Of a DNA stretch of 52,427 nucleotides, positions 1 to 52,427 are shown piece after piece. The translations under genes and the position numbers were made by a program. Location of the stretch: contig JAFSUT010000099.1 in NCBI GenBank assembly GCA_017445085.1, positions 1 through 52,427 on the forward strand, given 5' to 3'. The stretch comes from Clostridia bacterium (GTDB taxonomy: Bacteria; Bacillota; Clostridia; Oscillospirales; CAG-272). Positions within the stretch are counted from its first letter, which is position 1. Each line of letters opens with the position of its first letter. The notes beneath the pieces are model-generated. The model did not search any database, was not told the origin of the DNA, and saw nothing but the letters and a program-made list of their open reading frames with translations.

Positions 1-228
1 ATCGCCGCCGATGGAAACGAAAACGAGGTCAAAATTTTCGGCGCCGAGTCCGGTGACAAACGCCTCGTTTGTCGCATCCCCGATCTTTGCCGCCGTAGCG
101 TAGGGCAGCACCTTTGCGATCTTTTCCTCATCCGTATCGCAGACGACGACCGCGTTGCCGAGGTCGGCAAAGGACTTTACCATGGCGCTGCCGAAACGTC
201 CGAGCCCGATGATCAGGATATTCTTCAT
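1..228 (-). CDS. trkA: K+ uptake NAD-binding subunit TrkA/KtrA, N-terminal part (gene runs off the left edge)
   Basis: Truncated, so absent from the ORF track. Manual reverse translation from the ATG at 226-228 gives MKNILIIGLGRFGSAMVKSFADLGNAVVVCDTDEEKI..., a Rossmann GxGxxG N-terminus typical of TrkA-N. It lies directly downstream of trkH in the same orientation. Confidence 0.75.
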   Translation of the reverse strand, partial: MKNILIIGLGRFGSAMVKSFADLGNAVVVCDTDEEKIAKVLPYATAAKIGDATNEAFVTGLGAENFDLVFVSIGGD

Positions 229-262
229 ACTAAAATCTTCCTTTCTGTAAAAACAAGTCCCC

Positions 263-1606
263 TCAGCCGACGGCGATCTGCTCTTCGGGATAGCGGCAGG
301 CGCCGCCGTCCTTTTTGCCCGCGAGCGAAAACAGCACCGTCAGCCCGCCGACGCGCCCGATATACATCAGCAGTACGATCAAAAATTTGGAAAAGGCGCA
401 AAGGCGCGGCGTGAGCGACAAACTCAGTCCCACCGTGGCAACGGCGGAAAAGGTTTCAAACAGAGCGTCGATCAGCGGCGCGCCCTCCACGGCACAGATC
501 AGGGCGCCCGCACTCAGCGCCAGCGAAAGATACAGGACAAAGATTGCCGTCGCAGTCCGCACCGCCGCCGCGGGAAGCCGCCTGCCAAACGCCTCGGTAT
601 CATTTTTGCCGCGCACGATCGAGCGGAAAAAGAGCGCCAGCACGGCAAGCGTCGTCGTTTTCATGCCGCCCGCCGTGGAGCCGGGCGAGCCGCCGACCAG
701 CATCAGGCACATCATCACGAGTTGCGCGCTGCCGCCGATCCTTGACAGATCCAAAGTCGAAAAGCCCGCCGTGCGCGCCGACACCGACTGAAAAAGCGAC
801 GCCGAGATCTTTTCACCAACAGAGAGCGAAGAAAGCGCCGGCGAAGAATTTGCAAAGCCGAAAAAGAGGAGCGCGCCGCCAAAGATCAGCACCGCCGACG
901 TCGCCAGCACCAGTTTGGTATGCAGGGCGTACTTTGCAAAACGCAGGCGATGCTGTCCGATATCCGACCAGACGAAAAAGCCGAGACCGCCCAGCACGAT
1001 CAAAAGCGCGGTCACCGCCTGCAAATAGAAATCACCGGCAAACGGCGAAAGCGAAACGAAAGGCGCCTCTGCGCCCATGAGATCAAAACCCGCGTTGCAA
1101 AAGGCGCTCACGGCGTGAAAAAGAGCGAAATACGCGCCGCGGACAGCGCCAAACCGCAAGACGAACGGCGGGAGCAAAAGGATCGTGCCGATCATCTCAA
1201 AAGCAAAGACCCCTAAAAATACCCGCCGCACGTACCGGAAGATCCCTGCAGGTCCCGCGGCGCCGACCGAGTCGGCAAGCGCGTAGATCTGCAGCATCCC
1301 GAGCCGCGCCCCAAGCGCGGACGCCAGCATCACCGCCAGCGTGAGGATCCCGACGCCCCCGATCTGGATCAGGAGCAGGATCACAAGTTGTCCAAACAGC
1401 GTAAAATGCGTGTAGGTATCAAAAGCGATCAGCCCCGTGACGCAGGAGGCGCTGGTCGCCGTCAGGAGCGCGTCGATCAGCGACGTCGTCTGCCCCGTCC
1501 GCGTTGCCTGCGGCAGACAGAGCAAGACCGTACCGAAAAGCACGAGCAGGGCAAAGGAAAGACAGATGAGCCGTGCGCCGGACAGTTTGAATTTCGGTTT
1601 TTGCAT
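263..1606 (-). CDS. trkH: TrkH/KtrB-family K+ transporter membrane subunit
   Basis: 447-aa polytopic membrane ORF with repeated selectivity-filter-like motifs (GGSPGSTAGGMKTTT, CNAGF, ATVGLS). GGAGGA lies upstream of the ATG. Confidence 0.9.
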   Translation of the reverse strand: MQKPKFKLSGARLICLSFALLVLFGTVLLCLPQATRTGQTTSLIDALLTATSASCVTGLIAFDTYTHFTLFGQLVILLLIQIGGVGILTLAVMLASALGARLGMLQIYALADSVGAAGPAGIFRYVRRVFLGVFAFEMIGTILLLPPFVLRFGAVRGAYFALFHAVSAFCNAGFDLMGAEAPFVSLSPFAGDFYLQAVTALLIVLGGLGFFVWSDIGQHRLRFAKYALHTKLVLATSAVLIFGGALLFFGFANSSPALSSLSVGEKISASLFQSVSARTAGFSTLDLSRIGGSAQLVMMCLMLVGGSPGSTAGGMKTTTLAVLALFFRSIVRGKNDTEAFGRRLPAAAVRTATAIFVLYLSLALSAGALICAVEGAPLIDALFETFSAVATVGLSLSLTPRLCAFSKFLIVLLMYIGRVGGLTVLFSLAGKKDGGACRYPEEQIAVG

Positions 1607-1630
1607 TCGATCATCCTCCGTCTTTCAAGA

Positions 1631-2569
1631 TCAAACCGCGCCGTACTGCGCACGCAGTTTGTAAAGGATCGCCGTAAAATCGGCGGGCGGCGGGCAGGAA
1701 AAGGTCATTTCCTCCCCCGTGCGCGGATGCGCAAAGGTCAGCCGATAGGCGTGCAGCGCCTGCCCGCAAAGCAGCTCCGCGTTTTGCTTTTCAAATTTCG
1801 TTTTGCCGCCGCCGTAGACGGTATCGCCGAGGAGCGGATGCCCGATGCTCGACAGATGGACGCGGATCTGATGCGTGCGTCCGGTTTCGAGGCGGCAAGA
1901 GAGATAAGTAAAGCCGCTAAAACGTTCTTCCACCGTATAATGCGTCACGGCGGGGCGACCGTTTGCGACCACCGCCATTTTTTTGCGATCCCGCGGATTG
2001 CGCCCGATGGGCGCGTCCACCGTGCCGCTGTCCGTTTTGAAATTTCCCACCGCGATCGCGGCGTATTCGCGGCGGATGCTGTGCGTTTTCAACCCCGCGG
2101 AGAGGGCGACGTGGGCAAAGTCGTTTTTTGCCACGACGAGCAGTCCGCTGGTATCTTTGTCGATGCGGTGGACGATGCCCGGGCGTTTTTCCCCGCCGAT
2201 GCCCGAAAGGCGGTCGCCCATGCGGTAAAGCAGCGCGTTGACCAGCGTGCCGTCCGCGTTGCCCGCGGCGGGATGCACCACCATCCCCTTGGGCTTGTTG
2301 AGCACGGCGAGGTCGTCGTCCTCATACACGATATCCAGCGGCAGATCCTGCGGCAAGACCTCGCTCTCGCGCAGGGGCGGCAGGGTGACCGTGATCTCGT
2401 CGCCCGCACGCAATTTGTAGTTTTTTGTGACCGCGTTTCCGCAGACGAGGATCTGCCCCTGACCGATCAGGCGCGCCGCGGCGGTGCGCGTCAGTTCGGT
2501 ATGCGCCGAAACCGCCGCGTCTAAGCGCTGTCCGATCTCCTCTGCCGAAACGATAATTTTATCCGGCAC
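1631..2569 (-). CDS. rluD: RluA-family 23S rRNA pseudouridine synthase (RluD-like) with N-terminal S4 domain
   Basis: 312 aa. Carries the catalytic motif HRIDKDTSGLLVVAK and the C-terminal RTHQIRVH motif. Confidence 0.9.
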   Translation of the reverse strand: MPDKIIVSAEEIGQRLDAAVSAHTELTRTAAARLIGQGQILVCGNAVTKNYKLRAGDEITVTLPPLRESEVLPQDLPLDIVYEDDDLAVLNKPKGMVVHPAAGNADGTLVNALLYRMGDRLSGIGGEKRPGIVHRIDKDTSGLLVVAKNDFAHVALSAGLKTHSIRREYAAIAVGNFKTDSGTVDAPIGRNPRDRKKMAVVANGRPAVTHYTVEERFSGFTYLSCRLETGRTHQIRVHLSSIGHPLLGDTVYGGGKTKFEKQNAELLCGQALHAYRLTFAHPRTGEEMTFSCPPPADFTAILYKLRAQYGAV

Positions 2570-3062
2570 TGTTCTTTTTCTCCTTTTTGACCTCCAAGAT
2601 CAGCGAAATCGCAAGCAGTACGGCGCCGACGCAGACGCAGGCGTCCGCAAAATTGAACACCCAATGCCAGTACGGGATGCAGCGCACGTCCACAAAATCC
2701 ACAACGTAGCCGAGCAAAACGCGGTCAAACATATTGCCGAGCCCGCCGCCGATGATCACGGTCAGCGCCGCCTTTTGCAAGGGCGGCTGTTTTTTCTGCA
2801 CGACGAGATAGACAAAAAAGCCGAGGAGTGCCGCCGCCGACACCGCCATAAAGATCCAGCGGTTGTCTTTCAGCAGTCCAAACGACATTCCCGAATTTTG
2901 TACATAGGTAAAATGCAATACCCCGTCGATCACGGGGAAACTCATCCCCGCCGCCGCCGCTGCCGCGGGCAGACCGTTTTCCGCCGCGATCTTCCAGAGA
3001 GAAGCGTATTTCGTTCCCTGATCTACAAGGCAAATGAGCAAGATCCAAAAAATATATTCCAT
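2559..3062 (-). CDS. lspA: lipoprotein signal peptidase II
   Basis: 167 aa with four TM segments. Contains GGGLGNMFDR and FNFAD motifs characteristic of LspA. Classic lspA-rluD pairing. Confidence 0.9.
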   Translation of the reverse strand: MEYIFWILLICLVDQGTKYASLWKIAAENGLPAAAAAAGMSFPVIDGVLHFTYVQNSGMSFGLLKDNRWIFMAVSAAALLGFFVYLVVQKKQPPLQKAALTVIIGGGLGNMFDRVLLGYVVDFVDVRCIPYWHWVFNFADACVCVGAVLLAISLILEVKKEKKNSAG

Positions 3063-3079
3063 CGCAGATAAATCCTCTT

Positions 3080-4135
3080 TTACTCGGCAAACTCGGTCGG
3101 GTCGTGCTTTGGCGCCTTGCCCGACTGCATGATCTTTTCAACATCGGCAAAGCCGTTGTCCTCCCCGGCGTACGTGACGTTCAGATTGCCGTACGGTTTC
3201 ACGGGGGATTCGCCTTTTGCAAATTCATCCCCGACGATACGACCGCCGGCAAAACTGTAGTCCTGCACCGCGGGCGATCCTGCGGCGGCGACCGCAGGAG
3301 CCTGCGCCGCCGCCGACGCGTTTTGCGCCCCGTGCGCCGTGCGCATGGCGCGGCGCTCGATACGGCCGGCGCCGGATCTTTCCTCGGGCATCGGCACGTC
3401 AAGCGCCTGTGCGACCGGGGCGTCCTCCCCGCCGGCGGCTTTTCGCGCTGCCGGCGCCGCGGGTGCGATCTGCTCCGCGGGCGCCGGACGCGCGGCAAGC
3501 ACCGCTTCAAGGTGCGGTTTTGTGCGATCGTTGAGCGCGGCAAGTTCTCCGCGCAGTTTTTCGGTGATCTCCGCCACGGACGCCGTGTATCCGCGCCCCG
3601 CCGCCACGATCTCGGCATAGCGGTCGGTTTCCGCCGCCGTTTTTGCTTTTGCCTCGGCAAGCATCGCCTGCCCGCGGCGGTCGGCCTCCGAAAGGATCCG
3701 CGCCGCGCCCGCCTCCGCTTCGGCGATTTTTTCCTTTGCCGCGACGTCGGCGTCGGCGATCATCCCCTCCGCCTGTACCTGTGCGGCGTGCAGGCGATTT
3801 TGCGCCTTGCTCTCGGCGCTGCGGCGCAGTTCCTCCGTCTCGATCTGCGCGGCGTGTTCACACGCCCGTGCCGCCGCCTGCGCCTCCGAAAGCAGTTTTT
3901 TTGCCTTGCTCTCGGCAAGCGACAGCAGTTCATCCGCCGCCGCTTTTTCCTGCGTTATCTTCTCTTTTTCGGCGTCGTACAGCGCCGCGCGCGCCGTAAG
4001 CGCGTCCAGCCGTTCTTCGATCTGCAACAACTCGCCGGCAAGCGCCTGCAAAAACGCGTCCACCTCTTTTGTATTATATCCCGCAACCCCGCGGGAAAAC
4101 CTCACGTCCGAAAGCTTGTCCGATAGCCGCATCAT
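3080..4135 (-). CDS. divIVA: DivIVA-domain cell-division protein with long Ala/Glu-rich coiled coil
   Basis: The N-terminus (DVRFSRGVAGYNTKEVDAFL) is the DivIVA lipid-binding domain. The rest is coiled-coil/low complexity. Confidence 0.85.
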   Translation of the reverse strand: MMRLSDKLSDVRFSRGVAGYNTKEVDAFLQALAGELLQIEERLDALTARAALYDAEKEKITQEKAAADELLSLAESKAKKLLSEAQAAARACEHAAQIETEELRRSAESKAQNRLHAAQVQAEGMIADADVAAKEKIAEAEAGAARILSEADRRGQAMLAEAKAKTAAETDRYAEIVAAGRGYTASVAEITEKLRGELAALNDRTKPHLEAVLAARPAPAEQIAPAAPAARKAAGGEDAPVAQALDVPMPEERSGAGRIERRAMRTAHGAQNASAAAQAPAVAAAGSPAVQDYSFAGGRIVGDEFAKGESPVKPYGNLNVTYAGEDNGFADVEKIMQSGKAPKHDPTEFAE

Positions 4136-4156
4136 CCTGTCCTCCGAAAAATCTGT

Positions 4157-4969
4157 TTATTCATACCGTTTGGCAAGCAGGCGGAGCCTGCCCTTTTTGG
4201 TCTTGTCCGAAAGTTCTGCAATTTCAAATTTCCCCACACCGTGCAGGGTGAGGATATCCCCGGCGGCGACCGGCGCGTCCGGCGCCGACTGCGCCTCGTA
4301 ATTGAGTTCTACAGCCCCCCGCAAAATCTCCTCTTTGGCGCGCTCGCGTGAAAGATTGCCGAGCGCCGCCGCCACAGCGTCCAGCCGCGGTGAAGCCACC
4401 GTGTCGCTCACCGGAGAAAACCGCTGTACGATGCAAAACGACTGCGGCAGCGTCGCCCGCGTGATGCGCACTTTGTCCGAGGCGATGCGCACGTTTTCGC
4501 CGCACAAAAAGTCCGCCACGGCGGCGTCGGCAAAGACGACGGCGGCGCACTCCCTCGTCGGGACGATGTCGCCGAGCGACGCCCGCGAAATCCCGAGGGA
4601 GAGCAAACTGCCGAGATAATCCCGATGCGTAAACGTGCGAAAACCGCCGCCGGTGATGCAGAGCGGGACGATGGAAGAAAACGCCTCGTCCCCGAGATAG
4701 AGTTTTGCCGCGTCAAACAGTCCGCCGTCCTCGCAAAGATCGCAGACGTAAAGCGGCAGGACAAAGAGTTTTTGTCGCGCGGCGCCCGGTGCGCCGCCGT
4801 AAAACAGCGTACGGTGAAACGCCCCCTGCCGCCGCAGCTCTTGCGAGAGAAAATACTGCTCCTTAGGATTCAGGAACGCGGTACTCAGCGCCTCTGCCGC
4901 CGGACGATCCAAAAGATCCCGCACGTGGGCGAAAAGCAACTTGAATTCATCGCTGTCAAGGTAGTGCAT
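4157..4969 (-). CDS. ylmH: YlmH-like RNA-binding (S4 domain) protein
   Basis: 270 aa with a C-terminal S4-like segment (GDILTLHGVGKFEI). Sits between sepF and divIVA as in the ylm cluster. Confidence 0.75.
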   Translation of the reverse strand: MHYLDSDEFKLLFAHVRDLLDRPAAEALSTAFLNPKEQYFLSQELRRQGAFHRTLFYGGAPGAARQKLFVLPLYVCDLCEDGGLFDAAKLYLGDEAFSSIVPLCITGGGFRTFTHRDYLGSLLSLGISRASLGDIVPTRECAAVVFADAAVADFLCGENVRIASDKVRITRATLPQSFCIVQRFSPVSDTVASPRLDAVAAALGNLSRERAKEEILRGAVELNYEAQSAPDAPVAAGDILTLHGVGKFEIAELSDKTKKGRLRLLAKRYE

Positions 4970-5071
4970 ACTTTTCGTGATCCCTTTCCGGCGGGTGCCG
5001 CCCCGCCGTCAAAAAGAAAATCGCCCACCGCGAGGAAAAGCCCGACGGTGCGGCGATTGACTTTATTTCGT

Positions 5072-5542
5072 TTATTCTGCGTCCTGTGCGGGTGCCGCGG
5101 CAGCCACTTTTTGCTTGATCTGCCCATCGCTGACGTCGACGTTGGAAGGCGTAACGACATACGCGCTGTTGGCAACCTTTTTGATGCTGCCGCCGATGGA
5201 ATATGCCACGCCCGTGAGGAAGTCCAAAATGCGGCGTGCCGCTTCTTTATTGGTGTCCTCCAAATTCAAAACCACGGTACGCTTTTGGAGCAGATGGTCT
5301 GCCACTTGTGCGGAATCCGCAAAATCAAGCGGTTTTACCACTTTCAGTTCGATGGCGCCGCCGCCGCCCATGATGTCGTAACCTGCGCCGCCGATGGTTG
5401 CCGCATTGTCCTGTGCGGGGGCCTCGGGCTGTTCGCCGTCATCCCAGCCTGCGCCATTGTCGCCGTCGTCCTCGTACATATACCCGTTTTGGTCATACGA
5501 GTCCTTGTTGAATTTTTCTCTGATTCCTTCAAAAAAGCTCAT
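5072..5542 (-). CDS. sepF: cell division protein SepF
   Basis: Conserved SepF core (VVKPLDFADSAQVADHLLQKRTVVLNLEDT...AYVVTPSNVDV). I place the start at the second Met (MSFFEGIREKF, ATG 5540-5542), which has GGAGGAA 6 nt upstream. The ORF-track start at 5566 overlaps that RBS. Confidence 0.9.
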   Translation of the reverse strand: MSFFEGIREKFNKDSYDQNGYMYEDDGDNGAGWDDGEQPEAPAQDNAATIGGAGYDIMGGGGAIELKVVKPLDFADSAQVADHLLQKRTVVLNLEDTNKEAARRILDFLTGVAYSIGGSIKKVANSAYVVTPSNVDVSDGQIKQKVAAAAPAQDAE

Positions 5543-5700
5543 TTTCCGTTCCTCCGAAAAAGTCAAAATCTATATTTATTTTATTTTAATTTTTATCCGT
5601 AAAAAGCGGTACTCTTCTTCAACATATACTACTTTATAATACAGTATAGCATATGTTTTTCAAAAAGAAAAGATATTTTTTGAACTTTTTATAAAAAATA

Positions 5701-6423
5701 TCAAATTTCCTGCGTTTTTTCGGCGGATCCCGCTTTGGCAAACGCCGCGCGCCCGATGCGCACGCAGGTAGAGCCCTCGGCGATCGCGGGGACAAAACTG
5801 CCGCTCATCCCCATCGAGAGGATCGGTTCGTCTGTGGGGAACGCCCCCTGTGCCCGCAGGCGCTCAAACAGAGCGCGGCATTCGGCAAAATACGGGCGGT
5901 ACGCCGCGTCGCTGTCACAGCGCGGCGCCATACTCATCAGTCCGCACAAGCGAAGATGTGAAAACGAAGAAAGCGATGTGATAAATTCCTCCGCCGCCTC
6001 CGGAAAGATCCCGCCTTTGGCTTTCTCTTTTCCGATATTGATCTCCACAAGGCAATCCATCCGCAGACCGCGCCGCGCCGCCTGCTTTTCGATCTCCTGT
6101 GCCAGCGACAGGCTGTCCAGCGACGCGATCATCTCGACTTTATCTATGATCTGCCGCACCTTGTTGCGCTGCAAACTGCCGATAAACCAGAGGTGCAGAC
6201 CGTCGCGGTCGAGCGCGTCGTACTTTTCCAAGAGGCTCTGCACCCGGTTTTCCCCGATATAGGTGTAGCCGAGCGACTTTGCAAAGTTGATTTCCGGAGC
6301 GGCGGCGTATTTTGTCGCCAGCAGTACCCGCACGGGATGAGAAAAAGAGGTCTGCTTTTGCGCCGCCGCGACCTTTGCGGAAATTTCGGCAAGATTTTCT
6401 CTGATATATTCAAAGTTTTCCAT
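5701..6423 (-). CDS. yggS: YggS/YlmE-family PLP homeostasis protein
   Basis: The internal start MENFEYIRENL... (ATG 6421-6423) gives 240 aa with the alanine-racemase-N fold pattern (LLATKY, HLWFIGSLQRNK, MGMSGSF). The Arg-rich upstream 64 aa of the track ORF overlap the neighbouring gene. Confidence 0.9.
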   Translation of the reverse strand: MENFEYIRENLAEISAKVAAAQKQTSFSHPVRVLLATKYAAAPEINFAKSLGYTYIGENRVQSLLEKYDALDRDGLHLWFIGSLQRNKVRQIIDKVEMIASLDSLSLAQEIEKQAARRGLRMDCLVEINIGKEKAKGGIFPEAAEEFITSLSSFSHLRLCGLMSMAPRCDSDAAYRPYFAECRALFERLRAQGAFPTDEPILSMGMSGSFVPAIAEGSTCVRIGRAAFAKAGSAEKTQEI

Positions 6424-6434
6424 AGATCTACTCT

Positions 6435-7706
6435 CTACTTCAGAATTTTGTCGGGTGAAAGATCGACCGCGCCGGCGATGACCACGTTGTCGTAGCGGGA
6501 GAGCCCCTTGCAAAAGAGGTCGTTTTCCTCGTCCGCGTCGCCCGCAAACAGGGTCTTTCCCTCGGTGTCCGTACCGAGCCAGGCGTAGCCGTCGTCCTCG
6601 TACAAAATATCGCAAACGCGATATTCAATGGTGCTCCCGCGCCGCACGTACACGCCGGTCGCGCCGTCCAGGATCCTCAGCGCCGACGTCGGCACTTTAT
6701 AACCGGTCACCTGCGATACGGTAACGCTGACCCTGCGTGTGCGCAGGGTAAAAAACTCGTTTTGCATCAACCGTGTGCCGAAGACGAGCAAGACTTCCCC
6801 GTCCTCTCTGTTTTTGGCGTACAGCTGCATCGGTATACTCTTGTCGCCAAAGGCGACGTCATATCTCTGCCCGACCTCAAGGGCGGTGGCGTCGTCAAAC
6901 TTGCAGACGCCGGCAAAGTACCACAGCGGATCCATCACAAGTTTGCAAACGGCGTCACCGGCGTCCGCCCGCCGCTCCATCGCCGCGCGGTACGCCGACG
7001 GTGTAAGCGACGGTACGGCGGCAAAATCCACGGCGTTTTCATAACCGTCCGCCGTGTGATAAAGGTATCCCGCCACCGGCGCGACGACCGTGGTGCTGTC
7101 CCCCGCAAGTTTTGCCGTGAGCGCCGTGCGCTCGGCATTCAGCGCGCGCATCAGATCTTCTACGCCGCGCTCACCGCCGAGGATCACGTCGCGGCGGAGC
7201 ATGGCGGAGAGCAGAGATCCCTCCCGTGCGCCGAGTTTGCCGATCTGCCCGCGCGCCCGCGCGTCCGAGATCATGAGCAGTTCGTTTTTCACCGTTTCTC
7301 TCGCCGAAACGCCGTAGGAAATGCGCGAGGTCTCGCTGATATCGGCGGCGGCAAGCAAATCAAGCGTTGCGTCGATCTGCACAAGGCGCGGGATGCTTGT
7401 CTGATCGGCGGCGCGATACAGCGACGCTACCTTTTCATGGAGCGAAACCCTCGTCCCGTCCGCAAACGCGTAGCCGACCGTGGCGCTCCCCGCGCCGTAG
7501 ACGACCGTTTCTTCACGAAAAATACTGCCGACCAGCGGGAGCGTCAGCGAGACGGTGTCCTCCGTCGCCGGCATGGTTTGTATCTGCGCGGAAAAACCAC
7601 CGGTCAGGTGATAGAGAATATAGCCGATGAGCGCCATCACCAACAGCAATTTGAAAAAACTGCCGAAAACGCGGCGGATCTTCGTTTGTTGCTTTCCGGA
7701 TTCCAT
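6435..7706 (-). CDS. single-pass membrane protein, HlyD/membrane-fusion-like (function uncertain)
   Basis: Start taken at MESGKQQTKIRR (ATG 7704-7706), which avoids overlap with miaA. One N-terminal TM helix followed by a beta-rich ectodomain. The family call rests only on general resemblance. Confidence 0.55.
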   Translation of the reverse strand: MESGKQQTKIRRVFGSFFKLLLVMALIGYILYHLTGGFSAQIQTMPATEDTVSLTLPLVGSIFREETVVYGAGSATVGYAFADGTRVSLHEKVASLYRAADQTSIPRLVQIDATLDLLAAADISETSRISYGVSARETVKNELLMISDARARGQIGKLGAREGSLLSAMLRRDVILGGERGVEDLMRALNAERTALTAKLAGDSTTVVAPVAGYLYHTADGYENAVDFAAVPSLTPSAYRAAMERRADAGDAVCKLVMDPLWYFAGVCKFDDATALEVGQRYDVAFGDKSIPMQLYAKNREDGEVLLVFGTRLMQNEFFTLRTRRVSVTVSQVTGYKVPTSALRILDGATGVYVRRGSTIEYRVCDILYEDDGYAWLGTDTEGKTLFAGDADEENDLFCKGLSRYDNVVIAGAVDLSPDKILK

Positions 7707-7729
7707 GGCGGTTTTCCTTTCTGTCAAAA

Positions 7730-8710
7730 TCAGTGCGCGGCAGACTGCCATACGGCAAGCGCCGCCGCGACGAGGTCTTCTTTTTGCAAAAGTCGCCCGT
7801 TTTCATCATCACAATAGAGCGGACGGGCGTAGGGACGCGCCGCAAACCAGGTCTCCTGCCGTTTGGCGTAATGCCGCGTCGCAAGTTTCAGGTTTTCCAC
7901 GGCGTCCGCCACGGTCTGCCTGCCGTCAAGGACGGGCAAAAGTTCTTTGTAGCCGATGGCCGCCGCCGCAGTCGAGTTTTGGGAAAACACGCCGTCGGCG
8001 GCAAGCCGCCGTACCTCGTTAAGCAGGCCCGCCGCCATCATCTCGTCCACCCGCCGGTCAATGCGGTCGTTTAGGGTATCCCGCCGATGGTAGCATAGGC
8101 GGATGCAGCAAAGATCCAGCGTCGGCGGACGGCGCCGGCTCTCCCTGTCCCACACGCTTTTCGGCTTGCCACTGCACAGATAGATCTCCAGCGCGCGCAA
8201 AACGCGGCGGGTATTGTTTTCGTGGATGGCGTCGGCACTTTCGGGGTCTACCGCGCGCAATCGCGCGTGCAGGGCGGACGCGCCGTACGTTGCCAAATCG
8301 TTTTCCAGCTGCGCGTGCAGCACGGGATCGGATGCAAGGGCGGCGGGCGCCTCGCCGCGGAGCAACGCGTCAAGATACAGTCCCGTACCGCCGCAAAGGA
8401 TCGGCAGACGTCCGCGCGCCGTCACCTCCCGCGCCGCCGCAAGGGCGAGCGGGATGTACTCCGCCACGGAGAAAGAGGTCCTCGGGTCGCAGATATCGAT
8501 CAGATGATGCGCCACGGCGGCGCGCTCCGCCGCGCTCGGTTTTGCGGTGCCGATATCCATACCGCGGTACACCTGCATGGAGTCCACCGAGAGGATCTCG
8601 CCGCCAAGGTGCGCCGCAAGCGCAAGAGCAAGTGCGCTTTTGCCGCTTGCCGTAGCGCCGACGACCGCCAACGCGCGGATCGGCTGATGCTCTGCCGCAG
8701 AAGTTTTCAT
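7730..8710 (-). CDS. miaA: tRNA dimethylallyltransferase
   Basis: P-loop GATASGKSALALALA, then SVDSMQVYRGMDIGTAKP and HHLIDI motifs. Start taken at MKTSAAEH (ATG 8708-8710), downstream of the preceding gene's stop. Confidence 0.9.
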   Translation of the reverse strand: MKTSAAEHQPIRALAVVGATASGKSALALALAAHLGGEILSVDSMQVYRGMDIGTAKPSAAERAAVAHHLIDICDPRTSFSVAEYIPLALAAAREVTARGRLPILCGGTGLYLDALLRGEAPAALASDPVLHAQLENDLATYGASALHARLRAVDPESADAIHENNTRRVLRALEIYLCSGKPKSVWDRESRRRPPTLDLCCIRLCYHRRDTLNDRIDRRVDEMMAAGLLNEVRRLAADGVFSQNSTAAAAIGYKELLPVLDGRQTVADAVENLKLATRHYAKRQETWFAARPYARPLYCDDENGRLLQKEDLVAAALAVWQSAAH

Positions 8711-8726
8711 AAATCTCTCCGTAAGA

Positions 8727-9653
8727 TCAAAGTTCCACTTCGTGCTCAAGGATGTAGCGCAGCACGTCGGTCTCGCTCGGGATCGAGGAGAGCGGCGCGT
8801 CGCCGCGTGCGGCGGCGCGGGCGATCACCGTGGAAGCGTACCGCAGAGCGCGCACGCTCTTTGCCGAGCGGAGATTCTCCAGGATCATGGCGGGGATCAA
8901 CAGTTTTGTGAAACGCGGATCCGCATACTCGACGTAGGGAACGTAGTAGGAGAAATTGCCTTTATAGGCAAAGGCGCCGCCCACGCCGAACTTAAAGACG
9001 TAGGTCTTGGCTTTGACCGTTTTTGACAGCTCGACCGCCGCACGCAGATTGCTCTGTGCGTCACGCGGCGCAATGCCGGTATACCGCACGGTCATCTGCG
9101 GCGAAAGCGCGATCAACGATACGTCGCCGAGGCGCTCCAGCGGGAAATCCTCGGCAATATCCTCCCCGTCGAAAAAGGCGGGGATCTTTTTCTCCCGCGC
9201 AAGCGCCGCCGCGCAGAGGCACGCGTCCGCGGGGATGTCCATACTCACGTATACCGCGTCCGGCTCGGTGGTAAAGGCGTCCTCCACAAGATCGGGCGTG
9301 ATGCTGCCGCAAAGTGCCGTGTGGCGATACGCCGCCTGCCCGCCTTCGGCGGAAAGATAGACCGAGATCGGCGTTTCCGCCGTTTTTACCGTTTGCACAA
9401 ACCGGGTGTCCATCCCGAGTTCCTTGTAAAATCCGAGCAGTTCCCTGCCGTGATTGTCCGCGCCGACCGTGCCGCAGAGGATCGCCTCCCCGCCGAGGCG
9501 GGTCACCGCAACGCCGGCATAACTGAGCGCGCCGCCGGGCGTAAAGGTCTGTGTCCTATCCGTCGCGACGGTCTCGCCCGCCGCCGCAAAGTGCTCGGCA
9601 GCAAGCCCGAGCTCGATCTCGGGATATCCGATAAGAAGAATCCGCTTTTTCAA
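8727..9653 (-). CDS. PfkB-family carbohydrate/nucleoside kinase
   Basis: Ribokinase-like fold pattern (ILLIGYPEIEL..., LCGTVGADNHG, C-terminal anion-hole-like region). Start assigned to TTG 9651-9653, 7 nt after GGAGGA. The first 98 aa of the track ORF run through the promoter region and were rejected. Confidence 0.7.
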   Translation of the reverse strand: MKKRILLIGYPEIELGLAAEHFAAAGETVATDRTQTFTPGGALSYAGVAVTRLGGEAILCGTVGADNHGRELLGFYKELGMDTRFVQTVKTAETPISVYLSAEGGQAAYRHTALCGSITPDLVEDAFTTEPDAVYVSMDIPADACLCAAALAREKKIPAFFDGEDIAEDFPLERLGDVSLIALSPQMTVRYTGIAPRDAQSNLRAAVELSKTVKAKTYVFKFGVGGAFAYKGNFSYYVPYVEYADPRFTKLLIPAMILENLRSAKSVRALRYASTVIARAAARGDAPLSSIPSETDVLRYILEHEVEL

Positions 9654-9693
9654 AATGCTGTCCTCCGCTGTCTGAAAGATACTATACAGTATA

Positions 9694-9722
9694 ATTATAC
9701 AATGTTTTTTTTGCAAAATCAA
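9694..9722 (-). promoter_or_regulatory. sigma-70-type promoter for the PfkB kinase/miaA block
   Basis: Minus strand reads TTGATT, 17 nt, TATAAT. Confidence 0.5.
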
Positions 9723-9770
9723 GCGAGGGTGCGCCTCTTTGTAATTTTTCGGAAAAAATTTATTTTCCTG

Positions 9771-9798
9771 TTGCATTTTCGCGGGAATATGGTATACT
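9771..9798 (+). promoter_or_regulatory. sigma-70-type promoter (extended -10)
   Basis: TTGCAT (9771-9776), 16 nt, TGgTATACT (-10 at 9793-9798), 40 nt upstream of the 9841 ATG. Confidence 0.5.
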
Positions 9799-9840
9799 AT
9801 AAATGTAAAAATACATTTTCGGAAAGCAGGAGGATCAATT

Positions 9841-10086
9841 ATGTTGTACATTGGAAGAAAGCCGAAACAGACCAATCCCGGCACGATCGCGTTGATCGTG
9901 ATTTCCGCCATCGCGGGGATCGCGGCGCTTGCCATTGCCGCATACAAACTCTATCAGCGTTACGTTCCCGCTTGCATCGACTGCGAGTGCGAAGACTTTT
10001 TGGACGACGAAGACGCGCCGGAAGACGTGCATATCGAAGTTGAGCGCGACGAAAGCGCCGACGATACCGAGTTTGAAGATAAATAA
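9841..10086 (+). CDS. small single-pass membrane protein with CxxCxC and a strongly acidic tail
   Basis: 81 aa. AGGAGGA RBS 7 nt upstream, one TM helix (IALIVISAIAGIAALAIAAY), and its own promoter and terminator. Confidence 0.7.
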   Translation: MLYIGRKPKQTNPGTIALIVISAIAGIAALAIAAYKLYQRYVPACIDCECEDFLDDEDAPEDVHIEVERDESADDTEFEDK

Positions 10087-10101
10087 GGTTTTACGAAAAA
10101 A

Positions 10102-10130
10102 AGGACTGCGCCGCAGTCCTTTTTTTGTTT
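10102..10130 (+). terminator. rho-independent terminator
   Basis: AGGACTGC / GCAGTCCT stem with a 3-nt loop, followed by a T-run. Confidence 0.7.
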
Positions 10131-10163
10131 TTCGCACGCCTGCGATATTTTCGCCGCGCCCCC

Positions 10164-10192
10164 TTGACATTCCGTATACGATATGCTATACT
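10164..10192 (+). promoter_or_regulatory. consensus sigma-70-type promoter for the marR/acyl-CoA ligase pair
   Basis: TTGACA (10164-10169), 17 nt, TATACT (10187-10192). Confidence 0.6.
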
Positions 10193-10260
10193 TTTTTCGT
10201 TCTAAATAAAACGATTTTATCCAAAACGGTTTGGGAGGTGTAACTACGGATACGAAAAAA

Positions 10261-10737
10261 ATGCGATTTCGGCCGTACGAGATCTTTGCCAAGTTTATGA
10301 GCCTCGGCAAATCCATGCGCTTTCACTGTCACCGCGCCGTGATGGAAGACGGCTTTTCGCTCAACGAGACCGACGTGCTGCTTTCGCTTTCGGCAGCGCC
10401 CGAAAACAACACCGTCAAAGCCATCAGCGAGGCGGCGGGCATCTCCAAAGGCAATATTTCCACCGCGGTGGAGACTCTGCGCAAAAAAGGCTATGTCTCG
10501 GTCAACGTGGACGCGGCGGATCGCCGCCTGCTCACCGTGGAACTGACCGAAAAAGCGGCGCCCGTCCTTGAAAAACTTGCCGCCGCAGAGGAGGAATACT
10601 TCTCCGGCTTTATGCGGTCGATCGACCGCGACCATATTTCTCTGGTCAACCGCGTATTCTCTTCTATCCAGCAGTTTTCACCGGCGGCGTTTTTGAAAAA
10701 ACTCTCAGGAAAGGACAACGACAATGAGAAAAACTGA
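10261..10737 (+). CDS. MarR-family transcriptional regulator
   Basis: Winged-helix pattern (ETDVLLSLS...NTVKAISEAAGISKGNISTAVETLRKKGYV...DRR). The start is uncertain: ATG 10261 or the TTG at 10231, which overlaps a GGGAGG. Confidence 0.8.
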   Translation: MRFRPYEIFAKFMSLGKSMRFHCHRAVMEDGFSLNETDVLLSLSAAPENNTVKAISEAAGISKGNISTAVETLRKKGYVSVNVDAADRRLLTVELTEKAAPVLEKLAAAEEEYFSGFMRSIDRDHISLVNRVFSSIQQFSPAAFLKKLSGKDNDNEKN

Positions 10738-12406
10738 ACGTGTCTTTACGCCCATTTCCGATTTTAAGCATCTCCTCACATTGATGGGTGCCCACGGCGA
10801 CAAAGTGCTGTTTGACTATTTTGACCGGGAGGGCAACGTACATACCCTCTCCTACGGCGGCTTTGAAGCGCGCGTCCTCGCCTTTTTGTCCGGACTCGCA
10901 AGCGAAAATCTCGTCGGCAAGCGCATCGCCGTCATCGGCGAGACCTCGCCCGCCTGGTACACCGCCTATTTTTCCGCCATCATCGGCGGCGGCGTTGCCA
11001 TACCGCTGGACAAGGAACTTGCGACAAACGAGATCGAAAACTTCCTCGTGCGCGCCGAAGCGGACGTCGTCGTCTTTTCGCTCCTGTTTGAAAACAAATT
11101 CCGCGATATGGCAAAGCGCCATCCGGAAATCGTCTTTCTTCCGATGGAAAAGCCGACCGCAAGCGCCCCCTATCACGCGCCGATGGACGAGGTGATCGCC
11201 GCCGGCGCGGCGCATCCCTTTGTGCCGGCGGACGCGCGCGACCTTGACCGGCTGACGGTTTTGCTGTTTACTTCGGGCACCACCGGCACTTCCAAATGCG
11301 TGATGCTCTCCGAGCGCAACCTTTGCAGCAACATCAACGCCGCGTGCGCCTCGGTCTACTTTTGCGCCGAGGACGTACTTTTGTCGGTGCTCCCCGTACA
11401 TCACACCTATGAACTCACCTGCTCGCTTGCGGGGATGTGCTACGGGATGGAAATTGCCATCAACGACTCGCTCCGCCATGTGATGCGCAACATTCAGCGT
11501 TTCCGCCCGACGGCGCTCGTCCTCGTGCCGCTCTTTCTCACCACGATGGACAAAAAGATCTGGGACGAGATCCGCAAAAAGGGCAAAGTCCGCTTTGTCA
11601 AAGCGGCGCTCGCCGCTTCCGACGGGCTCCGCCGCATCGGTCTTGACGCAAGTTCCGTCCTGTTTCGGGAGATCCGCGCCGCATTCGGCGGTCGCCTCCA
11701 AAAGATCATCGTCGGCGGCGCGCCGCTCGACCAGCATACCGCCGCGACCTTCCGCTCGCTCGGCATCCACGTTTGGGAGGGCTACGGCATCACCGAGTGC
11801 TCGCCCCTGATCGCCGTGGACGTCTACTACAAGTCAAAGCCCGGCTCGGTCGGCCCCGCGGTCAACTGCTGCACGGTCCGTATCGAGGACACGGTCCCCG
11901 ACGAGGCGGGACACGCCATCGGTGAGATCTGTGTACACGGCGAAAATGTCATGCTCGGCTACTACAAAGACGAAGAGGCGACCAAAGCCGCCTTTACCGA
12001 GGACGGTTGGTTCCGCACCGGCGACCTCGGCTATACCGACAAGGACGGCTATATCTACATCACCGGGCGCAAAAAGTCGGTGATCGTCCTCGAAAACGGC
12101 AAAAACGTATTCCCCGAAGAAATTGAGGAATACCTCGCCACCATCGACCTCATCGAAGAGTGCGTTGTGGTCGGCAGACCGACCGGCGAGCACGGCGCCC
12201 TCCGCCTGACCGCGCTGATCTATCCCCGCCGCGAGTGCTTTGACCCGTCGGCGACCGAGACGGAGATCTACGATAAGATCAAGGCGGAGATCGACAAACT
12301 CAACCGCCGCCTGCTCTCCTACAAGCAGATCCACCGCATTGAGCTGCGGGATACGCCGTTTGAAAAAACGACCTCCCGTAAGATCAAGCGGCATCTCGTC
12401 AAATAA
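10724..12406 (+). CDS. AMP-dependent synthetase / long-chain acyl-CoA ligase
   Basis: 560 aa. AMP-binding signature LFTSGTTGTSKCVMLSERNL, then GYGITE and TGDLGYTDKDGYIYITGRKK motifs. Overlaps marR by 14 nt. Confidence 0.85.
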   Translation: MRKTERVFTPISDFKHLLTLMGAHGDKVLFDYFDREGNVHTLSYGGFEARVLAFLSGLASENLVGKRIAVIGETSPAWYTAYFSAIIGGGVAIPLDKELATNEIENFLVRAEADVVVFSLLFENKFRDMAKRHPEIVFLPMEKPTASAPYHAPMDEVIAAGAAHPFVPADARDLDRLTVLLFTSGTTGTSKCVMLSERNLCSNINAACASVYFCAEDVLLSVLPVHHTYELTCSLAGMCYGMEIAINDSLRHVMRNIQRFRPTALVLVPLFLTTMDKKIWDEIRKKGKVRFVKAALAASDGLRRIGLDASSVLFREIRAAFGGRLQKIIVGGAPLDQHTAATFRSLGIHVWEGYGITECSPLIAVDVYYKSKPGSVGPAVNCCTVRIEDTVPDEAGHAIGEICVHGENVMLGYYKDEEATKAAFTEDGWFRTGDLGYTDKDGYIYITGRKKSVIVLENGKNVFPEEIEEYLATIDLIEECVVVGRPTGEHGALRLTALIYPRRECFDPSATETEIYDKIKAEIDKLNRRLLSYKQIHRIELRDTPFEKTTSRKIKRHLVK

Positions 12407-12413
12407 ATGCGAC

Positions 12414-12456
12414 AAAAAACGGCAAGATCCCTTTTTCGGGATCTTGCCGTTTTTTC
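12414..12456. terminator. bidirectional rho-independent terminator between convergent genes
   Basis: 13-bp stem ACGGCAAGATCCC / GGGATCTTGCCGT flanked by an A-run and a T-run. Confidence 0.75.
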
Positions 12457-12475
12457 GTTTATGAGCGTATCTCGT

Positions 12476-13045
12476 CTAAGGCAAGAGCGTATACGCGTGC
12501 GCGGTAAGATCGACGACGTAGCCGCCGCCCGGCGGCGGCTGCCACGCATAGCGGTTTTTATTTTCCTCGGGAAAGAGATGCGCCATGAGGACGGCGATCA
12601 CGCCGCCGTGCGTGACGAGCAGCGTATCCCGCCCGTCCGCCAAAAGCCGCGCAAGCCCCGAAAGCACGCGCGCGCGCATCCGGTTTCCGCTCTCGCCGCC
12701 GGGGGCGATATTTGCCTCGTTGTCGCCGGAGATCCAGGCGATATAGGCGGGATCATTTTGCATTTCCGCATACGAGCGCATTTCAAACGCGCCGAAATCC
12801 ATCTCGCAAAAGGCGGGGTCGATCTCGTGCGGCAGGGCGCCGAAATAAATCTCCAGCGTTTCCTCACAGCGTTTCATTCCGCTGCTCACGCACCGCAGGG
12901 CGGCAAGATCCAACGGGGGCAAATCCCCTCGCCTTTTCTGCAACTGCCGCACACCGCGCGCCGAGAGCGAAAGATCTGTCTTTCCGCAGTAGAGGTGCTT
13001 TTCTCCGGCAAGCGTCATCCCGTGACGCACAAGGATAAGTTTCAT
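12476..13045 (-). CDS. cobC: alpha-ribazole phosphatase (histidine phosphatase family)
   Basis: The internal start MKLILVRHGMT (ATG 13043-13045, ATGA overlap with the upstream gene) gives 189 aa with the RHG catalytic motif. Last gene of the cob operon. Confidence 0.8.
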   Translation of the reverse strand: MKLILVRHGMTLAGEKHLYCGKTDLSLSARGVRQLQKRRGDLPPLDLAALRCVSSGMKRCEETLEIYFGALPHEIDPAFCEMDFGAFEMRSYAEMQNDPAYIAWISGDNEANIAPGGESGNRMRARVLSGLARLLADGRDTLLVTHGGVIAVLMAHLFPEENKNRYAWQPPPGGGYVVDLTAHAYTLLP

Positions 13046-13419
13046 TTCAGCACCTGCGCAAGTCCGCAAAACATACGGGTCACGTGCACAGCCTCCCGGG
13101 AAAGATACGCGCAGAGTTCTCCCGTCACCTCGCGCCAGGCGCGCATCTCCGCGCCCATCGGCACGACGCCGCAAAAGATGTCCTCGCAGATGAGGACGCT
13201 GTTTTCCCATTCTTTTGCGTGCGCCCGAAAGACCTCTGTCGCGTTCACGCCGTCTTTGACACACCGGAGCGTGTAAAGTTCCAGGTGGTCAATGCACCGC
13301 GCGCCGAGGGGGAGATCGCCGCGCTCGGTGCAGCTTGCGATCTGCGCGTCCGTCAGCGCGTATTTTTCCTTTGCGTATGCGCGTTTCCCCTGATACGCGC
13401 CGCCGATGATCAAATCCAT
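13042..13419 (-). CDS. truncated CobU-like protein (degenerate P-loop, CobU C-terminal half)
   Basis: Start MDLIIGGAYQGKRAYA (ATG 13417-13419, GGAGGA upstream). The C-terminus (VLICEDIFCGVVPMGAEMRAWREVTGELCAYLSREAVHVTRMFCGL) parallels the CobU C-terminal region. The central part of CobU is absent. Confidence 0.6.
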   Translation of the reverse strand: MDLIIGGAYQGKRAYAKEKYALTDAQIASCTERGDLPLGARCIDHLELYTLRCVKDGVNATEVFRAHAKEWENSVLICEDIFCGVVPMGAEMRAWREVTGELCAYLSREAVHVTRMFCGLAQVLK

Positions 13420-13433
13420 TGGTAAGATCCTCC

Positions 13434-14183
13434 TTAAATCAGCGCGTAAAGCGCGATGCCGCACAGTTCGCCAAAGGTCAGCGCATAGCCGGAGATATCC
13501 CCCGACATCCCGCCGAGCGCACGGACGCCGCGAAAAAGATACAAAAGATAGCCGCCGAGCGTAAAGAGCGCGGCAAACCCGTATTTACCGAGAAAGAGAA
13601 AGCCGAGCGTGACCGAGAGCACGAGGATCAGCGACAAGAGGACGACCGTTGAGATTTGGATCCCCTCCTGATATATCCCTGCGTACCGGCTGACCGCGAT
13701 CGGGCGCAAAACCGTCACGGCAAGCGCCGCCGCCGTCCTCGACGCCGTAAAGATCAAAATCAGCGCCCGCGAATCCGCATCCGCCCCCGCCGAGGTGAAA
13801 AAGGCAAACTGCGCCACGACGAGCAGGGCGGCGGACAGTACCGCAAACGAGCCGACGTGCGGATCTTTCAGGATCTTTCGGCGCTCGTCAAGGTCGCGCC
13901 GCGATTTGAGCGCGTCCACCGTGTCACAAAAGCCGTCCATGTGGATCCCGCCCGTCAAAAAGAACGGCAGGGCGCAAAGCAGGACGCCGCCGACCGGCTG
14001 CGGCAGAGGGAGCAGGCGCAAAAGATACGCCGCCGCCGCACAGATCCCGCCGAGGAGAACGCCGAGGAGCGGGAGAAAGAGCGGCATTTTCGGCCGCGCC
14101 TCCTCATCCCACACGGGGCGCGGCCACGGGAGCACGCTGAAGGTCGTCAGGCACATCACAAAAGCATGAAAACAGGTTTTCAA
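13434..14183 (-). CDS. cobS: adenosylcobinamide-GDP ribazoletransferase (cobalamin synthase)
   Basis: 249-aa polytopic membrane protein with the CobS motifs GGIHMDGFCDTVD and GGMSGD. Confidence 0.9.
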   Translation of the reverse strand: MKTCFHAFVMCLTTFSVLPWPRPVWDEEARPKMPLFLPLLGVLLGGICAAAAYLLRLLPLPQPVGGVLLCALPFFLTGGIHMDGFCDTVDALKSRRDLDERRKILKDPHVGSFAVLSAALLVVAQFAFFTSAGADADSRALILIFTASRTAAALAVTVLRPIAVSRYAGIYQEGIQISTVVLLSLILVLSVTLGFLFLGKYGFAALFTLGGYLLYLFRGVRALGGMSGDISGYALTFGELCGIALYALI

Positions 14184-14722
14184 AAGTCAAGTCCCCCTTT
14201 ATGGCAGATCACGTTGGTCACGCAAAGTTCAACGACGGTGTCACACACGGCGGCAAGCGCACGATCCACGGCGGCAAGCGCGGCGCGAAAGTTTTCGGTA
14301 GAGGCGTCGTACCGCGCGGCGTCCGCGTAGAGGTAATCGGTGACAAACACCGCGTTTTTTGCCGTTTTTGCGATCTCGCAAAGCCCGGCGATACAGCGGT
14401 TTGCCGCCCCATCGTCCACGCTTTTGCCCGCAAAAGGAAACATCTCGTTGACAAGGAGCGCGGTCGTACTGTCGATGAGAAACGTACCGCCGCGATTTGC
14501 ACGCGTAAGGCAGCCGGCAATATCCCTGCCCTGCTCGATCGTTTGAAAGCCCTTGTCCGCGCGCTCGGCGATATGGCGTGCGATCCGTGCGCGATCCTCT
14601 CCGTCAAACGGGACCATCGTGGCGACGTAGTAGCGGTCGCCCGCGGCGGAGAGCCGCACGGCGATATCCTCCGCAAAGGCGGTTTTGCCGTTTTTGCATC
14701 CGCCGGAAATCAAAATGTTCAT
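14180..14722 (-). CDS. cobU: adenosylcobinamide kinase / adenosylcobinamide-phosphate guanylyltransferase
   Basis: 180 aa. P-loop ISGGCKNGKT, ARIARHIAER (His region), and a C-terminal VFVTDYLY... block. Confidence 0.9.
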   Translation of the reverse strand: MNILISGGCKNGKTAFAEDIAVRLSAAGDRYYVATMVPFDGEDRARIARHIAERADKGFQTIEQGRDIAGCLTRANRGGTFLIDSTTALLVNEMFPFAGKSVDDGAANRCIAGLCEIAKTAKNAVFVTDYLYADAARYDASTENFRAALAAVDRALAAVCDTVVELCVTNVICHKGGLDF

Positions 14723-15852
14723 TCCTTTTCCCCTACCGAAAAAGCGTCGCCTTTTCGGATCTCATCCAAATAATCGTCGTTGATGTTTGCCTCGTCAAAG
14801 GTCGCCATATCGCAAACGGCGGCGCAGGCGGCATCCAGCATCATCATGGCGATCGGGCAGCCGCTCCCCTCGCCGAGCCGCATACCGAGGTCAAACAGCG
14901 GTCGGATCTCAAGTTCATTTGCGGCAACGCGGTAGCCGATCTCAAACGAGGCGTGCGACGGGATCATATAGGCGCGCGCCGCCGGACACAGCCGGTAGGC
15001 GCAAAGCGCCGCCACGATCGAGATCAAGCCGTCGATCACCACGGGGACGCGGTGCTTTGCCGCGCCGAGAAACGCGCCGGTCATCGCCGCAATGTCAAGC
15101 CCCCCGACCTTTGCCAACACGTCCACGACGTCGTTTTTATCCGGTCGGTTGCGTGCCACGGCGCCGGAGATCACCGCGCATTTGTGCCGGTACGCCGCGT
15201 CGGTCAGTCCCGCGCCGCGCCCGGTAAGCGTTGCGGCGTCCCGCCCCGTGAGGGCGGCGAGCACCGCGGCGGACGTTGTGGTGTTGCCGATGCCCATTTC
15301 ACCGACGCCGAGGACGTCCACGCCCTCCCGCGCCGCATCCGCGGCAAGCGACGCGCCGCAAAGGATGGCGCGGAGCGCCTCCTCTCTCGTCATCGCCGCC
15401 GTCTTTGCGATATTTTTCGTGCCGTAGGCGATCTTGCGGTCAAGCACCGCGCCGTCACAAACCGCGGCGTTGATGCCGACGTCAACGACGCAGACCTCAC
15501 AGCCAAAGCGCTTTGCCAGCACCGCCACACCGCTTTTGCCGTGCGCCATATTCAAAGTCTGCGCAAGCGTTACCGCAGGCGGTGCGCTTGCCACGCCCTC
15601 TTCTACGACGCCGTTGTCGGCGCAAAATACGAGAATGCGCTTTTTGTCGAGCCGGTTCTTCACCCGCCCGGTGATCCCGCTGAGCTGCAGGGAGAGTTCT
15701 TCCAGCCGCCCGAGGCTGCCCGGCGGTTTTGCCAGCCGCGCCTGATACGCCTTTGCGGCAAGGACGGCGGCGGCGTCCGGCGCCTCCACGGCGAGGATCA
15801 GTTTTTGCAGGGTTTCTTGCAGTTGCTCCACTGTTCTGCCCTCCAAACTCAA
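14719..15852 (-). CDS. cobT: nicotinate-nucleotide--dimethylbenzimidazole phosphoribosyltransferase
   Basis: 377 aa with GEMGIGNTTTSAAV and LGEGSG motifs. Confidence 0.9.
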   Translation of the reverse strand: MSLEGRTVEQLQETLQKLILAVEAPDAAAVLAAKAYQARLAKPPGSLGRLEELSLQLSGITGRVKNRLDKKRILVFCADNGVVEEGVASAPPAVTLAQTLNMAHGKSGVAVLAKRFGCEVCVVDVGINAAVCDGAVLDRKIAYGTKNIAKTAAMTREEALRAILCGASLAADAAREGVDVLGVGEMGIGNTTTSAAVLAALTGRDAATLTGRGAGLTDAAYRHKCAVISGAVARNRPDKNDVVDVLAKVGGLDIAAMTGAFLGAAKHRVPVVIDGLISIVAALCAYRLCPAARAYMIPSHASFEIGYRVAANELEIRPLFDLGMRLGEGSGCPIAMMMLDAACAAVCDMATFDEANINDDYLDEIRKGDAFSVGEKE

Positions 15853-16358
15853 TATTCGATCCCGCGCCGCGCCGGGATCCCGCGATCAAACGGGTGTTTT
15901 ACTTTTTTCATCTCTGTGGCGTAGTCGGCAAGTTCCAAAAGTTCCGGCGCGGGCGACCGCCCGGTCAGCACGATCTCACGCCGCGCCCCCTCGGTTTTCA
16001 AAAGGTCGAGCAGTCTGCCGTGCGTAAAAAATCCGTGCGCGTCCGCGGAGACCGCCTCGTCAAAGACGATCAGATCATACGCAAAGGCACGCCCCGCGAT
16101 CTCGTTTAAGACTTTGTCGTAGCATTCGGCGACCGCCGTGCGCTCTGCTTCGGTCATATTTTTATATCTGCCGTAATAGACGTCCGGGATCTTGACCGTG
16201 ACGTTTTCCACAGCGGAGAGGACGGCGATCTCCGACGAAGAGCCGTCCTTGAAAAATTGCAGAAACAATACGCGCATACCGCTGCCCGCCGCACGCAAGG
16301 CAAGTCCGCAAGCGGCGGTGGTTTTGCCCTTGCCGTCGCCGTAATACAGGTGGATCAT
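15849..16358 (-). CDS. cobO: cob(I)yrinic acid a,c-diamide adenosyltransferase (CobA/CobO/BtuR type)
   Basis: 169 aa. P-loop [12 protein letters not shown], then DLIVFDE and LTGR motifs. Confidence 0.9.
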
Positions 16359-17812
16359 ACGCCGCCCTCCAATATTGAATAGATCATATCCATATCCAGC
16401 GCCGCGCGCACGGCGCTGGCAAGTTCATCATACTGCGACTCACGAAAAGCGCGGGCGTCAAAGCCGGCGGAGGCGTCAAATGTGAGTCCGCGCGCGCGAT
16501 AGAGCGCCTCGACCATGCACGCGGCGATGCCGTCCTCGTCAAAGAGCCCGTGGATATAACTGCCGTACACGTTGCCGTTTTGCAAAACGGCAGTCTGCGT
16601 GCCGCTCTGCCCCATGTGGATCTCATAGCCCCGATAGCGGCGGCCGCACAGATCCGCAAAGATGCCGTCCAGTCCCGAGAGGGTACCCGCCGTTTGCGTG
16701 CGTGTTTTTTCGGCGCCGAACACCGTTTCAAACGGGAACAGCCCCATCCCGCAGATCTCACCGCCCCCCTCGACCGCCTGCGGATCGGAAATCCTTTTGC
16801 CGAGCATCTGAAAGCCGCCGCAGATACCGAAGACCGGCACGCCGCGCGCCGCGGCTTTGAGGACCTCGGCTTCCAGCCCGCTCTGCCGCATCCACTTCAG
16901 ATCGGCGATGGTGGACTTGGTCCCCGGTAGGATCACAAGGTCCGGCGCACCGAAGTCGGAGAGCCGCTTGATATAGCGGAGCGACACGCCGGAAAAATGC
17001 GAAAAGGGTGAAAAATCCGTAAAATTGGAGATGTGCGGCAGCGAGATCACGGCAACGTCGATCTGCCCGCGCGCACCCGCGCGCAATCGCTCGGAAAGGC
17101 TGTCCTCGTCGTCGATCTCCACGTGGAGATACGGGACAACGCCCGCGCAAGGGACCTTGACAAGGTCGTAAAGCATATCCAGCCCCGGGGCGAGAATGGA
17201 AACGTCGCCGCGAAACTTGTTGATGAGCGTGGCTTTGACCATTTTTCGCTCTTCCTCGGACAGGAGCGCGACCGTGCCGTAAAGCTGCGCAAACACGCCG
17301 CCGCGGTCGATATCGCCGACCAGCAGCACCGGTGCGCGTACCATTTTGGCAAGTCCCATATTGACGATATCGTCGGCTTTGAGATTGATCTCCGCCGGGC
17401 TGCCCGCCCCCTCGATCACGATGACGTCGTTTTCGGCGGCGAGGGCGTCGTACGCCTCCATGATCGTCGGCACGAGTTGTTTTTTGTACTTAAAATAATC
17501 GGCGGCGCGCATATTGCCGATCGCCTTGCCGCAGACGATCACCTGCGAGCCGACGTCGGTGGTGGGTTTGAGCAGGATCGGATTCATCAAAACGGAGGGG
17601 GAAAGCCCTGCCGCCTCCGCCTGCACCACCTGCGCCCTGCCCATCTCCAGCCCGTCCTCGGTGATAAACGAGTTGAGCGCCATATTTTGCGACTTAAAGG
17701 GCGCCACGCGGTAGCCGTCCTGTTTGAAAATGCGGCAGAGCGCCGCACAGAGCAGACTTTTTCCCGCGTTTGACATCGTCCCCTGGATCATGATCGGTTT
17801 TGCTTTTTTCAA
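16355..17812 (-). CDS. cbiP: cobyric acid synthase
   Basis: 485 aa. N-terminal ATPase (GTMSNAGKS) plus a GATase-1 domain ([10 protein letters not shown] ... HGLF). Confidence 0.95.
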
Positions 17813-18849
17813 CTTAAAACCTCTTTCATCACCGACAGCAGTCGGTCGTTTTCCCCGGGCAGGCGGACGGCAATTCGATAAAATCCTTTGCCGAGCCCCG
17901 GATAGTTTGCACAGTCGCGCACGAGGATCCCGCGCGCAAGCAAGCGACTATACAGGTCACATTTTGCATACACAAGGAGAAAATCGGTTTCACTTGCGTA
18001 CACGGCAAGTCCCATGGCTTGCAAACTTTCTGCGATCCGCCGCCGCTCCGCCGAGATCACCCGCACGGTATCACAAAGCCAGTCGCCGCAAGAGAGCGCC
18101 GCGACGCCCGCCGCCTGCGCGGGGAGCGACACGTTCCAGCCCTGCGTTTTTTGCGACATCCGGCAGAGGAACTCTCCATCCGCGCACATCGCATAGCCGA
18201 GCCTGAGCCCCGGCATGGCAAAACTTTTGGTAAACGCTTTCAGCACCACGAGATTCGGATACCGCAGCAGCAGGCGCGAAACCTCCTCCCGCCGCGGCGT
18301 ATCCGTCAGGTCGTCAAAGCACATATCACAAAACAGATGGACGCCGCGCTTTGCCATTTCTTCGAGGAGAGAGAGGTCTATCGAAACGCCGGTCGGATTG
18401 TTTGGCGAGGCAAGCATCACCGCACCGTAGGCGGCAAAGTCCGCCGACAAAAGATCCGCGTCTGCCCGAAATCCGTTCTCCCGCTTGAGGAAATACTGCG
18501 CAAACGGCAGGTCGGCGGCGCTGCACGCCGCGGCATACTCACAAAACGCGGGGCAGATCAGGAGCACCGGCTTTTCTTTCGGCAGAGCGTAGGCAAAAGC
18601 GTAGATCAGTTCCGCCGCGCCGTTTCCGCAAAGGATCATCCGGCGCGGCACGCCCTCGTAGAGCGCAATTTTTTCCGCAAGCGCACGGCAGGCGGGGTCG
18701 GGATAGGCAACCGACTGCGCGACGGCGGACTCTGCCGCCGCACGGACGGCGGCGGGCATCCCAAACGGGTTGATATTGGCGGAGAAATCCAGACAGCCGC
18801 GATGCGTATAAATATCGCCGCCGTGCGGATTTTGCTCGTCTATATACAC
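17809..18849 (-). CDS. cobD: threonine-phosphate decarboxylase (class I/II aminotransferase fold)
   Basis: Conserved HGGDIY...[11 protein letters not shown] and [14 protein letters not shown] (PLP lysine). The start is set at GTG 18847-18849 ([12 protein letters not shown]). The track ORF's Arg-rich first ~105 aa lie inside cbiB. The start is uncertain by a few codons. Confidence 0.8.
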
Positions 18850-19811
18850 AGAAAGATCACCCCGGTTCGCAAAAGAAGTCCCAAACAGAGAAAGAGGAGA
18901 GACGCGGCGTACATTTGGCGGTTGGCACGCCCGATGTCGGCGGGCTCGATTTTTCGCAAATCGTCGCCGATGTATTCTTTTTTGCAGAGGACGCCGCCGT
19001 AGACCGCATCGCCCGCGAGCCGCACGCCGAGCGCCCCGGCGCACACCGACTCGGTCTGTGCGCTGTTCGGACTTGCGTGCTTTTTGCGGTCGCGGCAAAA
19101 AATTCGCCACGCGCCGCCGGCGTCCAGCCCGAGGAGCGGGCAGACGCAGATCATACAAAGCGCACAAAGGCGGGACGGGATAAAGTTTGCGGCGTCGTCG
19201 GTCTTTGCGGCGACTCTGCCGAAATACAAGTATTTTTCATTTTTGTAGCCGAGCATCGAGTCCATGGTGTTGACCGCTTTGTAAAAAAAGCCGCCGACCG
19301 CACCAAAGAGGAACATCCAAAAGAGGGGGGCGACCACGCCGTCCGATGCGTTTTCGGCAACCGTTTCCACCGCAGCGCGGCAGATACCGTCGCCATCCAA
19401 AACGTCGGTATCCCGCCCGACGATATAGGACACCGCGCGACGTGCACACGGGATATCGCCCGCCGCCAGCGCCTTTTGCACCCTGCCGCTCTCACGGGCA
19501 AGCTGCCGTGCGGCAACGAGCTGCCAGCACATCACGCTGTCAAGGAGAAAATACAGGAGCGGATGCAGCCGCCACGCAAGGAGGAGCACCGCCGCCGGCA
19601 GGATAGAAGAGAGGACGGTGACAAGCAGCACCGTCAAAAAACCGCGAAAGACGTCGGCTTTACCGCCGCGGCGCAAGCGCCCCTCAAAAAACGAGATCAG
19701 TTTGCCGATGCCGACCACGGGATGCGGCAGGGCGTGCGGGTCGCCGACGAAAAAATCAATGAGAAAGCCGCAAAAGATCGCGGCGGTTTGATAGATCAAC
19801 CACGCGCTCAT
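18840..19811 (-). CDS. cbiB: adenosylcobinamide-phosphate synthase
   Basis: Start MSAWLIYQTAAIF (ATGA overlap with the upstream stop). Membrane protein with the DPHALPHPV motif. Ends in TAG (18840-18842). Confidence 0.9.
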   Translation of the reverse strand: MSAWLIYQTAAIFCGFLIDFFVGDPHALPHPVVGIGKLISFFEGRLRRGGKADVFRGFLTVLLVTVLSSILPAAVLLLAWRLHPLLYFLLDSVMCWQLVAARQLARESGRVQKALAAGDIPCARRAVSYIVGRDTDVLDGDGICRAAVETVAENASDGVVAPLFWMFLFGAVGGFFYKAVNTMDSMLGYKNEKYLYFGRVAAKTDDAANFIPSRLCALCMICVCPLLGLDAGGAWRIFCRDRKKHASPNSAQTESVCAGALGVRLAGDAVYGGVLCKKEYIGDDLRKIEPADIGRANRQMYAASLLFLCLGLLLRTGVIFLCI

Positions 19812-21766
19812 TTGCCGCTCTCCCTCTGCATTACGAATACGCACACCGGATTTTGCGCCATCATCAGGTGATATTTCCCCGCCGCCTTTGCGCGTGCGAT
19901 ATTGACGCTCACCGCCTCAAAACGGTCAAAACCGTATTCCCCCGCAAGAGCAAACGCCTCTGCCTGCGACTCCGCCGTGACAGTATTCATCACCACGCGA
20001 ACGGTTGGATTCTTTTTGAGGAGAAGATCAAAGATCCCGCGCAGATTTCCGCCGCTGCCGCCGATAAAAGCGTGCGTGGGCGCCGGCAGATCTTGCAGCG
20101 CCGCAGGCGCCGTTCCAAAGACGGGGATGAGATTGTCGGTTTGAAATTTGATTTTATTTTGTTCGATCAGCGAAAGCGCGTCCGCCTCTTTTTCGATCGC
20201 ATAGACCCGCCCGTCGAGCGCCGCCAGCGCACATTCCACAGAGACCGATCCTGTCCCCGCGCCGATATCCCACACGACGGCGTCTGTGGGCAGGCGCAGT
20301 TTGGAAAGCGTGAGCGCGCGCACCTCCGCCTTCGTCATCGGCACCTCGCCGCGCACAAATTCGCCGTCGTCGATGCCAAAGCGCACCGCGCCCTGTGCGG
20401 CGGGATTTTCCGCAAACACAAGCGAGAGCGGCGCATACGTCGCCGCCGAAAGATCGGCGGCGCACCCGCGCACGATCCGCTCGTTTTTGCAAGAGAGATT
20501 TTCGCCGACGGCGCAAAGGAGATCCCCAAACCCGTAGGCGGTCAGTTTTTCAAGCACCGCCTGCGGCGTGTTTTCGCCGCCGCACAAAAAGAAGACTTTG
20601 CGGTGGCGGCGCACGGCGGACACCGCGTCCCCCTCCCTGCCGTGCAAACTGCAAAACGCCGCGTCTTCCCAGCTGACGCCGAGTTTTGCGGCAAACGCCG
20701 AAAGCGAGGATACCCCGGGGATGACCTCGATCCCGTCGCCGCCGAGTTCTTTGAGGATCTTCGCTGCGCCGCTGAAAAAGCCGGTATCGCCGCGAAAGAC
20801 AAGGGCGGCGCGGCGGATGGACGGATGCGCCGCAAGCACCGTGCGCACCTTCTCCGGCGTATAGGCGGAAAAGGTCGGCTTGTCGGTGCAAAGCGCCTCC
20901 ACGACCGAGGGGGCGCCGATCACGGCGTCACACGCCGCAAGCGCTGCCTGCGCCGCGGGCGTCAAAAGAGAGGCGCCCCCGGGACCGATGCCGACAAGGC
21001 AGATCTGTTGCGTTTTGAGCGGATAGATCTTTGCAAGTTCCTCCACCGCCGCCTCCGGCGTTACCCCCGTGCGCTCGCGCGGCTGTCCGATGATGACGAT
21101 CTGCACACCGGCGGTACGGGCGGCGTTGATTTTTTCCGCAAAGCCGCCGGCTTTGCCCGACGCCTTGGTGACCATATACTTTGCCTGCGTCCTGCGGAGT
21201 TCCGCCAAATTCAGTTCTTCGCTGAACGGGCCCTGCGCGGCGATGATGTGCGCCGGCGGGATCCCGACATCCGCACAGGCGGCAAGCGAGGAGGAAAGCG
21301 GCAAAACGCGTGCGAAAACGCGCGACATATCGAGCCCCCGATACGCCGGGAGTTCCTTTGCGCCCGTGGTGAGAAAAATATTTCCCTGCCGCGCCGCGAG
21401 ATAATCGCACGCCGCCTGTGCGCTGTCCACGTAGACGGCGTCCGGGACGTCGTCCTCGCACGCACGCAAAACGCGCAGGAGCGGCAGACGGGCATCCGCC
21501 GCCGCACGTGCGATATTTTCGCTGGCGAGCTGCGCGTAAGGATGCGTTGCGTCAATGACTCTGTCAAAGCGGCGGTCGGCAAAAAACGCCGCCATTTCGC
21601 GGGCGTCCATACGTCCCGTATGCACGGTGATTCCCTCGATCTCATCGAGGAGGACCTCCCCGTACTCGGTGGCGACGCACACGGTCACCTCCGCCGCGTC
21701 TTTTAAGAGGTCTGCAAAAAATCTACCCTCGGTCGTCCCGGCAAAAATACAAATTTTATCTGCCAT
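19808..21766 (-). CDS. fusion protein: precorrin-6A reductase (CbiJ) + precorrin-6B C5,15-methyltransferase/decarboxylase (CbiE + CbiT)
   Basis: 652 aa. N-terminus MADKICIFAGTTEGR (CbiJ/CobK). Middle ICLVGIGPGGASLLT (tetrapyrrole methylase, CbiE). C-terminus VWDIGAGTGSVSVE (SAM-methyltransferase motif I, CbiT). Confidence 0.85.
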   Translation of the reverse strand: MADKICIFAGTTEGRFFADLLKDAAEVTVCVATEYGEVLLDEIEGITVHTGRMDAREMAAFFADRRFDRVIDATHPYAQLASENIARAAADARLPLLRVLRACEDDVPDAVYVDSAQAACDYLAARQGNIFLTTGAKELPAYRGLDMSRVFARVLPLSSSLAACADVGIPPAHIIAAQGPFSEELNLAELRRTQAKYMVTKASGKAGGFAEKINAARTAGVQIVIIGQPRERTGVTPEAAVEELAKIYPLKTQQICLVGIGPGGASLLTPAAQAALAACDAVIGAPSVVEALCTDKPTFSAYTPEKVRTVLAAHPSIRRAALVFRGDTGFFSGAAKILKELGGDGIEVIPGVSSLSAFAAKLGVSWEDAAFCSLHGREGDAVSAVRRHRKVFFLCGGENTPQAVLEKLTAYGFGDLLCAVGENLSCKNERIVRGCAADLSAATYAPLSLVFAENPAAQGAVRFGIDDGEFVRGEVPMTKAEVRALTLSKLRLPTDAVVWDIGAGTGSVSVECALAALDGRVYAIEKEADALSLIEQNKIKFQTDNLIPVFGTAPAALQDLPAPTHAFIGGSGGNLRGIFDLLLKKNPTVRVVMNTVTAESQAEAFALAGEYGFDRFEAVSVNIARAKAAGKYHLMMAQNPVCVFVMQRESGK

Positions 21767-21793
21767 TTGCGACGTTTCCTCCCTGAAAATTTA

Positions 21794-22531
21794 TTAAACG
21801 GGCGATCTCGGCGTGACCATTTTGCCGCCGATACACGCGGTGGTCGAATTGCCGATAAACACGGTGGTAAACATATCCACGGGCGTTTTTGCAAGTTCGG
21901 CAAGCGACAGGACGCGAAAACTCTCGCCCGCGCGCCCGATATTTTGCGCAATGCCGCAAATAGTTTCCGGCGCACGGGTGCGCAGGACGATCTCGCACGC
22001 CCTTTGCAGATAGTCGGCGCGCTTACGGCTTGACGGATTGTACAGTACGATGCAAAAATCTCCCTGTGCCGCCGCGCAAAGCCGCCGCTCGATCACCTCG
22101 TACGGCATCAGCAGATCCGACAGGCTGATGACCGCAAAATCGGCGGTCAGCGGTGCGCCGAGCAGCGCCGCGCCGGAGGAGGCGGCGGTGACGCCGACGA
22201 TCACTTCCACCTCCACGCCGTACGCGGGGGCAAGCGCAAGCACGGGCGCCGCCATCCCGTAGATGCCGGCGTCCCCCGAAGAGACCATTGCGCACACTTT
22301 TCCGTCCGCCGCGTGTTCCAGCGCCATACGGCAGCGTTCCATCTCGTGCATCATCGGCGTGGAAAGGAATTCTTTATCCGGAAAATAAGGCTTTAACAAA
22401 TCACAGTAGACGGTATAACCGACGATGAGATCAACGCGCCCAAGCGCCCGCACGGCGCCGACCGTCATCCCCTCATAGTTTCCCGCGCCGATGCCGACGA
22501 CGTATAACTTTTTCAAAAGTCGATCCCCCAT
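21794..22531 (-). CDS. cbiH: cobalt-factor III / precorrin-3B C17-methyltransferase
   Basis: LYVVGIGAGNYEGMT, GDAGIYGM and ISLSDLLMPYEVIERR motifs. An alternative TTG start at 22514-22516 would give a TTGA overlap with the cbiG stop. Confidence 0.9.
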   Translation of the reverse strand: MGDRLLKKLYVVGIGAGNYEGMTVGAVRALGRVDLIVGYTVYCDLLKPYFPDKEFLSTPMMHEMERCRMALEHAADGKVCAMVSSGDAGIYGMAAPVLALAPAYGVEVEVIVGVTAASSGAALLGAPLTADFAVISLSDLLMPYEVIERRLCAAAQGDFCIVLYNPSSRKRADYLQRACEIVLRTRAPETICGIAQNIGRAGESFRVLSLAELAKTPVDMFTTVFIGNSTTACIGGKMVTPRSPV

Positions 22532-23529
22532 TCTTTTTCCGAAACGGCGACCGTTACGCCGTGTGCGGCGGTCTTACGCACAAGCAGTCTGCCGCCCGCA
22601 AGCACGGCGGCACGCTCACAAACGTTGCCCACGCCGACCGTTTGCCTCACAAATGCAGACTCGGTAAAGTCACCGCGCACGGCGCAAAGTTCCTCCGCGG
22701 TGTAAAACACCGTCGGCACACCGCAGGCTGCGGCAAACGCCGAAAGCCCCGCCTCGTCTTTTTTGATATCAATGGTGGCGATCTCGGACACCGCGAAAAG
22801 ATCCAGCCGATGCTCGGCAAAAACGTTTTCGACCGCCGCTTTGATGCACGCCGCCGACGTCCCCCGACGACAGCCGACGCCGAGGACGAGCGCGCGCGGC
22901 ACAAGTCGAAGCGTTTCGTCAAACGGCGCTTTTTCGTAAACGCCGATATAAATGCCGCATTCGCCGCGCTCGCCGCGCATGAGTCCGTGCGGCAGGGTCT
23001 CCGGCAACGGGCGCTCGGCGCAGATCGGCACGTCGTGCGCCAGAACGGCGGCGGAGATCTCTTTTGCCCTTTGCAGGGACGAGATCGCAAAGCCGTGTTC
23101 TGCCGCCCATGCATCGGCGGAGAATTTCCCCGCGCCGTCGGTGGAGGTGGTCACCGCCGCCACGGCGCCGATATCCGCCGCGATTTTCCGCGCCAGGCGA
23201 TTGGCGCCGCCGATGTGTCCCGACAAGATCGGGATGACGTATTGTCCGCCGTCGTCGATGACGAGAACGGCAGGGTCGGTCGCCTTGCTCCCGAGATGCG
23301 GCGCGATCTCGCGCACGGCGATGCCGCACGCGCCGATAAAGATCAGCGCGTCGTTTTCGCAAAACAGTCCGCCCATATCCTCACCGACGCGCCCATGCGC
23401 GGTAAAGCCGTGCGCCGCCGCAAATTTTTCCGTGGTGTGGACACAGGCGTTTTGGATCTCCAACCGTCGGCAAAGCCGCTCTGCCAGATCCGCGCCCGCC
23501 GCCGAAAAACAAAACAGACAGATCTTCAT
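22513..23529 (-). CDS. cbiG: cobalt-precorrin-5A hydrolase
   Basis: 338 aa with the two-domain CbiG pattern (GACGIAVREIAP..., LVLGVGCRRG..., ATIDIKKDE). Confidence 0.85.
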   Translation of the reverse strand: MKICLFCFSAAGADLAERLCRRLEIQNACVHTTEKFAAAHGFTAHGRVGEDMGGLFCENDALIFIGACGIAVREIAPHLGSKATDPAVLVIDDGGQYVIPILSGHIGGANRLARKIAADIGAVAAVTTSTDGAGKFSADAWAAEHGFAISSLQRAKEISAAVLAHDVPICAERPLPETLPHGLMRGERGECGIYIGVYEKAPFDETLRLVPRALVLGVGCRRGTSAACIKAAVENVFAEHRLDLFAVSEIATIDIKKDEAGLSAFAAACGVPTVFYTAEELCAVRGDFTESAFVRQTVGVGNVCERAAVLAGGRLLVRKTAAHGVTVAVSEKEWGIDF

Positions 23530-24281
23530 TTGCTCGCCTCCCGAAATTCGGTGGAAAAGGAGGGATGATATAACATCGAGCGCGCAAAATCGGTATCGAG
23601 GACGCGCCCGACGACGATCAGCGCGGTCTTGGAAATATGGTTTTCCGCCGCCGTCTTTTCAAGGGTCGCAAGGGTGCAGCGCAAGACTTTTTCCTCCGGC
23701 CACGACGCCTTGTACACGATCGCGGCGGGCGTATCCGCGGCGTAGCCGCCCTCTGTCAGCGCCGCCGTCACTTTGCCGAGGAGTCCGGTGCTTAAAAACA
23801 GGACCATGGTCGCGCCGTGCGCGGCAAGAGCGGAAAGTTTTTCACGCGCGGGGACGGGGGTCGCCCCCTCGGCACGCGTGATGATGACCGTTTGCGAAAC
23901 GTCGGGCAGCGTATACTCGATGTTCAGAGCGGCGGCGGCACCGGCAAAAGCGCTGACGCCCGGCGTGATATCGTATTTGATCCCGTGCGCGTCAAACGCG
24001 CGCATCTGCTCCCCGATGGCGCCGTAGAGCGAGGGGTCGCCGGTGTGCAGGCGCACGGTCGTTTTTCCGTCGCGCTCGGCGGCGGCGACAACGTCGACGA
24101 TCTCTTCCAGCGTCATTTTCGCGCTGTCGTAGACGGCGCAGCCGTCCTTGGCGTACGCCAAAAGCGCGGGATTGACGAGCGAGCCGGCGTAGATGATCAC
24201 GTCGGCGCGGTCAAGATACGCCTTACCGCGCAGGGTGATGAGGTCGGGCGCGCCGCATCCGGCGCCTACAATATGCACCAT
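23526..24281 (-). CDS. cbiF: cobalt-precorrin-4 C11-methyltransferase
   Basis: 251 aa. MVHIVGAGCGAPDLITLRG and HTGDPSLYGA motifs. Confidence 0.9.
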   Translation of the reverse strand: MVHIVGAGCGAPDLITLRGKAYLDRADVIIYAGSLVNPALLAYAKDGCAVYDSAKMTLEEIVDVVAAAERDGKTTVRLHTGDPSLYGAIGEQMRAFDAHGIKYDITPGVSAFAGAAAALNIEYTLPDVSQTVIITRAEGATPVPAREKLSALAAHGATMVLFLSTGLLGKVTAALTEGGYAADTPAAIVYKASWPEEKVLRCTLATLEKTAAENHISKTALIVVGRVLDTDFARSMLYHPSFSTEFREASK

Positions 24282-24282
24282 A

Positions 24283-25422
24283 TCAGTATTCCTTTCGGAT
24301 CTGTTTCAAAATTTCATCGGCATTTTCGGTTTTGCCGAGCGTGCCATACACTTTGGAAAAGGTCAAGACCCCGGTTTGCATCCCGACGGGATACCGTGCG
24401 CGCAGTTCTGCCGCCGTTTTATCGAGGACGCTTTGCAAAACGGCTTCGCGCAGCCCCGCGCCGTCAAGGATCGCCAGCATATCGTCGGTGACGGCGCTGT
24501 CCATGATCGCAACGACCTCTTTTCTGCCGGCGCCGCAAAGCGCGGCGTGCGCGGCAAAGATCTCGGCGCGGCAGTCGCCGTAGCGCGAGTGGGTATTGAA
24601 CATCCCGCCCGCAAGTTTGACGAGTTTTCCGATATGCCCGACGAGGAGCGCGGAGGTAAAGCCGTATTCCGCCGCCATACCAAAGGCGGCGCCGATAAAG
24701 TTTGAGGTGGTGACCGCCGCCGCGGGGTCGATATGCAATACGTCCCGGATATGATCCGCGCCGTAATTGCCCGGCGTGAGCAAAACCGCGGTTTTGCCGC
24801 TTGCCGCGCGCATCGAAAGTTCGGCGCGGATGGTTTCCACCACCGCCTCGTCGCTCATCGGCTCGACGATGCCGGTGGTGCCGAGGATGGAGATCCCGCC
24901 GACGATCCCGAGGCGCGGATTAAAGGTCTTTTCTGCGATCTTTTCGCCCCCCGGCACAGAGATCCGCACCGAAAAGCCGCCGACGTAGCCGTAGTCTTCG
25001 CCTACGGCGCGGAGTTCGGCTTCGATCATCCGCCGCGGCGTGGAGTTGATGGCGGCGTGCCCGACCGGTTGGTCAAGCCCCGGTTTTGTCACCCTGCCGA
25101 CGCCCTCTCCGCCATCGATTTCGACCGTATACGGTCGGTCGGTCTTTTCCACACGGGCATATACCGTGACGCCGTCGGTCACGTCCGGGTCGTCGCCGCT
25201 GTCCTTGACGATGCCGCAAGAGGCAAAGTCCGCGGAGAGCGCGACGTCGCAAACGGCGAGGTCCAGGGCTGTGCCGCGCGGCGTGATCAGATGCACGCGC
25301 TCAAGTTTTTGACCCGAAAGCAGCATCAGCGCCGCCGATTTTGCCGCGGCGGCGGCGCAAGTGCCCGTCGTATAGCCGCGGCGAAGTTTTTTTCCGTCTT
25401 TTGTGATAAACTCGTCTGTCAT
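24283..25422 (-). CDS. cbiD: cobalt-precorrin-5B C1-methyltransferase
   Basis: 379 aa. LRRGYTTGTCAAAA N-terminal motif and GISILGTTGIVEPMS. Confidence 0.9.
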   Translation of the reverse strand: MTDEFITKDGKKLRRGYTTGTCAAAAAKSAALMLLSGQKLERVHLITPRGTALDLAVCDVALSADFASCGIVKDSGDDPDVTDGVTVYARVEKTDRPYTVEIDGGEGVGRVTKPGLDQPVGHAAINSTPRRMIEAELRAVGEDYGYVGGFSVRISVPGGEKIAEKTFNPRLGIVGGISILGTTGIVEPMSDEAVVETIRAELSMRAASGKTAVLLTPGNYGADHIRDVLHIDPAAAVTTSNFIGAAFGMAAEYGFTSALLVGHIGKLVKLAGGMFNTHSRYGDCRAEIFAAHAALCGAGRKEVVAIMDSAVTDDMLAILDGAGLREAVLQSVLDKTAAELRARYPVGMQTGVLTFSKVYGTLGKTENADEILKQIRKEY

Positions 25423-26036
25423 CTCGTGATCTCGTACATCAGCGCGTTAACGATCGCCGCGGCGACGTTGGAGCCGCCCTTCCTCCCTCTTGCAACGATA
25501 TAGGGGACGCCCGTGTGCATGATCTCTTCCTTTGACTCGACCACGTTGACAAATCCGACCGGCACGCCGATGACAAGGCGCGGCGCGAGAGCGCCCGCGT
25601 CGATGAGCTCGCATAGCTTGAGGAGCGCCGTCGGCGCGTTGCCCACCGCAAAAATCAGCGGCTTTTTCAGTTTTGCCGCCTTTTCCATCGAAACGGCGGC
25701 GCGGGTAATACCGCGCGTCTTGGCTTCTGCGGCGACGTCGGGATCGCTCATAAAACAGTGGATCTCACACCCGAGGCGGGCTGCCGCCGCCTTGTTGACG
25801 CCGGATCTTGCCATTTGCGTATCGGTCACGATGTCGCACCCTCCGCGCAAGGCGGCAAGCGCAAGTTCTACGGCGTGCGCTGAAAAGCAAAGATTGACCG
25901 CATAATCAAAATCGGCGGTACAGTGGATGACCCGCTTGACCACCGCCCGGTGTTCCTCCGGGATTTCAGCGGTAAGTTCACTCTCGATGATCTGCATACT
26001 GCGCGCTTCGATCTGCGCGGGATCGGTGATGATCAT
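25419..26036 (-). CDS. cbiC: cobalt-precorrin-8 methylmutase
   Basis: The internal start MIITDPAQIEARS (ATGA overlap with the cbiA stop) gives 205 aa with VIHCTADFDY and VGNAPTAL motifs. Confidence 0.9.
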   Translation of the reverse strand: MIITDPAQIEARSMQIIESELTAEIPEEHRAVVKRVIHCTADFDYAVNLCFSAHAVELALAALRGGCDIVTDTQMARSGVNKAAAARLGCEIHCFMSDPDVAAEAKTRGITRAAVSMEKAAKLKKPLIFAVGNAPTALLKLCELIDAGALAPRLVIGVPVGFVNVVESKEEIMHTGVPYIVARGRKGGSNVAAAIVNALMYEITR

Positions 26037-27385
26037 ATCCTGTCCTCCTTGTACCGTAAACATTTTTGATAAAAGCATTCCGCCGCGGAAAGCGAGGCGG
26101 GCAGATAGAGATGCGGATAGCCGGCGTAGAGCGTTTCGGTCAAAATGCCGCAGTCCCACGCCCTGCCGCTCGGTTTTTGCGCGGTAAAGGCGTCGCCGCA
26201 GGCGCTGCTGTCAAAATAGTGGAACTCATGGGCGGGCAGTACCGTACCCGCGCCGCCGAGCAATCCGCCGTGCTTTGCCGTGAGCGTGATATACCCAAAG
26301 CGCACGAGTTTGCCCGTATCAAACGAGACGTGCGGCAAGGCGCCGCACATTTTTTTGCCGGCAAGTTCTACGCCGAGATACTGAAATCCGCCGCACTCGG
26401 CGATCGTCGGCATTCCGGCGCATACCGCCGCGCGCACGCTCTCTTTTGCGCGCAGGTTTTTCGCCAGCGTATCGGCGTACAGTTCGGGATAACCGCCGCC
26501 GAGCAGGAGCCCGTCGCAATCCTTTGGCAGAGGCTCGTCGGAAAGCGGTGAGAAAAAGCAAAGTTCGGCGCCCATTTCGGAAAAGAGGCGCAGCGTATCG
26601 TCATAGTAAAAGCAAAAGGCGTTGTCCCGCGCAACGGCAAGCCGCACGCTTGCAAAGCGCGGCGTGCGCGGCGGCTGACAGTCGATCTCCGGGGCGAGGT
26701 CGGCAAGCGACAAAATCGCGTCCGTATCCACCGTCTCGGCACAAATATCGGCAATTTTTTCGATCTTTGCCGCAAGGTCGGTGATCTCCGCCGCCGTCAC
26801 AAGTCCGAGGTGCCTTTGCGGGATGCGGCAGTCCTCCGGCAGGCGCGGAATATAGCCGACCGGGATGACTTTGCCGCCGAAATGCTCGTTTACCCACCGC
26901 TTAAGCATCGCATACTGCCCTTTGGTGGCGCGGTTGAACAAAACGCCGGCGATCCGGCTCTCCGGCACAAAGCGGAGAAAGCCCTCGATCGTTGCAAGGA
27001 GCGACGCGGCGGCGCCCCCCGCGTCCACGGTGAGGATCACCGGCGAGCGCGTTGCTTTGGCGACCGTAAACGTACTGTACGCCGTGCCGTCTTTCCCCGC
27101 GCCGTCGTAGTATCCCATCGCACCTTCGATCAGCGCAAGGCGCGCCCCGCTTGCACGGCAGAGTTGCGCACGCAACAGATCTTCATCACAGAAAAACGGG
27201 TCGAGATTTGCGCACGGCACGCCGGAAACCGCCCGATGGAACATCGGGTCGATATAATCCGGTCCGCATTTGTAGGCAAAAACCTCGATGCTCCGCCGCA
27301 AAAGCAACGCAAGAAGCGCGGAGACGGCGGTGGTTTTGCCGCTGCCGCTGGACGTGCCGGCGATCAAAACTCTCGATAACTTCAT
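26033..27385 (-). CDS. cbiA: cobyrinic acid a,c-diamide synthase
   Basis: 450 aa. N-terminal GTSSGSGKTT ATPase plus a C-terminal GATase (AECGGFQYLG). Confidence 0.9.
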   Translation of the reverse strand: MKLSRVLIAGTSSGSGKTTAVSALLALLLRRSIEVFAYKCGPDYIDPMFHRAVSGVPCANLDPFFCDEDLLRAQLCRASGARLALIEGAMGYYDGAGKDGTAYSTFTVAKATRSPVILTVDAGGAAASLLATIEGFLRFVPESRIAGVLFNRATKGQYAMLKRWVNEHFGGKVIPVGYIPRLPEDCRIPQRHLGLVTAAEITDLAAKIEKIADICAETVDTDAILSLADLAPEIDCQPPRTPRFASVRLAVARDNAFCFYYDDTLRLFSEMGAELCFFSPLSDEPLPKDCDGLLLGGGYPELYADTLAKNLRAKESVRAAVCAGMPTIAECGGFQYLGVELAGKKMCGALPHVSFDTGKLVRFGYITLTAKHGGLLGGAGTVLPAHEFHYFDSSACGDAFTAQKPSGRAWDCGILTETLYAGYPHLYLPASLSAAECFYQKCLRYKEDRI

Positions 27386-28539
27386 ACCGTCCCCTCCCGC
27401 GCGATCGCCGCGTCCAGCCCGTCAAGATCGGTCACTACCGTTTTGCCCGCGCCTGCCGCGTACTGCAAGAGTTCGGCGTTGCAGCGGTTGTACTCACCCA
27501 CCGGTGCGCCGCAGTTCAAAACGAGCGACGCCGCGTCGATCAGCGCCTTTGCCTTTGCCGTGTCCTGTGCCCTCGCCGCCTGAAACGGCGGCGTGCAAAC
27601 GACCTCTTGCGAGAGCGGCTTTGCAACGACAAGGTCGACGTCGCCCCAAAGCAGGATCCCCGCCGCAAACGGGACGCCGCGCTTTTGCAGGGCACGGTAA
27701 AACGGGATCCCGTATCCGCCGCCGCCGACGACGAAACAGCGCGGCGCACCGCACGGTGCGGGGAGTTCGATATTGCCGAGCAGGGCGCCAAACGAGCCAC
27801 GCTCGATGCCGTACAGGTCCCGGATCATTTCATCGGTAAAAATCTGATCCGGACTGCCGACGGCGGTGATCTCCCCGCCGCGCACGCAGACGATCCTGTC
27901 CGAGATCCGCGCCGCAAGGTCGATCTCGTGCAGGCTCATCAGGACGGCGATGCCGTCTTTTTTTGCCATATCGGACAAAATTTCAAGCAATTCGATCTTG
28001 TGCCGCACGTCGAGAAAGGAGGTCGGCTCGTCAAGGACGATGACCCGCGGCGTTTGACAAAGCGCGCGCGCCAGAAGGATCCTCTGCCGCTGCCCGTCGC
28101 TGATCGAGGAGATCTCCCGCGCGGCGAGTTCGGACGCGCGGACTTTGTCAAGCGCCGCGCCGACGATTTTTTTATCCTCGGGCGTGAGCGCACCGAAACT
28201 GCCGGTATACGGATACCGACCGGCGGCGACAAACTCAAAACAGGTCGTCATCTCCGGACGGATGCTGTCGGTAAAGACCGCCGCCATCTTTTGCGCGATC
28301 TCCCTGCCGCCGAGGAGGCGCATATCCTCCCCGTCGAGATACACCGTGCCCGCGAGCGCGGCAAGATGCCGCGTGATGCTTTTTAAGATGGTGGATTTTC
28401 CCGCGCCGTTGGGACCGATCAGCGTGACGATCTCCCCCGCGCGCAGGGAAAGCGCAATATCCGAAATCAGCGGCACGCCGCCATATCCGACGGTGAGCGC
28501 GTCCAGCGCAAGGCGCGTATCCTGTGCGTCAAATTTCAT
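27382..28539 (-). CDS. ABC transporter ATP-binding protein (FepC/BtuD type) with ~130-aa extra C-terminal domain
   Basis: Walker A GPNGAGKST, signature ISDGQRQR, Walker B VIVLDEPTS and the H-loop all lie in residues 1-250. Residues ~256-385 (CFVVGGGGYGIPFY...) are additional. ATGA overlap with cbiA. Confidence 0.85.
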   Translation of the reverse strand: MKFDAQDTRLALDALTVGYGGVPLISDIALSLRAGEIVTLIGPNGAGKSTILKSITRHLAALAGTVYLDGEDMRLLGGREIAQKMAAVFTDSIRPEMTTCFEFVAAGRYPYTGSFGALTPEDKKIVGAALDKVRASELAAREISSISDGQRQRILLARALCQTPRVIVLDEPTSFLDVRHKIELLEILSDMAKKDGIAVLMSLHEIDLAARISDRIVCVRGGEITAVGSPDQIFTDEMIRDLYGIERGSFGALLGNIELPAPCGAPRCFVVGGGGYGIPFYRALQKRGVPFAAGILLWGDVDLVVAKPLSQEVVCTPPFQAARAQDTAKAKALIDAASLVLNCGAPVGEYNRCNAELLQYAAGAGKTVVTDLDGLDAAIAREGTV

Positions 28540-29572
28540 TTTTTCGCCTCCCGAGAGCCATCAGCCGGATCACGATCGGTGCGCCGAGGACGCTTGTCAC
28601 GGTGCTGATGGAAAGTTCTGTCGGGGCAAACAGCGTCCGCGCAAACAGGTCGCACAAAACACAGAAGAGCGCCCCGCAGAGAAAGGTCGCGGGGATCATC
28701 CAAATCGGCTTTTGCGTTTTGAGGAGCCGCCGCGAAATGTGCGGCACGGCAACGCCGACAAACGAGATCGGTCCCGCAAATGCAACAACGACGGACGAAA
28801 GAACGCCCGTGAGCAGTACGAGCAGTACGCGAAAGGCGCGGACGTTGACGCCGAGGCTGTGCGCGTACCCCTCCCCGTAGAGATAGGCGCCCATCGGTTT
28901 GGAAAAGAGAAACGTGAGGATGAGCGCCGGAAAAATGATAAAAGCGGAAAAACGCACGTCCGCAAAAGTCGCGGCAGAAAAACTCCCGTGCGACCAATGC
29001 GTAAGACTTGCGATATCCGCGTCGTTTGCAAATTGAATCAAAATATCGGTCAGCGCAGAACAAATATAACTGACCATAATACCGATGACAAGGAGCGCCG
29101 ACATATTTTTCACCCTGACGCCGATGCCGAGGACGAGCAGGATGGAAAGCAATGCGCCGATCAAAGAAACGAGGACGGTAAAGAGCGGCGGCAAACTGCC
29201 TGCCGCGCCGTAGAGAAAAACGGCGGCAACCGTCAAAAACAGTTTTGCGCCGGACGAAATGCCCAGCACAAAAGGACCCGCGATCGGGTTGCGGAAAAAG
29301 GTTTGGATCAAAAAGCCGGAGAGCGAAAGCGCACCGCCGAGCAGGGCGGCAAGCGCGATCCTTGGGAGGCGGATCTTCCAAAGGATGTTATAGGCGGCAG
29401 GGTCGGACGTGTCGCCGTAAAAGAGAACGGAAAAAATCTTTTGCATGGGGATCTCCACGCTGCCGATGCAAATACTGCAAATCACCGCTGCAGAGAGAAA
29501 AGCAAAAAGCAGGAAAAGCACGACCGCACAGCGGCGGATCCTGTTTTGATGGATCGTTTGCAAAGAATCCAA
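28529..29572 (-). CDS. FecCD/BtuC-family ABC permease
   Basis: 347-aa polytopic protein with typical FecCD features (RLPRIALAALLGGALSLSG, GPISFVGVAVPHISRRL). Confidence 0.9.
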   Translation of the reverse strand: MDSLQTIHQNRIRRCAVVLFLLFAFLSAAVICSICIGSVEIPMQKIFSVLFYGDTSDPAAYNILWKIRLPRIALAALLGGALSLSGFLIQTFFRNPIAGPFVLGISSGAKLFLTVAAVFLYGAAGSLPPLFTVLVSLIGALLSILLVLGIGVRVKNMSALLVIGIMVSYICSALTDILIQFANDADIASLTHWSHGSFSAATFADVRFSAFIIFPALILTFLFSKPMGAYLYGEGYAHSLGVNVRAFRVLLVLLTGVLSSVVVAFAGPISFVGVAVPHISRRLLKTQKPIWMIPATFLCGALFCVLCDLFARTLFAPTELSISTVTSVLGAPIVIRLMALGRRKNEI

Positions 29573-29603
29573 ATGGCATTTCCCCTTTCACAAAACCGCC
29601 GCG

Positions 29604-29629
29604 GCGGCAAAGTCAATAGACTTTGCCGC
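29604..29629 (-). other. intercistronic stem-loop after the binding-protein gene
   Basis: 11-bp perfect stem GCGGCAAAGTC / GACTTTGCCGC with a 4-nt loop and no U-tract. Located between the SBP stop and the permease start. Confidence 0.4.
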
Positions 29630-29636
29630 ACGGCTG

Positions 29637-30773
29637 TTATTTCAAACGGTAAAAAAACGGCACTTCCGAGAGGCTGCCGTCGGCGGCAAATATCGTGTGC
29701 AGACTGCCGATCATCTGCCCGAGCGCGGTAGCTTCCTGATACATATTTTTGCCGGTACACCACACGTTGCCGGAGCGCACCGCCGAAAAATCGGCAAGCA
29801 GAGCGTTTTTTTCGATGAGCTCCGAGAGCGACTCCACCGTATCGGCAATGGTCGCGTTGTAAATCAGAATATCCGCGTCCTTGGCCGCGGCGTAGAAATA
29901 CTCGGGGTCAATCGTCACGGTGGACGTCCGCGTCCCCTTGTCGCCGAGGTCATCGAAAATATATCTGCCGCCGGCAAGCGCGATCATTTGGCTGACGTAG
30001 TCGCCGCTTTTACGCACGACGATCTTGCCGGTGGAACTCACGTGGAAAAAGGCGACCGTCTTGCCGGACGGCACATCGCCGACGGCGGCGTCGAGGTAGG
30101 CGCATTGCGCCGCAAAAACTTCATTTGCCTTTTCTTCCTCGTCGAGCAGGGCGCCGTAGAGTTTGATCCATTCGGTGCGCCCGAGCGGATGCGGCTCGTT
30201 GCTCGACTGATCGACCAGCACCGCAACGCCCATCCCCTCAAGCTGCGCTTTGATATCGGAGGCGTGCCCGATCATCATCGACTCCACGGCAAGCGGACAA
30301 TGCACGGCGGTGATCAACTCATAGTCGGGCGCGTTGTACTTGCCCGCAAAGCGGATCTCCCCCGCCTCCATCGCCGCTTTTGCATTTGGGATATACCAGC
30401 CGTCCGCCGCCGTGCCGGAGAGCGAAACGGCGTCGAGCCGCGAGAGTTCATCAAACAGGCACATCGCCGACGTTGCGGCAAGATAGATATTGTCGATCGG
30501 CAAATAGAGCGGCGTTGCCGAAGCGTCTGCGCCCGCGGGGAGCGCGGCGCCCTTTGGCACAAGGAAAAACCGACTGCCGTCCGCAAGCGAGATCATCTTG
30601 TAGCCGCCCTCGTAATAGTCGACCGAAAACTGCGTGGCAAAAGAGAGCGGCATCCTGCCGGTCGGCACGAGTTCTTGTGCGGACGGGGTCTCCCTGTCGG
30701 CGGCACAGCCAAGCAGTACCGCCGACAAAAGGCAGATCCAAAAGAGCGCGGCAAATAATTCTTTCAAACTCAT
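29637..30773 (-). CDS. ABC substrate-binding lipoprotein, BtuF/FhuD-like (cluster A, corrinoid/siderophore/haem type)
   Basis: Signal peptide with lipobox LLGC. Two-lobed PBP pattern, with PDYELITAVHCPLAV and DILIYN motifs. Confidence 0.85.
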   Translation of the reverse strand: MSLKELFAALFWICLLSAVLLGCAADRETPSAQELVPTGRMPLSFATQFSVDYYEGGYKMISLADGSRFFLVPKGAALPAGADASATPLYLPIDNIYLAATSAMCLFDELSRLDAVSLSGTAADGWYIPNAKAAMEAGEIRFAGKYNAPDYELITAVHCPLAVESMMIGHASDIKAQLEGMGVAVLVDQSSNEPHPLGRTEWIKLYGALLDEEEKANEVFAAQCAYLDAAVGDVPSGKTVAFFHVSSTGKIVVRKSGDYVSQMIALAGGRYIFDDLGDKGTRTSTVTIDPEYFYAAAKDADILIYNATIADTVESLSELIEKNALLADFSAVRSGNVWCTGKNMYQEATALGQMIGSLHTIFAADGSLSEVPFFYRLK

Positions 30774-31609
30774 TTTGCGCGCAGCGTTGCGCCGTCAAAG
30801 CGGAGGGTATAGTCGATCAGGTGCGGCTCGCTCATCGCGGTGGTCAGCGCGCTGATCTGCATATCTTCATCCGGCACAACGGGGATGAAAAAGGTCGAAT
30901 TGCCCTCGGTATCCAAGCGGTCGTACCGCATATCGCCGACCGTGACGTATTCATAGTGCGAACTGCTGAATACCAGCGTTGCAAACCACTTTCCGTTTTC
31001 GACGAGGATCGACGCCGGGGAGGCGACCGACGCTTTGCCGGAGCCGCCGGTGAGCGTGACCTCTGCCGTATAGTCGCCGTTTGCCGCCGTGGGCAGAGGG
31101 TCCGATACCGAAACCATATGGTCATACCATATCCCCTTTTTGCCGATGAGCGCACATTCAAATTCCGCGTCGAGATACGGCACGGGGATATCAAATCCAT
31201 GCACCTCGTCGGTCGTCCCGTCGGGATAATGTACGGTATCCACCGACGGCTGAAGGAGTACGGCGTGATCCATGATCGCCTCCTTGGCGGCGCCGCGGAA
31301 GAGGACTTGCGTGTTTTTCGATGCGAGCGAGACGTGGATGGTCATGGCGCCGTCTTTGACGGTAAGGATACCTCGACCGTCATATGCATCGCACACGTGG
31401 AACATACTGCTGTCGGTTTTGAACTCGGCGGTATAGATCCCGTCCGCGATCGGCGCTGTGGCGACGCCGCTTGAGCGTGTCACCGCCGCCGTTTCGGTCG
31501 GCGAGCCCGTCGCCTGCGCCTCGCCCGTCTGCCCGCAGGAGGCGAGCAGGAGGACGGCGGCAAGCAAAGCGCAGATCAGGAAAAGAAATCTTTGATTTGT
31601 TTTCATCAT
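30770..31609 (-). CDS. lipoprotein of unknown function with an internal tandem domain duplication
   Basis: Signal peptide plus lipobox LLASCG. Two repeats open with A(D/N)GxYTAE and contain F(D/F)IPV(P/V). ATGA overlap with the SBP gene. Confidence 0.7.
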   Translation of the reverse strand: MMKTNQRFLFLICALLAAVLLLASCGQTGEAQATGSPTETAAVTRSSGVATAPIADGIYTAEFKTDSSMFHVCDAYDGRGILTVKDGAMTIHVSLASKNTQVLFRGAAKEAIMDHAVLLQPSVDTVHYPDGTTDEVHGFDIPVPYLDAEFECALIGKKGIWYDHMVSVSDPLPTAANGDYTAEVTLTGGSGKASVASPASILVENGKWFATLVFSSSHYEYVTVGDMRYDRLDTEGNSTFFIPVVPDEDMQISALTTAMSEPHLIDYTLRFDGATLRAK

Positions 31610-31629
31610 TCGTTATTTTCGTTTGCTTT

Positions 31630-32856
31630 TCAGTTCAAAGCGTCGATCGAGCTCTGTGCGTGTGCGACGTAAATCGCCTGGATATCACCGAGTCTGCCGA
31701 GGCCTTCGATTTGCGCCTCGACCTTGTCAAATTTTCCGGAAGCGCCGAACATACTCAGCCAGGAATCTTCCTCTTCCCCTGCCATATCGTTGTTGGCGTG
31801 GTCGCCGGCAACCACCATGAGGGGGCGGAGAACGACGTTTTTGTAGCCTGCGGCAGCGACGGCGTCGATCACGGCGTCACACGCGGTTTCTTCGGGTTCG
31901 CCCTCGACCGTGCCGATAAAGACGTTCTTGTAGCCGAGTTCGTTCATCTGCGTCTGCATCTGCGAATAGGTGATCTTTGCGTTGTGCGAGGTGCCGTGTC
32001 CCATAAAGACAAAAGCGGTGCCTGCCGCCTCGGCGGCGTCAAGGCTGTCAAAGCCTGCCTCCTTCACAGCGGCGGCGGTGATGGCTTTGGCGGTCGCCTC
32101 TTTGTCCGCGTTTACGTTGGACGCGGCGGCGCCGACTTTGCCGAGCAGCGGCTCGCTGATGACGATGGTGGCGATCTTGTCGGCGTAAGCGTCGGCAGTC
32201 GCTTTGAGTTCGTCATATTCGGCGCCGTGCATCAGGTGGGTCGGCTGGATGACCAGCGTTTCCACGCCGTTTGCCACGGCGCGTTCCATTGCCTGTTCCA
32301 TATTGTCGATTTTTTCGCCGTCACGCGCCTGAATATGGTTGATGATGATCTGCGCGGTGAAAGCGCGTCTGACCGACCAGTCGGGAAACGCCTGTGCCAG
32401 CGCGTCCTCTACGCCTTTGATATCCTTTGCGCGGCTGTCGTTAAACGACGTGCCGAAGCTGACGACCAGCAGTTCTTTCTTGCCGATCTCGTCGCCGTTT
32501 CTCGGATCGTCAAGCGCGGCGTCGCCGGTATCTCTGCCAAAGTAATCGGGGTCGGCGTTCTCCCCCTCGACAAGTTCTTTCTGTGCGTCGGTGAGGTTGT
32601 CCCACGCCGCTTTTGCCGCGGCGCAGTCCTCGTCGGTCGTATCGGTGCGCGTCTGGACGTAGATGGCGTCGATCAGTGCGGCGACCTCGTCGGCGAGTTC
32701 CTCATCGGTCGGCGCGGCAGCCTCGGTCGTGACAACCGCGGCGTCGGTCGTTTCAGGTGCGGCCTCGGTTTCCTGCGGCTTCTGCCCGCAGGCGCAAAGC
32801 CCGCAAAGCATCCCCGCGGCAAGCGCGAGCGAACAGATTTTTTGAGTGATTTTCAT
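31630..32856 (-). CDS. cbiK: CbiK-type sirohydrochlorin cobaltochelatase homologue carrying a lipoprotein signal peptide and low-complexity linker
   Basis: Start MKITQKICSLALAAGMLCGLCACGQ (ATG 32854-32856, GGAGGAAG upstream). CbiK motifs LVVSFGTS, THLMHGAEY, MGHGTSH and VAGDHANNDMAG are present. The track ORF's first 31 aa were rejected. Confidence 0.85.
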   Translation of the reverse strand: MKITQKICSLALAAGMLCGLCACGQKPQETEAAPETTDAAVVTTEAAAPTDEELADEVAALIDAIYVQTRTDTTDEDCAAAKAAWDNLTDAQKELVEGENADPDYFGRDTGDAALDDPRNGDEIGKKELLVVSFGTSFNDSRAKDIKGVEDALAQAFPDWSVRRAFTAQIIINHIQARDGEKIDNMEQAMERAVANGVETLVIQPTHLMHGAEYDELKATADAYADKIATIVISEPLLGKVGAAASNVNADKEATAKAITAAAVKEAGFDSLDAAEAAGTAFVFMGHGTSHNAKITYSQMQTQMNELGYKNVFIGTVEGEPEETACDAVIDAVAAAGYKNVVLRPLMVVAGDHANNDMAGEEEDSWLSMFGASGKFDKVEAQIEGLGRLGDIQAIYVAHAQSSIDALN

Positions 32857-32894
32857 AATTCTTCCTCCTGTAACTCCCTCTTTTGGGAAAATAA

Positions 32895-33115
32895 TGAAAA
32901 AATAAAGAGCGCAAAAGCGGCGCGGGGAGCCCCGCGCGTCTGTTTGCACTCTTCACACCAAAGAAATGAAACACAAATACGGCAATATCTGACTGATGGA
33001 CGACCAAAGGCGCAAAAACGCGCGACAAAAAACGGCGCAATCCGCCCACGGCAACGTCCAAATACAGGAATGGTGGTTGTTTCGGATTTGAACCGAATTC
33101 TTTTTAATCTACTCA
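32895..33115 (-). promoter_or_regulatory. candidate cobalamin riboswitch (divergent) plus terminator-like expression platform
   Basis: 300-nt leader containing, in canonical order: AAAAAGAAUUCGGUUCAAAUCCGAA (a hairpin resembling the GGGAA-GGUG-AAAUCC core); GGACGUUGCCGUGGGCGG; and a B12-box-like AGUCAGAUAUUGCCG (32980-32994). These are followed by the GC hairpin GCGCGGG-GCTC-CCCGCGC (32920-32937) and a U-rich tract. Confidence 0.5.
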
Positions 33116-33162
33116 GTCTACAACTTTTCAAACCGTATTTGATGCGATTTATTTTTGACAAT

Positions 33163-33191
33163 ATTATACTCTCTTTCCGGCACGATTGCAA
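33163..33191 (-). promoter_or_regulatory. consensus sigma-70-type promoter of the cobalamin operon
   Basis: Minus strand reads TTGCAA (33186-33191), 17 nt, TATAAT (33163-33168). Confidence 0.6.
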
Positions 33192-33472
33192 TAGCAAAAA
33201 GCGAAAAAAGTCGCCGCCGCCCCGCGGTTCTTTTTGACCGCCGCCAAAAGTTCGGGGTGGTTGACCCTGTCGGAATAGCCGGGCGCGGGGATCCCCTGCC
33301 GCACGGCGCCGCCCGCGGCGTACGCTTGCGGCTGATACGGCTGCTGCACCGGCTGCTGCACGGGTTGCTGATACGCAGGCTGTTGCGGCTACGCCGCGGG
33401 CGCGCCGCACGAAGGGCAGAATTTTGTCCCCTCGGAAAGCTGTGCCCCGCAATTCGGGCAAAAGTTTGCCAT
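33164..33472 (-). pseudogene. zinc-ribbon protein gene interrupted by an in-frame TAG and apparently 3'-truncated
   Basis: Manual translation from ATG 33470-33472 gives MANFCPNCGAQLSEGTKFCPSCGAPAA-TAG(33389-33391)-PQQPAYQQPVQQPVQQPYQPQAY...RVNHPELLAAVKKNRGAAATFFAFCYCNRAGKRV. The part after the TAG is the 33164..33361 track ORF in the same frame. Confidence 0.6.
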
Positions 33473-33516
33473 TGGAACAGTTCTCCTTTGTTGTCATTTT
33501 TGTCTATGTTATGACC

Positions 33517-33545
33517 ATTATAACAAATCCTCGCCCCGCCGTCAA
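33517..33545 (-). promoter_or_regulatory. sigma-70-type promoter of the zinc-ribbon gene
   Basis: Minus strand reads TTGACG, 17 nt, TATAAT. An AGGAG RBS precedes the ATG. Confidence 0.55.
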
Positions 33546-33572
33546 TATCCAAAAACACGCCGTCGGCGCACA

Positions 33573-33624
33573 AAAAAAAGACCGCTTTTGCGGTCTTTTT
33601 TGTTTTCGATCAATCGCTGACGTA
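33573..33624. repeat. left copy of the 52-bp direct repeat (orphan rpsR 3' end plus terminator hairpin)
   Basis: AAAAAAAGACCGC-TTTT-GCGGTCTTTTTTGTTTTCGATCAATCGCTGACGTA. Matches 34453-34504 at 48/52 positions; only the 4-nt hairpin loop differs. It also acts as terminator for the 130-aa gene. Confidence 0.9.
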
Positions 33625-33655
33625 TTGTAATTCTATATCGGAAATACTAAATATT

Positions 33656-34048
33656 TTAATAATTTGTTAAACTACCGCTGGTTGTTTTAATGGTAACGGT
33701 TTGCCTTTTATACGAAGGATTTTTTGCGTAGACTTGAACATAAAAAGTTCTGCACCTATAACCATATTGAGAATAAGTATATTCTTTCCCCGGTTGAATC
33801 TCTTTCGTCCAACAACCATTGATATACATCCACATCGGAACGCTGCCTTTGTTCATAACCGTGATTTTGTTTGTGCGCAAACTGCTAAAAGTTGCCTTCC
33901 TTTTTGCCAACAGGTCCGAAGCACTTCTTGCAGTAGCAGTTGTTGTATAAACCGCAGCAGCTGCTGGCAATGAAGCAATAGCAAACAACGTTGATAAAAT
34001 CAACATAATTGCTAATATTTTTACAATCATACTTTTTCTATTTATCAT
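33656..34048 (-). CDS. small secreted protein of unknown function (signal peptide, 2 Cys, beta-rich)
   Basis: 130 aa. GGAGGA RBS, signal peptide ...LFAIASLPAAAAV, and a consensus promoter TTGACA-17-TATAAT (34090-34118, minus strand). Confidence 0.7.
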   Translation of the reverse strand: MINRKSMIVKILAIMLILSTLFAIASLPAAAAVYTTTATARSASDLLAKRKATFSSLRTNKITVMNKGSVPMWMYINGCWTKEIQPGKEYTYSQYGYRCRTFYVQVYAKNPSYKRQTVTIKTTSGSLTNY

Positions 34049-34059
34049 TTTTCCTCCAA

Positions 34060-34111
34060 ATTATAATTCCGATATAGAATTACAATAATATTATAATTCC
34101 GTATCAGAATT
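34060..34111. promoter_or_regulatory. two 22-bp operator-like direct repeats in the divergent promoter region
   Basis: ATTATAATTCCGATATAGAATT (34060-34081) and ATTATAATTCCGTATCAGAATT (34090-34111). Each contains AATTC-N7-GAATT dyad symmetry. The second fills the -35/-10 spacer of the minus-strand promoter. Confidence 0.5.
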
Positions 34112-34165
34112 TTGTCAATGGATTTTAATAATATAATGAAAAAAAATATGCTATATGTGGTGAAA

Positions 34166-34432
34166 ATGAAAACAAGAAAAATCGCTTATGGAAACTGTAA
34201 TATTGTTGGCAAAAACATCGAAGCGCTCCGAAAACGGAAAGGCATAAAGCAAAAAGACCTTATTGCAAAAATGCAAATTATGGGCGTTGATATAAATCCG
34301 ACAAGTTATTCAAAATTAGAAGGACAAGTACGGTTGGCGACGGATAAAGAAATATACGCGATTGCCAAGATTTTAAGTGTTTCTGTAGAATCCTTGTTTT
34401 GCATAGACAACGATGAGCAAAAGAACCCTTAA
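34166..34432 (+). CDS. XRE-family helix-turn-helix transcriptional regulator
   Basis: HTH pattern IVGKNIEALRKRKGIKQKDLIAKMQIMGVDINPTSYSKLEGQ. Start ambiguous (ATG 34166, 34148 or 34118; the track starts at TTG 34112). Confidence 0.8.
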   Translation: MKTRKIAYGNCNIVGKNIEALRKRKGIKQKDLIAKMQIMGVDINPTSYSKLEGQVRLATDKEIYAIAKILSVSVESLFCIDNDEQKNP

Positions 34433-34452
34433 TAGCACCGATATTTTACAAC

Positions 34453-34504
34453 AAAAAAAGACCGCAAAAGCGGTCTTTTTTGTTTTCGATCAATCGCTGA
34501 CGTA
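34453..34504. repeat. right copy of the 52-bp direct repeat (authentic rpsR 3' end plus bidirectional terminator)
   Basis: Contains the rpsR stop (34490-34492) with the last four codons, and the GACCGC-AAAA-GCGGTC hairpin. Confidence 0.9.
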
Positions 34505-34792
34505 AGGGATCAGTGCCATCTGTCTTGCGCGTTTGATGGCAACCGTGAGCTGACGCTGGTGAACGGCGCAGGTGCCCGAAATTCTTCTGGGAAGAATTTT
34601 GGAGCGCTCGCTGACAAGTTTTTTCAGTCTTACGGTATCCTTATAGTCAATGTAGTCAATCTTGTCTGCGCAGAAAATGCAAACCTTTTTGCGCTTCTTC
34701 ATCGGACGGAAGGGGCGCTGTGCAGGTGCCGCTTCACTCGTCGCTGCTGCTTCGGGTGCTGCGGGCGCAGTTACAACTTCATTGTTTTCCAT
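34490..34792 (-). CDS. rpsR: 30S ribosomal protein S18
   Basis: Conserved [18 protein letters not shown]...[32 protein letters not shown]. Start either ATG 34792 or TTG 34804. Confidence 0.9.
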
Positions 34793-34839
34793 GAGCTTAA
34801 CCAACCTGTAAAGTACAGATAATCCTTTCTGAAAAATTG

Positions 34840-35292
34840 TTAGAACGGGAGATCCTCATCGGCGGAAACAGATTCAAACTTCGGTGCGCCGCTCTCCGCA
34901 TTGGAGAAGGACGGCGAAGTATACGCATCCGGCGTATACTGTCCCGCATTTGCGGCGTCGCCCTTGCTTTCCACAAAGCCGACCTCATCCGCAACAACTT
35001 CGGTAACGTAGCGTTTATTGCCCTGACTGTCGTTGTAACTTCTCGATTGAAGTGCACCGCAAACCAAGATCGGTTTTCCGCGCTTGAAATAGCGGGATAC
35101 AAACTCAGCCGTCTGTCTCCATGCAACGATGTTGATAAAATCCGCCGTCTGCTGTCCTTCGGCCGCGTTTTTGCTGTATCTGCGGTTGATGGCAATTGAA
35201 AACGAGCAAACGGAAATGCCGCTCGGCGTCGTTTTCAGTTCAGGGTCGGCAGTCATATTGCCGATCAAAATTACCTTATTGAGACTTGCCAT
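34840..35292 (-). CDS. ssb: single-stranded DNA-binding protein
   Basis: [22 protein letters not shown]-fold N-terminus and an acidic DEDLPF tail. Confidence 0.95.
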
Positions 35293-35319
35293 TTGCGTTT
35301 TCCTCCTCTGTTTTGATCT

Positions 35320-35631
35320 TTACGACTTTGCTTTCTTTGTTTCCAGGCGAATGACGATACCGCGCATGATGTTTTCATCAATGTTGTAGCGGCGCTCAAG
35401 TTCAGCCGGGAAAGAAGGATCGCTGGTAAAGTTGACGAGGACATAGTACCCTTCGGGAATGTCATTGATCGGATATGCAAGACGGCGCTTGCCCCATTCG
35501 TTGACTTCGGCGACGGTTCCGTTCTCTGCGATGAGCGCATTGAACTTTTCCACTGTATTTTTGAGGTCGTCCTCAGCGATCGTCGGGTTGACGATATACA
35601 GCGTCTCGTAAGAATTTACTGCCTTTTCCAT
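35320..35631 (-). CDS. rpsF: 30S ribosomal protein S6
   Basis: NSYETLYIVNP...EWGKRRLAYPI pattern. AAGGAGGTG RBS. Confidence 0.95.
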   Translation of the reverse strand: MEKAVNSYETLYIVNPTIAEDDLKNTVEKFNALIAENGTVAEVNEWGKRRLAYPINDIPEGYYVLVNFTSDPSFPAELERRYNIDENIMRGIVIRLETKKAKS

Positions 35632-35756
35632 CTTTTTTACACCTCCTTATGGACATTTGGCCGTGACACTGCCGTCACGGCAAGGGGGTATGGGTATAGA
35701 CGATTTCCATACCTGTACCATTACAGTATTCTACCACAGGAAAAATGATTTGTCAA
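35632..35756 (-). promoter_or_regulatory. rpsF-ssb-rpsR promoter and structured 5' leader
   Basis: Minus strand reads TTGACA (35751-35756), 17 nt, TGgTAGAAT (-10 at 35728-35733). The leader contains a CCGTGAC-N6-GTCACGG hairpin (35661-35680). Confidence 0.5.
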
Positions 35757-35838
35757 GCATTTTTTGCATTCGCTTGTTTTTTCGGCGCCATTGTGCTACA
35801 ATAAAGCGACAGAACACGAAAGAAGGCAACACCGCAAC

Positions 35839-36498
35839 ATGACCACCCTGTACATCATCCGGCACGGATACAGCGTCGGCAACGCCGAGCAAAAGTTCTC
35901 CGGCCGCACGGATTTTCCCCTGACAGAGGAGGGGCGGGTGCAGGCAGAACGCACCGCCGCTTTTCTCAAAAGTACGCCGCTGGACGTTTTGGTGTCCAGC
36001 CCCCTTTGCCGCGCAAGAGAAACCGCCGCGCCGATCGCAAAAAGCCACGGTCTCGAAATTGTGACCGAACCCGACCTTGCCGAGATCTGCCTCGGCAAAC
36101 TGGACGGTATGCCCATCGCCGACGCCAAGGCGCTCTATCCCGAGGTGATGGCGACCTGGTATGACCGTCTGATCGACGCCGTCCTCCCCGACGGCGAAAG
36201 CGTCCGCGACTGCGCCGCGCGCGCCGTGCGCGTGCTGCACAAGATCCTCGATACCTACAAGGACAAACGCGTCTGCGTCGTTTCGCACGGCGCGCTCATC
36301 AAATTTATGTTTGCCCATATCAAGGGCATTCCGTTTGACGAAATGGACTCGGTCTCCTACGTCAACAACGCCTCGGTCAGCGCCTTTGTCTATGACGGTG
36401 AAAAATTTGAGATCCTCTATGAAAACAAGTGCGACCAGATGGGCGACCTCGTCACCGGCGTTCCACGGGCGTTGACTTCTTCCGCAGATACAGAATAA
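35839..36498 (+). CDS. histidine phosphatase family protein (phosphoglycerate-mutase-like)
   Basis: The internal start MTTLYIIRHGYSVGN (RHG motif) gives 219 aa, and a second His motif (VVSHGALI) is present. Confidence 0.85.
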   Translation: MTTLYIIRHGYSVGNAEQKFSGRTDFPLTEEGRVQAERTAAFLKSTPLDVLVSSPLCRARETAAPIAKSHGLEIVTEPDLAEICLGKLDGMPIADAKALYPEVMATWYDRLIDAVLPDGESVRDCAARAVRVLHKILDTYKDKRVCVVSHGALIKFMFAHIKGIPFDEMDSVSYVNNASVSAFVYDGEKFEILYENKCDQMGDLVTGVPRALTSSADTE

Positions 36499-36502
36499 AC
36501 CG

Positions 36503-36535
36503 GGGGCTGTAAAAAACAGAGTTTTTTACAGCCCC
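36503..36535. terminator. 33-bp palindromic terminator element, copy 1
   Basis: GGGGCTGTAAAAAAC-AGA-GTTTTTTACAGCCCC, a 15-bp stem. The identical 33-mer recurs at 50933-50965. Confidence 0.75.
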
Positions 36536-36589
36536 GGTTTAGGGGATAGGTCTTTTTTTGCGATCCGGACGTTTTTTACATTCCCTCTT

Positions 36590-37249
36590 TTATTTCTTTT
36601 TTTGCTTTGCCGCGCCCGTCCCGCGCCGCGGCTTTTCTCTGCCTTGCGCCTTTGCGGCGGCCCCGGCTTTGCCCACCGCGCGCGGCGCCTTGGTTTTCGC
36701 CGCCGAAAAGCCGAATTTGCCAAGCTTTTCGCCGAGGGCGAAATACTCCCCGTGGGCAAAGGCAAGCAGGCGCACGCGGTCAAGGCAGAGTTTGCCGCTC
36801 CCGTCTATGATCGCCTCGTCCGCGTCGGTCGCAAGGATATCCGCCAAAATCAAAACGTGCGTGCCGAGTTCCTGCATGGAGCTCACCTTGCATTCCAGCG
36901 CCAGCGGACACTCGGCGATCACGGGGGCGACGACCTGCGTCCCCGCCGTTTTGGTAAAGCCGCACTTTGCAAATTTGTCCACCTTGCGCCCCGTGTACAT
37001 CCCGCAATAGTCCACCGCGCGCGCCTGTGCCGCCGTAGTGATATGCAGGACAAACTCGCCGGTCTTTTCGATGAGCGTATAGGTATAGCGGCTCTTGCGC
37101 AGGGAAATATAGGTTTTCGGCGGCTTGGTGTTGACGATCCCCGTCCACGCCACCGTGCAAACGCCACTCGCCTCCGGTGTGCCGGCGGTGACCAGCGCCG
37201 CAGGCAGAGGCGCAAGCAGGGCGCCGCCCTTCCAGACTTGTTTTGACAT
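36590..37249 (-). CDS. flavin reductase-like (FMN-binding split-barrel) protein with Lys/Ala-rich C-terminal tail
   Basis: N-terminal 175 aa fit the flavin-reductase domain pattern (LPAALVTAG...CTVAWTGIVNTKPP...). The last ~40 aa are a basic low-complexity tail. Confidence 0.8.
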   Translation of the reverse strand: MSKQVWKGGALLAPLPAALVTAGTPEASGVCTVAWTGIVNTKPPKTYISLRKSRYTYTLIEKTGEFVLHITTAAQARAVDYCGMYTGRKVDKFAKCGFTKTAGTQVVAPVIAECPLALECKVSSMQELGTHVLILADILATDADEAIIDGSGKLCLDRVRLLAFAHGEYFALGEKLGKFGFSAAKTKAPRAVGKAGAAAKAQGREKPRRGTGAAKQKKK

Positions 37250-37372
37250 TTTTCTCTCCGAAATTTTCGTATGATAGAATCAAAATAAATTTTTTCTGTG
37301 TTCATCATACCATTTTTGTGGTAAAATAACAAGTAGGAACGATGCGTTTCAAAGAAAGGAAGTTGATTTTCC

Positions 37373-37789
37373 ATGTTTCGCAGATGGCTCGACCGCTATA
37401 ACCGTTTTATGTACGGTCGATACGGCGCCGACCCCCTCTTTTATACCATGCTCGTCGCCGCCTTTGTCCTTAATGTTTTCAATCGGCTGTTTTTTCGCTC
37501 GATTTTTGTGCTCGCGGCGGCGGACGTGATTTTCATCCTCGCCCTGCTCCGCTACTTTTCCAAAAACATCTACCGCCGGCGGGAGGAAAATCGCAAGTTT
37601 TGCGCCGCGTTTGCCGCGATAAAGCGCGAGTGGCAACTCTTCCGCGACCGCATCCGCGACCGCAAGGTCTGCCGCTATCGCAAGTGCAAGTACTGCCGCG
37701 CCATCCTGCGCCTGCCGACCGATAAGGGCAAGCACTCGGTCAACTGCCCCGCCTGCCATAAGCGCTTCGACGTGCATATCCGGTTTTGA
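37373..37789 (+). CDS. membrane protein with C-terminal zinc ribbon
   Basis: 138 aa. Two TM helices followed by CRYRKCKYCRAIL...CPACHKRF (4-Cys ribbon). Confidence 0.7.
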   Translation: MFRRWLDRYNRFMYGRYGADPLFYTMLVAAFVLNVFNRLFFRSIFVLAAADVIFILALLRYFSKNIYRRREENRKFCAAFAAIKREWQLFRDRIRDRKVCRYRKCKYCRAILRLPTDKGKHSVNCPACHKRFDVHIRF

Positions 37790-37797
37790 CGAACAAA

Positions 37798-37832
37798 TAA
37801 AGAGCAGAGGTTTTTACCTCTGCTCTTTTCAT
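37798..37832. terminator. bidirectional rho-independent terminator
   Basis: AGAGCAGAGG-TTTTTA-CCTCTGCTCT stem-loop flanked by an A-run and a T-run. Confidence 0.7.
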
Positions 37833-37833
37833 T

Positions 37834-37986
37834 TCAGCCGATGCTGTTCCAAATCTCCTGCCAGTTGACGGAGTTGCCGTTAACATCTCCAAGGTCAGGC
37901 GTCTCTTGCGTTTCTTCACTGGTGAGGATAAGGTCGCAAAGTGCAAGTTCCACAGACTTTGCCACAGGTTGTTCATATTGTTTCAT
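37834..37986 (-). CDS. unannotated 50-aa acidic ORF immediately downstream of the LRR gene
   Basis: Below the track's size cutoff. Manual translation gives MKQYEQPVAKSVELALCDLILTSEETQETPDLGDVNGNSVNWQEIWNSIG. AAGGAGG lies 10 nt upstream of the ATG, and the ORF ends just before the terminator. Confidence 0.35.
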   Translation of the reverse strand: MKQYEQPVAKSVELALCDLILTSEETQETPDLGDVNGNSVNWQEIWNSIG

Positions 37987-37989
37987 CAC

Positions 37990-39594
37990 TTAAAATCCTC
38001 CTTTGACAAGGGTTGCTTCATTCACGGTAAAACTTCCGAGCGTCTGTACACAGATATCGTTGACCCCTTTGAATTTGATAAACGACCATGCAAAAATCGG
38101 GGCGTCATACGCCGACGTCGGGATGTTGCAAAGGTCTGCGGCAAAGGTCTTGCCGTTTTCGATGCTCTGCGTGTATTTAACGGTGCCCACACCGACTTGC
38201 TCTGCGCCCGTCGTGGTCAACGCATTTGCCGTGAAGTAGGACAGCGGCACGATATAGGTGCCGAAGTATTCGATCTCGGGGTCACCCGCCGTGCTCGTCA
38301 CCCGCGTGACAAACCGCAGGTCGCCTTCCCCGTTGGTATATACGCCGGAAAGCGCAAGCGCGCTCACTTTGGGAATATCGTCATACTTGACGTCGCCGCA
38401 GCGCGTGCAGGAATAGCGCCCAACGCCGTTTTCGGTACAAGTCGGCGCTTTGGCAGTCAATGTCAGCACATAGTCGTGCGATGCAGGGATAATCTCCTCG
38501 ACCGCGTCGCCGCACATCAGGCAATTATATGTTCGACTTCCCGCCTCGGTGCATGTCGCGGGGATTTCTACGAGCGCGTCCCGATATGTCGCAGGGTGTG
38601 CACAAGTCGCAACCGCAAACGCCAGCCCGCATTCGTTTGCATACTCCTTTGTCGACGAACCCGATCGACCGTAGATGACGGCACTTTTCGGAAGGGGGAA
38701 GCTACCATCATTACCTATACCAGCGCAATGCGCGTTCCAAATCGTAATGCTCGTAAGGTTGTCGCAACCCGCGAATGCCCCACCCCCGATCTGCGTCACA
38801 GACGAGGGGATCTCGATACTCGTAAGTCCGCAAAATGCGAATGCTTCTATATCGATATACGTCACAGACGAGGGGATCTCAATGCTCGTAAGTCCGCTGC
38901 AACCCCTGAATGCCCACAGATCGATGCCCGTGCATTGACTCCCTTCGGCAAACGTTACGCTCGTAAGATTATAGCAACTCGCGAATGCCCCGGCTTCAAT
39001 GCCCGTCACCGAGGAGGGAATCTCGATGCTCGTCAGGCTACTGCAATAGTGGAATGCTTGTTCCCTGATGCTTGTCACCGAGGACGGAATCTCGATGCTC
39101 GTAAGTCCGCTGCAACCGTAGAATGCAACAAACCCGATGGTTGTCACAGACGACGGGATCGTACACGCGCTCTTTCCGCCCGGGCAACATAGCAAGGTGG
39201 TTTTATCTTTATTATACAGCACACCCTGTTCATCACTGCTGTAATTTGGATTAGCCGCATCTACCGTGATGCTCATAAGGCGGCTACAATAGATGAATGC
39301 TTCTTCGAATTCTTCTTCCCCCATGCTCGTCACAGTGGACGGGATTGTGATATTATCCAAGTAGCTGCACTCGTAGAATGCCAATTCCCCGATGCTCGTC
39401 ACCGGATAGCCCTCGATTTCGGCAGGGATAATCAGCGCACCAGAAGCTGTTTCGTTACAATCTGTAATGGTGACCTCTCCGTTTGAGACGGTATAGGTTA
39501 AATCGCCATACATCTCCGCCGAGATACACACAGTAAAGAGTATCACCGCAAGTAAAGCGAATAGAATATGTGTTAGTTTTGATTTTATTTTCAT
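37990..39594 (-). CDS. secreted BspA-type leucine-rich-repeat surface protein with Cys-rich repeats and a C-terminal domain of unknown function
   Basis: Signal peptide. About 10 repeats of IPSSVTSIGxxAFxGCSxLTSIEIP. Two CxxxxxGxxxYxCxxCG modules. Confidence 0.85.
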   Translation of the reverse strand: MKIKSKLTHILFALLAVILFTVCISAEMYGDLTYTVSNGEVTITDCNETASGALIIPAEIEGYPVTSIGELAFYECSYLDNITIPSTVTSMGEEEFEEAFIYCSRLMSITVDAANPNYSSDEQGVLYNKDKTTLLCCPGGKSACTIPSSVTTIGFVAFYGCSGLTSIEIPSSVTSIREQAFHYCSSLTSIEIPSSVTGIEAGAFASCYNLTSVTFAEGSQCTGIDLWAFRGCSGLTSIEIPSSVTYIDIEAFAFCGLTSIEIPSSVTQIGGGAFAGCDNLTSITIWNAHCAGIGNDGSFPLPKSAVIYGRSGSSTKEYANECGLAFAVATCAHPATYRDALVEIPATCTEAGSRTYNCLMCGDAVEEIIPASHDYVLTLTAKAPTCTENGVGRYSCTRCGDVKYDDIPKVSALALSGVYTNGEGDLRFVTRVTSTAGDPEIEYFGTYIVPLSYFTANALTTTGAEQVGVGTVKYTQSIENGKTFAADLCNIPTSAYDAPIFAWSFIKFKGVNDICVQTLGSFTVNEATLVKGGF

Positions 39595-40196
39595 TGTCTG
39601 TTCTCCAAAAGTTGTGTGTTATCTAAGGCGTTTTGAATCATATTAATCGTTTTATCATCAAGCATCGAACTGCTCATATCAGGGAATTTAATTTTATTAT
39701 TCAAACTGTTTATAATTTTTTGAGATAGATTGTATAATACCTCAATTAGTTTTATCATTGTGTTAATATCAAACTCGTAACTATCTTTATCAGGCACTAT
39801 TAGATATCGCCACGTCACCTGATTGCTGTTGGGAACATTTTCATCAGATGCTAAAAATCTTTCCAATGCATCCTTATCACAATTTAATGTTCCAATTTGG
39901 TTTTCAATCTCCTGCTTTCTGTCCTCACTTAAAAAATTGTATAGTTGTTTAAGACTATGGACAAAACAGAATTCCGCATTTTCGCTTTCGTCGTTTTCAG
40001 CACTATCATGTCCGGCAAGGAATTTCAAAAACAATTCCGCAGACAACGTCCCATTGACAATAATAGTGGAAAACTGATTGCAATCCGTGGAGAATTTATT
40101 AAGCCTATTGCACAATAAATATGTTACCTCCCTAAAAGCACATGCATTAAAAAACAGAATATAGATTTCTTCCTCCTTTGCAAATTGCCTACGCAT
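39591..40196 (-). CDS. hypothetical cytoplasmic all-alpha protein (very AT-rich gene)
   Basis: 201 aa with no signal peptide or TM helix. AGGAGG RBS, own promoter, and ATGA overlap with the LRR gene start. Confidence 0.7.
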   Translation of the reverse strand: MRRQFAKEEEIYILFFNACAFREVTYLLCNRLNKFSTDCNQFSTIIVNGTLSAELFLKFLAGHDSAENDESENAEFCFVHSLKQLYNFLSEDRKQEIENQIGTLNCDKDALERFLASDENVPNSNQVTWRYLIVPDKDSYEFDINTMIKLIEVLYNLSQKIINSLNNKIKFPDMSSSMLDDKTINMIQNALDNTQLLENRQ

Positions 40197-40260
40197 AAAA
40201 ACGCCTCCTGTCCTGTACTAAAATGTTCCAGTGCAATGAAATTCGCACTTCTTTAATAAT

Positions 40261-40289
40261 ATTTTAACCTATTTCAGGTTATTTGTCAA
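40261..40289 (-). promoter_or_regulatory. sigma-70-type promoter of the 201-aa/LRR operon, back to back with the XRE promoter
   Basis: Minus strand reads TTGACA (40284-40289), 17 nt, TAAAAT (40261-40266). The plus-strand TTGTCA (40283-40288) overlaps the same -35 hexamer. Confidence 0.55.
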
Positions 40290-40333
40290 TACCCTGTTTC
40301 AGATTAGATATACTGATTTTGAGGGGGGATGGT

Positions 40334-40546
40334 ATGTACAAGCGCATTCGCGACCTGCGGGAAGATCACGATCTGACGCAGACGCAACTCGCCAAAATCA
40401 TCGGTATGTCCCAGACGGGCTACTCCAAGTACGAAACGGGCGAAAACGACATTCCCACCGCCATTTTGATCAAACTTTCCGCCTACTACAACGTCAGCAT
40501 TGATTTTCTGCTGGGGCAGACCGACAATCCAAAACGGAACCTCTGA
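40334..40546 (+). CDS. XRE-family helix-turn-helix transcriptional regulator (70 aa)
   Basis: MYKRIRDLREDHDLTQTQLAKIIGMSQTGYSKYETGENDIPTAILIKLSAYYNVSIDFLLGQTD is a canonical Cro/CI HTH. GAGGGGGGA RBS. Confidence 0.85.
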   Translation: MYKRIRDLREDHDLTQTQLAKIIGMSQTGYSKYETGENDIPTAILIKLSAYYNVSIDFLLGQTDNPKRNL

Positions 40547-40585
40547 TAAATAAAAAGGCGCGGTGAATACCGTGCCTTTGGATGT

Positions 40586-40630
40586 AAAAAAACGCTGCAA
40601 TCTTATAGATTGCAGCGTTTTTTCTTTTTG
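40586..40630. terminator. bidirectional rho-independent terminator
   Basis: AACGCTGCAATCT-TAT-AGATTGCAGCGTT stem-loop flanked by an A-run and a T-run. Confidence 0.75.
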
Positions 40631-40644
40631 TTTTGTCTTTACGC

Positions 40645-41619
40645 TTACCGCTCCTCGCGGAAGTAGGAAAGTCCGAGGCTCTGCGGCGGCTGGGATTCAC
40701 GCTTTTCGCGAATGCTGGTGATGATCAGCACAAGGATGGTGACCACGTACGGCGTCATCTTAAAGAGTTCCTGCGCCGCGACGCCAAAGCCCGTGATATA
40801 GTTGTGAACGATATAGAGTCCGCCGAAGAGGAGCGAGCCGAGGACGGCGGAATTGGGGCGCCAAACCGCGAAAATAACGAGCGCGATGGCAAGCCAGCCG
40901 CGGTCGCCAAAGCCGTCGTTTGACCAGACGCCGACGTAATCGACGACGTAGTAGAGTCCGCCGAGCCCCGCGATCATACTGCCGATGCAGGTGGCGAGGT
41001 ACTTATAGCGGCTGACGTTGATGCCGTCGGCGTCAGCGGTGGCGGGGCTTTCCCCGACCGCACGCAGATGCAGTCCGACACGCGTGCGCTTCAAAATATA
41101 GGCGGCGACCAGGGCGATGAGAATGGCGAGATACACCATAAAGCCGTGGGAGAAAAAGATATCGCCGATGACGCCGAGGTTTTTGGCAAAGGGGAGCGAC
41201 GTCTTGAAAAACGCGCTGGTCTTCGGCAGGCTGACCGACGGGACTTCACTCTGTACAAGTCTTGTCAAACTGCCGCCGAAAAAGTTGCCGATGCCCACGC
41301 CAAACGTGGTGAGGGCAAGGCCGGTGACGTTTTGGTTGGCGCGCAGGGTGACCGTCAAAAAAGAATAGATGAGCCCCATGAGGAGCGAGCCGACCAGCGA
41401 GCAGAGAAACGGGATCAGGACAGCGAGAAACGGGTTCATCGCGGGCGAAAAATGCTCATAGAAGAACGCGCCGATAACGCCGCTGATGCCGCCGACGTAC
41501 ATAATGCCAGGGATGCCGAGGTTGAGGTTGCCCGATTTTTCGGTGATGATCTCCCCCGTGGAGCCGTAAAGGAGCGGAATGCCCTGCATGATCGCGCGTT
41601 GTAAAAAAGCAGCAAACAT
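40645..41619 (-). CDS. ABC transporter permease (BMP/nucleoside type, NupQ/RnsD-like)
   Basis: 324-aa polytopic protein. Fourth gene of the BMP-ATPase-permease-permease operon. Confidence 0.85.
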   Translation of the reverse strand: MFAAFLQRAIMQGIPLLYGSTGEIITEKSGNLNLGIPGIMYVGGISGVIGAFFYEHFSPAMNPFLAVLIPFLCSLVGSLLMGLIYSFLTVTLRANQNVTGLALTTFGVGIGNFFGGSLTRLVQSEVPSVSLPKTSAFFKTSLPFAKNLGVIGDIFFSHGFMVYLAILIALVAAYILKRTRVGLHLRAVGESPATADADGINVSRYKYLATCIGSMIAGLGGLYYVVDYVGVWSNDGFGDRGWLAIALVIFAVWRPNSAVLGSLLFGGLYIVHNYITGFGVAAQELFKMTPYVVTILVLIITSIREKRESQPPQSLGLSYFREER

Positions 41620-42713
41620 TATTTACTCTCCTCTCTGCGTCCGGTGCGTTTGATTTGATAGTTGATGAAGAACTCACAACCGATGATGAAGAAAATGATG
41701 ATGCCCGTGATAATATCCGAGAAGGACTCGTTGAGCCCCATATCCGTGGCGACCTGTCCGGCGCCGCGCTGCAAAAATACGATCAGGAGTGAGGTGAGGA
41801 TCATCGAAAACGGATTGAACTTGGCAAGCCAGGAAACCATAATTGCGGTAAAGCCGCGCCCCGCCACCGTATTGCTGTCGATGGTGTGGTCGGTGCCGGC
41901 AACCAGCAAAAAGCCCGCAAGTCCGCAGAGCGCGCCCGACAGGATCATCGTGCGGATAATGACCTTTTTGACGTTGATACCGATGTAACGCGCGGTATTT
42001 TCACTCTCGCCGACGACCGAGAGTTCATAGCCGTGCTTGGAATATTTGAGATAAACAAAGATGATGACGGTCACGGCGAGGACGACCAGGATATTGATGA
42101 GATACTTTTGACCGAACAGCGCCGGGAGCCAGCCGATCTGCGATTTTTGATTGATGATGCCGATCTTGCCGGAGCCCGCGGGCACCGCCCAGATGTAGGT
42201 GAAGTAACTGACGATCTGAATGGCGATATAGTTCATCATCAGGGTAAAGAGGGTCTCGTTTGTCCCCCATTTCGCCTTGAACACGGCGGGGACGAGCCCC
42301 CAGATCGCGCCTGCCAGCATACTGCCGCAGAGCATCACCAAAATAAGGAGCCAGGACGGCATCGCACCCTCCAGCTTCAGCATACAGGTCGCCGCGACAA
42401 GACCGCCGATGAGCGCCTGCCCCTCGGCGCCGATGTTCCAAAAGCGCATCTTGAACGCGGGGGTGACGGCAAGCGAAACGCAGAGCAGGATCGCTATGCC
42501 TTGCGCAAGGTTCCAGATGTAGCGGGCGTTCTTAAACGAGCCCTTCCACATCGTTTGATAAATTTCGATCGGATTGGTTTTTGTGAGCAGGTAGGAAACA
42601 AGACCGCTGACCACAAGGGCAAACAGTACGGCGACGATGCGGATCAGCCACGCCTTCCAAAAGTCCATGCGGCGGCGCTTGGCAATATGAAACAACGGTT
42701 CACGCATTTTCAT
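41619..42713 (-). CDS. ABC transporter permease (BMP/nucleoside type, NupP/RnsC-like)
   Basis: 364-aa polytopic protein. Overlaps the neighbouring genes. Confidence 0.85.
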   Translation of the reverse strand: MKMREPLFHIAKRRRMDFWKAWLIRIVAVLFALVVSGLVSYLLTKTNPIEIYQTMWKGSFKNARYIWNLAQGIAILLCVSLAVTPAFKMRFWNIGAEGQALIGGLVAATCMLKLEGAMPSWLLILVMLCGSMLAGAIWGLVPAVFKAKWGTNETLFTLMMNYIAIQIVSYFTYIWAVPAGSGKIGIINQKSQIGWLPALFGQKYLINILVVLAVTVIIFVYLKYSKHGYELSVVGESENTARYIGINVKKVIIRTMILSGALCGLAGFLLVAGTDHTIDSNTVAGRGFTAIMVSWLAKFNPFSMILTSLLIVFLQRGAGQVATDMGLNESFSDIITGIIIFFIIGCEFFINYQIKRTGRREESK

Positions 42714-44247
42714 TTGCGGTTTCCTCCTCCCTGTGTACGGATTTTGTCATGAGGAAGCCGATTTCCTCTTTGGTCGCCGTGCGGCCGTCCACAAGTCCCG
42801 TGACCTGCCCCGAGCCGATGACGAGAATGCGGTCGCAAAGTTCGATCAAAACGTCGAGGTCTTCGCCGACAAAAATGACGGCGACGCCTTTTTCTTTTTG
42901 TTCGTTGAGCAGATTGTAGATCATATACGAGGAGTTGATATCCAGTCCGCGTACCGGGTACGCCGCCATCAGCACGGTCGGCGCGGCGGCGATCTCTCTG
43001 CCGACCAGCACCTTTTGCACGTTGCCGCCCGAGAGGTTGCGCACCGGCGTCGTCACGCCGGGGGTGACGACCTCAAGTTGTTCAATGATCGTTTCTGCAA
43101 GGTCGCGCGGCGCTTTTCTGTGCAAAAACGCGCCCTTGCCGCGGCGATAACTGCGGAGCATCATATTATCGGTGATGTCCATATTGCCGACAAGTCCCAT
43201 CCCGAGACGATCCTCGGGGACGAACGAAAGGCGGACGCCGAGTTCACGGATCTGCATCGGCGTTTTGTCGCGCAGATTTTCGATCGCATCGCTTTTCGGA
43301 TCGTGATACAGGATCTCGCCGTCGGTAATATGCTGGAGCCCCGCGATGGCTTCAAGCAGTTCGCGCTGGCCGCTGCCCGCGATGCCCGCGATGCCGAGGA
43401 TCTCGCCCGAGCGCGCGGTAAAGTTGACGTTGTCCAGCACCTTGACGCCCTCACGGTCATGGCAATCGAGCCCGTGAACTTCCAGCCGCACCTGCGGGTC
43501 TTTCGGCATACTGCGCTCGATGTTGAGCATCACCTTTTTACCGACCATCATTTCGGTCAGTTCGCTCTCGTTTGTATCTTTGGTGGTGACCGTACCGATG
43601 TACTTTCCCTTGCAAAGCACCGACACGCGGTCGGACAGGGCAAGCACCTCGTGCAGTTTGTGCGTGATGATGATGATGGATTTGCCGCCCTGCCGCATTT
43701 TGCGGAGGACTGCAAAGAGTTTTTGCGTTTCCTGCGGGGTGAGCACGGCGGTCGGCTCGTCGAGGATCAGGATATCGGCGCCGCGGTAGAGTACTTTGAT
43801 GATCTCCACCGTCTGCTTTTCGGATACCGACATCTCGTAGATCTTTTTGTCGGGGTCGATCTCAAAGCCGTAGCGACTGCTGATCTGTCGTACTTTCTCC
43901 GCCGCTTTTTTCAGGTTGAATCGCTCGCCGTCCTCCAGCCCCAGCACGATGTTTTCGGTGGCGGTGAAGACGTCGACCAGTTTGAAGTGCTGGTGGATCA
44001 TCCCGATCTTATAGTCAAACGCATCTTTCGGCGAGCGGATGCAAACTTCCTTGCCGTCGATGAAAATTTGCCCTTTATCGGGGAAGTAGATCCCCGCGAT
44101 CATATTCATCAGTGTGGTTTTGCCCGACCCGTTTTCCCCGAGAATCGAAAGGATCTCTCCGCGGTTGACGGTCAGGTTGACGTCGTCGTTGGCAACGATC
44201 GTACCAAACACTTTGGTGATGCCTCTCAGTTCAATAGCGGCGCTCAA
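42700..44247 (-). CDS. ABC transporter ATP-binding protein with duplicated ATPase domains (sugar/nucleoside type)
   Basis: 515 aa. Walker A GENGSGKTT, signature SVSEKQ, Walker B ILILDEPT. A second degenerate NBD carries LSGGNVQK. Confidence 0.9.
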   Translation of the reverse strand: MSAAIELRGITKVFGTIVANDDVNLTVNRGEILSILGENGSGKTTLMNMIAGIYFPDKGQIFIDGKEVCIRSPKDAFDYKIGMIHQHFKLVDVFTATENIVLGLEDGERFNLKKAAEKVRQISSRYGFEIDPDKKIYEMSVSEKQTVEIIKVLYRGADILILDEPTAVLTPQETQKLFAVLRKMRQGGKSIIIITHKLHEVLALSDRVSVLCKGKYIGTVTTKDTNESELTEMMVGKKVMLNIERSMPKDPQVRLEVHGLDCHDREGVKVLDNVNFTARSGEILGIAGIAGSGQRELLEAIAGLQHITDGEILYHDPKSDAIENLRDKTPMQIRELGVRLSFVPEDRLGMGLVGNMDITDNMMLRSYRRGKGAFLHRKAPRDLAETIIEQLEVVTPGVTTPVRNLSGGNVQKVLVGREIAAAPTVLMAAYPVRGLDINSSYMIYNLLNEQKEKGVAVIFVGEDLDVLIELCDRILVIGSGQVTGLVDGRTATKEEIGFLMTKSVHREEETANENA

Positions 44248-44410
44248 ATCTCTACCCCCGTTTTTCTTTGTTTTCTATCTCCCCGGTGCATTTTGAAAAA
44301 CGAAATGCGCTCGGGAGGTAAAAAACGTCATCTTTTTGTAAAAAAATATGGATTAGAACAAGTGTAGGCGGGGAAAAATTCCCCGCCTTATGCACTTTGT
44401 TCAGTATAAA

Positions 44411-45685
44411 TCAGAATGCCTGGTTCAGCGTGGTGATACCGTCGATGCGGACATCGAAGTAAGGTGCGCTGCGGAACTCGGACTCATGGAAGTAACCGTC
44501 AACGACAACTTCGGTGTCGGGCGTATACGCGGCGTCGGAGTCAACGTCTGCCATGTAAGAGGTCTGTGCCGCACCGTCTACGGTGTAGGTGTCGGTAGCA
44601 AATACATGGAGCGTGCCGGCTTTGAACGCTTCAATTGCGGCGTCGATGGCGGCCTGCGTGCCCTCAGCAGCAGCGGCGGTATTGACGTCGGTGAGGAGAA
44701 CCGAGCCGGTCGAGATGCTGCCGGTCCAGTCTGCCGGGATGGTCTCGCCGTTTACGACTGCGTTGACAACAAATTCATAGTAAGGCGCCCAGTTGATGCG
44801 CGAAGATACGATAAAGGTGTTCGGGCAAGCGGCAACGGTCGAACCGTTGTAAGAAACGTTCGGGATCCCTGCGGTCTCGCAAGCGGTCGGTGCGCCCATC
44901 GAGTCAGCGTGCTGGCTGATGAGTTTGCAGCCGTCGTTGATGAGTTTGGTCGCAGCTTCTTTTTCGCCTGCTTCATCGTACCAGGAGCCGGTGAACTGTA
45001 CCTTCATGGTCGCGGTGGGGCAAACCGAACGTGCGCCGAGGAAGAAGGAGGTGTAACCCGAGATAACTTCTGCATAGGTGAATGCGCCGACGTAGCCGAT
45101 GACGGCGTCTTCAGCGGCAAACTGACCGGCGGCGATCATCTCATTGAGTTTCATACCTGCGGCGATGCCTGCGAGGTAACGGCCTTCATAGATGGAAGCG
45201 AACGCATTGTGGAAGTTGTCAAGTTTTTCGGTGTGTGCCATCGTACCGGTCGCATGGCAGAACTGAACGTTCGGGAATTCTTTTGCGGCCTGGAGCAGGA
45301 AGCTCTCATGACCGAAAGAGTCTGCAAATACGACGGTGCAGCCTTCGTCTGCGAGGTCGGCGGCCGCTTCATAGCAATCGTTGGATTCGGGGATGTTGGT
45401 CTTGATCACGATCTGATTGTCGGCAAGGCCGAGGTTTGCCTGCATTTCCTTGAAACCGTTGATGAAGTTGAGGTCGTAGGTCGAGTTTTCGTCATGGAGA
45501 CAGATCAGACCGACCTTGACGTCAGCATAGGGGTTGACTTCGACCGCCTCGGTTGTTGCGGGCGCGGCGTCCGCGTTATCCGCGGTGGTTTCGGGCGCTG
45601 CATCGGTGGACGCGGGCGTGCCGCCGCAAGCCACCAGGGCAAATACCATCACAGCGGCGAGAAGAAGAGCGAGAATCTTTTTCAT
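44411..45685 (-). CDS. BMP-family (PnrA/Med-like) nucleoside-binding lipoprotein
   Basis: Lipobox LVACGG, a low-complexity linker, then the BMP pattern (KVGLICLHDENSTYDLNF, GYVGAF...). Confidence 0.85.
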   Translation of the reverse strand: MKKILALLLAAVMVFALVACGGTPASTDAAPETTADNADAAPATTEAVEVNPYADVKVGLICLHDENSTYDLNFINGFKEMQANLGLADNQIVIKTNIPESNDCYEAAADLADEGCTVVFADSFGHESFLLQAAKEFPNVQFCHATGTMAHTEKLDNFHNAFASIYEGRYLAGIAAGMKLNEMIAAGQFAAEDAVIGYVGAFTYAEVISGYTSFFLGARSVCPTATMKVQFTGSWYDEAGEKEAATKLINDGCKLISQHADSMGAPTACETAGIPNVSYNGSTVAACPNTFIVSSRINWAPYYEFVVNAVVNGETIPADWTGSISTGSVLLTDVNTAAAAEGTQAAIDAAIEAFKAGTLHVFATDTYTVDGAAQTSYMADVDSDAAYTPDTEVVVDGYFHESEFRSAPYFDVRIDGITTLNQAF

Positions 45686-45720
45686 TTTGTGAGTCCTCCA
45701 AAAAAATTTTTGAAATATCT

Positions 45721-45739
45721 ATGTAAACGTGGTTTACAT
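45721..45739. promoter_or_regulatory. 19-bp palindrome between the leader terminator and the RBS
   Basis: ATGTAAAC-GTG-GTTTACAT, perfect 8-bp arms, about 35 nt upstream of the BMP start codon. Confidence 0.4.
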
Positions 45740-45740
45740 A

Positions 45741-45781
45741 CAAAAGAAAATAAAAAGGCGGACTTTTTGCCAAAAGCCCGC
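45741..45781 (-). terminator. leader terminator (riboswitch expression platform)
   Basis: Minus strand reads GCGGGCUUUU-GGC-AAAAAGUCCGC (about 10 bp including one G-U pair), followed by CUUUUUAUUUUCUUUU. Confidence 0.65.
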
Positions 45782-45845
45782 ACCCGGTATTCTCCGCTCC
45801 GCGACCGAAAACAAAAAGACGGCGCGCAAAAAACAGAAGAAAAAA

Positions 45846-45909
45846 CCAATAGTCGCAACTTGGCGTGCGGTAGAAACATTCGGGCCATTTTATCCGAACC
45901 TATATTGGC
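45846..45909 (-). promoter_or_regulatory. purine (guanine-type) riboswitch aptamer, with atypical loop lengths
   Basis: Minus strand reads GCCAAUA-UA-GGUUCGGAUAAAAUGGCCCGAAU-GUUUCUACC-GCACGCCAAGUUGCG-ACUAUUGGU. It has a P1 pairing, the conserved J2/3 UUUCUACC, and J3/1 GACUAU with C at the specificity position. Confidence 0.75.
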
Positions 45910-45938
45910 AAATCTGATTCAATTTGGATTACGTCTTT

Positions 45939-45967
45939 ATTATAACAGACGCTTTTTCAAAAATCAA
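45939..45967 (-). promoter_or_regulatory. sigma-70-type promoter of the nucleoside ABC operon
   Basis: Minus strand reads TTGATT (45962-45967), 17 nt, TATAAT (45939-45944). Confidence 0.55.
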
Positions 45968-46037
45968 CCCCATATTTTGTCGAAAATCCAAAATTTTTGC
46001 CTGCATAAATCGTAAAAGTTGCACAGAAGACAAAGCG

Positions 46038-46066
46038 GCGGCGAAAGGCAAAATGCCTTTCGCCGC
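46038..46066 (-). terminator. stem-loop terminator after the GH31 gene
   Basis: 13-bp perfect stem GCGGCGAAAGGCA / TGCCTTTCGCCGC with a 3-nt loop. The U-tract is weak. Confidence 0.55.
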
Positions 46067-46078
46067 TCACGGTCTTCT

Positions 46079-49000
46079 TTAACCCGTAATGGCTTTGAGC
46101 GTACCCAGCACATCGGCGATGCTACCGCCGGTCTTGCCGTCGAGGATATCGCGAAGGCGCAGGAGCGCGTCACGCAGAGTCACGCGCCCGTCGCCGTCGT
46201 AATCGAAACGGTTACCCGTGCAGATCAAGATCTTTGCACCGTCTTTTACATTGACGTCCATCGTGATCTCGTAGACGTCCGCCGTCTTATCGGCGCCGCT
46301 GTCCGCAAACGGGAGCGCCGCGGCAGACGCCTGGATCTTTGTCACGTCCAGCGGCGTGCTGCCGCAGACGGCGGAGAGCACCGGCGTATCACTCCGGATG
46401 CGCAGTTTGACCGTGCGGCGCTCCATGCCGCCGTCCCACGCGCTGCCCGCGCCGGAAAGTTCAAACTGCCATACGTTGTCGCCGATCTGCGTTTCGGTCA
46501 GCGTGGTCCTGCGATACTTGCCGTCGGTGTAGCCCTCGGTCTTGCCGTCGTCCTCATAGAGCTTTGCGCTGCCCTCTGCAAGTCCGTAAACGTTGTAAGA
46601 GATCGCGTCGTACAGCGCACTCTCCATCGGGGAGATCACGCGCGCGGTCGGCAGGATCGCCCCCTTGCGGACAAAGAGCGGCGTTTCGTCGATGCCGCCG
46701 GTGACCGTCACGGTCTTCGGCCCGACAAATTCTTCTCCGCTGAACTGATGGATCCACGTACCGTCCGGGATAAAGACGGTGCGCTGTGAGCGGTTGGCGC
46801 CGAGGACCGGCTCACAGACGAAATAGAGGACGGCTCTGCCGCTGAGTTCATAATACTCGAGGGCAAGATCATACGTTACCCCTGCGCGAAGCGCCTTTTG
46901 ATTGTTGATATACGGGCGCACTTGACTTGACGCATAGCCGTCCGACCAAAGCTCGCCGTTGATATACACACGCGCGCCGTCGTCCGCCAGCGTACCGATG
47001 TAGCAGTCGTACGCGGGGGTGATCTTACCCTCGTAGCGCGCCGTAAAATAATCGACGTTGACGGCGGCGTTCGGCGAGCCGGTATACCAATAGTTGTCAA
47101 TGTTGGACACGCGCTCGGTAAAGACCGGCGTGCCGGTGAAATACGCGTCCTTTGCCGTGCCTTTTTCTACATTATAATACTTTGCGCTCAGTCCCTGCTT
47201 GCCGTCCGGCGCGGTGAGCCATTCTGCCGGGACGGCAAGACGCCCGTCGCCCTCGGTGCTCCAGAACGGCGCCGCGAGAATATCGTGCCCGATGAGGTAC
47301 TGCGTATTGTCCTGCGCCTCGGCAAACTCCGGATAGTCAAAATCGGTACGGCGCATCAGCGGGAGTCCGGTATCGTAGTTCTCCCGCGCAAGGGTATAGA
47401 GATACGGCATCAGATGATAGCGCATTTTGAGATAGTCGCCGATGATCTGCTTTGCCGTTTCGTCATAACTCCACGGATACTGCTCGTTTTTCGCGGAGAG
47501 CGTGGAATGCACACGGGTCGCCGGCGAAAGGGCGCCGTACTGCATCCAGCGGATAAAGTTGTTGCGCGTGACGGTGTCGTTGTGCCAGAAACCGCCGAGG
47601 TCGCTGGACATATACGGCGAGGCGCCGCTAACGCCGCCGAGGACCATATTTTCGATTTCACGGCGGAGCTGGAGCGGCTCGCCGTAGATATCGCCCGTCC
47701 ACTGCACGCCGTAGCGGTGCCCGATGACCGAGGGCTCGCCCGTGATGTGCCCGTGCTTGATCCAATCCACGTTGGAGAGCATCAGCACGCGGTCGGCGTA
47801 CGCCCCCGTCTTGTTTGCCGCGCGGTAGTCGGCGATGGTATCGTAATACAGCACCTGCCCGAGGGTGGAAAACAGCACTTCGGCAAAGGGCGTCTTTAGT
47901 CCGTACGTCCAGTTGCGGTCGTACCACCAGCCGTTCAAGCCTTTTTCAAGGAGGGATTTGATCCCCGCCGACTGCCACTTGAGTTCCTCGGGCGTGATGA
48001 TGGTCATCGAGGTCTGATGCGTGTGATCGTTAAAGAGAACAAGCACGCCCGCCGCTCTCGCGTCGGCAAGGAACTTTTCCATATCCGGATAGAGTTCGGT
48101 ATTGATATCGTAGCCCGTACCGCTGCCGCCGTTGCCGCCGACGCTGGTATTTTTCCACTCGGTGTCGATGACGATCACGTCCAGCGGGATCTCCTCTTTG
48201 CGGTAGCGGTCGATCATCGCAAGTTTTTGCTCCGCCGTGTAATTTGTCCAGCGCGAGTACCACGAGCCGAGCGCCTTGATGTCCGAGAGCATCGTCCTGC
48301 CCGTCAGCGTGACGAAAGCACGGCGCAGCGCGGCGGCGTCGCCGAGCGGCAAGAGGACGTAGGCGTCGATGTTTTCGCCGCGGCGCCAGCCGCTGTCCGC
48401 ATCCGTCGATCCGGTGTAAGTCAGTCCGCCCGCCGGCGGCAGGATCTCACTGTCGGTCAGCATAAAGACGTCCGGCGTTTCGGACGGCGCGGGGAGGGAG
48501 GCGTACATCCCGTGTTTTTGCGCGTCAAAGAACGAAAAGATCTCTTTTCCTTCTTTATTATATACTTTCACGTCGCTGATCGACGGCGCCTTTTTTTTCA
48601 AATTGACGGTGAAACGGGAAGTGGAAAAGATCCAGGTTTCCCCGTCCTCGTCGCAGACCACGTCGGCGCCGGCAAACGCCGTGCGATCGGGGACGAGCAA
48701 CGTATTGTCATCCAAAAATCTGCCGTTTGTACTCTCTTCCACGCGCAAGATCTCTTCACCGAGGATCTGCACGCGCACGCTGCCGACCGTTTTTTCAAAC
48801 ACGCCGGAGCGCGCGTCCTGCCGTGTGGTCTCCTTGATCGAATAGCCGCAATTTTGACATACTTTTTTCACGACTGTCCCCTCCGTTGTACTCGTAAAGA
48901 TATGTGCGGCACATTCCGTGACGGTGCGCGTACCGCACACCGTGCAGGCCCCGTCCCGCACGTCGTGCCCGCCGAGGATCTCGGTGCAGTAGTCGGCAAG

Positions 49001-49969
49001 TTTCCTCTCTCTGTCGCCCGCGCCGATAAAATACGCCGTGTAGCTCCGCATCGCCGCGGACGAAGCCTCATTGACATAGATGGAAAGCGAGGTCAGGCGC
49101 TTTCTCTCCCGATAGTCGGTAAAGTCACCGATAAAGTTCAGCTTGCCGTCGCGCAGCACCAGCACCGACGAAAATGCCTCAACGTCGCTGTTTTGGTTGC
49201 CGAGCGAGATCTGTTTTGTCACCGTGACGTCACCGTCGATGCAGACGGTGGCGCCCGCATCCCCGGCAAAGGAAGACGTGCCGCTGGAACCCGCGATAAG
49301 ATACCCCGTGCGCACGTCGCCGCCGACCGTCAGAAACGTCCTGTGCGTGGTGCGCGAGTTGTACGAGCGGTTAAAACCGATGATGCCCCAATAACTGCCG
49401 CTCCGCACGGTCAGACGGTTGTCGTGCGTCCCGTAGCCCGCCGGTGTGGCGCCGCTCATACAGCCGGCAAGCAGATAGACCTTTGTGCCGATCTCCTGCC
49501 CGCTGCCGAGCGCGATCGTCTTTTCCGACGACATCACGAGCCCTTCGCCCATCGTGAGCGGATTGCCGCGTGCGCAAATGCTGACGCCGCCCGTGTAATC
49601 GCCCGTAGCAATGACGAGGTTGCAGATCTCGGTTTCACCGCTGATCATATACTCATAGGGCGAGGCAAAGATCAGTTTTTCGCGCCCGGTCTGCCCGCAG
49701 AGGGTGATCTTGCCCGCGTGCGCCGGCTCGACAAAGGCGTTTCGCGTGGTGGCGATCTGGTGCTTCGGCACCGTGACGTCACCGCAAAGCAGGATCTCGC
49801 CCTCGTTTCCGACCGCCGCGTAAGCCTCGGTCAGACTGCCGAGCGGAGAAGCCGCGCTCTGTCCGCTGCCGCTGCCGCCGTCCGCAACGTAGACCGTCTT
49901 TGCCGCCGCCAAAAGCGTCGTAAGTGCGGCGAGGCAGAAAAACAATACTAAAAATTTCAATATTTTCAT
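46079..49969 (-). CDS. secreted multidomain glycoside hydrolase family 31 enzyme with PA14 insert and C-terminal dockerin-like module
   Basis: 1296 aa with a signal peptide. GH31 core (VIVIDTEWKN, NGWWYDRNW, HRYGVQWTGDI). PA14-like segment (FTARYEGKITPAYDCYIGTLADDGARVYINGELW). C-terminal DYDGDGRVTLRDALLRLRDIL. Confidence 0.8.
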   Translation of the reverse strand: MKILKFLVLFFCLAALTTLLAAAKTVYVADGGSGSGQSAASPLGSLTEAYAAVGNEGEILLCGDVTVPKHQIATTRNAFVEPAHAGKITLCGQTGREKLIFASPYEYMISGETEICNLVIATGDYTGGVSICARGNPLTMGEGLVMSSEKTIALGSGQEIGTKVYLLAGCMSGATPAGYGTHDNRLTVRSGSYWGIIGFNRSYNSRTTHRTFLTVGGDVRTGYLIAGSSGTSSFAGDAGATVCIDGDVTVTKQISLGNQNSDVEAFSSVLVLRDGKLNFIGDFTDYRERKRLTSLSIYVNEASSAAMRSYTAYFIGAGDRERKLADYCTEILGGHDVRDGACTVCGTRTVTECAAHIFTSTTEGTVVKKVCQNCGYSIKETTRQDARSGVFEKTVGSVRVQILGEEILRVEESTNGRFLDDNTLLVPDRTAFAGADVVCDEDGETWIFSTSRFTVNLKKKAPSISDVKVYNKEGKEIFSFFDAQKHGMYASLPAPSETPDVFMLTDSEILPPAGGLTYTGSTDADSGWRRGENIDAYVLLPLGDAAALRRAFVTLTGRTMLSDIKALGSWYSRWTNYTAEQKLAMIDRYRKEEIPLDVIVIDTEWKNTSVGGNGGSGTGYDINTELYPDMEKFLADARAAGVLVLFNDHTHQTSMTIITPEELKWQSAGIKSLLEKGLNGWWYDRNWTYGLKTPFAEVLFSTLGQVLYYDTIADYRAANKTGAYADRVLMLSNVDWIKHGHITGEPSVIGHRYGVQWTGDIYGEPLQLRREIENMVLGGVSGASPYMSSDLGGFWHNDTVTRNNFIRWMQYGALSPATRVHSTLSAKNEQYPWSYDETAKQIIGDYLKMRYHLMPYLYTLARENYDTGLPLMRRTDFDYPEFAEAQDNTQYLIGHDILAAPFWSTEGDGRLAVPAEWLTAPDGKQGLSAKYYNVEKGTAKDAYFTGTPVFTERVSNIDNYWYTGSPNAAVNVDYFTARYEGKITPAYDCYIGTLADDGARVYINGELWSDGYASSQVRPYINNQKALRAGVTYDLALEYYELSGRAVLYFVCEPVLGANRSQRTVFIPDGTWIHQFSGEEFVGPKTVTVTGGIDETPLFVRKGAILPTARVISPMESALYDAISYNVYGLAEGSAKLYEDDGKTEGYTDGKYRRTTLTETQIGDNVWQFELSGAGSAWDGGMERRTVKLRIRSDTPVLSAVCGSTPLDVTKIQASAAALPFADSGADKTADVYEITMDVNVKDGAKILICTGNRFDYDGDGRVTLRDALLRLRDILDGKTGGSIADVLGTLKAITG

Positions 49970-50106
49970 CTCGGGCGTTTTCCTTTCCGTAAAGAGGTCA
50001 AGATATATCCGATATGGATTTCTGTCTTCAGTATAACAAACGCAGGATAAAAAACATATTGCATTTTGCTATTAAAATATGTTAAAATGCTATTGAGGTG
50101 AGCAAA

Positions 50107-50913
50107 ATGGAGCCATATTTCAAATCCTTTCCGATCGAAGAAAACGATTTTCCCTACTTCCGTCCGGTGATGGGCGGCATCCAGCAATGCAGCGCCGGCT
50201 ACACCTACGGCCCCGCCATCCGCCGCTATTATATCGTCGAATATATTCTCTCGGGCAAGGGCGTGTACACGGTCGGCGGCGTGGCGCACGCCGCAGGCGC
50301 GGGCGAATGCTTTATCATCCGCCCGTATGAAGCGCACCTTTTGCGCGCGGACGGGGACGACCCGTGGCACTACGTCTGGCTCGGCTTTACCACCGAGCTG
50401 CCCCTGCCCGGGATTTTAGCCTTGCAATACGTGTTTGACGGCACGCCCGCCAAAGATTTGTTTCTCTCGCTCGCAACAGCGCCGCCGCGCACGGTCGCCG
50501 ACTATTCCGCCCTGATCTACACGATTTTGACTCGCTACGCCGCGCCGCACGCGGCGACAGAGGACGCGCCGCACACCCCCGTGGCGTCGGCGATCGCGAT
50601 GATCAAAAAAGAGTACGCCACCATCAAAGTACAAACGCTCGCCGACCGCCTGTATCTCAACCGCTCCTATTTCAGCGCACAGTTCAAAAAGGAGACCGGC
50701 AAAACGCCGAAAGCCTATATCGACGAGCTGCGGATGTCCGCCGCCGTGATGATGATGACCGAACTCGGCTATACGGTGGGGCAGGCCGCGCTTGCCACCG
50801 GCTACAGCGACGTCCTGTGCTTTTCCAAGATGTACAAGCGCCGCTTTGGCGTGGCGCCGCGCGAGAGCCTGAAACACAGATCCCCCGGCGGCGGCACGAT
50901 CCTGCTCAAATAA
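50107..50913 (+). CDS. AraC-family transcriptional regulator (cupin sensor + HTH)
   Basis: C-terminal dual HTH (LADRLYLNRSYFSAQFKKETGKTPKAYI..., GYSDVLCFSKMYKRRFGVAP). ATG 50107 follows GAGGTGA; the track starts at GTG 50098. Confidence 0.85.
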   Translation: MEPYFKSFPIEENDFPYFRPVMGGIQQCSAGYTYGPAIRRYYIVEYILSGKGVYTVGGVAHAAGAGECFIIRPYEAHLLRADGDDPWHYVWLGFTTELPLPGILALQYVFDGTPAKDLFLSLATAPPRTVADYSALIYTILTRYAAPHAATEDAPHTPVASAIAMIKKEYATIKVQTLADRLYLNRSYFSAQFKKETGKTPKAYIDELRMSAAVMMMTELGYTVGQAALATGYSDVLCFSKMYKRRFGVAPRESLKHRSPGGGTILLK

Positions 50914-50932
50914 CGGACGACCCGTAGAAAAA

Positions 50933-50965
50933 GGGGCTGTAAAAAACAGAGTTTTTTACAGCCCC
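50933..50965. terminator. 33-bp palindromic terminator element, copy 2
   Basis: Identical to 36503-36535. Lies between the convergent AraC and SBP genes. Confidence 0.75.
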
Positions 50966-51002
50966 TTTTTTCTGTGCGGTTTACTCGCTTATTACTCGCT
51001 GA

Positions 51003-52427
51003 TTACTCGCTGATCTTGATGGTGACGCGGCTCTCAAGATTTTGCGCCACGGTTTCAAACGACTTTTCCCCTGCAAAATACGCGGTGGCTTCTTCATAAA
51101 TGAGGTTGACGAGGTCTTCGTCAACAACGATGGCGTGCGTCGCCTCGTGCACGATGCGGTCGAGCGCGGCGATGTCCTCCGCCGTCACGCGGTAGTCGTC
51201 CTCACCGTAGTCATACGTATCCTCGCCGTCGCGCAGGCGAATATCGGCAAGCGCTTTGTCACGCTGCGCCGCCATCGCCTCCTCGGTCACGGGGAAATAG
51301 TAGTCAACTGCGGTCTGCGCCTCTTTTGTAAAGAAGAGGCGGACAAAATCCCACGCCGCATCCGGTGCAGACGACTCCGCCGCGATGAGGAGGCGCAAAC
51401 TGCCGCAGGTAAACGCATAGCCGCTGCCCGTCGCATTGGGCATCGAGGCAAAGTAGGGCTTTTGATTGCCAAAGTAATACGAAGCGGTGGAATATGCGCT
51501 TTCAAATCCCGAAAGCCCCAGCGGCATGGCGATCGCCTTGCCCTCTTTGTACATATTGTTGTATGCGTCCCTATCAAAGGTCTCGAAATTAAAACCGTCC
51601 TCCTCGTAAATGGACTTTTCGGGGGCTGTGCGGCAAAAATCAAGCAACGCCTTGAATTCTGCATTGTTGAAATCTGCCTTTTTGCCCGCCTCGTCGATAA
51701 AATCGGCATAGTTGACGCAGAAAAGAAGGTTTAAGAGTTCGCGGCGCCCCATATCCCCCTGCCGGACAAACGAAACGCCGTCGGGGAGAGCGAGCGCCGC
51801 CGCGGCAAACTCTTCCATCGTGCGTTTGTCAAACGGCTTTACGTTTTCCTCTATGCCCGCCATGGCGTAGACAGAAAAGGAGGTCGGCAGTTCATAGAGT
51901 TTGCCGTCACGCTCCGCGCCTTTGAGGATATTCTGCAAAAAGGCGGTGCGATCCAGCGTTTGGTCGTTGTCGATGTACGTATACAGGTCGGCAAACAGAC
52001 CCTTTTCGATATACTTTGCAGGATGAAACAGCATATCCGAGATCAAAACGTCCGGCACCTTGCCCGAGAGCAGGTCGTCCGCAAGGCGCTTTTGCCCCGC
52101 CTCCATATCGTCCTCGGTGTTAAACTTTGCATAATCGGTATATCGGATGCGATACTCGTCCTGCGAGAGATTGAACGCGACGATCTGCTTTTGAAAATCA
52201 TACGCATAGCCGGAGGAAGCAACCTCGATGATGTACTTCGGCACAAGACTGTCGGGGTCGGCGGGGCGCAGTATGACGATGCTGACCTGTTTTGTAAAGC
52301 CGTCGCTGTCGTCCTCGGATTTCAGCGCGGCAAAGCACCCGTCTTCCAGTGCAACGAAATGTTCGCGCTCGTAAATATAGTCCGAGTTGATAAAATCAAG
52401 CAGCAGTTCTTCCTCGCCGTCTCGTCC
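51003..52427 (-). CDS. extracellular solute-binding protein (ABC, family 1-like), 5' end outside the window
   Basis: The frame stays open from the track start (GTG 52244) to the window edge: manual translation of 52245-52427 gives GRDGEEELLLDFINSDYIYEREHF... with no stop. The C-terminal part shows an SBP-like pattern. Confidence 0.65.
   Translation of the reverse strand, partial: GRDGEEELLLDFINSDYIYEREHFVALEDGCFAALKSEDDSDGFTKQVSIVILRPADPDSLVPKYIIEVASSGYAYDFQKQIVAFNLSQDEYRIRYTDYAKFNTEDDMEAGQKRLADDLLSGKVPDVLISDMLFHPAKYIEKGLFADLYTYIDNDQTLDRTAFLQNILKGAERDGKLYELPTSFSVYAMAGIEENVKPFDKRTMEEFAAAALALPDGVSFVRQGDMGRRELLNLLFCVNYADFIDEAGKKADFNNAEFKALLDFCRTAPEKSIYEEDGFNFETFDRDAYNNMYKEGKAIAMPLGLSGFESAYSTASYYFGNQKPYFASMPNATGSGYAFTCGSLRLLIAAESSAPDAAWDFVRLFFTKEAQTAVDYYFPVTEEAMAAQRDKALADIRLRDGEDTYDYGEDDYRVTAEDIAALDRIVHEATHAIVVDEDLVNLIYEEATAYFAGEKSFETVAQNLESRVTIKISE

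What the first reader, a model, noticed from the sequence alone, without database searches (positions are those of the whole stretch)
31630..32856. Lipoprotein-anchored (extracytoplasmic) CbiK chelatase homologue is the first gene of the B12 operon
- The best-supported start (ATG 32854-32856, GGAGGAAG RBS) gives MKITQKICSLALAAGMLCGLCACGQ, a signal peptide with a lipobox cysteine.
- A ~60-aa Glu/Thr/Ala/Pro-rich linker follows, then a complete CbiK fold. The catalytic-site motifs are retained (LVVSFGTS, THLMHGAEY, MGHGTSH, VAGDHANNDMAG).
- Cobalt insertion into sirohydrochlorin is a cytoplasmic step, so an exported CbiK cannot perform the textbook role.
- The only precedent I know of is the periplasmic haem-binding CbiK(P) of Desulfovibrio.
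- Here the gene is co-transcribed, behind a B12-riboswitch-like leader, with a second lipoprotein and a BtuFCD-like importer.
- Hypothesis: a chelatase fold has been recruited as a cell-surface tetrapyrrole/corrinoid (or cobalt) capture or remodelling protein in a Gram-positive. This would be functionally analogous to accessory surface B12-binding proteins in other phyla.
Basis: partly seen in the sequence, partly recalled or inferred. Interest (0 to 1): 0.75.

Follow-up and report, generated by a model that had tools for sequence, protein, structure and literature searches.

The report
Exported CbiK chelatase with NEAT partner
A vitamin-B12 'biosynthesis' enzyme (the cobalt chelatase CbiK) is here anchored on the outside of a Gram-positive gut bacterium; it is switched off by B12 and teamed with a haem-receptor-like (NEAT-fold) lipoprotein and an ABC importer, a widespread but undescribed surface system that most likely captures or metalates a cobalt tetrapyrrole/corrinoid for uptake.

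Summary
ATG 32856 (RBS AGGAGG) opens a 408-aa protein made of a lipobox signal peptide (Cys23), a disordered linker, a conserved helical module and a complete CbiK fold (TM 0.92 to Salmonella CbiK). The His/Glu/His metal triad is invariant.

It is the first gene behind a cobalamin riboswitch with a terminator. Next come a second lipoprotein, a Peripla_BP_2 lipoprotein, a FecCD permease, an ATPase and then cbiA through cobS.

What I added:
- The second lipoprotein is a tandem NEAT-fold protein; its best PDB matches are IsdH and IsdB.
- The cassette is conserved. At least 596 species genomes have a relative, 63 of the best 80 loci carry the full cassette, and all 79 orthologues with a complete N-terminus have an export signal.
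- The B12 riboswitch was found in all 7 diverse cassette loci tested.
- 27 of 150 distant relatives fuse NEAT-like and CbiK domains, and others carry cell-wall-binding repeats.
- One cytoplasmic CbiK-NEAT fusion heads a de novo operon that has no importer.

Best reading: a B12-repressed, Isd-like surface relay for a cobalt tetrapyrrole or corrinoid. Whether the exported CbiK catalyses metal insertion outside the cell, or is the genome's only chelatase, could not be tested here. I found no publication on it.

The parts
33163..33191 (-). Promoter-like site TTGCAA-17 nt-TATAAT (10 of 12) just upstream of the riboswitch
   Evidence: Consensus scan. Pattern match only.
32964..33152 (-). Cobalamin riboswitch aptamer (RF00174)
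   Evidence: 34.2 bits against gathering 31.5, E = 9.3e-7, full model 1-189. Missed with default filters. Orthologous positions in 7 of 7 other cassette loci score 72-107 bits.
32890..32956 (-). Expression platform: long GC-rich hairpin (32956-32902) followed by a U-tract, i.e. an intrinsic-terminator-like attenuator
   Evidence: RNA fold of 32850-32990 (-): MFE -48.1 kcal/mol, z = -3.74, 0 of 200 shuffles fold as well. The palindromic core was also flagged.
32864..32869 (-). Ribosome-binding site AGGAGG, 7 nt before the ATG
   Evidence: Read directly from the sequence.
31630..32856 (-). Exported lipoprotein CbiK-family chelatase, 408 aa, first gene of the operon
32788..32856 (-). Lipoprotein signal peptide, residues 1-23, lipobox L-C-A-C with Cys23
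   Evidence: PROSITE-type rule. Conserved in 115 of 120 homologues and in 71 of 80 species loci, with Sec-type signals in the rest.
32482..32706 (-). Conserved N-terminal helical module (residues ~51-125; ADEVAALIDAIYVQ...AAKAAWD.LT..QK.LV...ADPDYFGRDTGDA) specific to the exported clade
   Evidence: Invariant columns. Helices 51-65, 74-86, 90-93 and 103-106 at pLDDT ~80-92. Found together with the CbiK domain in 88 of 150 representative clusters. No Pfam family.
31645..32478 (-). CbiK class II chelatase domain (residues 127-404) with metal ligands His287, Glu318, His353
   Evidence: Pfam 228 bits. PDB sequence matches to 1QGO, 9B86 and 2XVX. Foldseek TM 0.92, 0.90-0.91 and 0.86.
30770..31609 (-). 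Tandem NEAT-fold lipoprotein (279 aa; Cys25; domains ~55-173 and ~178-279)
   Evidence: Lipobox. 4303 homologues, some with sub-threshold Pfam NEAT. AF2 pLDDT 86.7. Foldseek best matches IsdH-N2N3, IsdB, IsdX1, IsdX2-N5 and Shp, prob 1.00.
29637..30773 (-). Lipoprotein substrate-binding protein, Peripla_BP_2 (378 aa; Cys23)
   Evidence: Pfam 104 bits. Lipobox. The profile's best solved relative is Lmo2184, E = 1e-7; E. coli BtuF is not matched.
28529..29572 (-). FecCD-family ABC permease
   Evidence: Pfam 263.8 bits. Best NCBIfam hit is BtuC at 198 bits, below the 334 cut-off.
27382..28539 (-). ABC ATPase with a ~130-aa C-terminal extension
   Evidence: Pfam ABC_tran. Best NCBIfam hit 'corrinoid ABC transporter ATPase' PRK09536, 240.9 bits, below the 537 cut-off.
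13434..27385 (-). Co-oriented, tightly packed cbi/cob genes: CbiA, CbiC, CbiD, CbiF, CbiG, CbiH, CbiJ-E-T, CbiB, CobD, CbiP, CobO, CobT, CobU, CobS. No CbiL, SUMT, signal-less chelatase or cobalt transporter.

Best explanation
The gene encodes a lipid-anchored, extracytoplasmic member of the CbiK chelatase family whose catalytic site is intact. It is the lead gene of a five-gene surface cassette repressed by a B12 riboswitch. The cassette consists of the exported CbiK, a tandem NEAT-fold lipoprotein, an IsdE/BtuF-class binding lipoprotein, a FecCD permease and an ATPase.

I propose that the cassette works like a Gram-positive Isd relay, but for a cobalt tetrapyrrole or corrinoid instead of haem. 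When B12 is scarce the riboswitch allows read-through. The CbiK and NEAT-fold modules at the membrane surface bind an extracellular tetrapyrrole, and CbiK may metalate it. They pass it to the binding lipoprotein, the ABC transporter imports it, and the cbi/cob enzymes encoded downstream complete or remodel it.

Shown here: export signals, fold, conserved metal ligands, gene order, riboswitch control, conservation across species, and NEAT-CbiK domain fusions.

Inferred: the identity of the ligand, the direction of transfer, and whether CbiK acts as an enzyme or only as a binder.
For: - Export: the lipobox rule passes here and in 115 of 120 homologues. All 79 species orthologues with a complete N-terminus have a lipobox or Sec signal. 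Relatives carry choline-binding cell-wall repeats or fn3 domains.
- Chelatase fold and site: Pfam 228 bits, TM 0.92 to 1QGO, and His287/Glu318/His353 aligned to the Co ligands His154/Glu184/His216 of CbiK(P) and invariant across the family.
- Partner: the second lipoprotein has two NEAT-fold domains. The SBP's nearest solved relative is Lmo2184, which from my own knowledge belongs to the Listeria NEAT/Hbp locus.
- Functional coupling: 27 of 150 representative clusters fuse NEAT-like and CbiK domains, in both orders. Six loci keep only the CbiK + NEAT pair.
- Conservation: at least 596 species genomes have a relative, and 63 of the best 80 loci have the complete cassette.
- B12 link: RF00174 in the window and in 7 of 7 diverse cassette loci at 72-107 bits, including loci with no adjacent cbi gene. 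39 of 63 cassettes are linked to cbi/cob genes.
- Precedents: FetB/IhtB and CbiK(P) are exported CbiKs encoded with ABC importers. FetB is a forward Co/Mn chelatase in vitro.
Against: - No binding or activity data exist for this clade.
- The importer components score below the NCBIfam BtuC/BtuD cut-offs, and the SBP shows no detectable sequence similarity to E. coli BtuF, so corrinoid specificity rests on the riboswitch and the gene context.
- Strict conservation of the metal triad is more than a passive binder would need.
- A signal-less CbiK-NEAT fusion heads a de novo operon with no importer. This suggests the NEAT-like domain recognises the chelatase's own early substrate or product and not finished cobamides.
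- The NEAT match is structural only. Pfam NEAT scores 13.6 bits in the window copy and 27-31 bits in relatives, against a 32.8 cut-off, and no canonical YxxxY haem motif is evident.
Confidence: 0.6

Rival explanations
1. Cobalt is inserted outside the cell as an integral step of de novo B12 synthesis, with the tetrapyrrole acting as a 'cobaltophore'. The cell exports sirohydrochlorin or a similar metal-free precursor. The surface CbiK loads it with environmental Co2+. The NEAT-fold lipoprotein and the ABC importer bring the cobalt tetrapyrrole back in, and CbiL and the remaining Cbi enzymes continue from there. On this reading the exported CbiK is the pathway's chelatase and the cassette also serves as the cobalt uptake system.
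For: - The catalytic triad and substrate-cleft motifs are invariant.
- The exported CbiK occupies the operon position (first gene behind the riboswitch) that a signal-less CbiK-NEAT fusion occupies in L081.
- No second chelatase family and no recurrent cbiMNQO-like gene cluster was seen within +-10 kb in the 80 loci, or anywhere in the 52-kb window.
- CbiL, the enzyme acting right after cobalt insertion, is in the same operon in at least 8 loci, as in Desulfovibrio.
- L013-type loci add an ABC-2 exporter pair.
- FetB shows that exported CbiKs can be forward cobalt chelatases.
Against: - No known B12 pathway sends an intermediate outside the cell.
- 18 of 63 cassettes stand alone with no cbi gene within at least 4 kb, and 17 are linked only to late cob genes.
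- D. vulgaris has a separate cytoplasmic CbiK (title of Lobo et al. 2008, listed), so paralogues elsewhere in these genomes are plausible.
- Neither the window nor the loci can show that a chelatase or cobalt transporter is absent from the whole genome.
- The window operon lacks CbiL, SUMT and SirC, so an unseen second locus must exist and could hold a cytoplasmic chelatase.
Confidence: 0.15
2. The system captures cobalt ions. The exported CbiK uses its His/Glu/His site as an extracytoplasmic Co2+-binding protein or metallochaperone. It feeds cobalt, perhaps as a small chelate, to the ABC importer, replacing CbiMNQO/NiCoT in B12 producers.
For: - B12-riboswitch control is typical of cobalt importers (review text read).
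- No cobalt transporter was seen in the window or recurrently in the loci.
- The metal ligands are invariant.
Against: - FecCD/Peripla_BP_2 systems carry large chelates, not free ions (established knowledge of the family).
- The obligatory NEAT-fold partner and the NEAT-CbiK fusions point to a planar tetrapyrrole ligand.
- The whole tetrapyrrole-binding cleft is conserved, not only the metal ligands.
Confidence: 0.1
3. The system acquires haem or iron, like Isd (Gram-positives) or Iht (P. gingivalis). The NEAT-fold protein captures haem, and CbiK binds it or removes or exchanges its metal before import.
For: - NEAT fold and an IsdE-like SBP.
- NCBI names the NEAT-like protein 'iron transporter'.
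- CbiK(P) and FetB bind haem or porphyrins.
Against: - All 8 exported-cassette leaders tested (the window and 7 loci) carry a cobalamin riboswitch, which is not an iron- or haem-responsive element.
- 39 of 63 cassettes are physically linked to cbi/cob genes.
- The haem-ligating His96 of CbiK(P) is Asp here.
- No YxxxY motif is evident.
- No IsdG-type haem-degrading gene or sortase is present in the operon.
- FetB showed no dechelatase activity on haemin.
Confidence: 0.07
4. It is an ordinary cytoplasmic biosynthetic CbiK whose true start lies downstream, so the apparent signal peptide and linker are untranslated or an annotation artefact.
For: - It sits at the head of a cbi operon that otherwise lacks a chelatase.
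- Databases annotate it as 'sirohydrochlorin cobaltochelatase'.
Against: - There is a strong RBS at the upstream ATG.
- The signal peptide and N-module are conserved at the protein level in all 79 complete orthologues, while the linker varies in length and sequence as a translated spacer would.
- The N-module is modelled with confidence and is invariant.
- Relatives carry cell-wall-binding repeats.
- The NCBIfam equivalog score is 185 against a cut-off of 400.
Confidence: 0.02

Closest known systems
Desulfovibrio vulgaris periplasmic CbiK(P) (PDB 2XVX, 2XVY, 2XVZ)
   Same: It is an exported CbiK paralogue with the Co ligands His154/Glu184/His216, which are conserved here as His287/Glu318/His353. 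Fold TM is 0.90-0.91. In Desulfovibrio one B12 element controls cbiK-cbiL together with btuCDF. The same riboswitch + CbiK + FecCD-importer linkage is seen here, with CbiL alongside in at least 8 related loci.
   Different: Only 32% identical. The exported Firmicute clade is closer (41-50%) to signal-less CbiKs, which suggests independent recruitment (inference from identities only). CbiK(P) has a Sec signal and is periplasmic; this protein is a lipoprotein of a Gram-positive. The haem axial ligand His96 is Asp here. CbiK(P) has no N-terminal helical module and no NEAT-fold partner.
Porphyromonas gingivalis FetB/IhtB (PDB 9B86) and the ihtABCDE locus
   Same: It is a lipoprotein CbiK homologue encoded next to a binding lipoprotein, a permease and an ATPase. 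PDB sequence match E = 6.6e-30 and TM 0.86. It shows forward Co(II)/Mn(II) chelatase activity on a porphyrin in vitro and no reverse activity on haemin, so exported CbiKs can be active enzymes.
   Different: 29% identical. FetB sits on the outer membrane and works with a TonB-dependent receptor. It is discussed in the context of haem, iron and Mn-PPIX, and the papers read mention no B12 riboswitch or cbi linkage. It has no NEAT-fold partner.
Isd / Hbp NEAT-domain haem-uptake systems of Staphylococcus, Bacillus and Listeria
   Same: The architecture matches: surface NEAT-fold protein(s) + IsdE-type Peripla_BP_2 lipoprotein + FecCD permease + ATPase. The second lipoprotein's best structural matches are IsdH-N2N3, IsdB, IsdX1 and IsdX2. 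The SBP's best solved relative is Lmo2184.
   Different: The NEAT-like protein is lipid-anchored, not sortase-anchored. It scores below the Pfam NEAT threshold and has no evident YxxxY. It is controlled by a cobalamin riboswitch, not by iron. It is embedded in B12 operons, is partnered or fused with a chelatase, and has no IsdG/I-type haem oxygenase.
BtuFCD corrinoid importers and accessory surface B12-binding lipoproteins (Bacteroides BtuG/BtuH)
   Same: A B12-riboswitch-controlled FecCD-class ABC importer with extra surface lipoproteins encoded upstream. The logic is analogous: high-affinity capture at the cell surface ahead of the transporter. The BtuG/BtuH comparison comes from my own knowledge and was not tested here.
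   Different: The accessory proteins have unrelated folds (chelatase and NEAT here). The importer components score below the NCBIfam BtuC/BtuD cut-offs, and the SBP does not match E. coli BtuF in PDB sequence searches.
Canonical cytoplasmic CbiK (Salmonella enterica, PDB 1QGO/2XWP)
   Same: Best sequence and fold match: E = 3.9e-37, 34% identity, TM 0.92. All active-site motifs are retained.
   Different: This protein has an export signal, a linker and an extra conserved N-module. Its NCBIfam equivalog score is 185 against a cut-off of 400. It cannot meet cytoplasmic sirohydrochlorin unless that compound leaves the cell.

Membership tests
CbiK class II chelatase (Pfam PF06180) | Full-length domain match above the curated threshold | tested here: met
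   228.1 bits against 26.2; profile positions 1-261 of 262; residues 127-404.
CbiK class II chelatase (Pfam PF06180) | Two-lobe alpha/beta chelatase fold | tested here: met
   AF2 pLDDT 82.6. Foldseek TM 0.92 to 1QGO, 0.90-0.91 to 2XVX/2XVZ, 0.86 to 9B86.
CbiK class II chelatase (Pfam PF06180) | His/Glu/His metal-binding triad | tested here: met
   His287, Glu318 and His353 align to His154, Glu184 and His216 of CbiK(P). They are invariant in 35 homologues and 55 species orthologues.
Biosynthetic sirohydrochlorin cobaltochelatase (NCBIfam equivalog NF047852) | Score above the equivalog cut-off | tested here: not met
   185 bits against a cut-off of 400.
Biosynthetic sirohydrochlorin cobaltochelatase (NCBIfam equivalog NF047852) | Cytoplasmic location with access to sirohydrochlorin | tested here: not met
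   Lipobox signal peptide with Cys23, conserved in orthologues. SignalP and LipoP were not available.
Biosynthetic sirohydrochlorin cobaltochelatase (NCBIfam equivalog NF047852) | Cobalt insertion into sirohydrochlorin | not testable with these tools
   Needs an enzyme assay.
Exported CbiK paralogues (CbiK(P), FetB/IhtB) | N-terminal export signal on a CbiK domain | tested here: met
Exported CbiK paralogues (CbiK(P), FetB/IhtB) | Encoded next to a FecCD-type ABC importer | tested here: met
   In the window and in 63 of 80 loci. Precedents.
Exported CbiK paralogues (CbiK(P), FetB/IhtB) | Inter-subunit haem ligand His96 of CbiK(P) | tested here: not met
   The aligned residue is Asp215 (AEY-D-ELK), and Asp is invariant in the clade.
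Exported CbiK paralogues (CbiK(P), FetB/IhtB) | Common descent with CbiK(P)/FetB as one exported clade | tested here: inconclusive
   29-32% identity to CbiK(P) and FetB against 41-58% to signal-less CbiKs. No phylogeny was built.
NEAT-domain / Isd-type haem uptake | NEAT domain by sequence (Pfam PF05031 at or above 32.8 bits) | tested here: not met
   13.6 bits for the window protein and 27.8-30.6 bits for five homologues.
NEAT-domain / Isd-type haem uptake | NEAT beta-sandwich fold | tested here: met
   Foldseek best matches are IsdH-N2N3 (E = 1.3e-6) and IsdB. Single domains IsdX1, IsdX2-N5 and IsdH-N3 reach TM 0.62-0.66 with prob 1.00.
NEAT-domain / Isd-type haem uptake | YxxxY haem-iron ligand motif on the last strand | tested here: inconclusive
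   No YxxxY in the alignment. The last strands carry invariant W161-Y162-D163-H164 and H263-x3-Y267. No structural superposition was available to map the ligand positions.
NEAT-domain / Isd-type haem uptake | Sortase anchoring and iron (Fur) regulation | tested here: not met
   A lipobox replaces an LPXTG/NPQTN sorting signal. A cobalamin riboswitch lies upstream. Fur boxes were not searched.
BtuFCD corrinoid importer | Peripla_BP_2 SBP + FecCD permease + ABC ATPase behind a B12 riboswitch | tested here: met
BtuFCD corrinoid importer | Equivalog-level similarity to BtuC, BtuD or BtuF | tested here: not met
   BtuC 198 against 334. Corrinoid ABC ATPase 240.9 against 537. The SBP has no NCBIfam hit. 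BtuF is absent from the PDB hits.
Cobalamin riboswitch (Rfam RF00174) | Covariance-model score at or above the gathering threshold | tested here: met
   34.2 against 31.5, with permissive filters only. Orthologous leaders score 72-107 bits.

The most novel reading that the evidence does not exclude
In these Clostridia cobalt insertion has moved outside the cell. A metal-free B12 precursor such as sirohydrochlorin is exported and loaded with scarce environmental Co2+ by the surface-anchored CbiK. The NEAT-fold lipoprotein captures the product and the ABC importer brings it back in for CbiL and the remaining Cbi enzymes. One cassette would then be both the pathway's chelatase and its cobalt-uptake system, with a tetrapyrrole used as a 'cobaltophore'. 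The NEAT-like domain would be a dedicated carrier of the (cobalt-)isobacteriochlorin, which would explain why it also accompanies a cytoplasmic CbiK in L081.
Probability: 0.15. Interest if true: 0.95.

Novelty: new variant of a known kind. Interest (0 to 1): 0.74.

Why it matters
Corrinoids and cobalt are contested micronutrients in the gut and rumen. How the dominant Gram-positive commensals (Lachnospiraceae, Oscillospiraceae, Faecalibacterium, Roseburia, Blautia) capture them at the cell surface is far less understood than the BtuB/BtuG/BtuH systems of Bacteroides.

This cassette occurs in at least 596 species genomes and is annotated only as 'sirohydrochlorin cobaltochelatase' plus 'iron transporter'. 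Three consequences follow:
1. Genome-based predictions of B12 prototrophy that count any PF06180 hit as the pathway chelatase may be wrong for these taxa.
2. NEAT-fold proteins, regarded as haem receptors, appear to have a second career in B12 or cobalt-tetrapyrrole metabolism.
3. The system gives directly testable candidates for Gram-positive surface corrinoid or cobalt-tetrapyrrole receptors.

If the radical reading holds, it would be the first extracytoplasmic step in B12 biosynthesis and a new mode of cobalt acquisition.

Tried and rejected
- The default Rfam scan of the whole window missed the cobalamin riboswitch. Only the permissive local scan found it.
- Iterative nhmmer to find riboswitches in the 80 loci recovered only 3 close relatives, so I replaced it with Rfam on 7 loci.
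- Sequence searches of the second lipoprotein against the PDB, Pfam and NCBIfam gave nothing usable. A profile-PDB search gave only E ~0.2 hits to IsdX1 and Hbp2. The fold search was what worked.
- I could not map the NEAT haem-ligand positions because no model coordinates were available for superposition.
- The attempt to learn the taxonomy of the closest signal-less CbiKs failed: the cluster members carry no organism names.
- Their genomic contexts are not B12 operons. They lie next to fab genes/DUF3878, Fur-ZnuABC-CDF, or an HMA-domain gene, so they are not a simple 'standard operon' control.
- The attempt to extend the window failed. One terminal protein is not on record, and the other sits on a contig that ends about 260 bp beyond the window.
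- My greedy ORF picker hid CbiL in some loci by choosing antisense ORFs. This was corrected.
- I considered and rejected a mis-called start (cytoplasmic CbiK) and Isd-type haem uptake; the reasons are under the rival explanations.


Full report
**1.

The minus-strand ORF at 31630-32949 contains an ATG at 32856 preceded by AGGAGG 7 nt upstream. From that ATG the product is 408 aa and begins MKITQKICSLALAAGMLCGLCAC|GQ.

A PROSITE-type lipoprotein rule (positive N-terminus, uncharged core, L-x-[AGS]-C) places the lipidated Cys at residue 23. The same rule passes for the next two gene products (Cys25 and Cys23) and for 115 of the 120 closest database homologues.

Pfam CbiK covers residues 127-404 at 228 bits.

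Two details need correcting:
- Only residues 24-50 are a low-complexity linker (AF2 pLDDT < 50 for residues 23-43).
- Residues ~51-125 form a helical module (helices 51-65, 74-86, 90-93, 103-106). Its sequence (ADEVAALIDAIYVQ...AAKAAWD.LT..QK.LV...ADPDYFGRDTGDA) is as invariant across species as the catalytic core.

**2. Regulation and operon**

A default Rfam scan of the whole window found only a purine riboswitch elsewhere. A permissive local scan found a full-length cobalamin riboswitch at 32964-33152 (-), scoring 34.2 bits against a gathering score of 31.5.

The leader has these parts:
- a promoter-like TTGCAA-17-TATAAT at 33191-33163;
- the aptamer;
- a long hairpin at 32956-32902 followed by a U-tract (z = -3.7 against shuffles), which looks like a terminator-type expression platform.

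Downstream, all on the minus strand with overlapping or nearly abutting genes, come:
- lipo-CbiK;
- a 279-aa lipoprotein;
- a Peripla_BP_2 lipoprotein;
- a FecCD permease;
- an ABC ATPase;
- CbiA, CbiC, CbiD, CbiF, CbiG, CbiH, a CbiJ-E-T fusion, CbiB, CobD, CbiP, CobO, CobT, CobU and CobS.

The window holds no CbiL, SUMT, precorrin-2 dehydrogenase, signal-less chelatase or cobalt transporter.

**3. The protein is a catalytically intact CbiK**

Sequence search of the PDB finds three relatives:
- Salmonella CbiK (1QGO, E = 3.9e-37);
- P. gingivalis 'haem-binding protein FetB' (9B86, E = 6.6e-30);
- D. vulgaris periplasmic CbiK(P) (2XVX, E = 8.9e-30).

Counting along the CbiK(P) chain in that alignment, its cobalt ligands His154, Glu184 and His216 align with His287, Glu318 and His353 here. 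Its haem ligand His96 aligns with Asp215.

The triad, SFGTS and QPTHLMHGAEYD are invariant in 35 homologues and in 55 species orthologues.

The AF2 model (pLDDT 82.6) superposes on 1QGO at TM 0.92, on CbiK(P) at 0.90-0.91 and on FetB at 0.86.

NCBI's equivalog model for the biosynthetic enzyme scores only 185 bits against a cut-off of 400.

**4. Export is a family trait**

The best 80 are mostly Lachnospiraceae, Oscillospiraceae, Faecalibacterium, Roseburia, Blautia, Eubacterium ramulus, Gemmiger and Pseudoflavonifractor, with a few Treponema.

Among those 80 loci:
- 71 orthologues have a lipobox;
- 7 have a Sec-type signal peptide (read from the sequences);
- one has a lipobox my regular expression missed (L038, 'MAAC');
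- one is cut by the contig end.

An exhaustive search of 1.84 billion cluster representatives found 3460 relatives, 646 of them at E <= 1e-30. Of the best 150, 97 have an N-terminal extension of at least 60 aa. Many are proteins of 500-1623 aa with choline-binding cell-wall repeats, fn3 domains or tandem CbiK domains.

Orthologues therefore do not start downstream of the linker, and the clade works outside the cell.

**5. The second lipoprotein is a tandem NEAT-fold protein**

It has no Pfam, NCBIfam or PDB sequence match of its own. It has 4303 homologues, some of which carry sub-threshold Pfam NEAT hits and the NCBI name 'iron transporter'.

An AF2 model (pLDDT 86.7) shows a signal helix, a disordered linker and two beta-sandwich domains. 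The best Foldseek matches are IsdH-N2N3 (E = 1.3e-6) and IsdB. Single NEAT domains (IsdX1, IsdX2-N5, IsdH-N3, Shp, IsdA) match at probability 1.00 and TM up to 0.66.

No canonical YxxxY is evident. The invariant residues include W161-Y162-D163-H164 and H263-x3-Y267, which lie on the last strand of each domain.

The binding lipoprotein's best solved relative is Lmo2184 (profile E = 1e-7). E. coli BtuF is not matched.

The cassette therefore has the architecture of an Isd-type relay.

**6. The cassette is conserved and B12-controlled**

By tblastn with the window's proteins, 63 of the 80 loci have CbiK + SBP + permease + ATPase in this order, and 53 of those have a detectable NEAT-like gene. Six further loci keep only the CbiK + NEAT-like pair.

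Of the 63 complete cassettes:
- 22 are linked to ring-synthesis cbi genes;
- 17 are linked only to late cob genes (CbiP, CobT, CobU, CobS, CobC);
- 18 stand alone with at least 4 kb of flank on both sides;
- 6 have flanks too short to classify.

Rfam found a cobalamin riboswitch of 72-107 bits directly upstream of the CbiK gene in 7 of 7 taxonomically spread loci. These include cassette-only loci such as E. ramulus, Ruminococcus sp. and Pseudoflavonifractor.

B12 repression thus belongs to the cassette itself, which argues against a haem or iron function.

**7. The CbiK and NEAT-like modules are functionally coupled**

I built HMMs from the two NEAT-like domains, the N-module and the CbiK domain. 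With them, 27 of the 150 representatives have NEAT-like and CbiK domains fused in one polypeptide, in both orders. The N-module accompanies the CbiK domain in 88 of the 150.

One fusion family (P0381/P0396, 395 aa) has no signal peptide. In L081 its ORF cannot extend beyond MQGICRNEGIMRGNF... It follows a 102-bit cobalamin riboswitch and a terminator-like hairpin plus T-tract that I read from the sequence. It heads a full cob/cbi operon, with CbiL just upstream and no importer.

So the NEAT-like domain also travels with an apparently biosynthetic cytoplasmic CbiK. This suggests the domain binds the chelatase's own substrate or product.

CbiL (TIGR01467, 191 bits against a cut-off of 163) follows the importer in L013. 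CbiL-like genes lie in the operon in at least 8 loci. L013-type loci add an ABC-2 exporter pair and a membrane-anchored single NEAT-like protein.

No second chelatase family and no recurrent cbiMNQO-like cluster appears within +-10 kb of any locus.

**8. Comparison with what is known**

Exported CbiKs are known.
- CbiK(P) of D. vulgaris is periplasmic. In Desulfovibrio one B12 element controls cbiK-cbiL and btuCDF.
- FetB/IhtB of P. gingivalis is an outer-membrane lipoprotein in an operon with a TonB-dependent receptor and an ABC importer. A 2026 paper solved its structure and showed forward Co(II) and Mn(II) chelatase activity on a porphyrin analogue. It found no Fe or Ni activity and no dechelation of haemin.

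The features I could not find in the literature are:
- lipid or cell-wall anchoring in Gram-positives;
- the clade-specific N-module;
- the obligatory NEAT-fold partner and the fusions;
- the spread across gut and rumen Clostridia.

Searches for CbiK with lipoprotein, signal peptide, BtuF + riboswitch or NEAT, for NEAT domain with cobalamin, and for cobaltochelatase + lipoprotein + corrinoid returned nothing relevant to Firmicutes. The library does not cover most subscription journals.

The exported Firmicute clade is 29-34% identical to CbiK(P), FetB and Salmonella CbiK, but 41-58% identical to signal-less CbiKs. This suggests an independent recruitment, though I built no phylogeny.

**9. Mechanism and verdict**

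Best-supported reading (confidence about 0.6): a B12-repressed, Isd-like surface relay in which the exported CbiK and the NEAT-fold lipoprotein capture a cobalt tetrapyrrole or corrinoid for the ABC importer, and CbiK may metalate it.

The invariant catalytic site, the operon position, the CbiL linkage and the cytoplasmic CbiK-NEAT fusion keep a more radical reading open (about 0.15): cobalt is inserted outside the cell as part of de novo synthesis.

Other readings rank lower: cobalt-ion capture (about 0.1), haem or iron uptake (about 0.07) and a mis-called cytoplasmic enzyme (about 0.02).

Novelty: a new variant of a known kind (exported CbiK paralogues), with an undescribed NEAT-fold partnership.

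Noticed in passing
L081:9636-11188 (ENA ERZ24773519, NODE_190): A signal-less CbiK with a C-terminal NEAT-like domain (395 aa; 10 members in its cluster). It is the first gene behind a 102-bit cobalamin riboswitch in a complete cob/cbi operon that has no ABC importer, and CbiL lies just upstream. A cytoplasmic NEAT-like domain fused to a biosynthetic chelatase is unexpected.
   Followed up: partly
L013:15424-18291 (Petralouisia muris) and 4 similar loci: Directly after the importer come CbiL, an ABC-2 type exporter pair (ATPase + ABC2_membrane) and a 178-aa single NEAT-like protein with a C-terminal membrane anchor. This could be an export arm of the system.
   Followed up: partly
window:27382-28539 (-): The ABC ATPase has a C-terminal extension of about 130 aa beyond the ABC_tran domain. 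The NCBIfam 'corrinoid ABC transporter ATPase' profile PRK09536 covers it (residues 10-356, 240.9 bits, below the cut-off). Its function is unknown.
   Followed up: no
window:32964-33152 (-): The window's cobalamin riboswitch scores only 34 bits, whereas orthologous leaders score 72-107 bits. Default Rfam filters miss it. About 51 nt fall in the variable insert and several P1/P2 pairs are non-canonical. It may be a divergent or weakened aptamer.
   Followed up: partly
window:40645-45927 (-): A purine riboswitch (RF00167, 42.9 bits) at 45830-45927 precedes a PnrA/Bmp-type nucleoside ABC importer: SBP 44411-45685, double ATPase 42700-44247, and two permeases 41619-42713 and 40645-41619. This looks ordinary.
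   Followed up: yes
window:33656-34432: A small low-GC3 island (GC3 0.34-0.36 against about 0.7 for neighbouring genes). It encodes a 130-aa protein with an N-terminal hydrophobic (signal-peptide-like) segment and no family match, and a divergent HTH_3 regulator. It lies between the B12 operon promoter and a predicted rpsF-ssb-rpsR cluster (named from my reading of the translations; not searched) and may be horizontally acquired.
   Followed up: no
L084, L085/L086, L087 (contexts of P0346, P0391, P0333): The closest signal-less CbiK relatives (41-50% identical) are not in B12 operons. They lie next to Fur + ZnuABC + a CDF efflux pump, next to an HMA-domain protein with ABC exporters, or next to DUF3878 and fab genes. 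This hints at stand-alone CbiK-like chelatases in metal homeostasis.
   Followed up: partly
P0241, P0249, P0254, P0263, P0283, P0294 (representatives); L048 and L062: Giant surface proteins (987-1623 aa) embed one or two N-module + CbiK units together with choline-binding repeats or fn3 domains. One (P0283) carries a TIR domain. L048 and L062 have tandem duplicated lipo-CbiK genes.
   Followed up: partly
window:37990-39594 (-): A 534-aa BspA-type leucine-rich-repeat (LRR_5) protein. The adjacent 201-aa ORF (39591-40196) has low GC3 (0.35) and no family match.
   Followed up: no
L016:1919-1994 (Eubacterium ramulus ATCC 29099): A c-di-GMP-I riboswitch (62.4 bits) lies about 8 kb upstream of the cassette. 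It is probably unrelated.
   Followed up: no

Follow-up and report, generated by a model that had tools for sequence, protein, structure and literature searches.

We found a small AT-rich cassette of two genes inserted at the 3' end of rpsR in one strain of an uncultured member of the Clostridia. Since other strains of the same species have a single copy of the repeat that flanks the cassette and no island, we could confirm that this is a true and strain-specific insertion polymorphism. The explanation that we prefer, with a confidence that falls somewhat short of even, is that, within a single strain lineage, a non-autonomous and horizontally acquired two-gene cassette was inserted adjacent to the rpsR terminator with the duplication of around 54 bp of its target. 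The locus was studied in the window, i.e., the whole stretch of DNA that was analyzed (52,427 nucleotides), in which the island is present in one copy.

The inserted cassette spans positions 33625 to 34450 and is missing from same-species strains. The segment comprised between the two 52-mers that flank it (33625-34452) is 828 bp long and is compositionally foreign: its GC content is 0.335, compared with 0.575 in the window and 0.53-0.57 in the 5-kb flanks. On one side lies the target, the gene of the ribosomal protein S18 (rpsR, 34490-34792, minus strand; Pfam Ribosomal_S18, 1e-24), which is intact and is the final gene in rpsF-ssb-rpsR. On the other side, beyond the insertion and outside the cassette, there is a zinc-ribbon gene (33164-33472, minus strand) with an in-frame TAG at 33389-33391. 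This codon is CAG in other strains.

The two 52-mers, at 33573-33624 and 34453-34504, match at 48 of 52 positions. The mismatches are the four bases of a hairpin loop, TTTT in the left copy and AAAA in the right one, which are exact reverse complements. When an indel in a run of A is tolerated (8 vs 7 A), the pair lengthens to 55 and 54 nt (33570-33624 and 34451-34504), with an identity of 54/55 nt. Within the window we found exactly two occurrences of a 45-mer spanning the repeat, compared with none in 100 shuffles, and the only comparable pairs of repeats within these 52 kb are coding LRR repeats. The repeat consists of the final 15 nt of rpsR (TACGTCAGCGATTGA, minus strand) and of a terminator-like hairpin, called at 33574-33601 in the left copy and at 34454-34481 in the right copy. 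The right copy, whose loop is inverted (AAAA on the plus strand), is contiguous with rpsR. The left copy, with TTTT on the plus strand, is an orphan carrying the displaced last 15 nt of the gene. From their positions, the orphan copy would fit a terminator of the 130-aa gene of the cassette and the rpsR-proximal copy would fit a bidirectional terminator for both rpsR and the XRE gene.

An exact look-up of the RpsR protein gave four contigs (L018, L019, L020, and L021). Two of them (L018 and L019) come from the same strain as each other and carry the island, with 99.97% identity. In total, the island-bearing strain is found in three assemblies that are 99.97% identical, one of which was built with k = 141, a value exceeding the repeat length. 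In L020 and L021, the flanks are 98-99% identical, there is no island, and a single hairpin copy is directly joined to the left-flank sequence. The zinc-ribbon gene is missing in these two contigs, and from our reading of the sequences its deletion in other strains apparently took place between short GC-rich repeats. The contigs of run X5 revealed an empty site where both neighbors are present, the zinc-ribbon flank being joined to one repeat copy and rpsR. More empty alleles were identified in runs X3, X6, X7, and X8. The evidence for empty sites is thus drawn from L020, L021, X3, X5, X6, X7, and X8, where the runs are represented by assembled contigs of low depth. The junctions of the island were confirmed in independent assemblies and in run contigs. 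The island was found in only 4 public runs, each time at a low word share. Its host is an uncultured member of the Clostridia (Eubacteriales/Oscillospiraceae-like) from ruminant gut samples.

These results agree with the structure of the locus proposed in an earlier note, which had been made from the sequence alone. The repeat search and the sequence itself bear out that the 52-mers differ in the loop only, and that the repeat is made of the last 15 nt of rpsR and its bidirectional terminator, with both copies scoring as terminator-like. The right copy does complete rpsR, as indicated by the Ribosomal_S18 match, and the left one is an orphan. The contrast between an AT-rich insert and GC-rich flanks also held, as did the cargo of two divergent genes (the 130-aa ORF and the XRE gene), with the start of the latter shifted to 34166. 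The note had further proposed an insertion regenerating the 3' end of rpsR and suggested a search for close relatives with one copy of the repeat between the zinc-ribbon gene and rpsR. Same-species empty sites with a single repeat copy, including the one of X5, confirmed the insertion. The same sites contradict the option that all relatives share an old duplicated arrangement.

The hairpin varies in the population, where we observed loop inversion, a GTTT/TTTT polymorphism, and an extended palindrome, which is longer by 7 nt on each side in the allele of run X7. Empty-site alleles have TTTT or GTTT on the plus strand, as in the orphan copy. The AAAA loop is confined to the rpsR-proximal copy in island-bearing DNA, including run X4, where the AAAA hairpin adjoins a variant of the island diverged by 4-12%. 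We considered whether the loop was flipped when the island inverted between the two palindromic hairpins, and discarded this possibility on logical grounds, since the 23-nt tails beside the two hairpins are in direct orientation.

Homologous cassettes were identified at six further unrelated chromosomal sites, each of them alone between different housekeeping genes. This resulted in seven readable genomic contexts: the window, L002 (pfkB/thiF), L135 (ABC transporter/PBP5), L137 (PTS), L138 (hydrolase), L219 (AraC), and L221. The secreted-protein gene is divergently paired with a small regulator in all seven, and in the five loci that were profiled this gene pair has a higher AT content than its flanks. 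The regulator is of the XRE type in the window and in L002 (79% identical), and a distant HTH_3 protein in L137. The four remaining contexts have an RHH protein instead. No second insertion site was found for the particular cassette of the window, and when we searched for an empty allele of the L002 site using its PfkB neighbor, the relatives all had at most 50% identity. We also noticed XRE/YAcAr modules near pheST that have flanking duplications and occur in opposite orientations. This region is rich in REP-like repeats, and we did not count it as evidence.

Three of the seven cassettes (window, L135, and L221) are flanked by host-derived direct repeats of 52-56 nt, which are mutually unrelated and each include the local intrinsic terminator. 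The repeat of L135 is identical at 56/56 nt and comprises the last 27 nt of the ABC-transporter gene together with the terminator hairpin. That of L221 (52-53 nt, 88% identity) comprises part of the terminator hairpin and 21 nt downstream. The scores of these repeats range from 74 to 112, vs a shuffle mean of around 18-20. At the four remaining cassettes the scores were at background and no flanking repeat was detectable. The offset of the hairpin differs among the three repeats. The elements follow the same order in the window and in L135, i.e., host gene, repeat, antisense regulator, sense secreted gene, and repeat. The junctions of L135 were confirmed by an independent unitig (L136), and a relative of its host, with 87% nucleotide identity, has a single terminator and lacks the cassette. 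There is no integrase within 4 kb of the L135 cassette; the L221 contig is just 2.9 kb long.

We then looked for the machinery that may have moved the cassette. We scanned 30 large ORFs from across the 52-kb window against Pfam, and found no recombinase either among them or in the island. These ORFs were assigned to housekeeping families, including a cobalamin biosynthesis cluster, ABC transporters, and a GH31 enzyme. We analyzed 80 related rpsR loci and found no integrase-bearing element, island, or comparable repeat downstream of rpsR, the sole exception being a 33-nt terminator duplication in L040. A 45-mer of the candidate att site had no exact match in GTDB representative genomes, and a 35-mer had no match in JGI metagenome contigs. 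A tRNA or tmRNA was rejected as a target, and so was a group IIC intron or another known RNA element, with no intron family found by an Rfam scan of positions 32800-35000 (E <= 1). The two sequences that had been described as inverted termini of the segment, TTGTAATTCTATATCGG and TTGTAAAATATCGG, are present as written, but we could not retain them as transposon ends. Taken as terminal inverted repeats they score 14, vs 12.8 +/- 2.1 for shuffles, 31% of which scored equally or better, and the left one looks like an operator of the XRE regulator. End-to-end alignments placed terminal inverted repeats at the shuffle level in all three repeat-bearing cassettes (3/3), and the comparison of cassettes revealed no termini common to different ones. 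Given these chance-level scores and the lack of ends common to the cassettes, transposon-type termini were rejected.

As for known classes of elements, the island has flanking repeats, with rpsR completed by the right copy, and lacks integration and transfer genes, as a CIME does. It does not classify as a MITE or a non-autonomous IS, having no significant terminal inverted repeats and duplications of 52-56 nt instead of the 2-15 bp expected. Nor does it classify as an integron cassette, since a promoter and a regulator are part of it, its flanking hairpin corresponds to the rpsR terminator, and there is no intI among the large ORFs scanned. The earlier note was right in calling the island recombinase-less, with only the XRE gene and the 130-aa ORF found inside it. 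Its proposal of site-specific integration stands in part: empty sites support the regeneration of rpsR, and an integrase-type event found no support in the 80 rpsR loci or in the ORFs scanned. Of the two readings that it offered, the remnant of a larger island is unlikely, because the two-gene homologues are found at unrelated sites and two of them have their own 52-56-nt host-derived repeats. A non-autonomous element mobilized in trans is the better one.

In the explanation that we prefer, the repeat would be a target duplication generated during insertion. It may have arisen from two strand breaks or template switches around five helical turns apart, followed by fill-in. The machinery would be encoded elsewhere or be that of host replication and repair, and would not depend on shared attP/attB identity. 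Insertions adjacent to terminators would survive since the duplication insulates both neighbors: a terminator at each end would leave the two neighboring operons undisturbed. We favor a target duplication made by insertion over att sites of a decayed island because two other cassettes have their own host-derived, terminator-containing repeats. This favors a duplication made by a trans-acting enzyme or by the host, the mechanism being unproven with only three cases. Several observations weigh against it. Repeat-bearing cases are few (n=3) and 4/7 cassettes have no detectable repeat, the hairpin offset varies among the three repeats, and there are no significant terminal inverted repeats or conserved ends for a transposase. 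The cassette of the window has a single known site, in only 4 public runs, and the AAAA loop of its rpsR-proximal hairpin, found in X4 as well, would fit a hairpin that travels with the element like an att site. We know of no system of transposition in prokaryotes that generates target duplications with a fixed length of around 55 bp. One may go further and regard the cassettes as a new non-autonomous unit that inserts beside terminators with a fixed duplication of around 55 bp, thereby providing the host gene and the incoming gene with a terminator each, and using machinery that would be encoded outside the cassette and unlike any described transposase or integrase. We find this stronger claim possible but doubtful.

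The repeats might instead be the attL and attR sites of a tyrosine-recombinase ICE, IME, or prophage at the 3' end of rpsR, with the cassette as a decay residue or as a passenger mobilized in cis or in trans. We regard this as rather unlikely, even if much in the locus resembles it. IMEs usually follow this pattern, with the 3' end of a ribosomal-protein gene contained in the repeat and the gene regenerated, and the definition of CIMEs suits a recombinase-less element that retains att sites (PMC5704250). A single-copy empty site exists. Moreover, the orphan loop has the orientation of the empty site and the gene-proximal loop differs, as would result from non-identical attP and attB sites and a crossover on the rpsR side of the loop; the AAAA hairpin also adjoins the island variant of run X4 (4-12% diverged). 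However, neither the island nor the large ORFs that we scanned across the window revealed an integrase, and the 80 related rpsR loci are devoid of such an element or repeat, except for the 33-nt terminator duplication of L040. Furthermore, the repeats of L135 and L221 are unrelated to that of rpsR, which would require either that different islands decayed in parallel to one and the same gene pair or that several integrases recognize different targets. In addition, searches of phage, plasmid, and viral collections did not retrieve the cargo.

Dedicated machinery may not be needed if one-off illegitimate events occurred at a replication-blocking hairpin and the insertion then spread within the species by homologous recombination of the flanks. 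Such enzyme-free events would be template switching of the FoSTeS/MMBIR type or the capture of foreign DNA at a staggered break followed by fill-in. Its variants in the population show the hairpin to be prone to template-switch mutation (loop inversion, GTTT/TTTT, the palindrome of X7 with 7 additional nt), and the adjacent zinc-ribbon gene was deleted elsewhere, apparently between short GC-rich repeats. The absence of both element ends and recombinase, and of repeats at 4/7 cassettes, also fits this account. Yet, three independent duplications of nearly equal length (52-56 nt), and the same orientation of the cassette relative to the host gene, would not be expected from random repair. The recurrence of a rare cassette family at many sites suggests that something promotes its movement, and microhomology at the junctions is not clear beyond a possible 2 nt. 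We consider this account improbable. Finally, we give hardly any credit to an old local duplication of the terminator without mobility, or to an assembly artefact. Repeats of a size near the k-mers of assemblers can be artefactual, and L135 comes from a SPAdes-style assembly. Against this stand the same-species empty sites, the concordance of three assemblies, one with k = 141 and thus above the repeat length, the independent run contigs that cross both junctions, and an insert of 33% GC in a genome of 57% GC. The empty sites and the junction-spanning contigs effectively refute both options.

The preferred reading of an insertion with target duplication can be compared with several known systems. 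In streptococci, CIMEs and IMEs integrate at the 3' ends of rplL, rpmE, rpmG, and rpsI, and CIMEs are defined as elements without integration or transfer genes (PMC5704250). Like them, the rpsR cassette is variable between strains and lies in the 3' end of a ribosomal-protein gene. Unlike them, it has no known integrase-bearing parent for its site, and rpsR is not named in PMC5704250. It is also far smaller (0.83 kb) and has homologues at unrelated targets with repeats of similar length. Long direct repeats have a precedent in IS1549 and IS1634, where they are variable and range from 8 to 514 bp (PMC2266710). As in these elements and in MITEs, host-derived direct repeats surround a transposase-less insert, but the cassette lacks significant terminal inverted repeats and an identified transposase relative. 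Moreover, and in contrast to IS1549 and IS1634, its repeats seem to have a constant length (52-56 nt), and it carries two genes that are apparently functional.

Phage morons and the minimal mobile elements of Neisseria are small foreign units bracketed by terminators, with their own promoter and without mobility genes, located between conserved genes. The cassette resembles them in being small, compositionally foreign, and a self-contained transcription unit devoid of mobility genes. Unlike morons, which sit within prophages, the cassette is in the core chromosome, and unlike minimal mobile elements, which rely on flanking homology to move and do not duplicate their target, it has a duplicated target. 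Gene cassettes of integrons are sub-kilobase and recombinase-less, and are moved in trans by an enzyme acting on a hairpin-forming site of around 60 nt. The rpsR cassette is likewise sub-kilobase, recombinase-less, and associated with a hairpin. Yet this hairpin is a host terminator with coding sequence and not an attC site, inspection by eye revealed no RYYYAAC or GTTRRRY core sites in it, there is neither an array nor intI, and the cassette has its own promoter and regulator. We see our finding as a variation on the theme of small genomic islets and CIMEs, with a limited chance that it reflects an undescribed mechanism of insertion.

If insertion does make a duplication of around 55 bp, a ready-regulated gene can be added beside an essential operon while leaving the operon undisturbed. 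A cassette without mobility genes or recognizable ends that moves in this way would bear on the origin and spread of small "orphan" islets. Such islets are frequent in genomes and tend to be dismissed as remnants of islands. If the cassette is a CIME instead, rpsR joins the ribosomal-protein genes used as integration targets, which would be an ordinary result.

The first gene of the cassette (33656-34048, minus strand) is an ORF for a 130-aa secreted protein with a signal peptide and a predicted nine-strand beta-sandwich. The AF2 model is all-beta with nine strands (pLDDT 84). We rejected a specific fold, since the matches were just generic jelly-rolls and beta-sandwiches with TM < 0.5. No Pfam, NCBIfam, or PADLOC (defence-system) family matched the protein, and its exact sequence has no database record in an exact-protein look-up. 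A word search among 5.8 billion proteins gave one homologue, and a full profile search gave 16 representative clusters, in which the end of the signal peptide (FAA) is conserved across the family. These 16 members are too divergent for the profile used in the locus search. No match to the protein was found in genome contigs, JGI metagenomes, viral contigs, plasmids, or phages. It belongs to a very rare family of ruminant and other gut Clostridia. Its gene has a putative sigma-70-type promoter at 34090-34118 (minus strand), with TTGACA and TATAAT separated by 17 nt (12/12).

The second gene encodes an XRE-family HTH regulator (34166-34432, plus strand; HTH_3/HTH_19, below the cut-off). The start at 34166 is the better one, as it gives an 88-aa product that exactly matches a called protein. 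The HTH_3 match (4.8e-4) is under the Pfam cut-off. We found 3443 homologues of this protein, many around 80% identical, most of which carry PF12844 or PF01381. The divergent promoter region contains two operator-like palindromes, AATTC-N7-GAATT, at 34065-34081 and 34095-34111, which precede the XRE start by 101 and 71 nt, respectively. One of them is in the spacer of the promoter of the 130-aa gene and the other in its 5' leader. In the 2.1 Mb of loci that we fetched, this motif occurs 41 times, always upstream of homologues of the XRE regulator of the window, and 29 of the 34 positioned occurrences are at -74 and -102. Because of this exclusive location and mostly fixed spacing, the palindromes are almost certainly operators of the regulator, as far as one can judge from sequence. 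The regulator would repress the secreted-protein promoter through them. With an HTH_3/HTH_19 domain and palindromic operators in its own promoter region, it has the attributes of a putative autoregulated repressor module. Read in this way, the cassette is a closed regulatory unit made of XRE, two conserved operators, and a consensus promoter. The XRE family, which numbers over 3000 members and has a fixed operator, constitutes a testable regulatory unit.

The left "terminus" (33625-33641) turned out to be part of a 24-nt inverted repeat, with 96% identity, that brackets the 130-aa gene. One arm is in the 5' leader (34064-34087), where it overlaps the leader-proximal operator, and the other is in the 3' trailer (33623-33646), which includes a third candidate operator site at 33629-33645. 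The trailer arm coincides with the conserved end of the cassette, given that the homology at the nucleotide level to the cassette of L002, its closest relative, stops at 33631, 6 nt from the repeat. In L002, the operator-like sequence is conserved as the partner of the 5' leader, and the arrangement of leader and trailer is kept with co-varied sequence. Such an inverted repeat is present in all seven cassettes with differing sequences, being significant in four (z = 4.8 to 11, with z = 11 in the window) and weaker in three. In the predicted fold, the ends of the mRNA of the 130-aa gene pair with each other. This bracketing repeat could be an auxiliary operator. As its sequence differs between cassettes, it could also be an mRNA end-pairing element or an invertible on/off switch.

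The closest homologues of the island's XRE regulator are found in the fetched loci L006-L011 and L125-L134 (XRE gene at 3001-3246 or 4001-4246) and are about 80% identical. Their usual divergent partner is a gene encoding a YAcAr/SLOG-domain protein, not the secreted protein, and the operators of these pairs are the same as those of the secreted-protein cassette. In L134, the XRE/YAcAr pair is reversed relative to DUF436/pheS when compared with L129; a direct repeat, at least 112 nt long and around 85% identical, lies on either side of it. Arrays of a GTCTAAN heptamer are present in L006, L007, and L010, and in the first two of these they flank a variable segment on both sides. Separately, one strain with the argC/XRE/PHP context (L015, 5491-8225) has a prophage-like block, including an integrase and an S24 repressor, that replaces the glutamate dehydrogenase gene region of sister contigs.

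Contigs of the bovine gut run X4, aligned to 33705-34480 of the window, revealed a version of the island that is 4-12% diverged and whose right end bears the identical AAAA hairpin. In the assembly graph, this variant adjoins an rpsR 3' end that is itself around 10% diverged. These observations suggest that a second species has the cassette at its rpsR, or that the cassette was exchanged between species.

In all seven cassettes of the family, the secreted-protein gene has a 5' leader that forms an inverted repeat with its 3' trailer, and the sequence of this repeat differs from one cassette to the next. Its arms lie at 33623-33646 and 34064-34087 in the window, 2170-2185 and 2602-2617 in L002, 591-606 and 1060-1075 in L138, and about 646-683 and 1148-1181 in L221. 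The repeat could be an auxiliary operator, a means of pairing the mRNA ends, or an invertible gene switch.

The rpsR terminator also varies. One empty-site allele, in run X7 (contig aligned to 34459-34640), has a palindrome longer by 7 nt per side (CGAAAAC...GTTTTCG), which is the type of change produced by quasi-palindrome template switching. In L040 (10294-10492), a sheep-colon Clostridia MAG, the 33-nt hairpin has a second copy 166 bp downstream, and a tRNA-like 3' fragment with the T-loop motif GGTTCGAATC lies between the copies.

Left of the island, the zinc-ribbon gene (33164-33472, minus strand) is interrupted after 27 codons by an in-frame TAG (33389-33391), which the strain's two other assemblies share. 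The codon is CAG in other strains, and further strains lack the entire gene (33217-33558 absent), apparently by deletion between short GC-rich repeats. Next to it, a cobalamin riboswitch (32964-33152, minus strand; 34.2 bits, exceeding the gathering score) lies upstream of CbiK and of cobalamin-transport and biosynthesis genes, which occupy a large share of the window.
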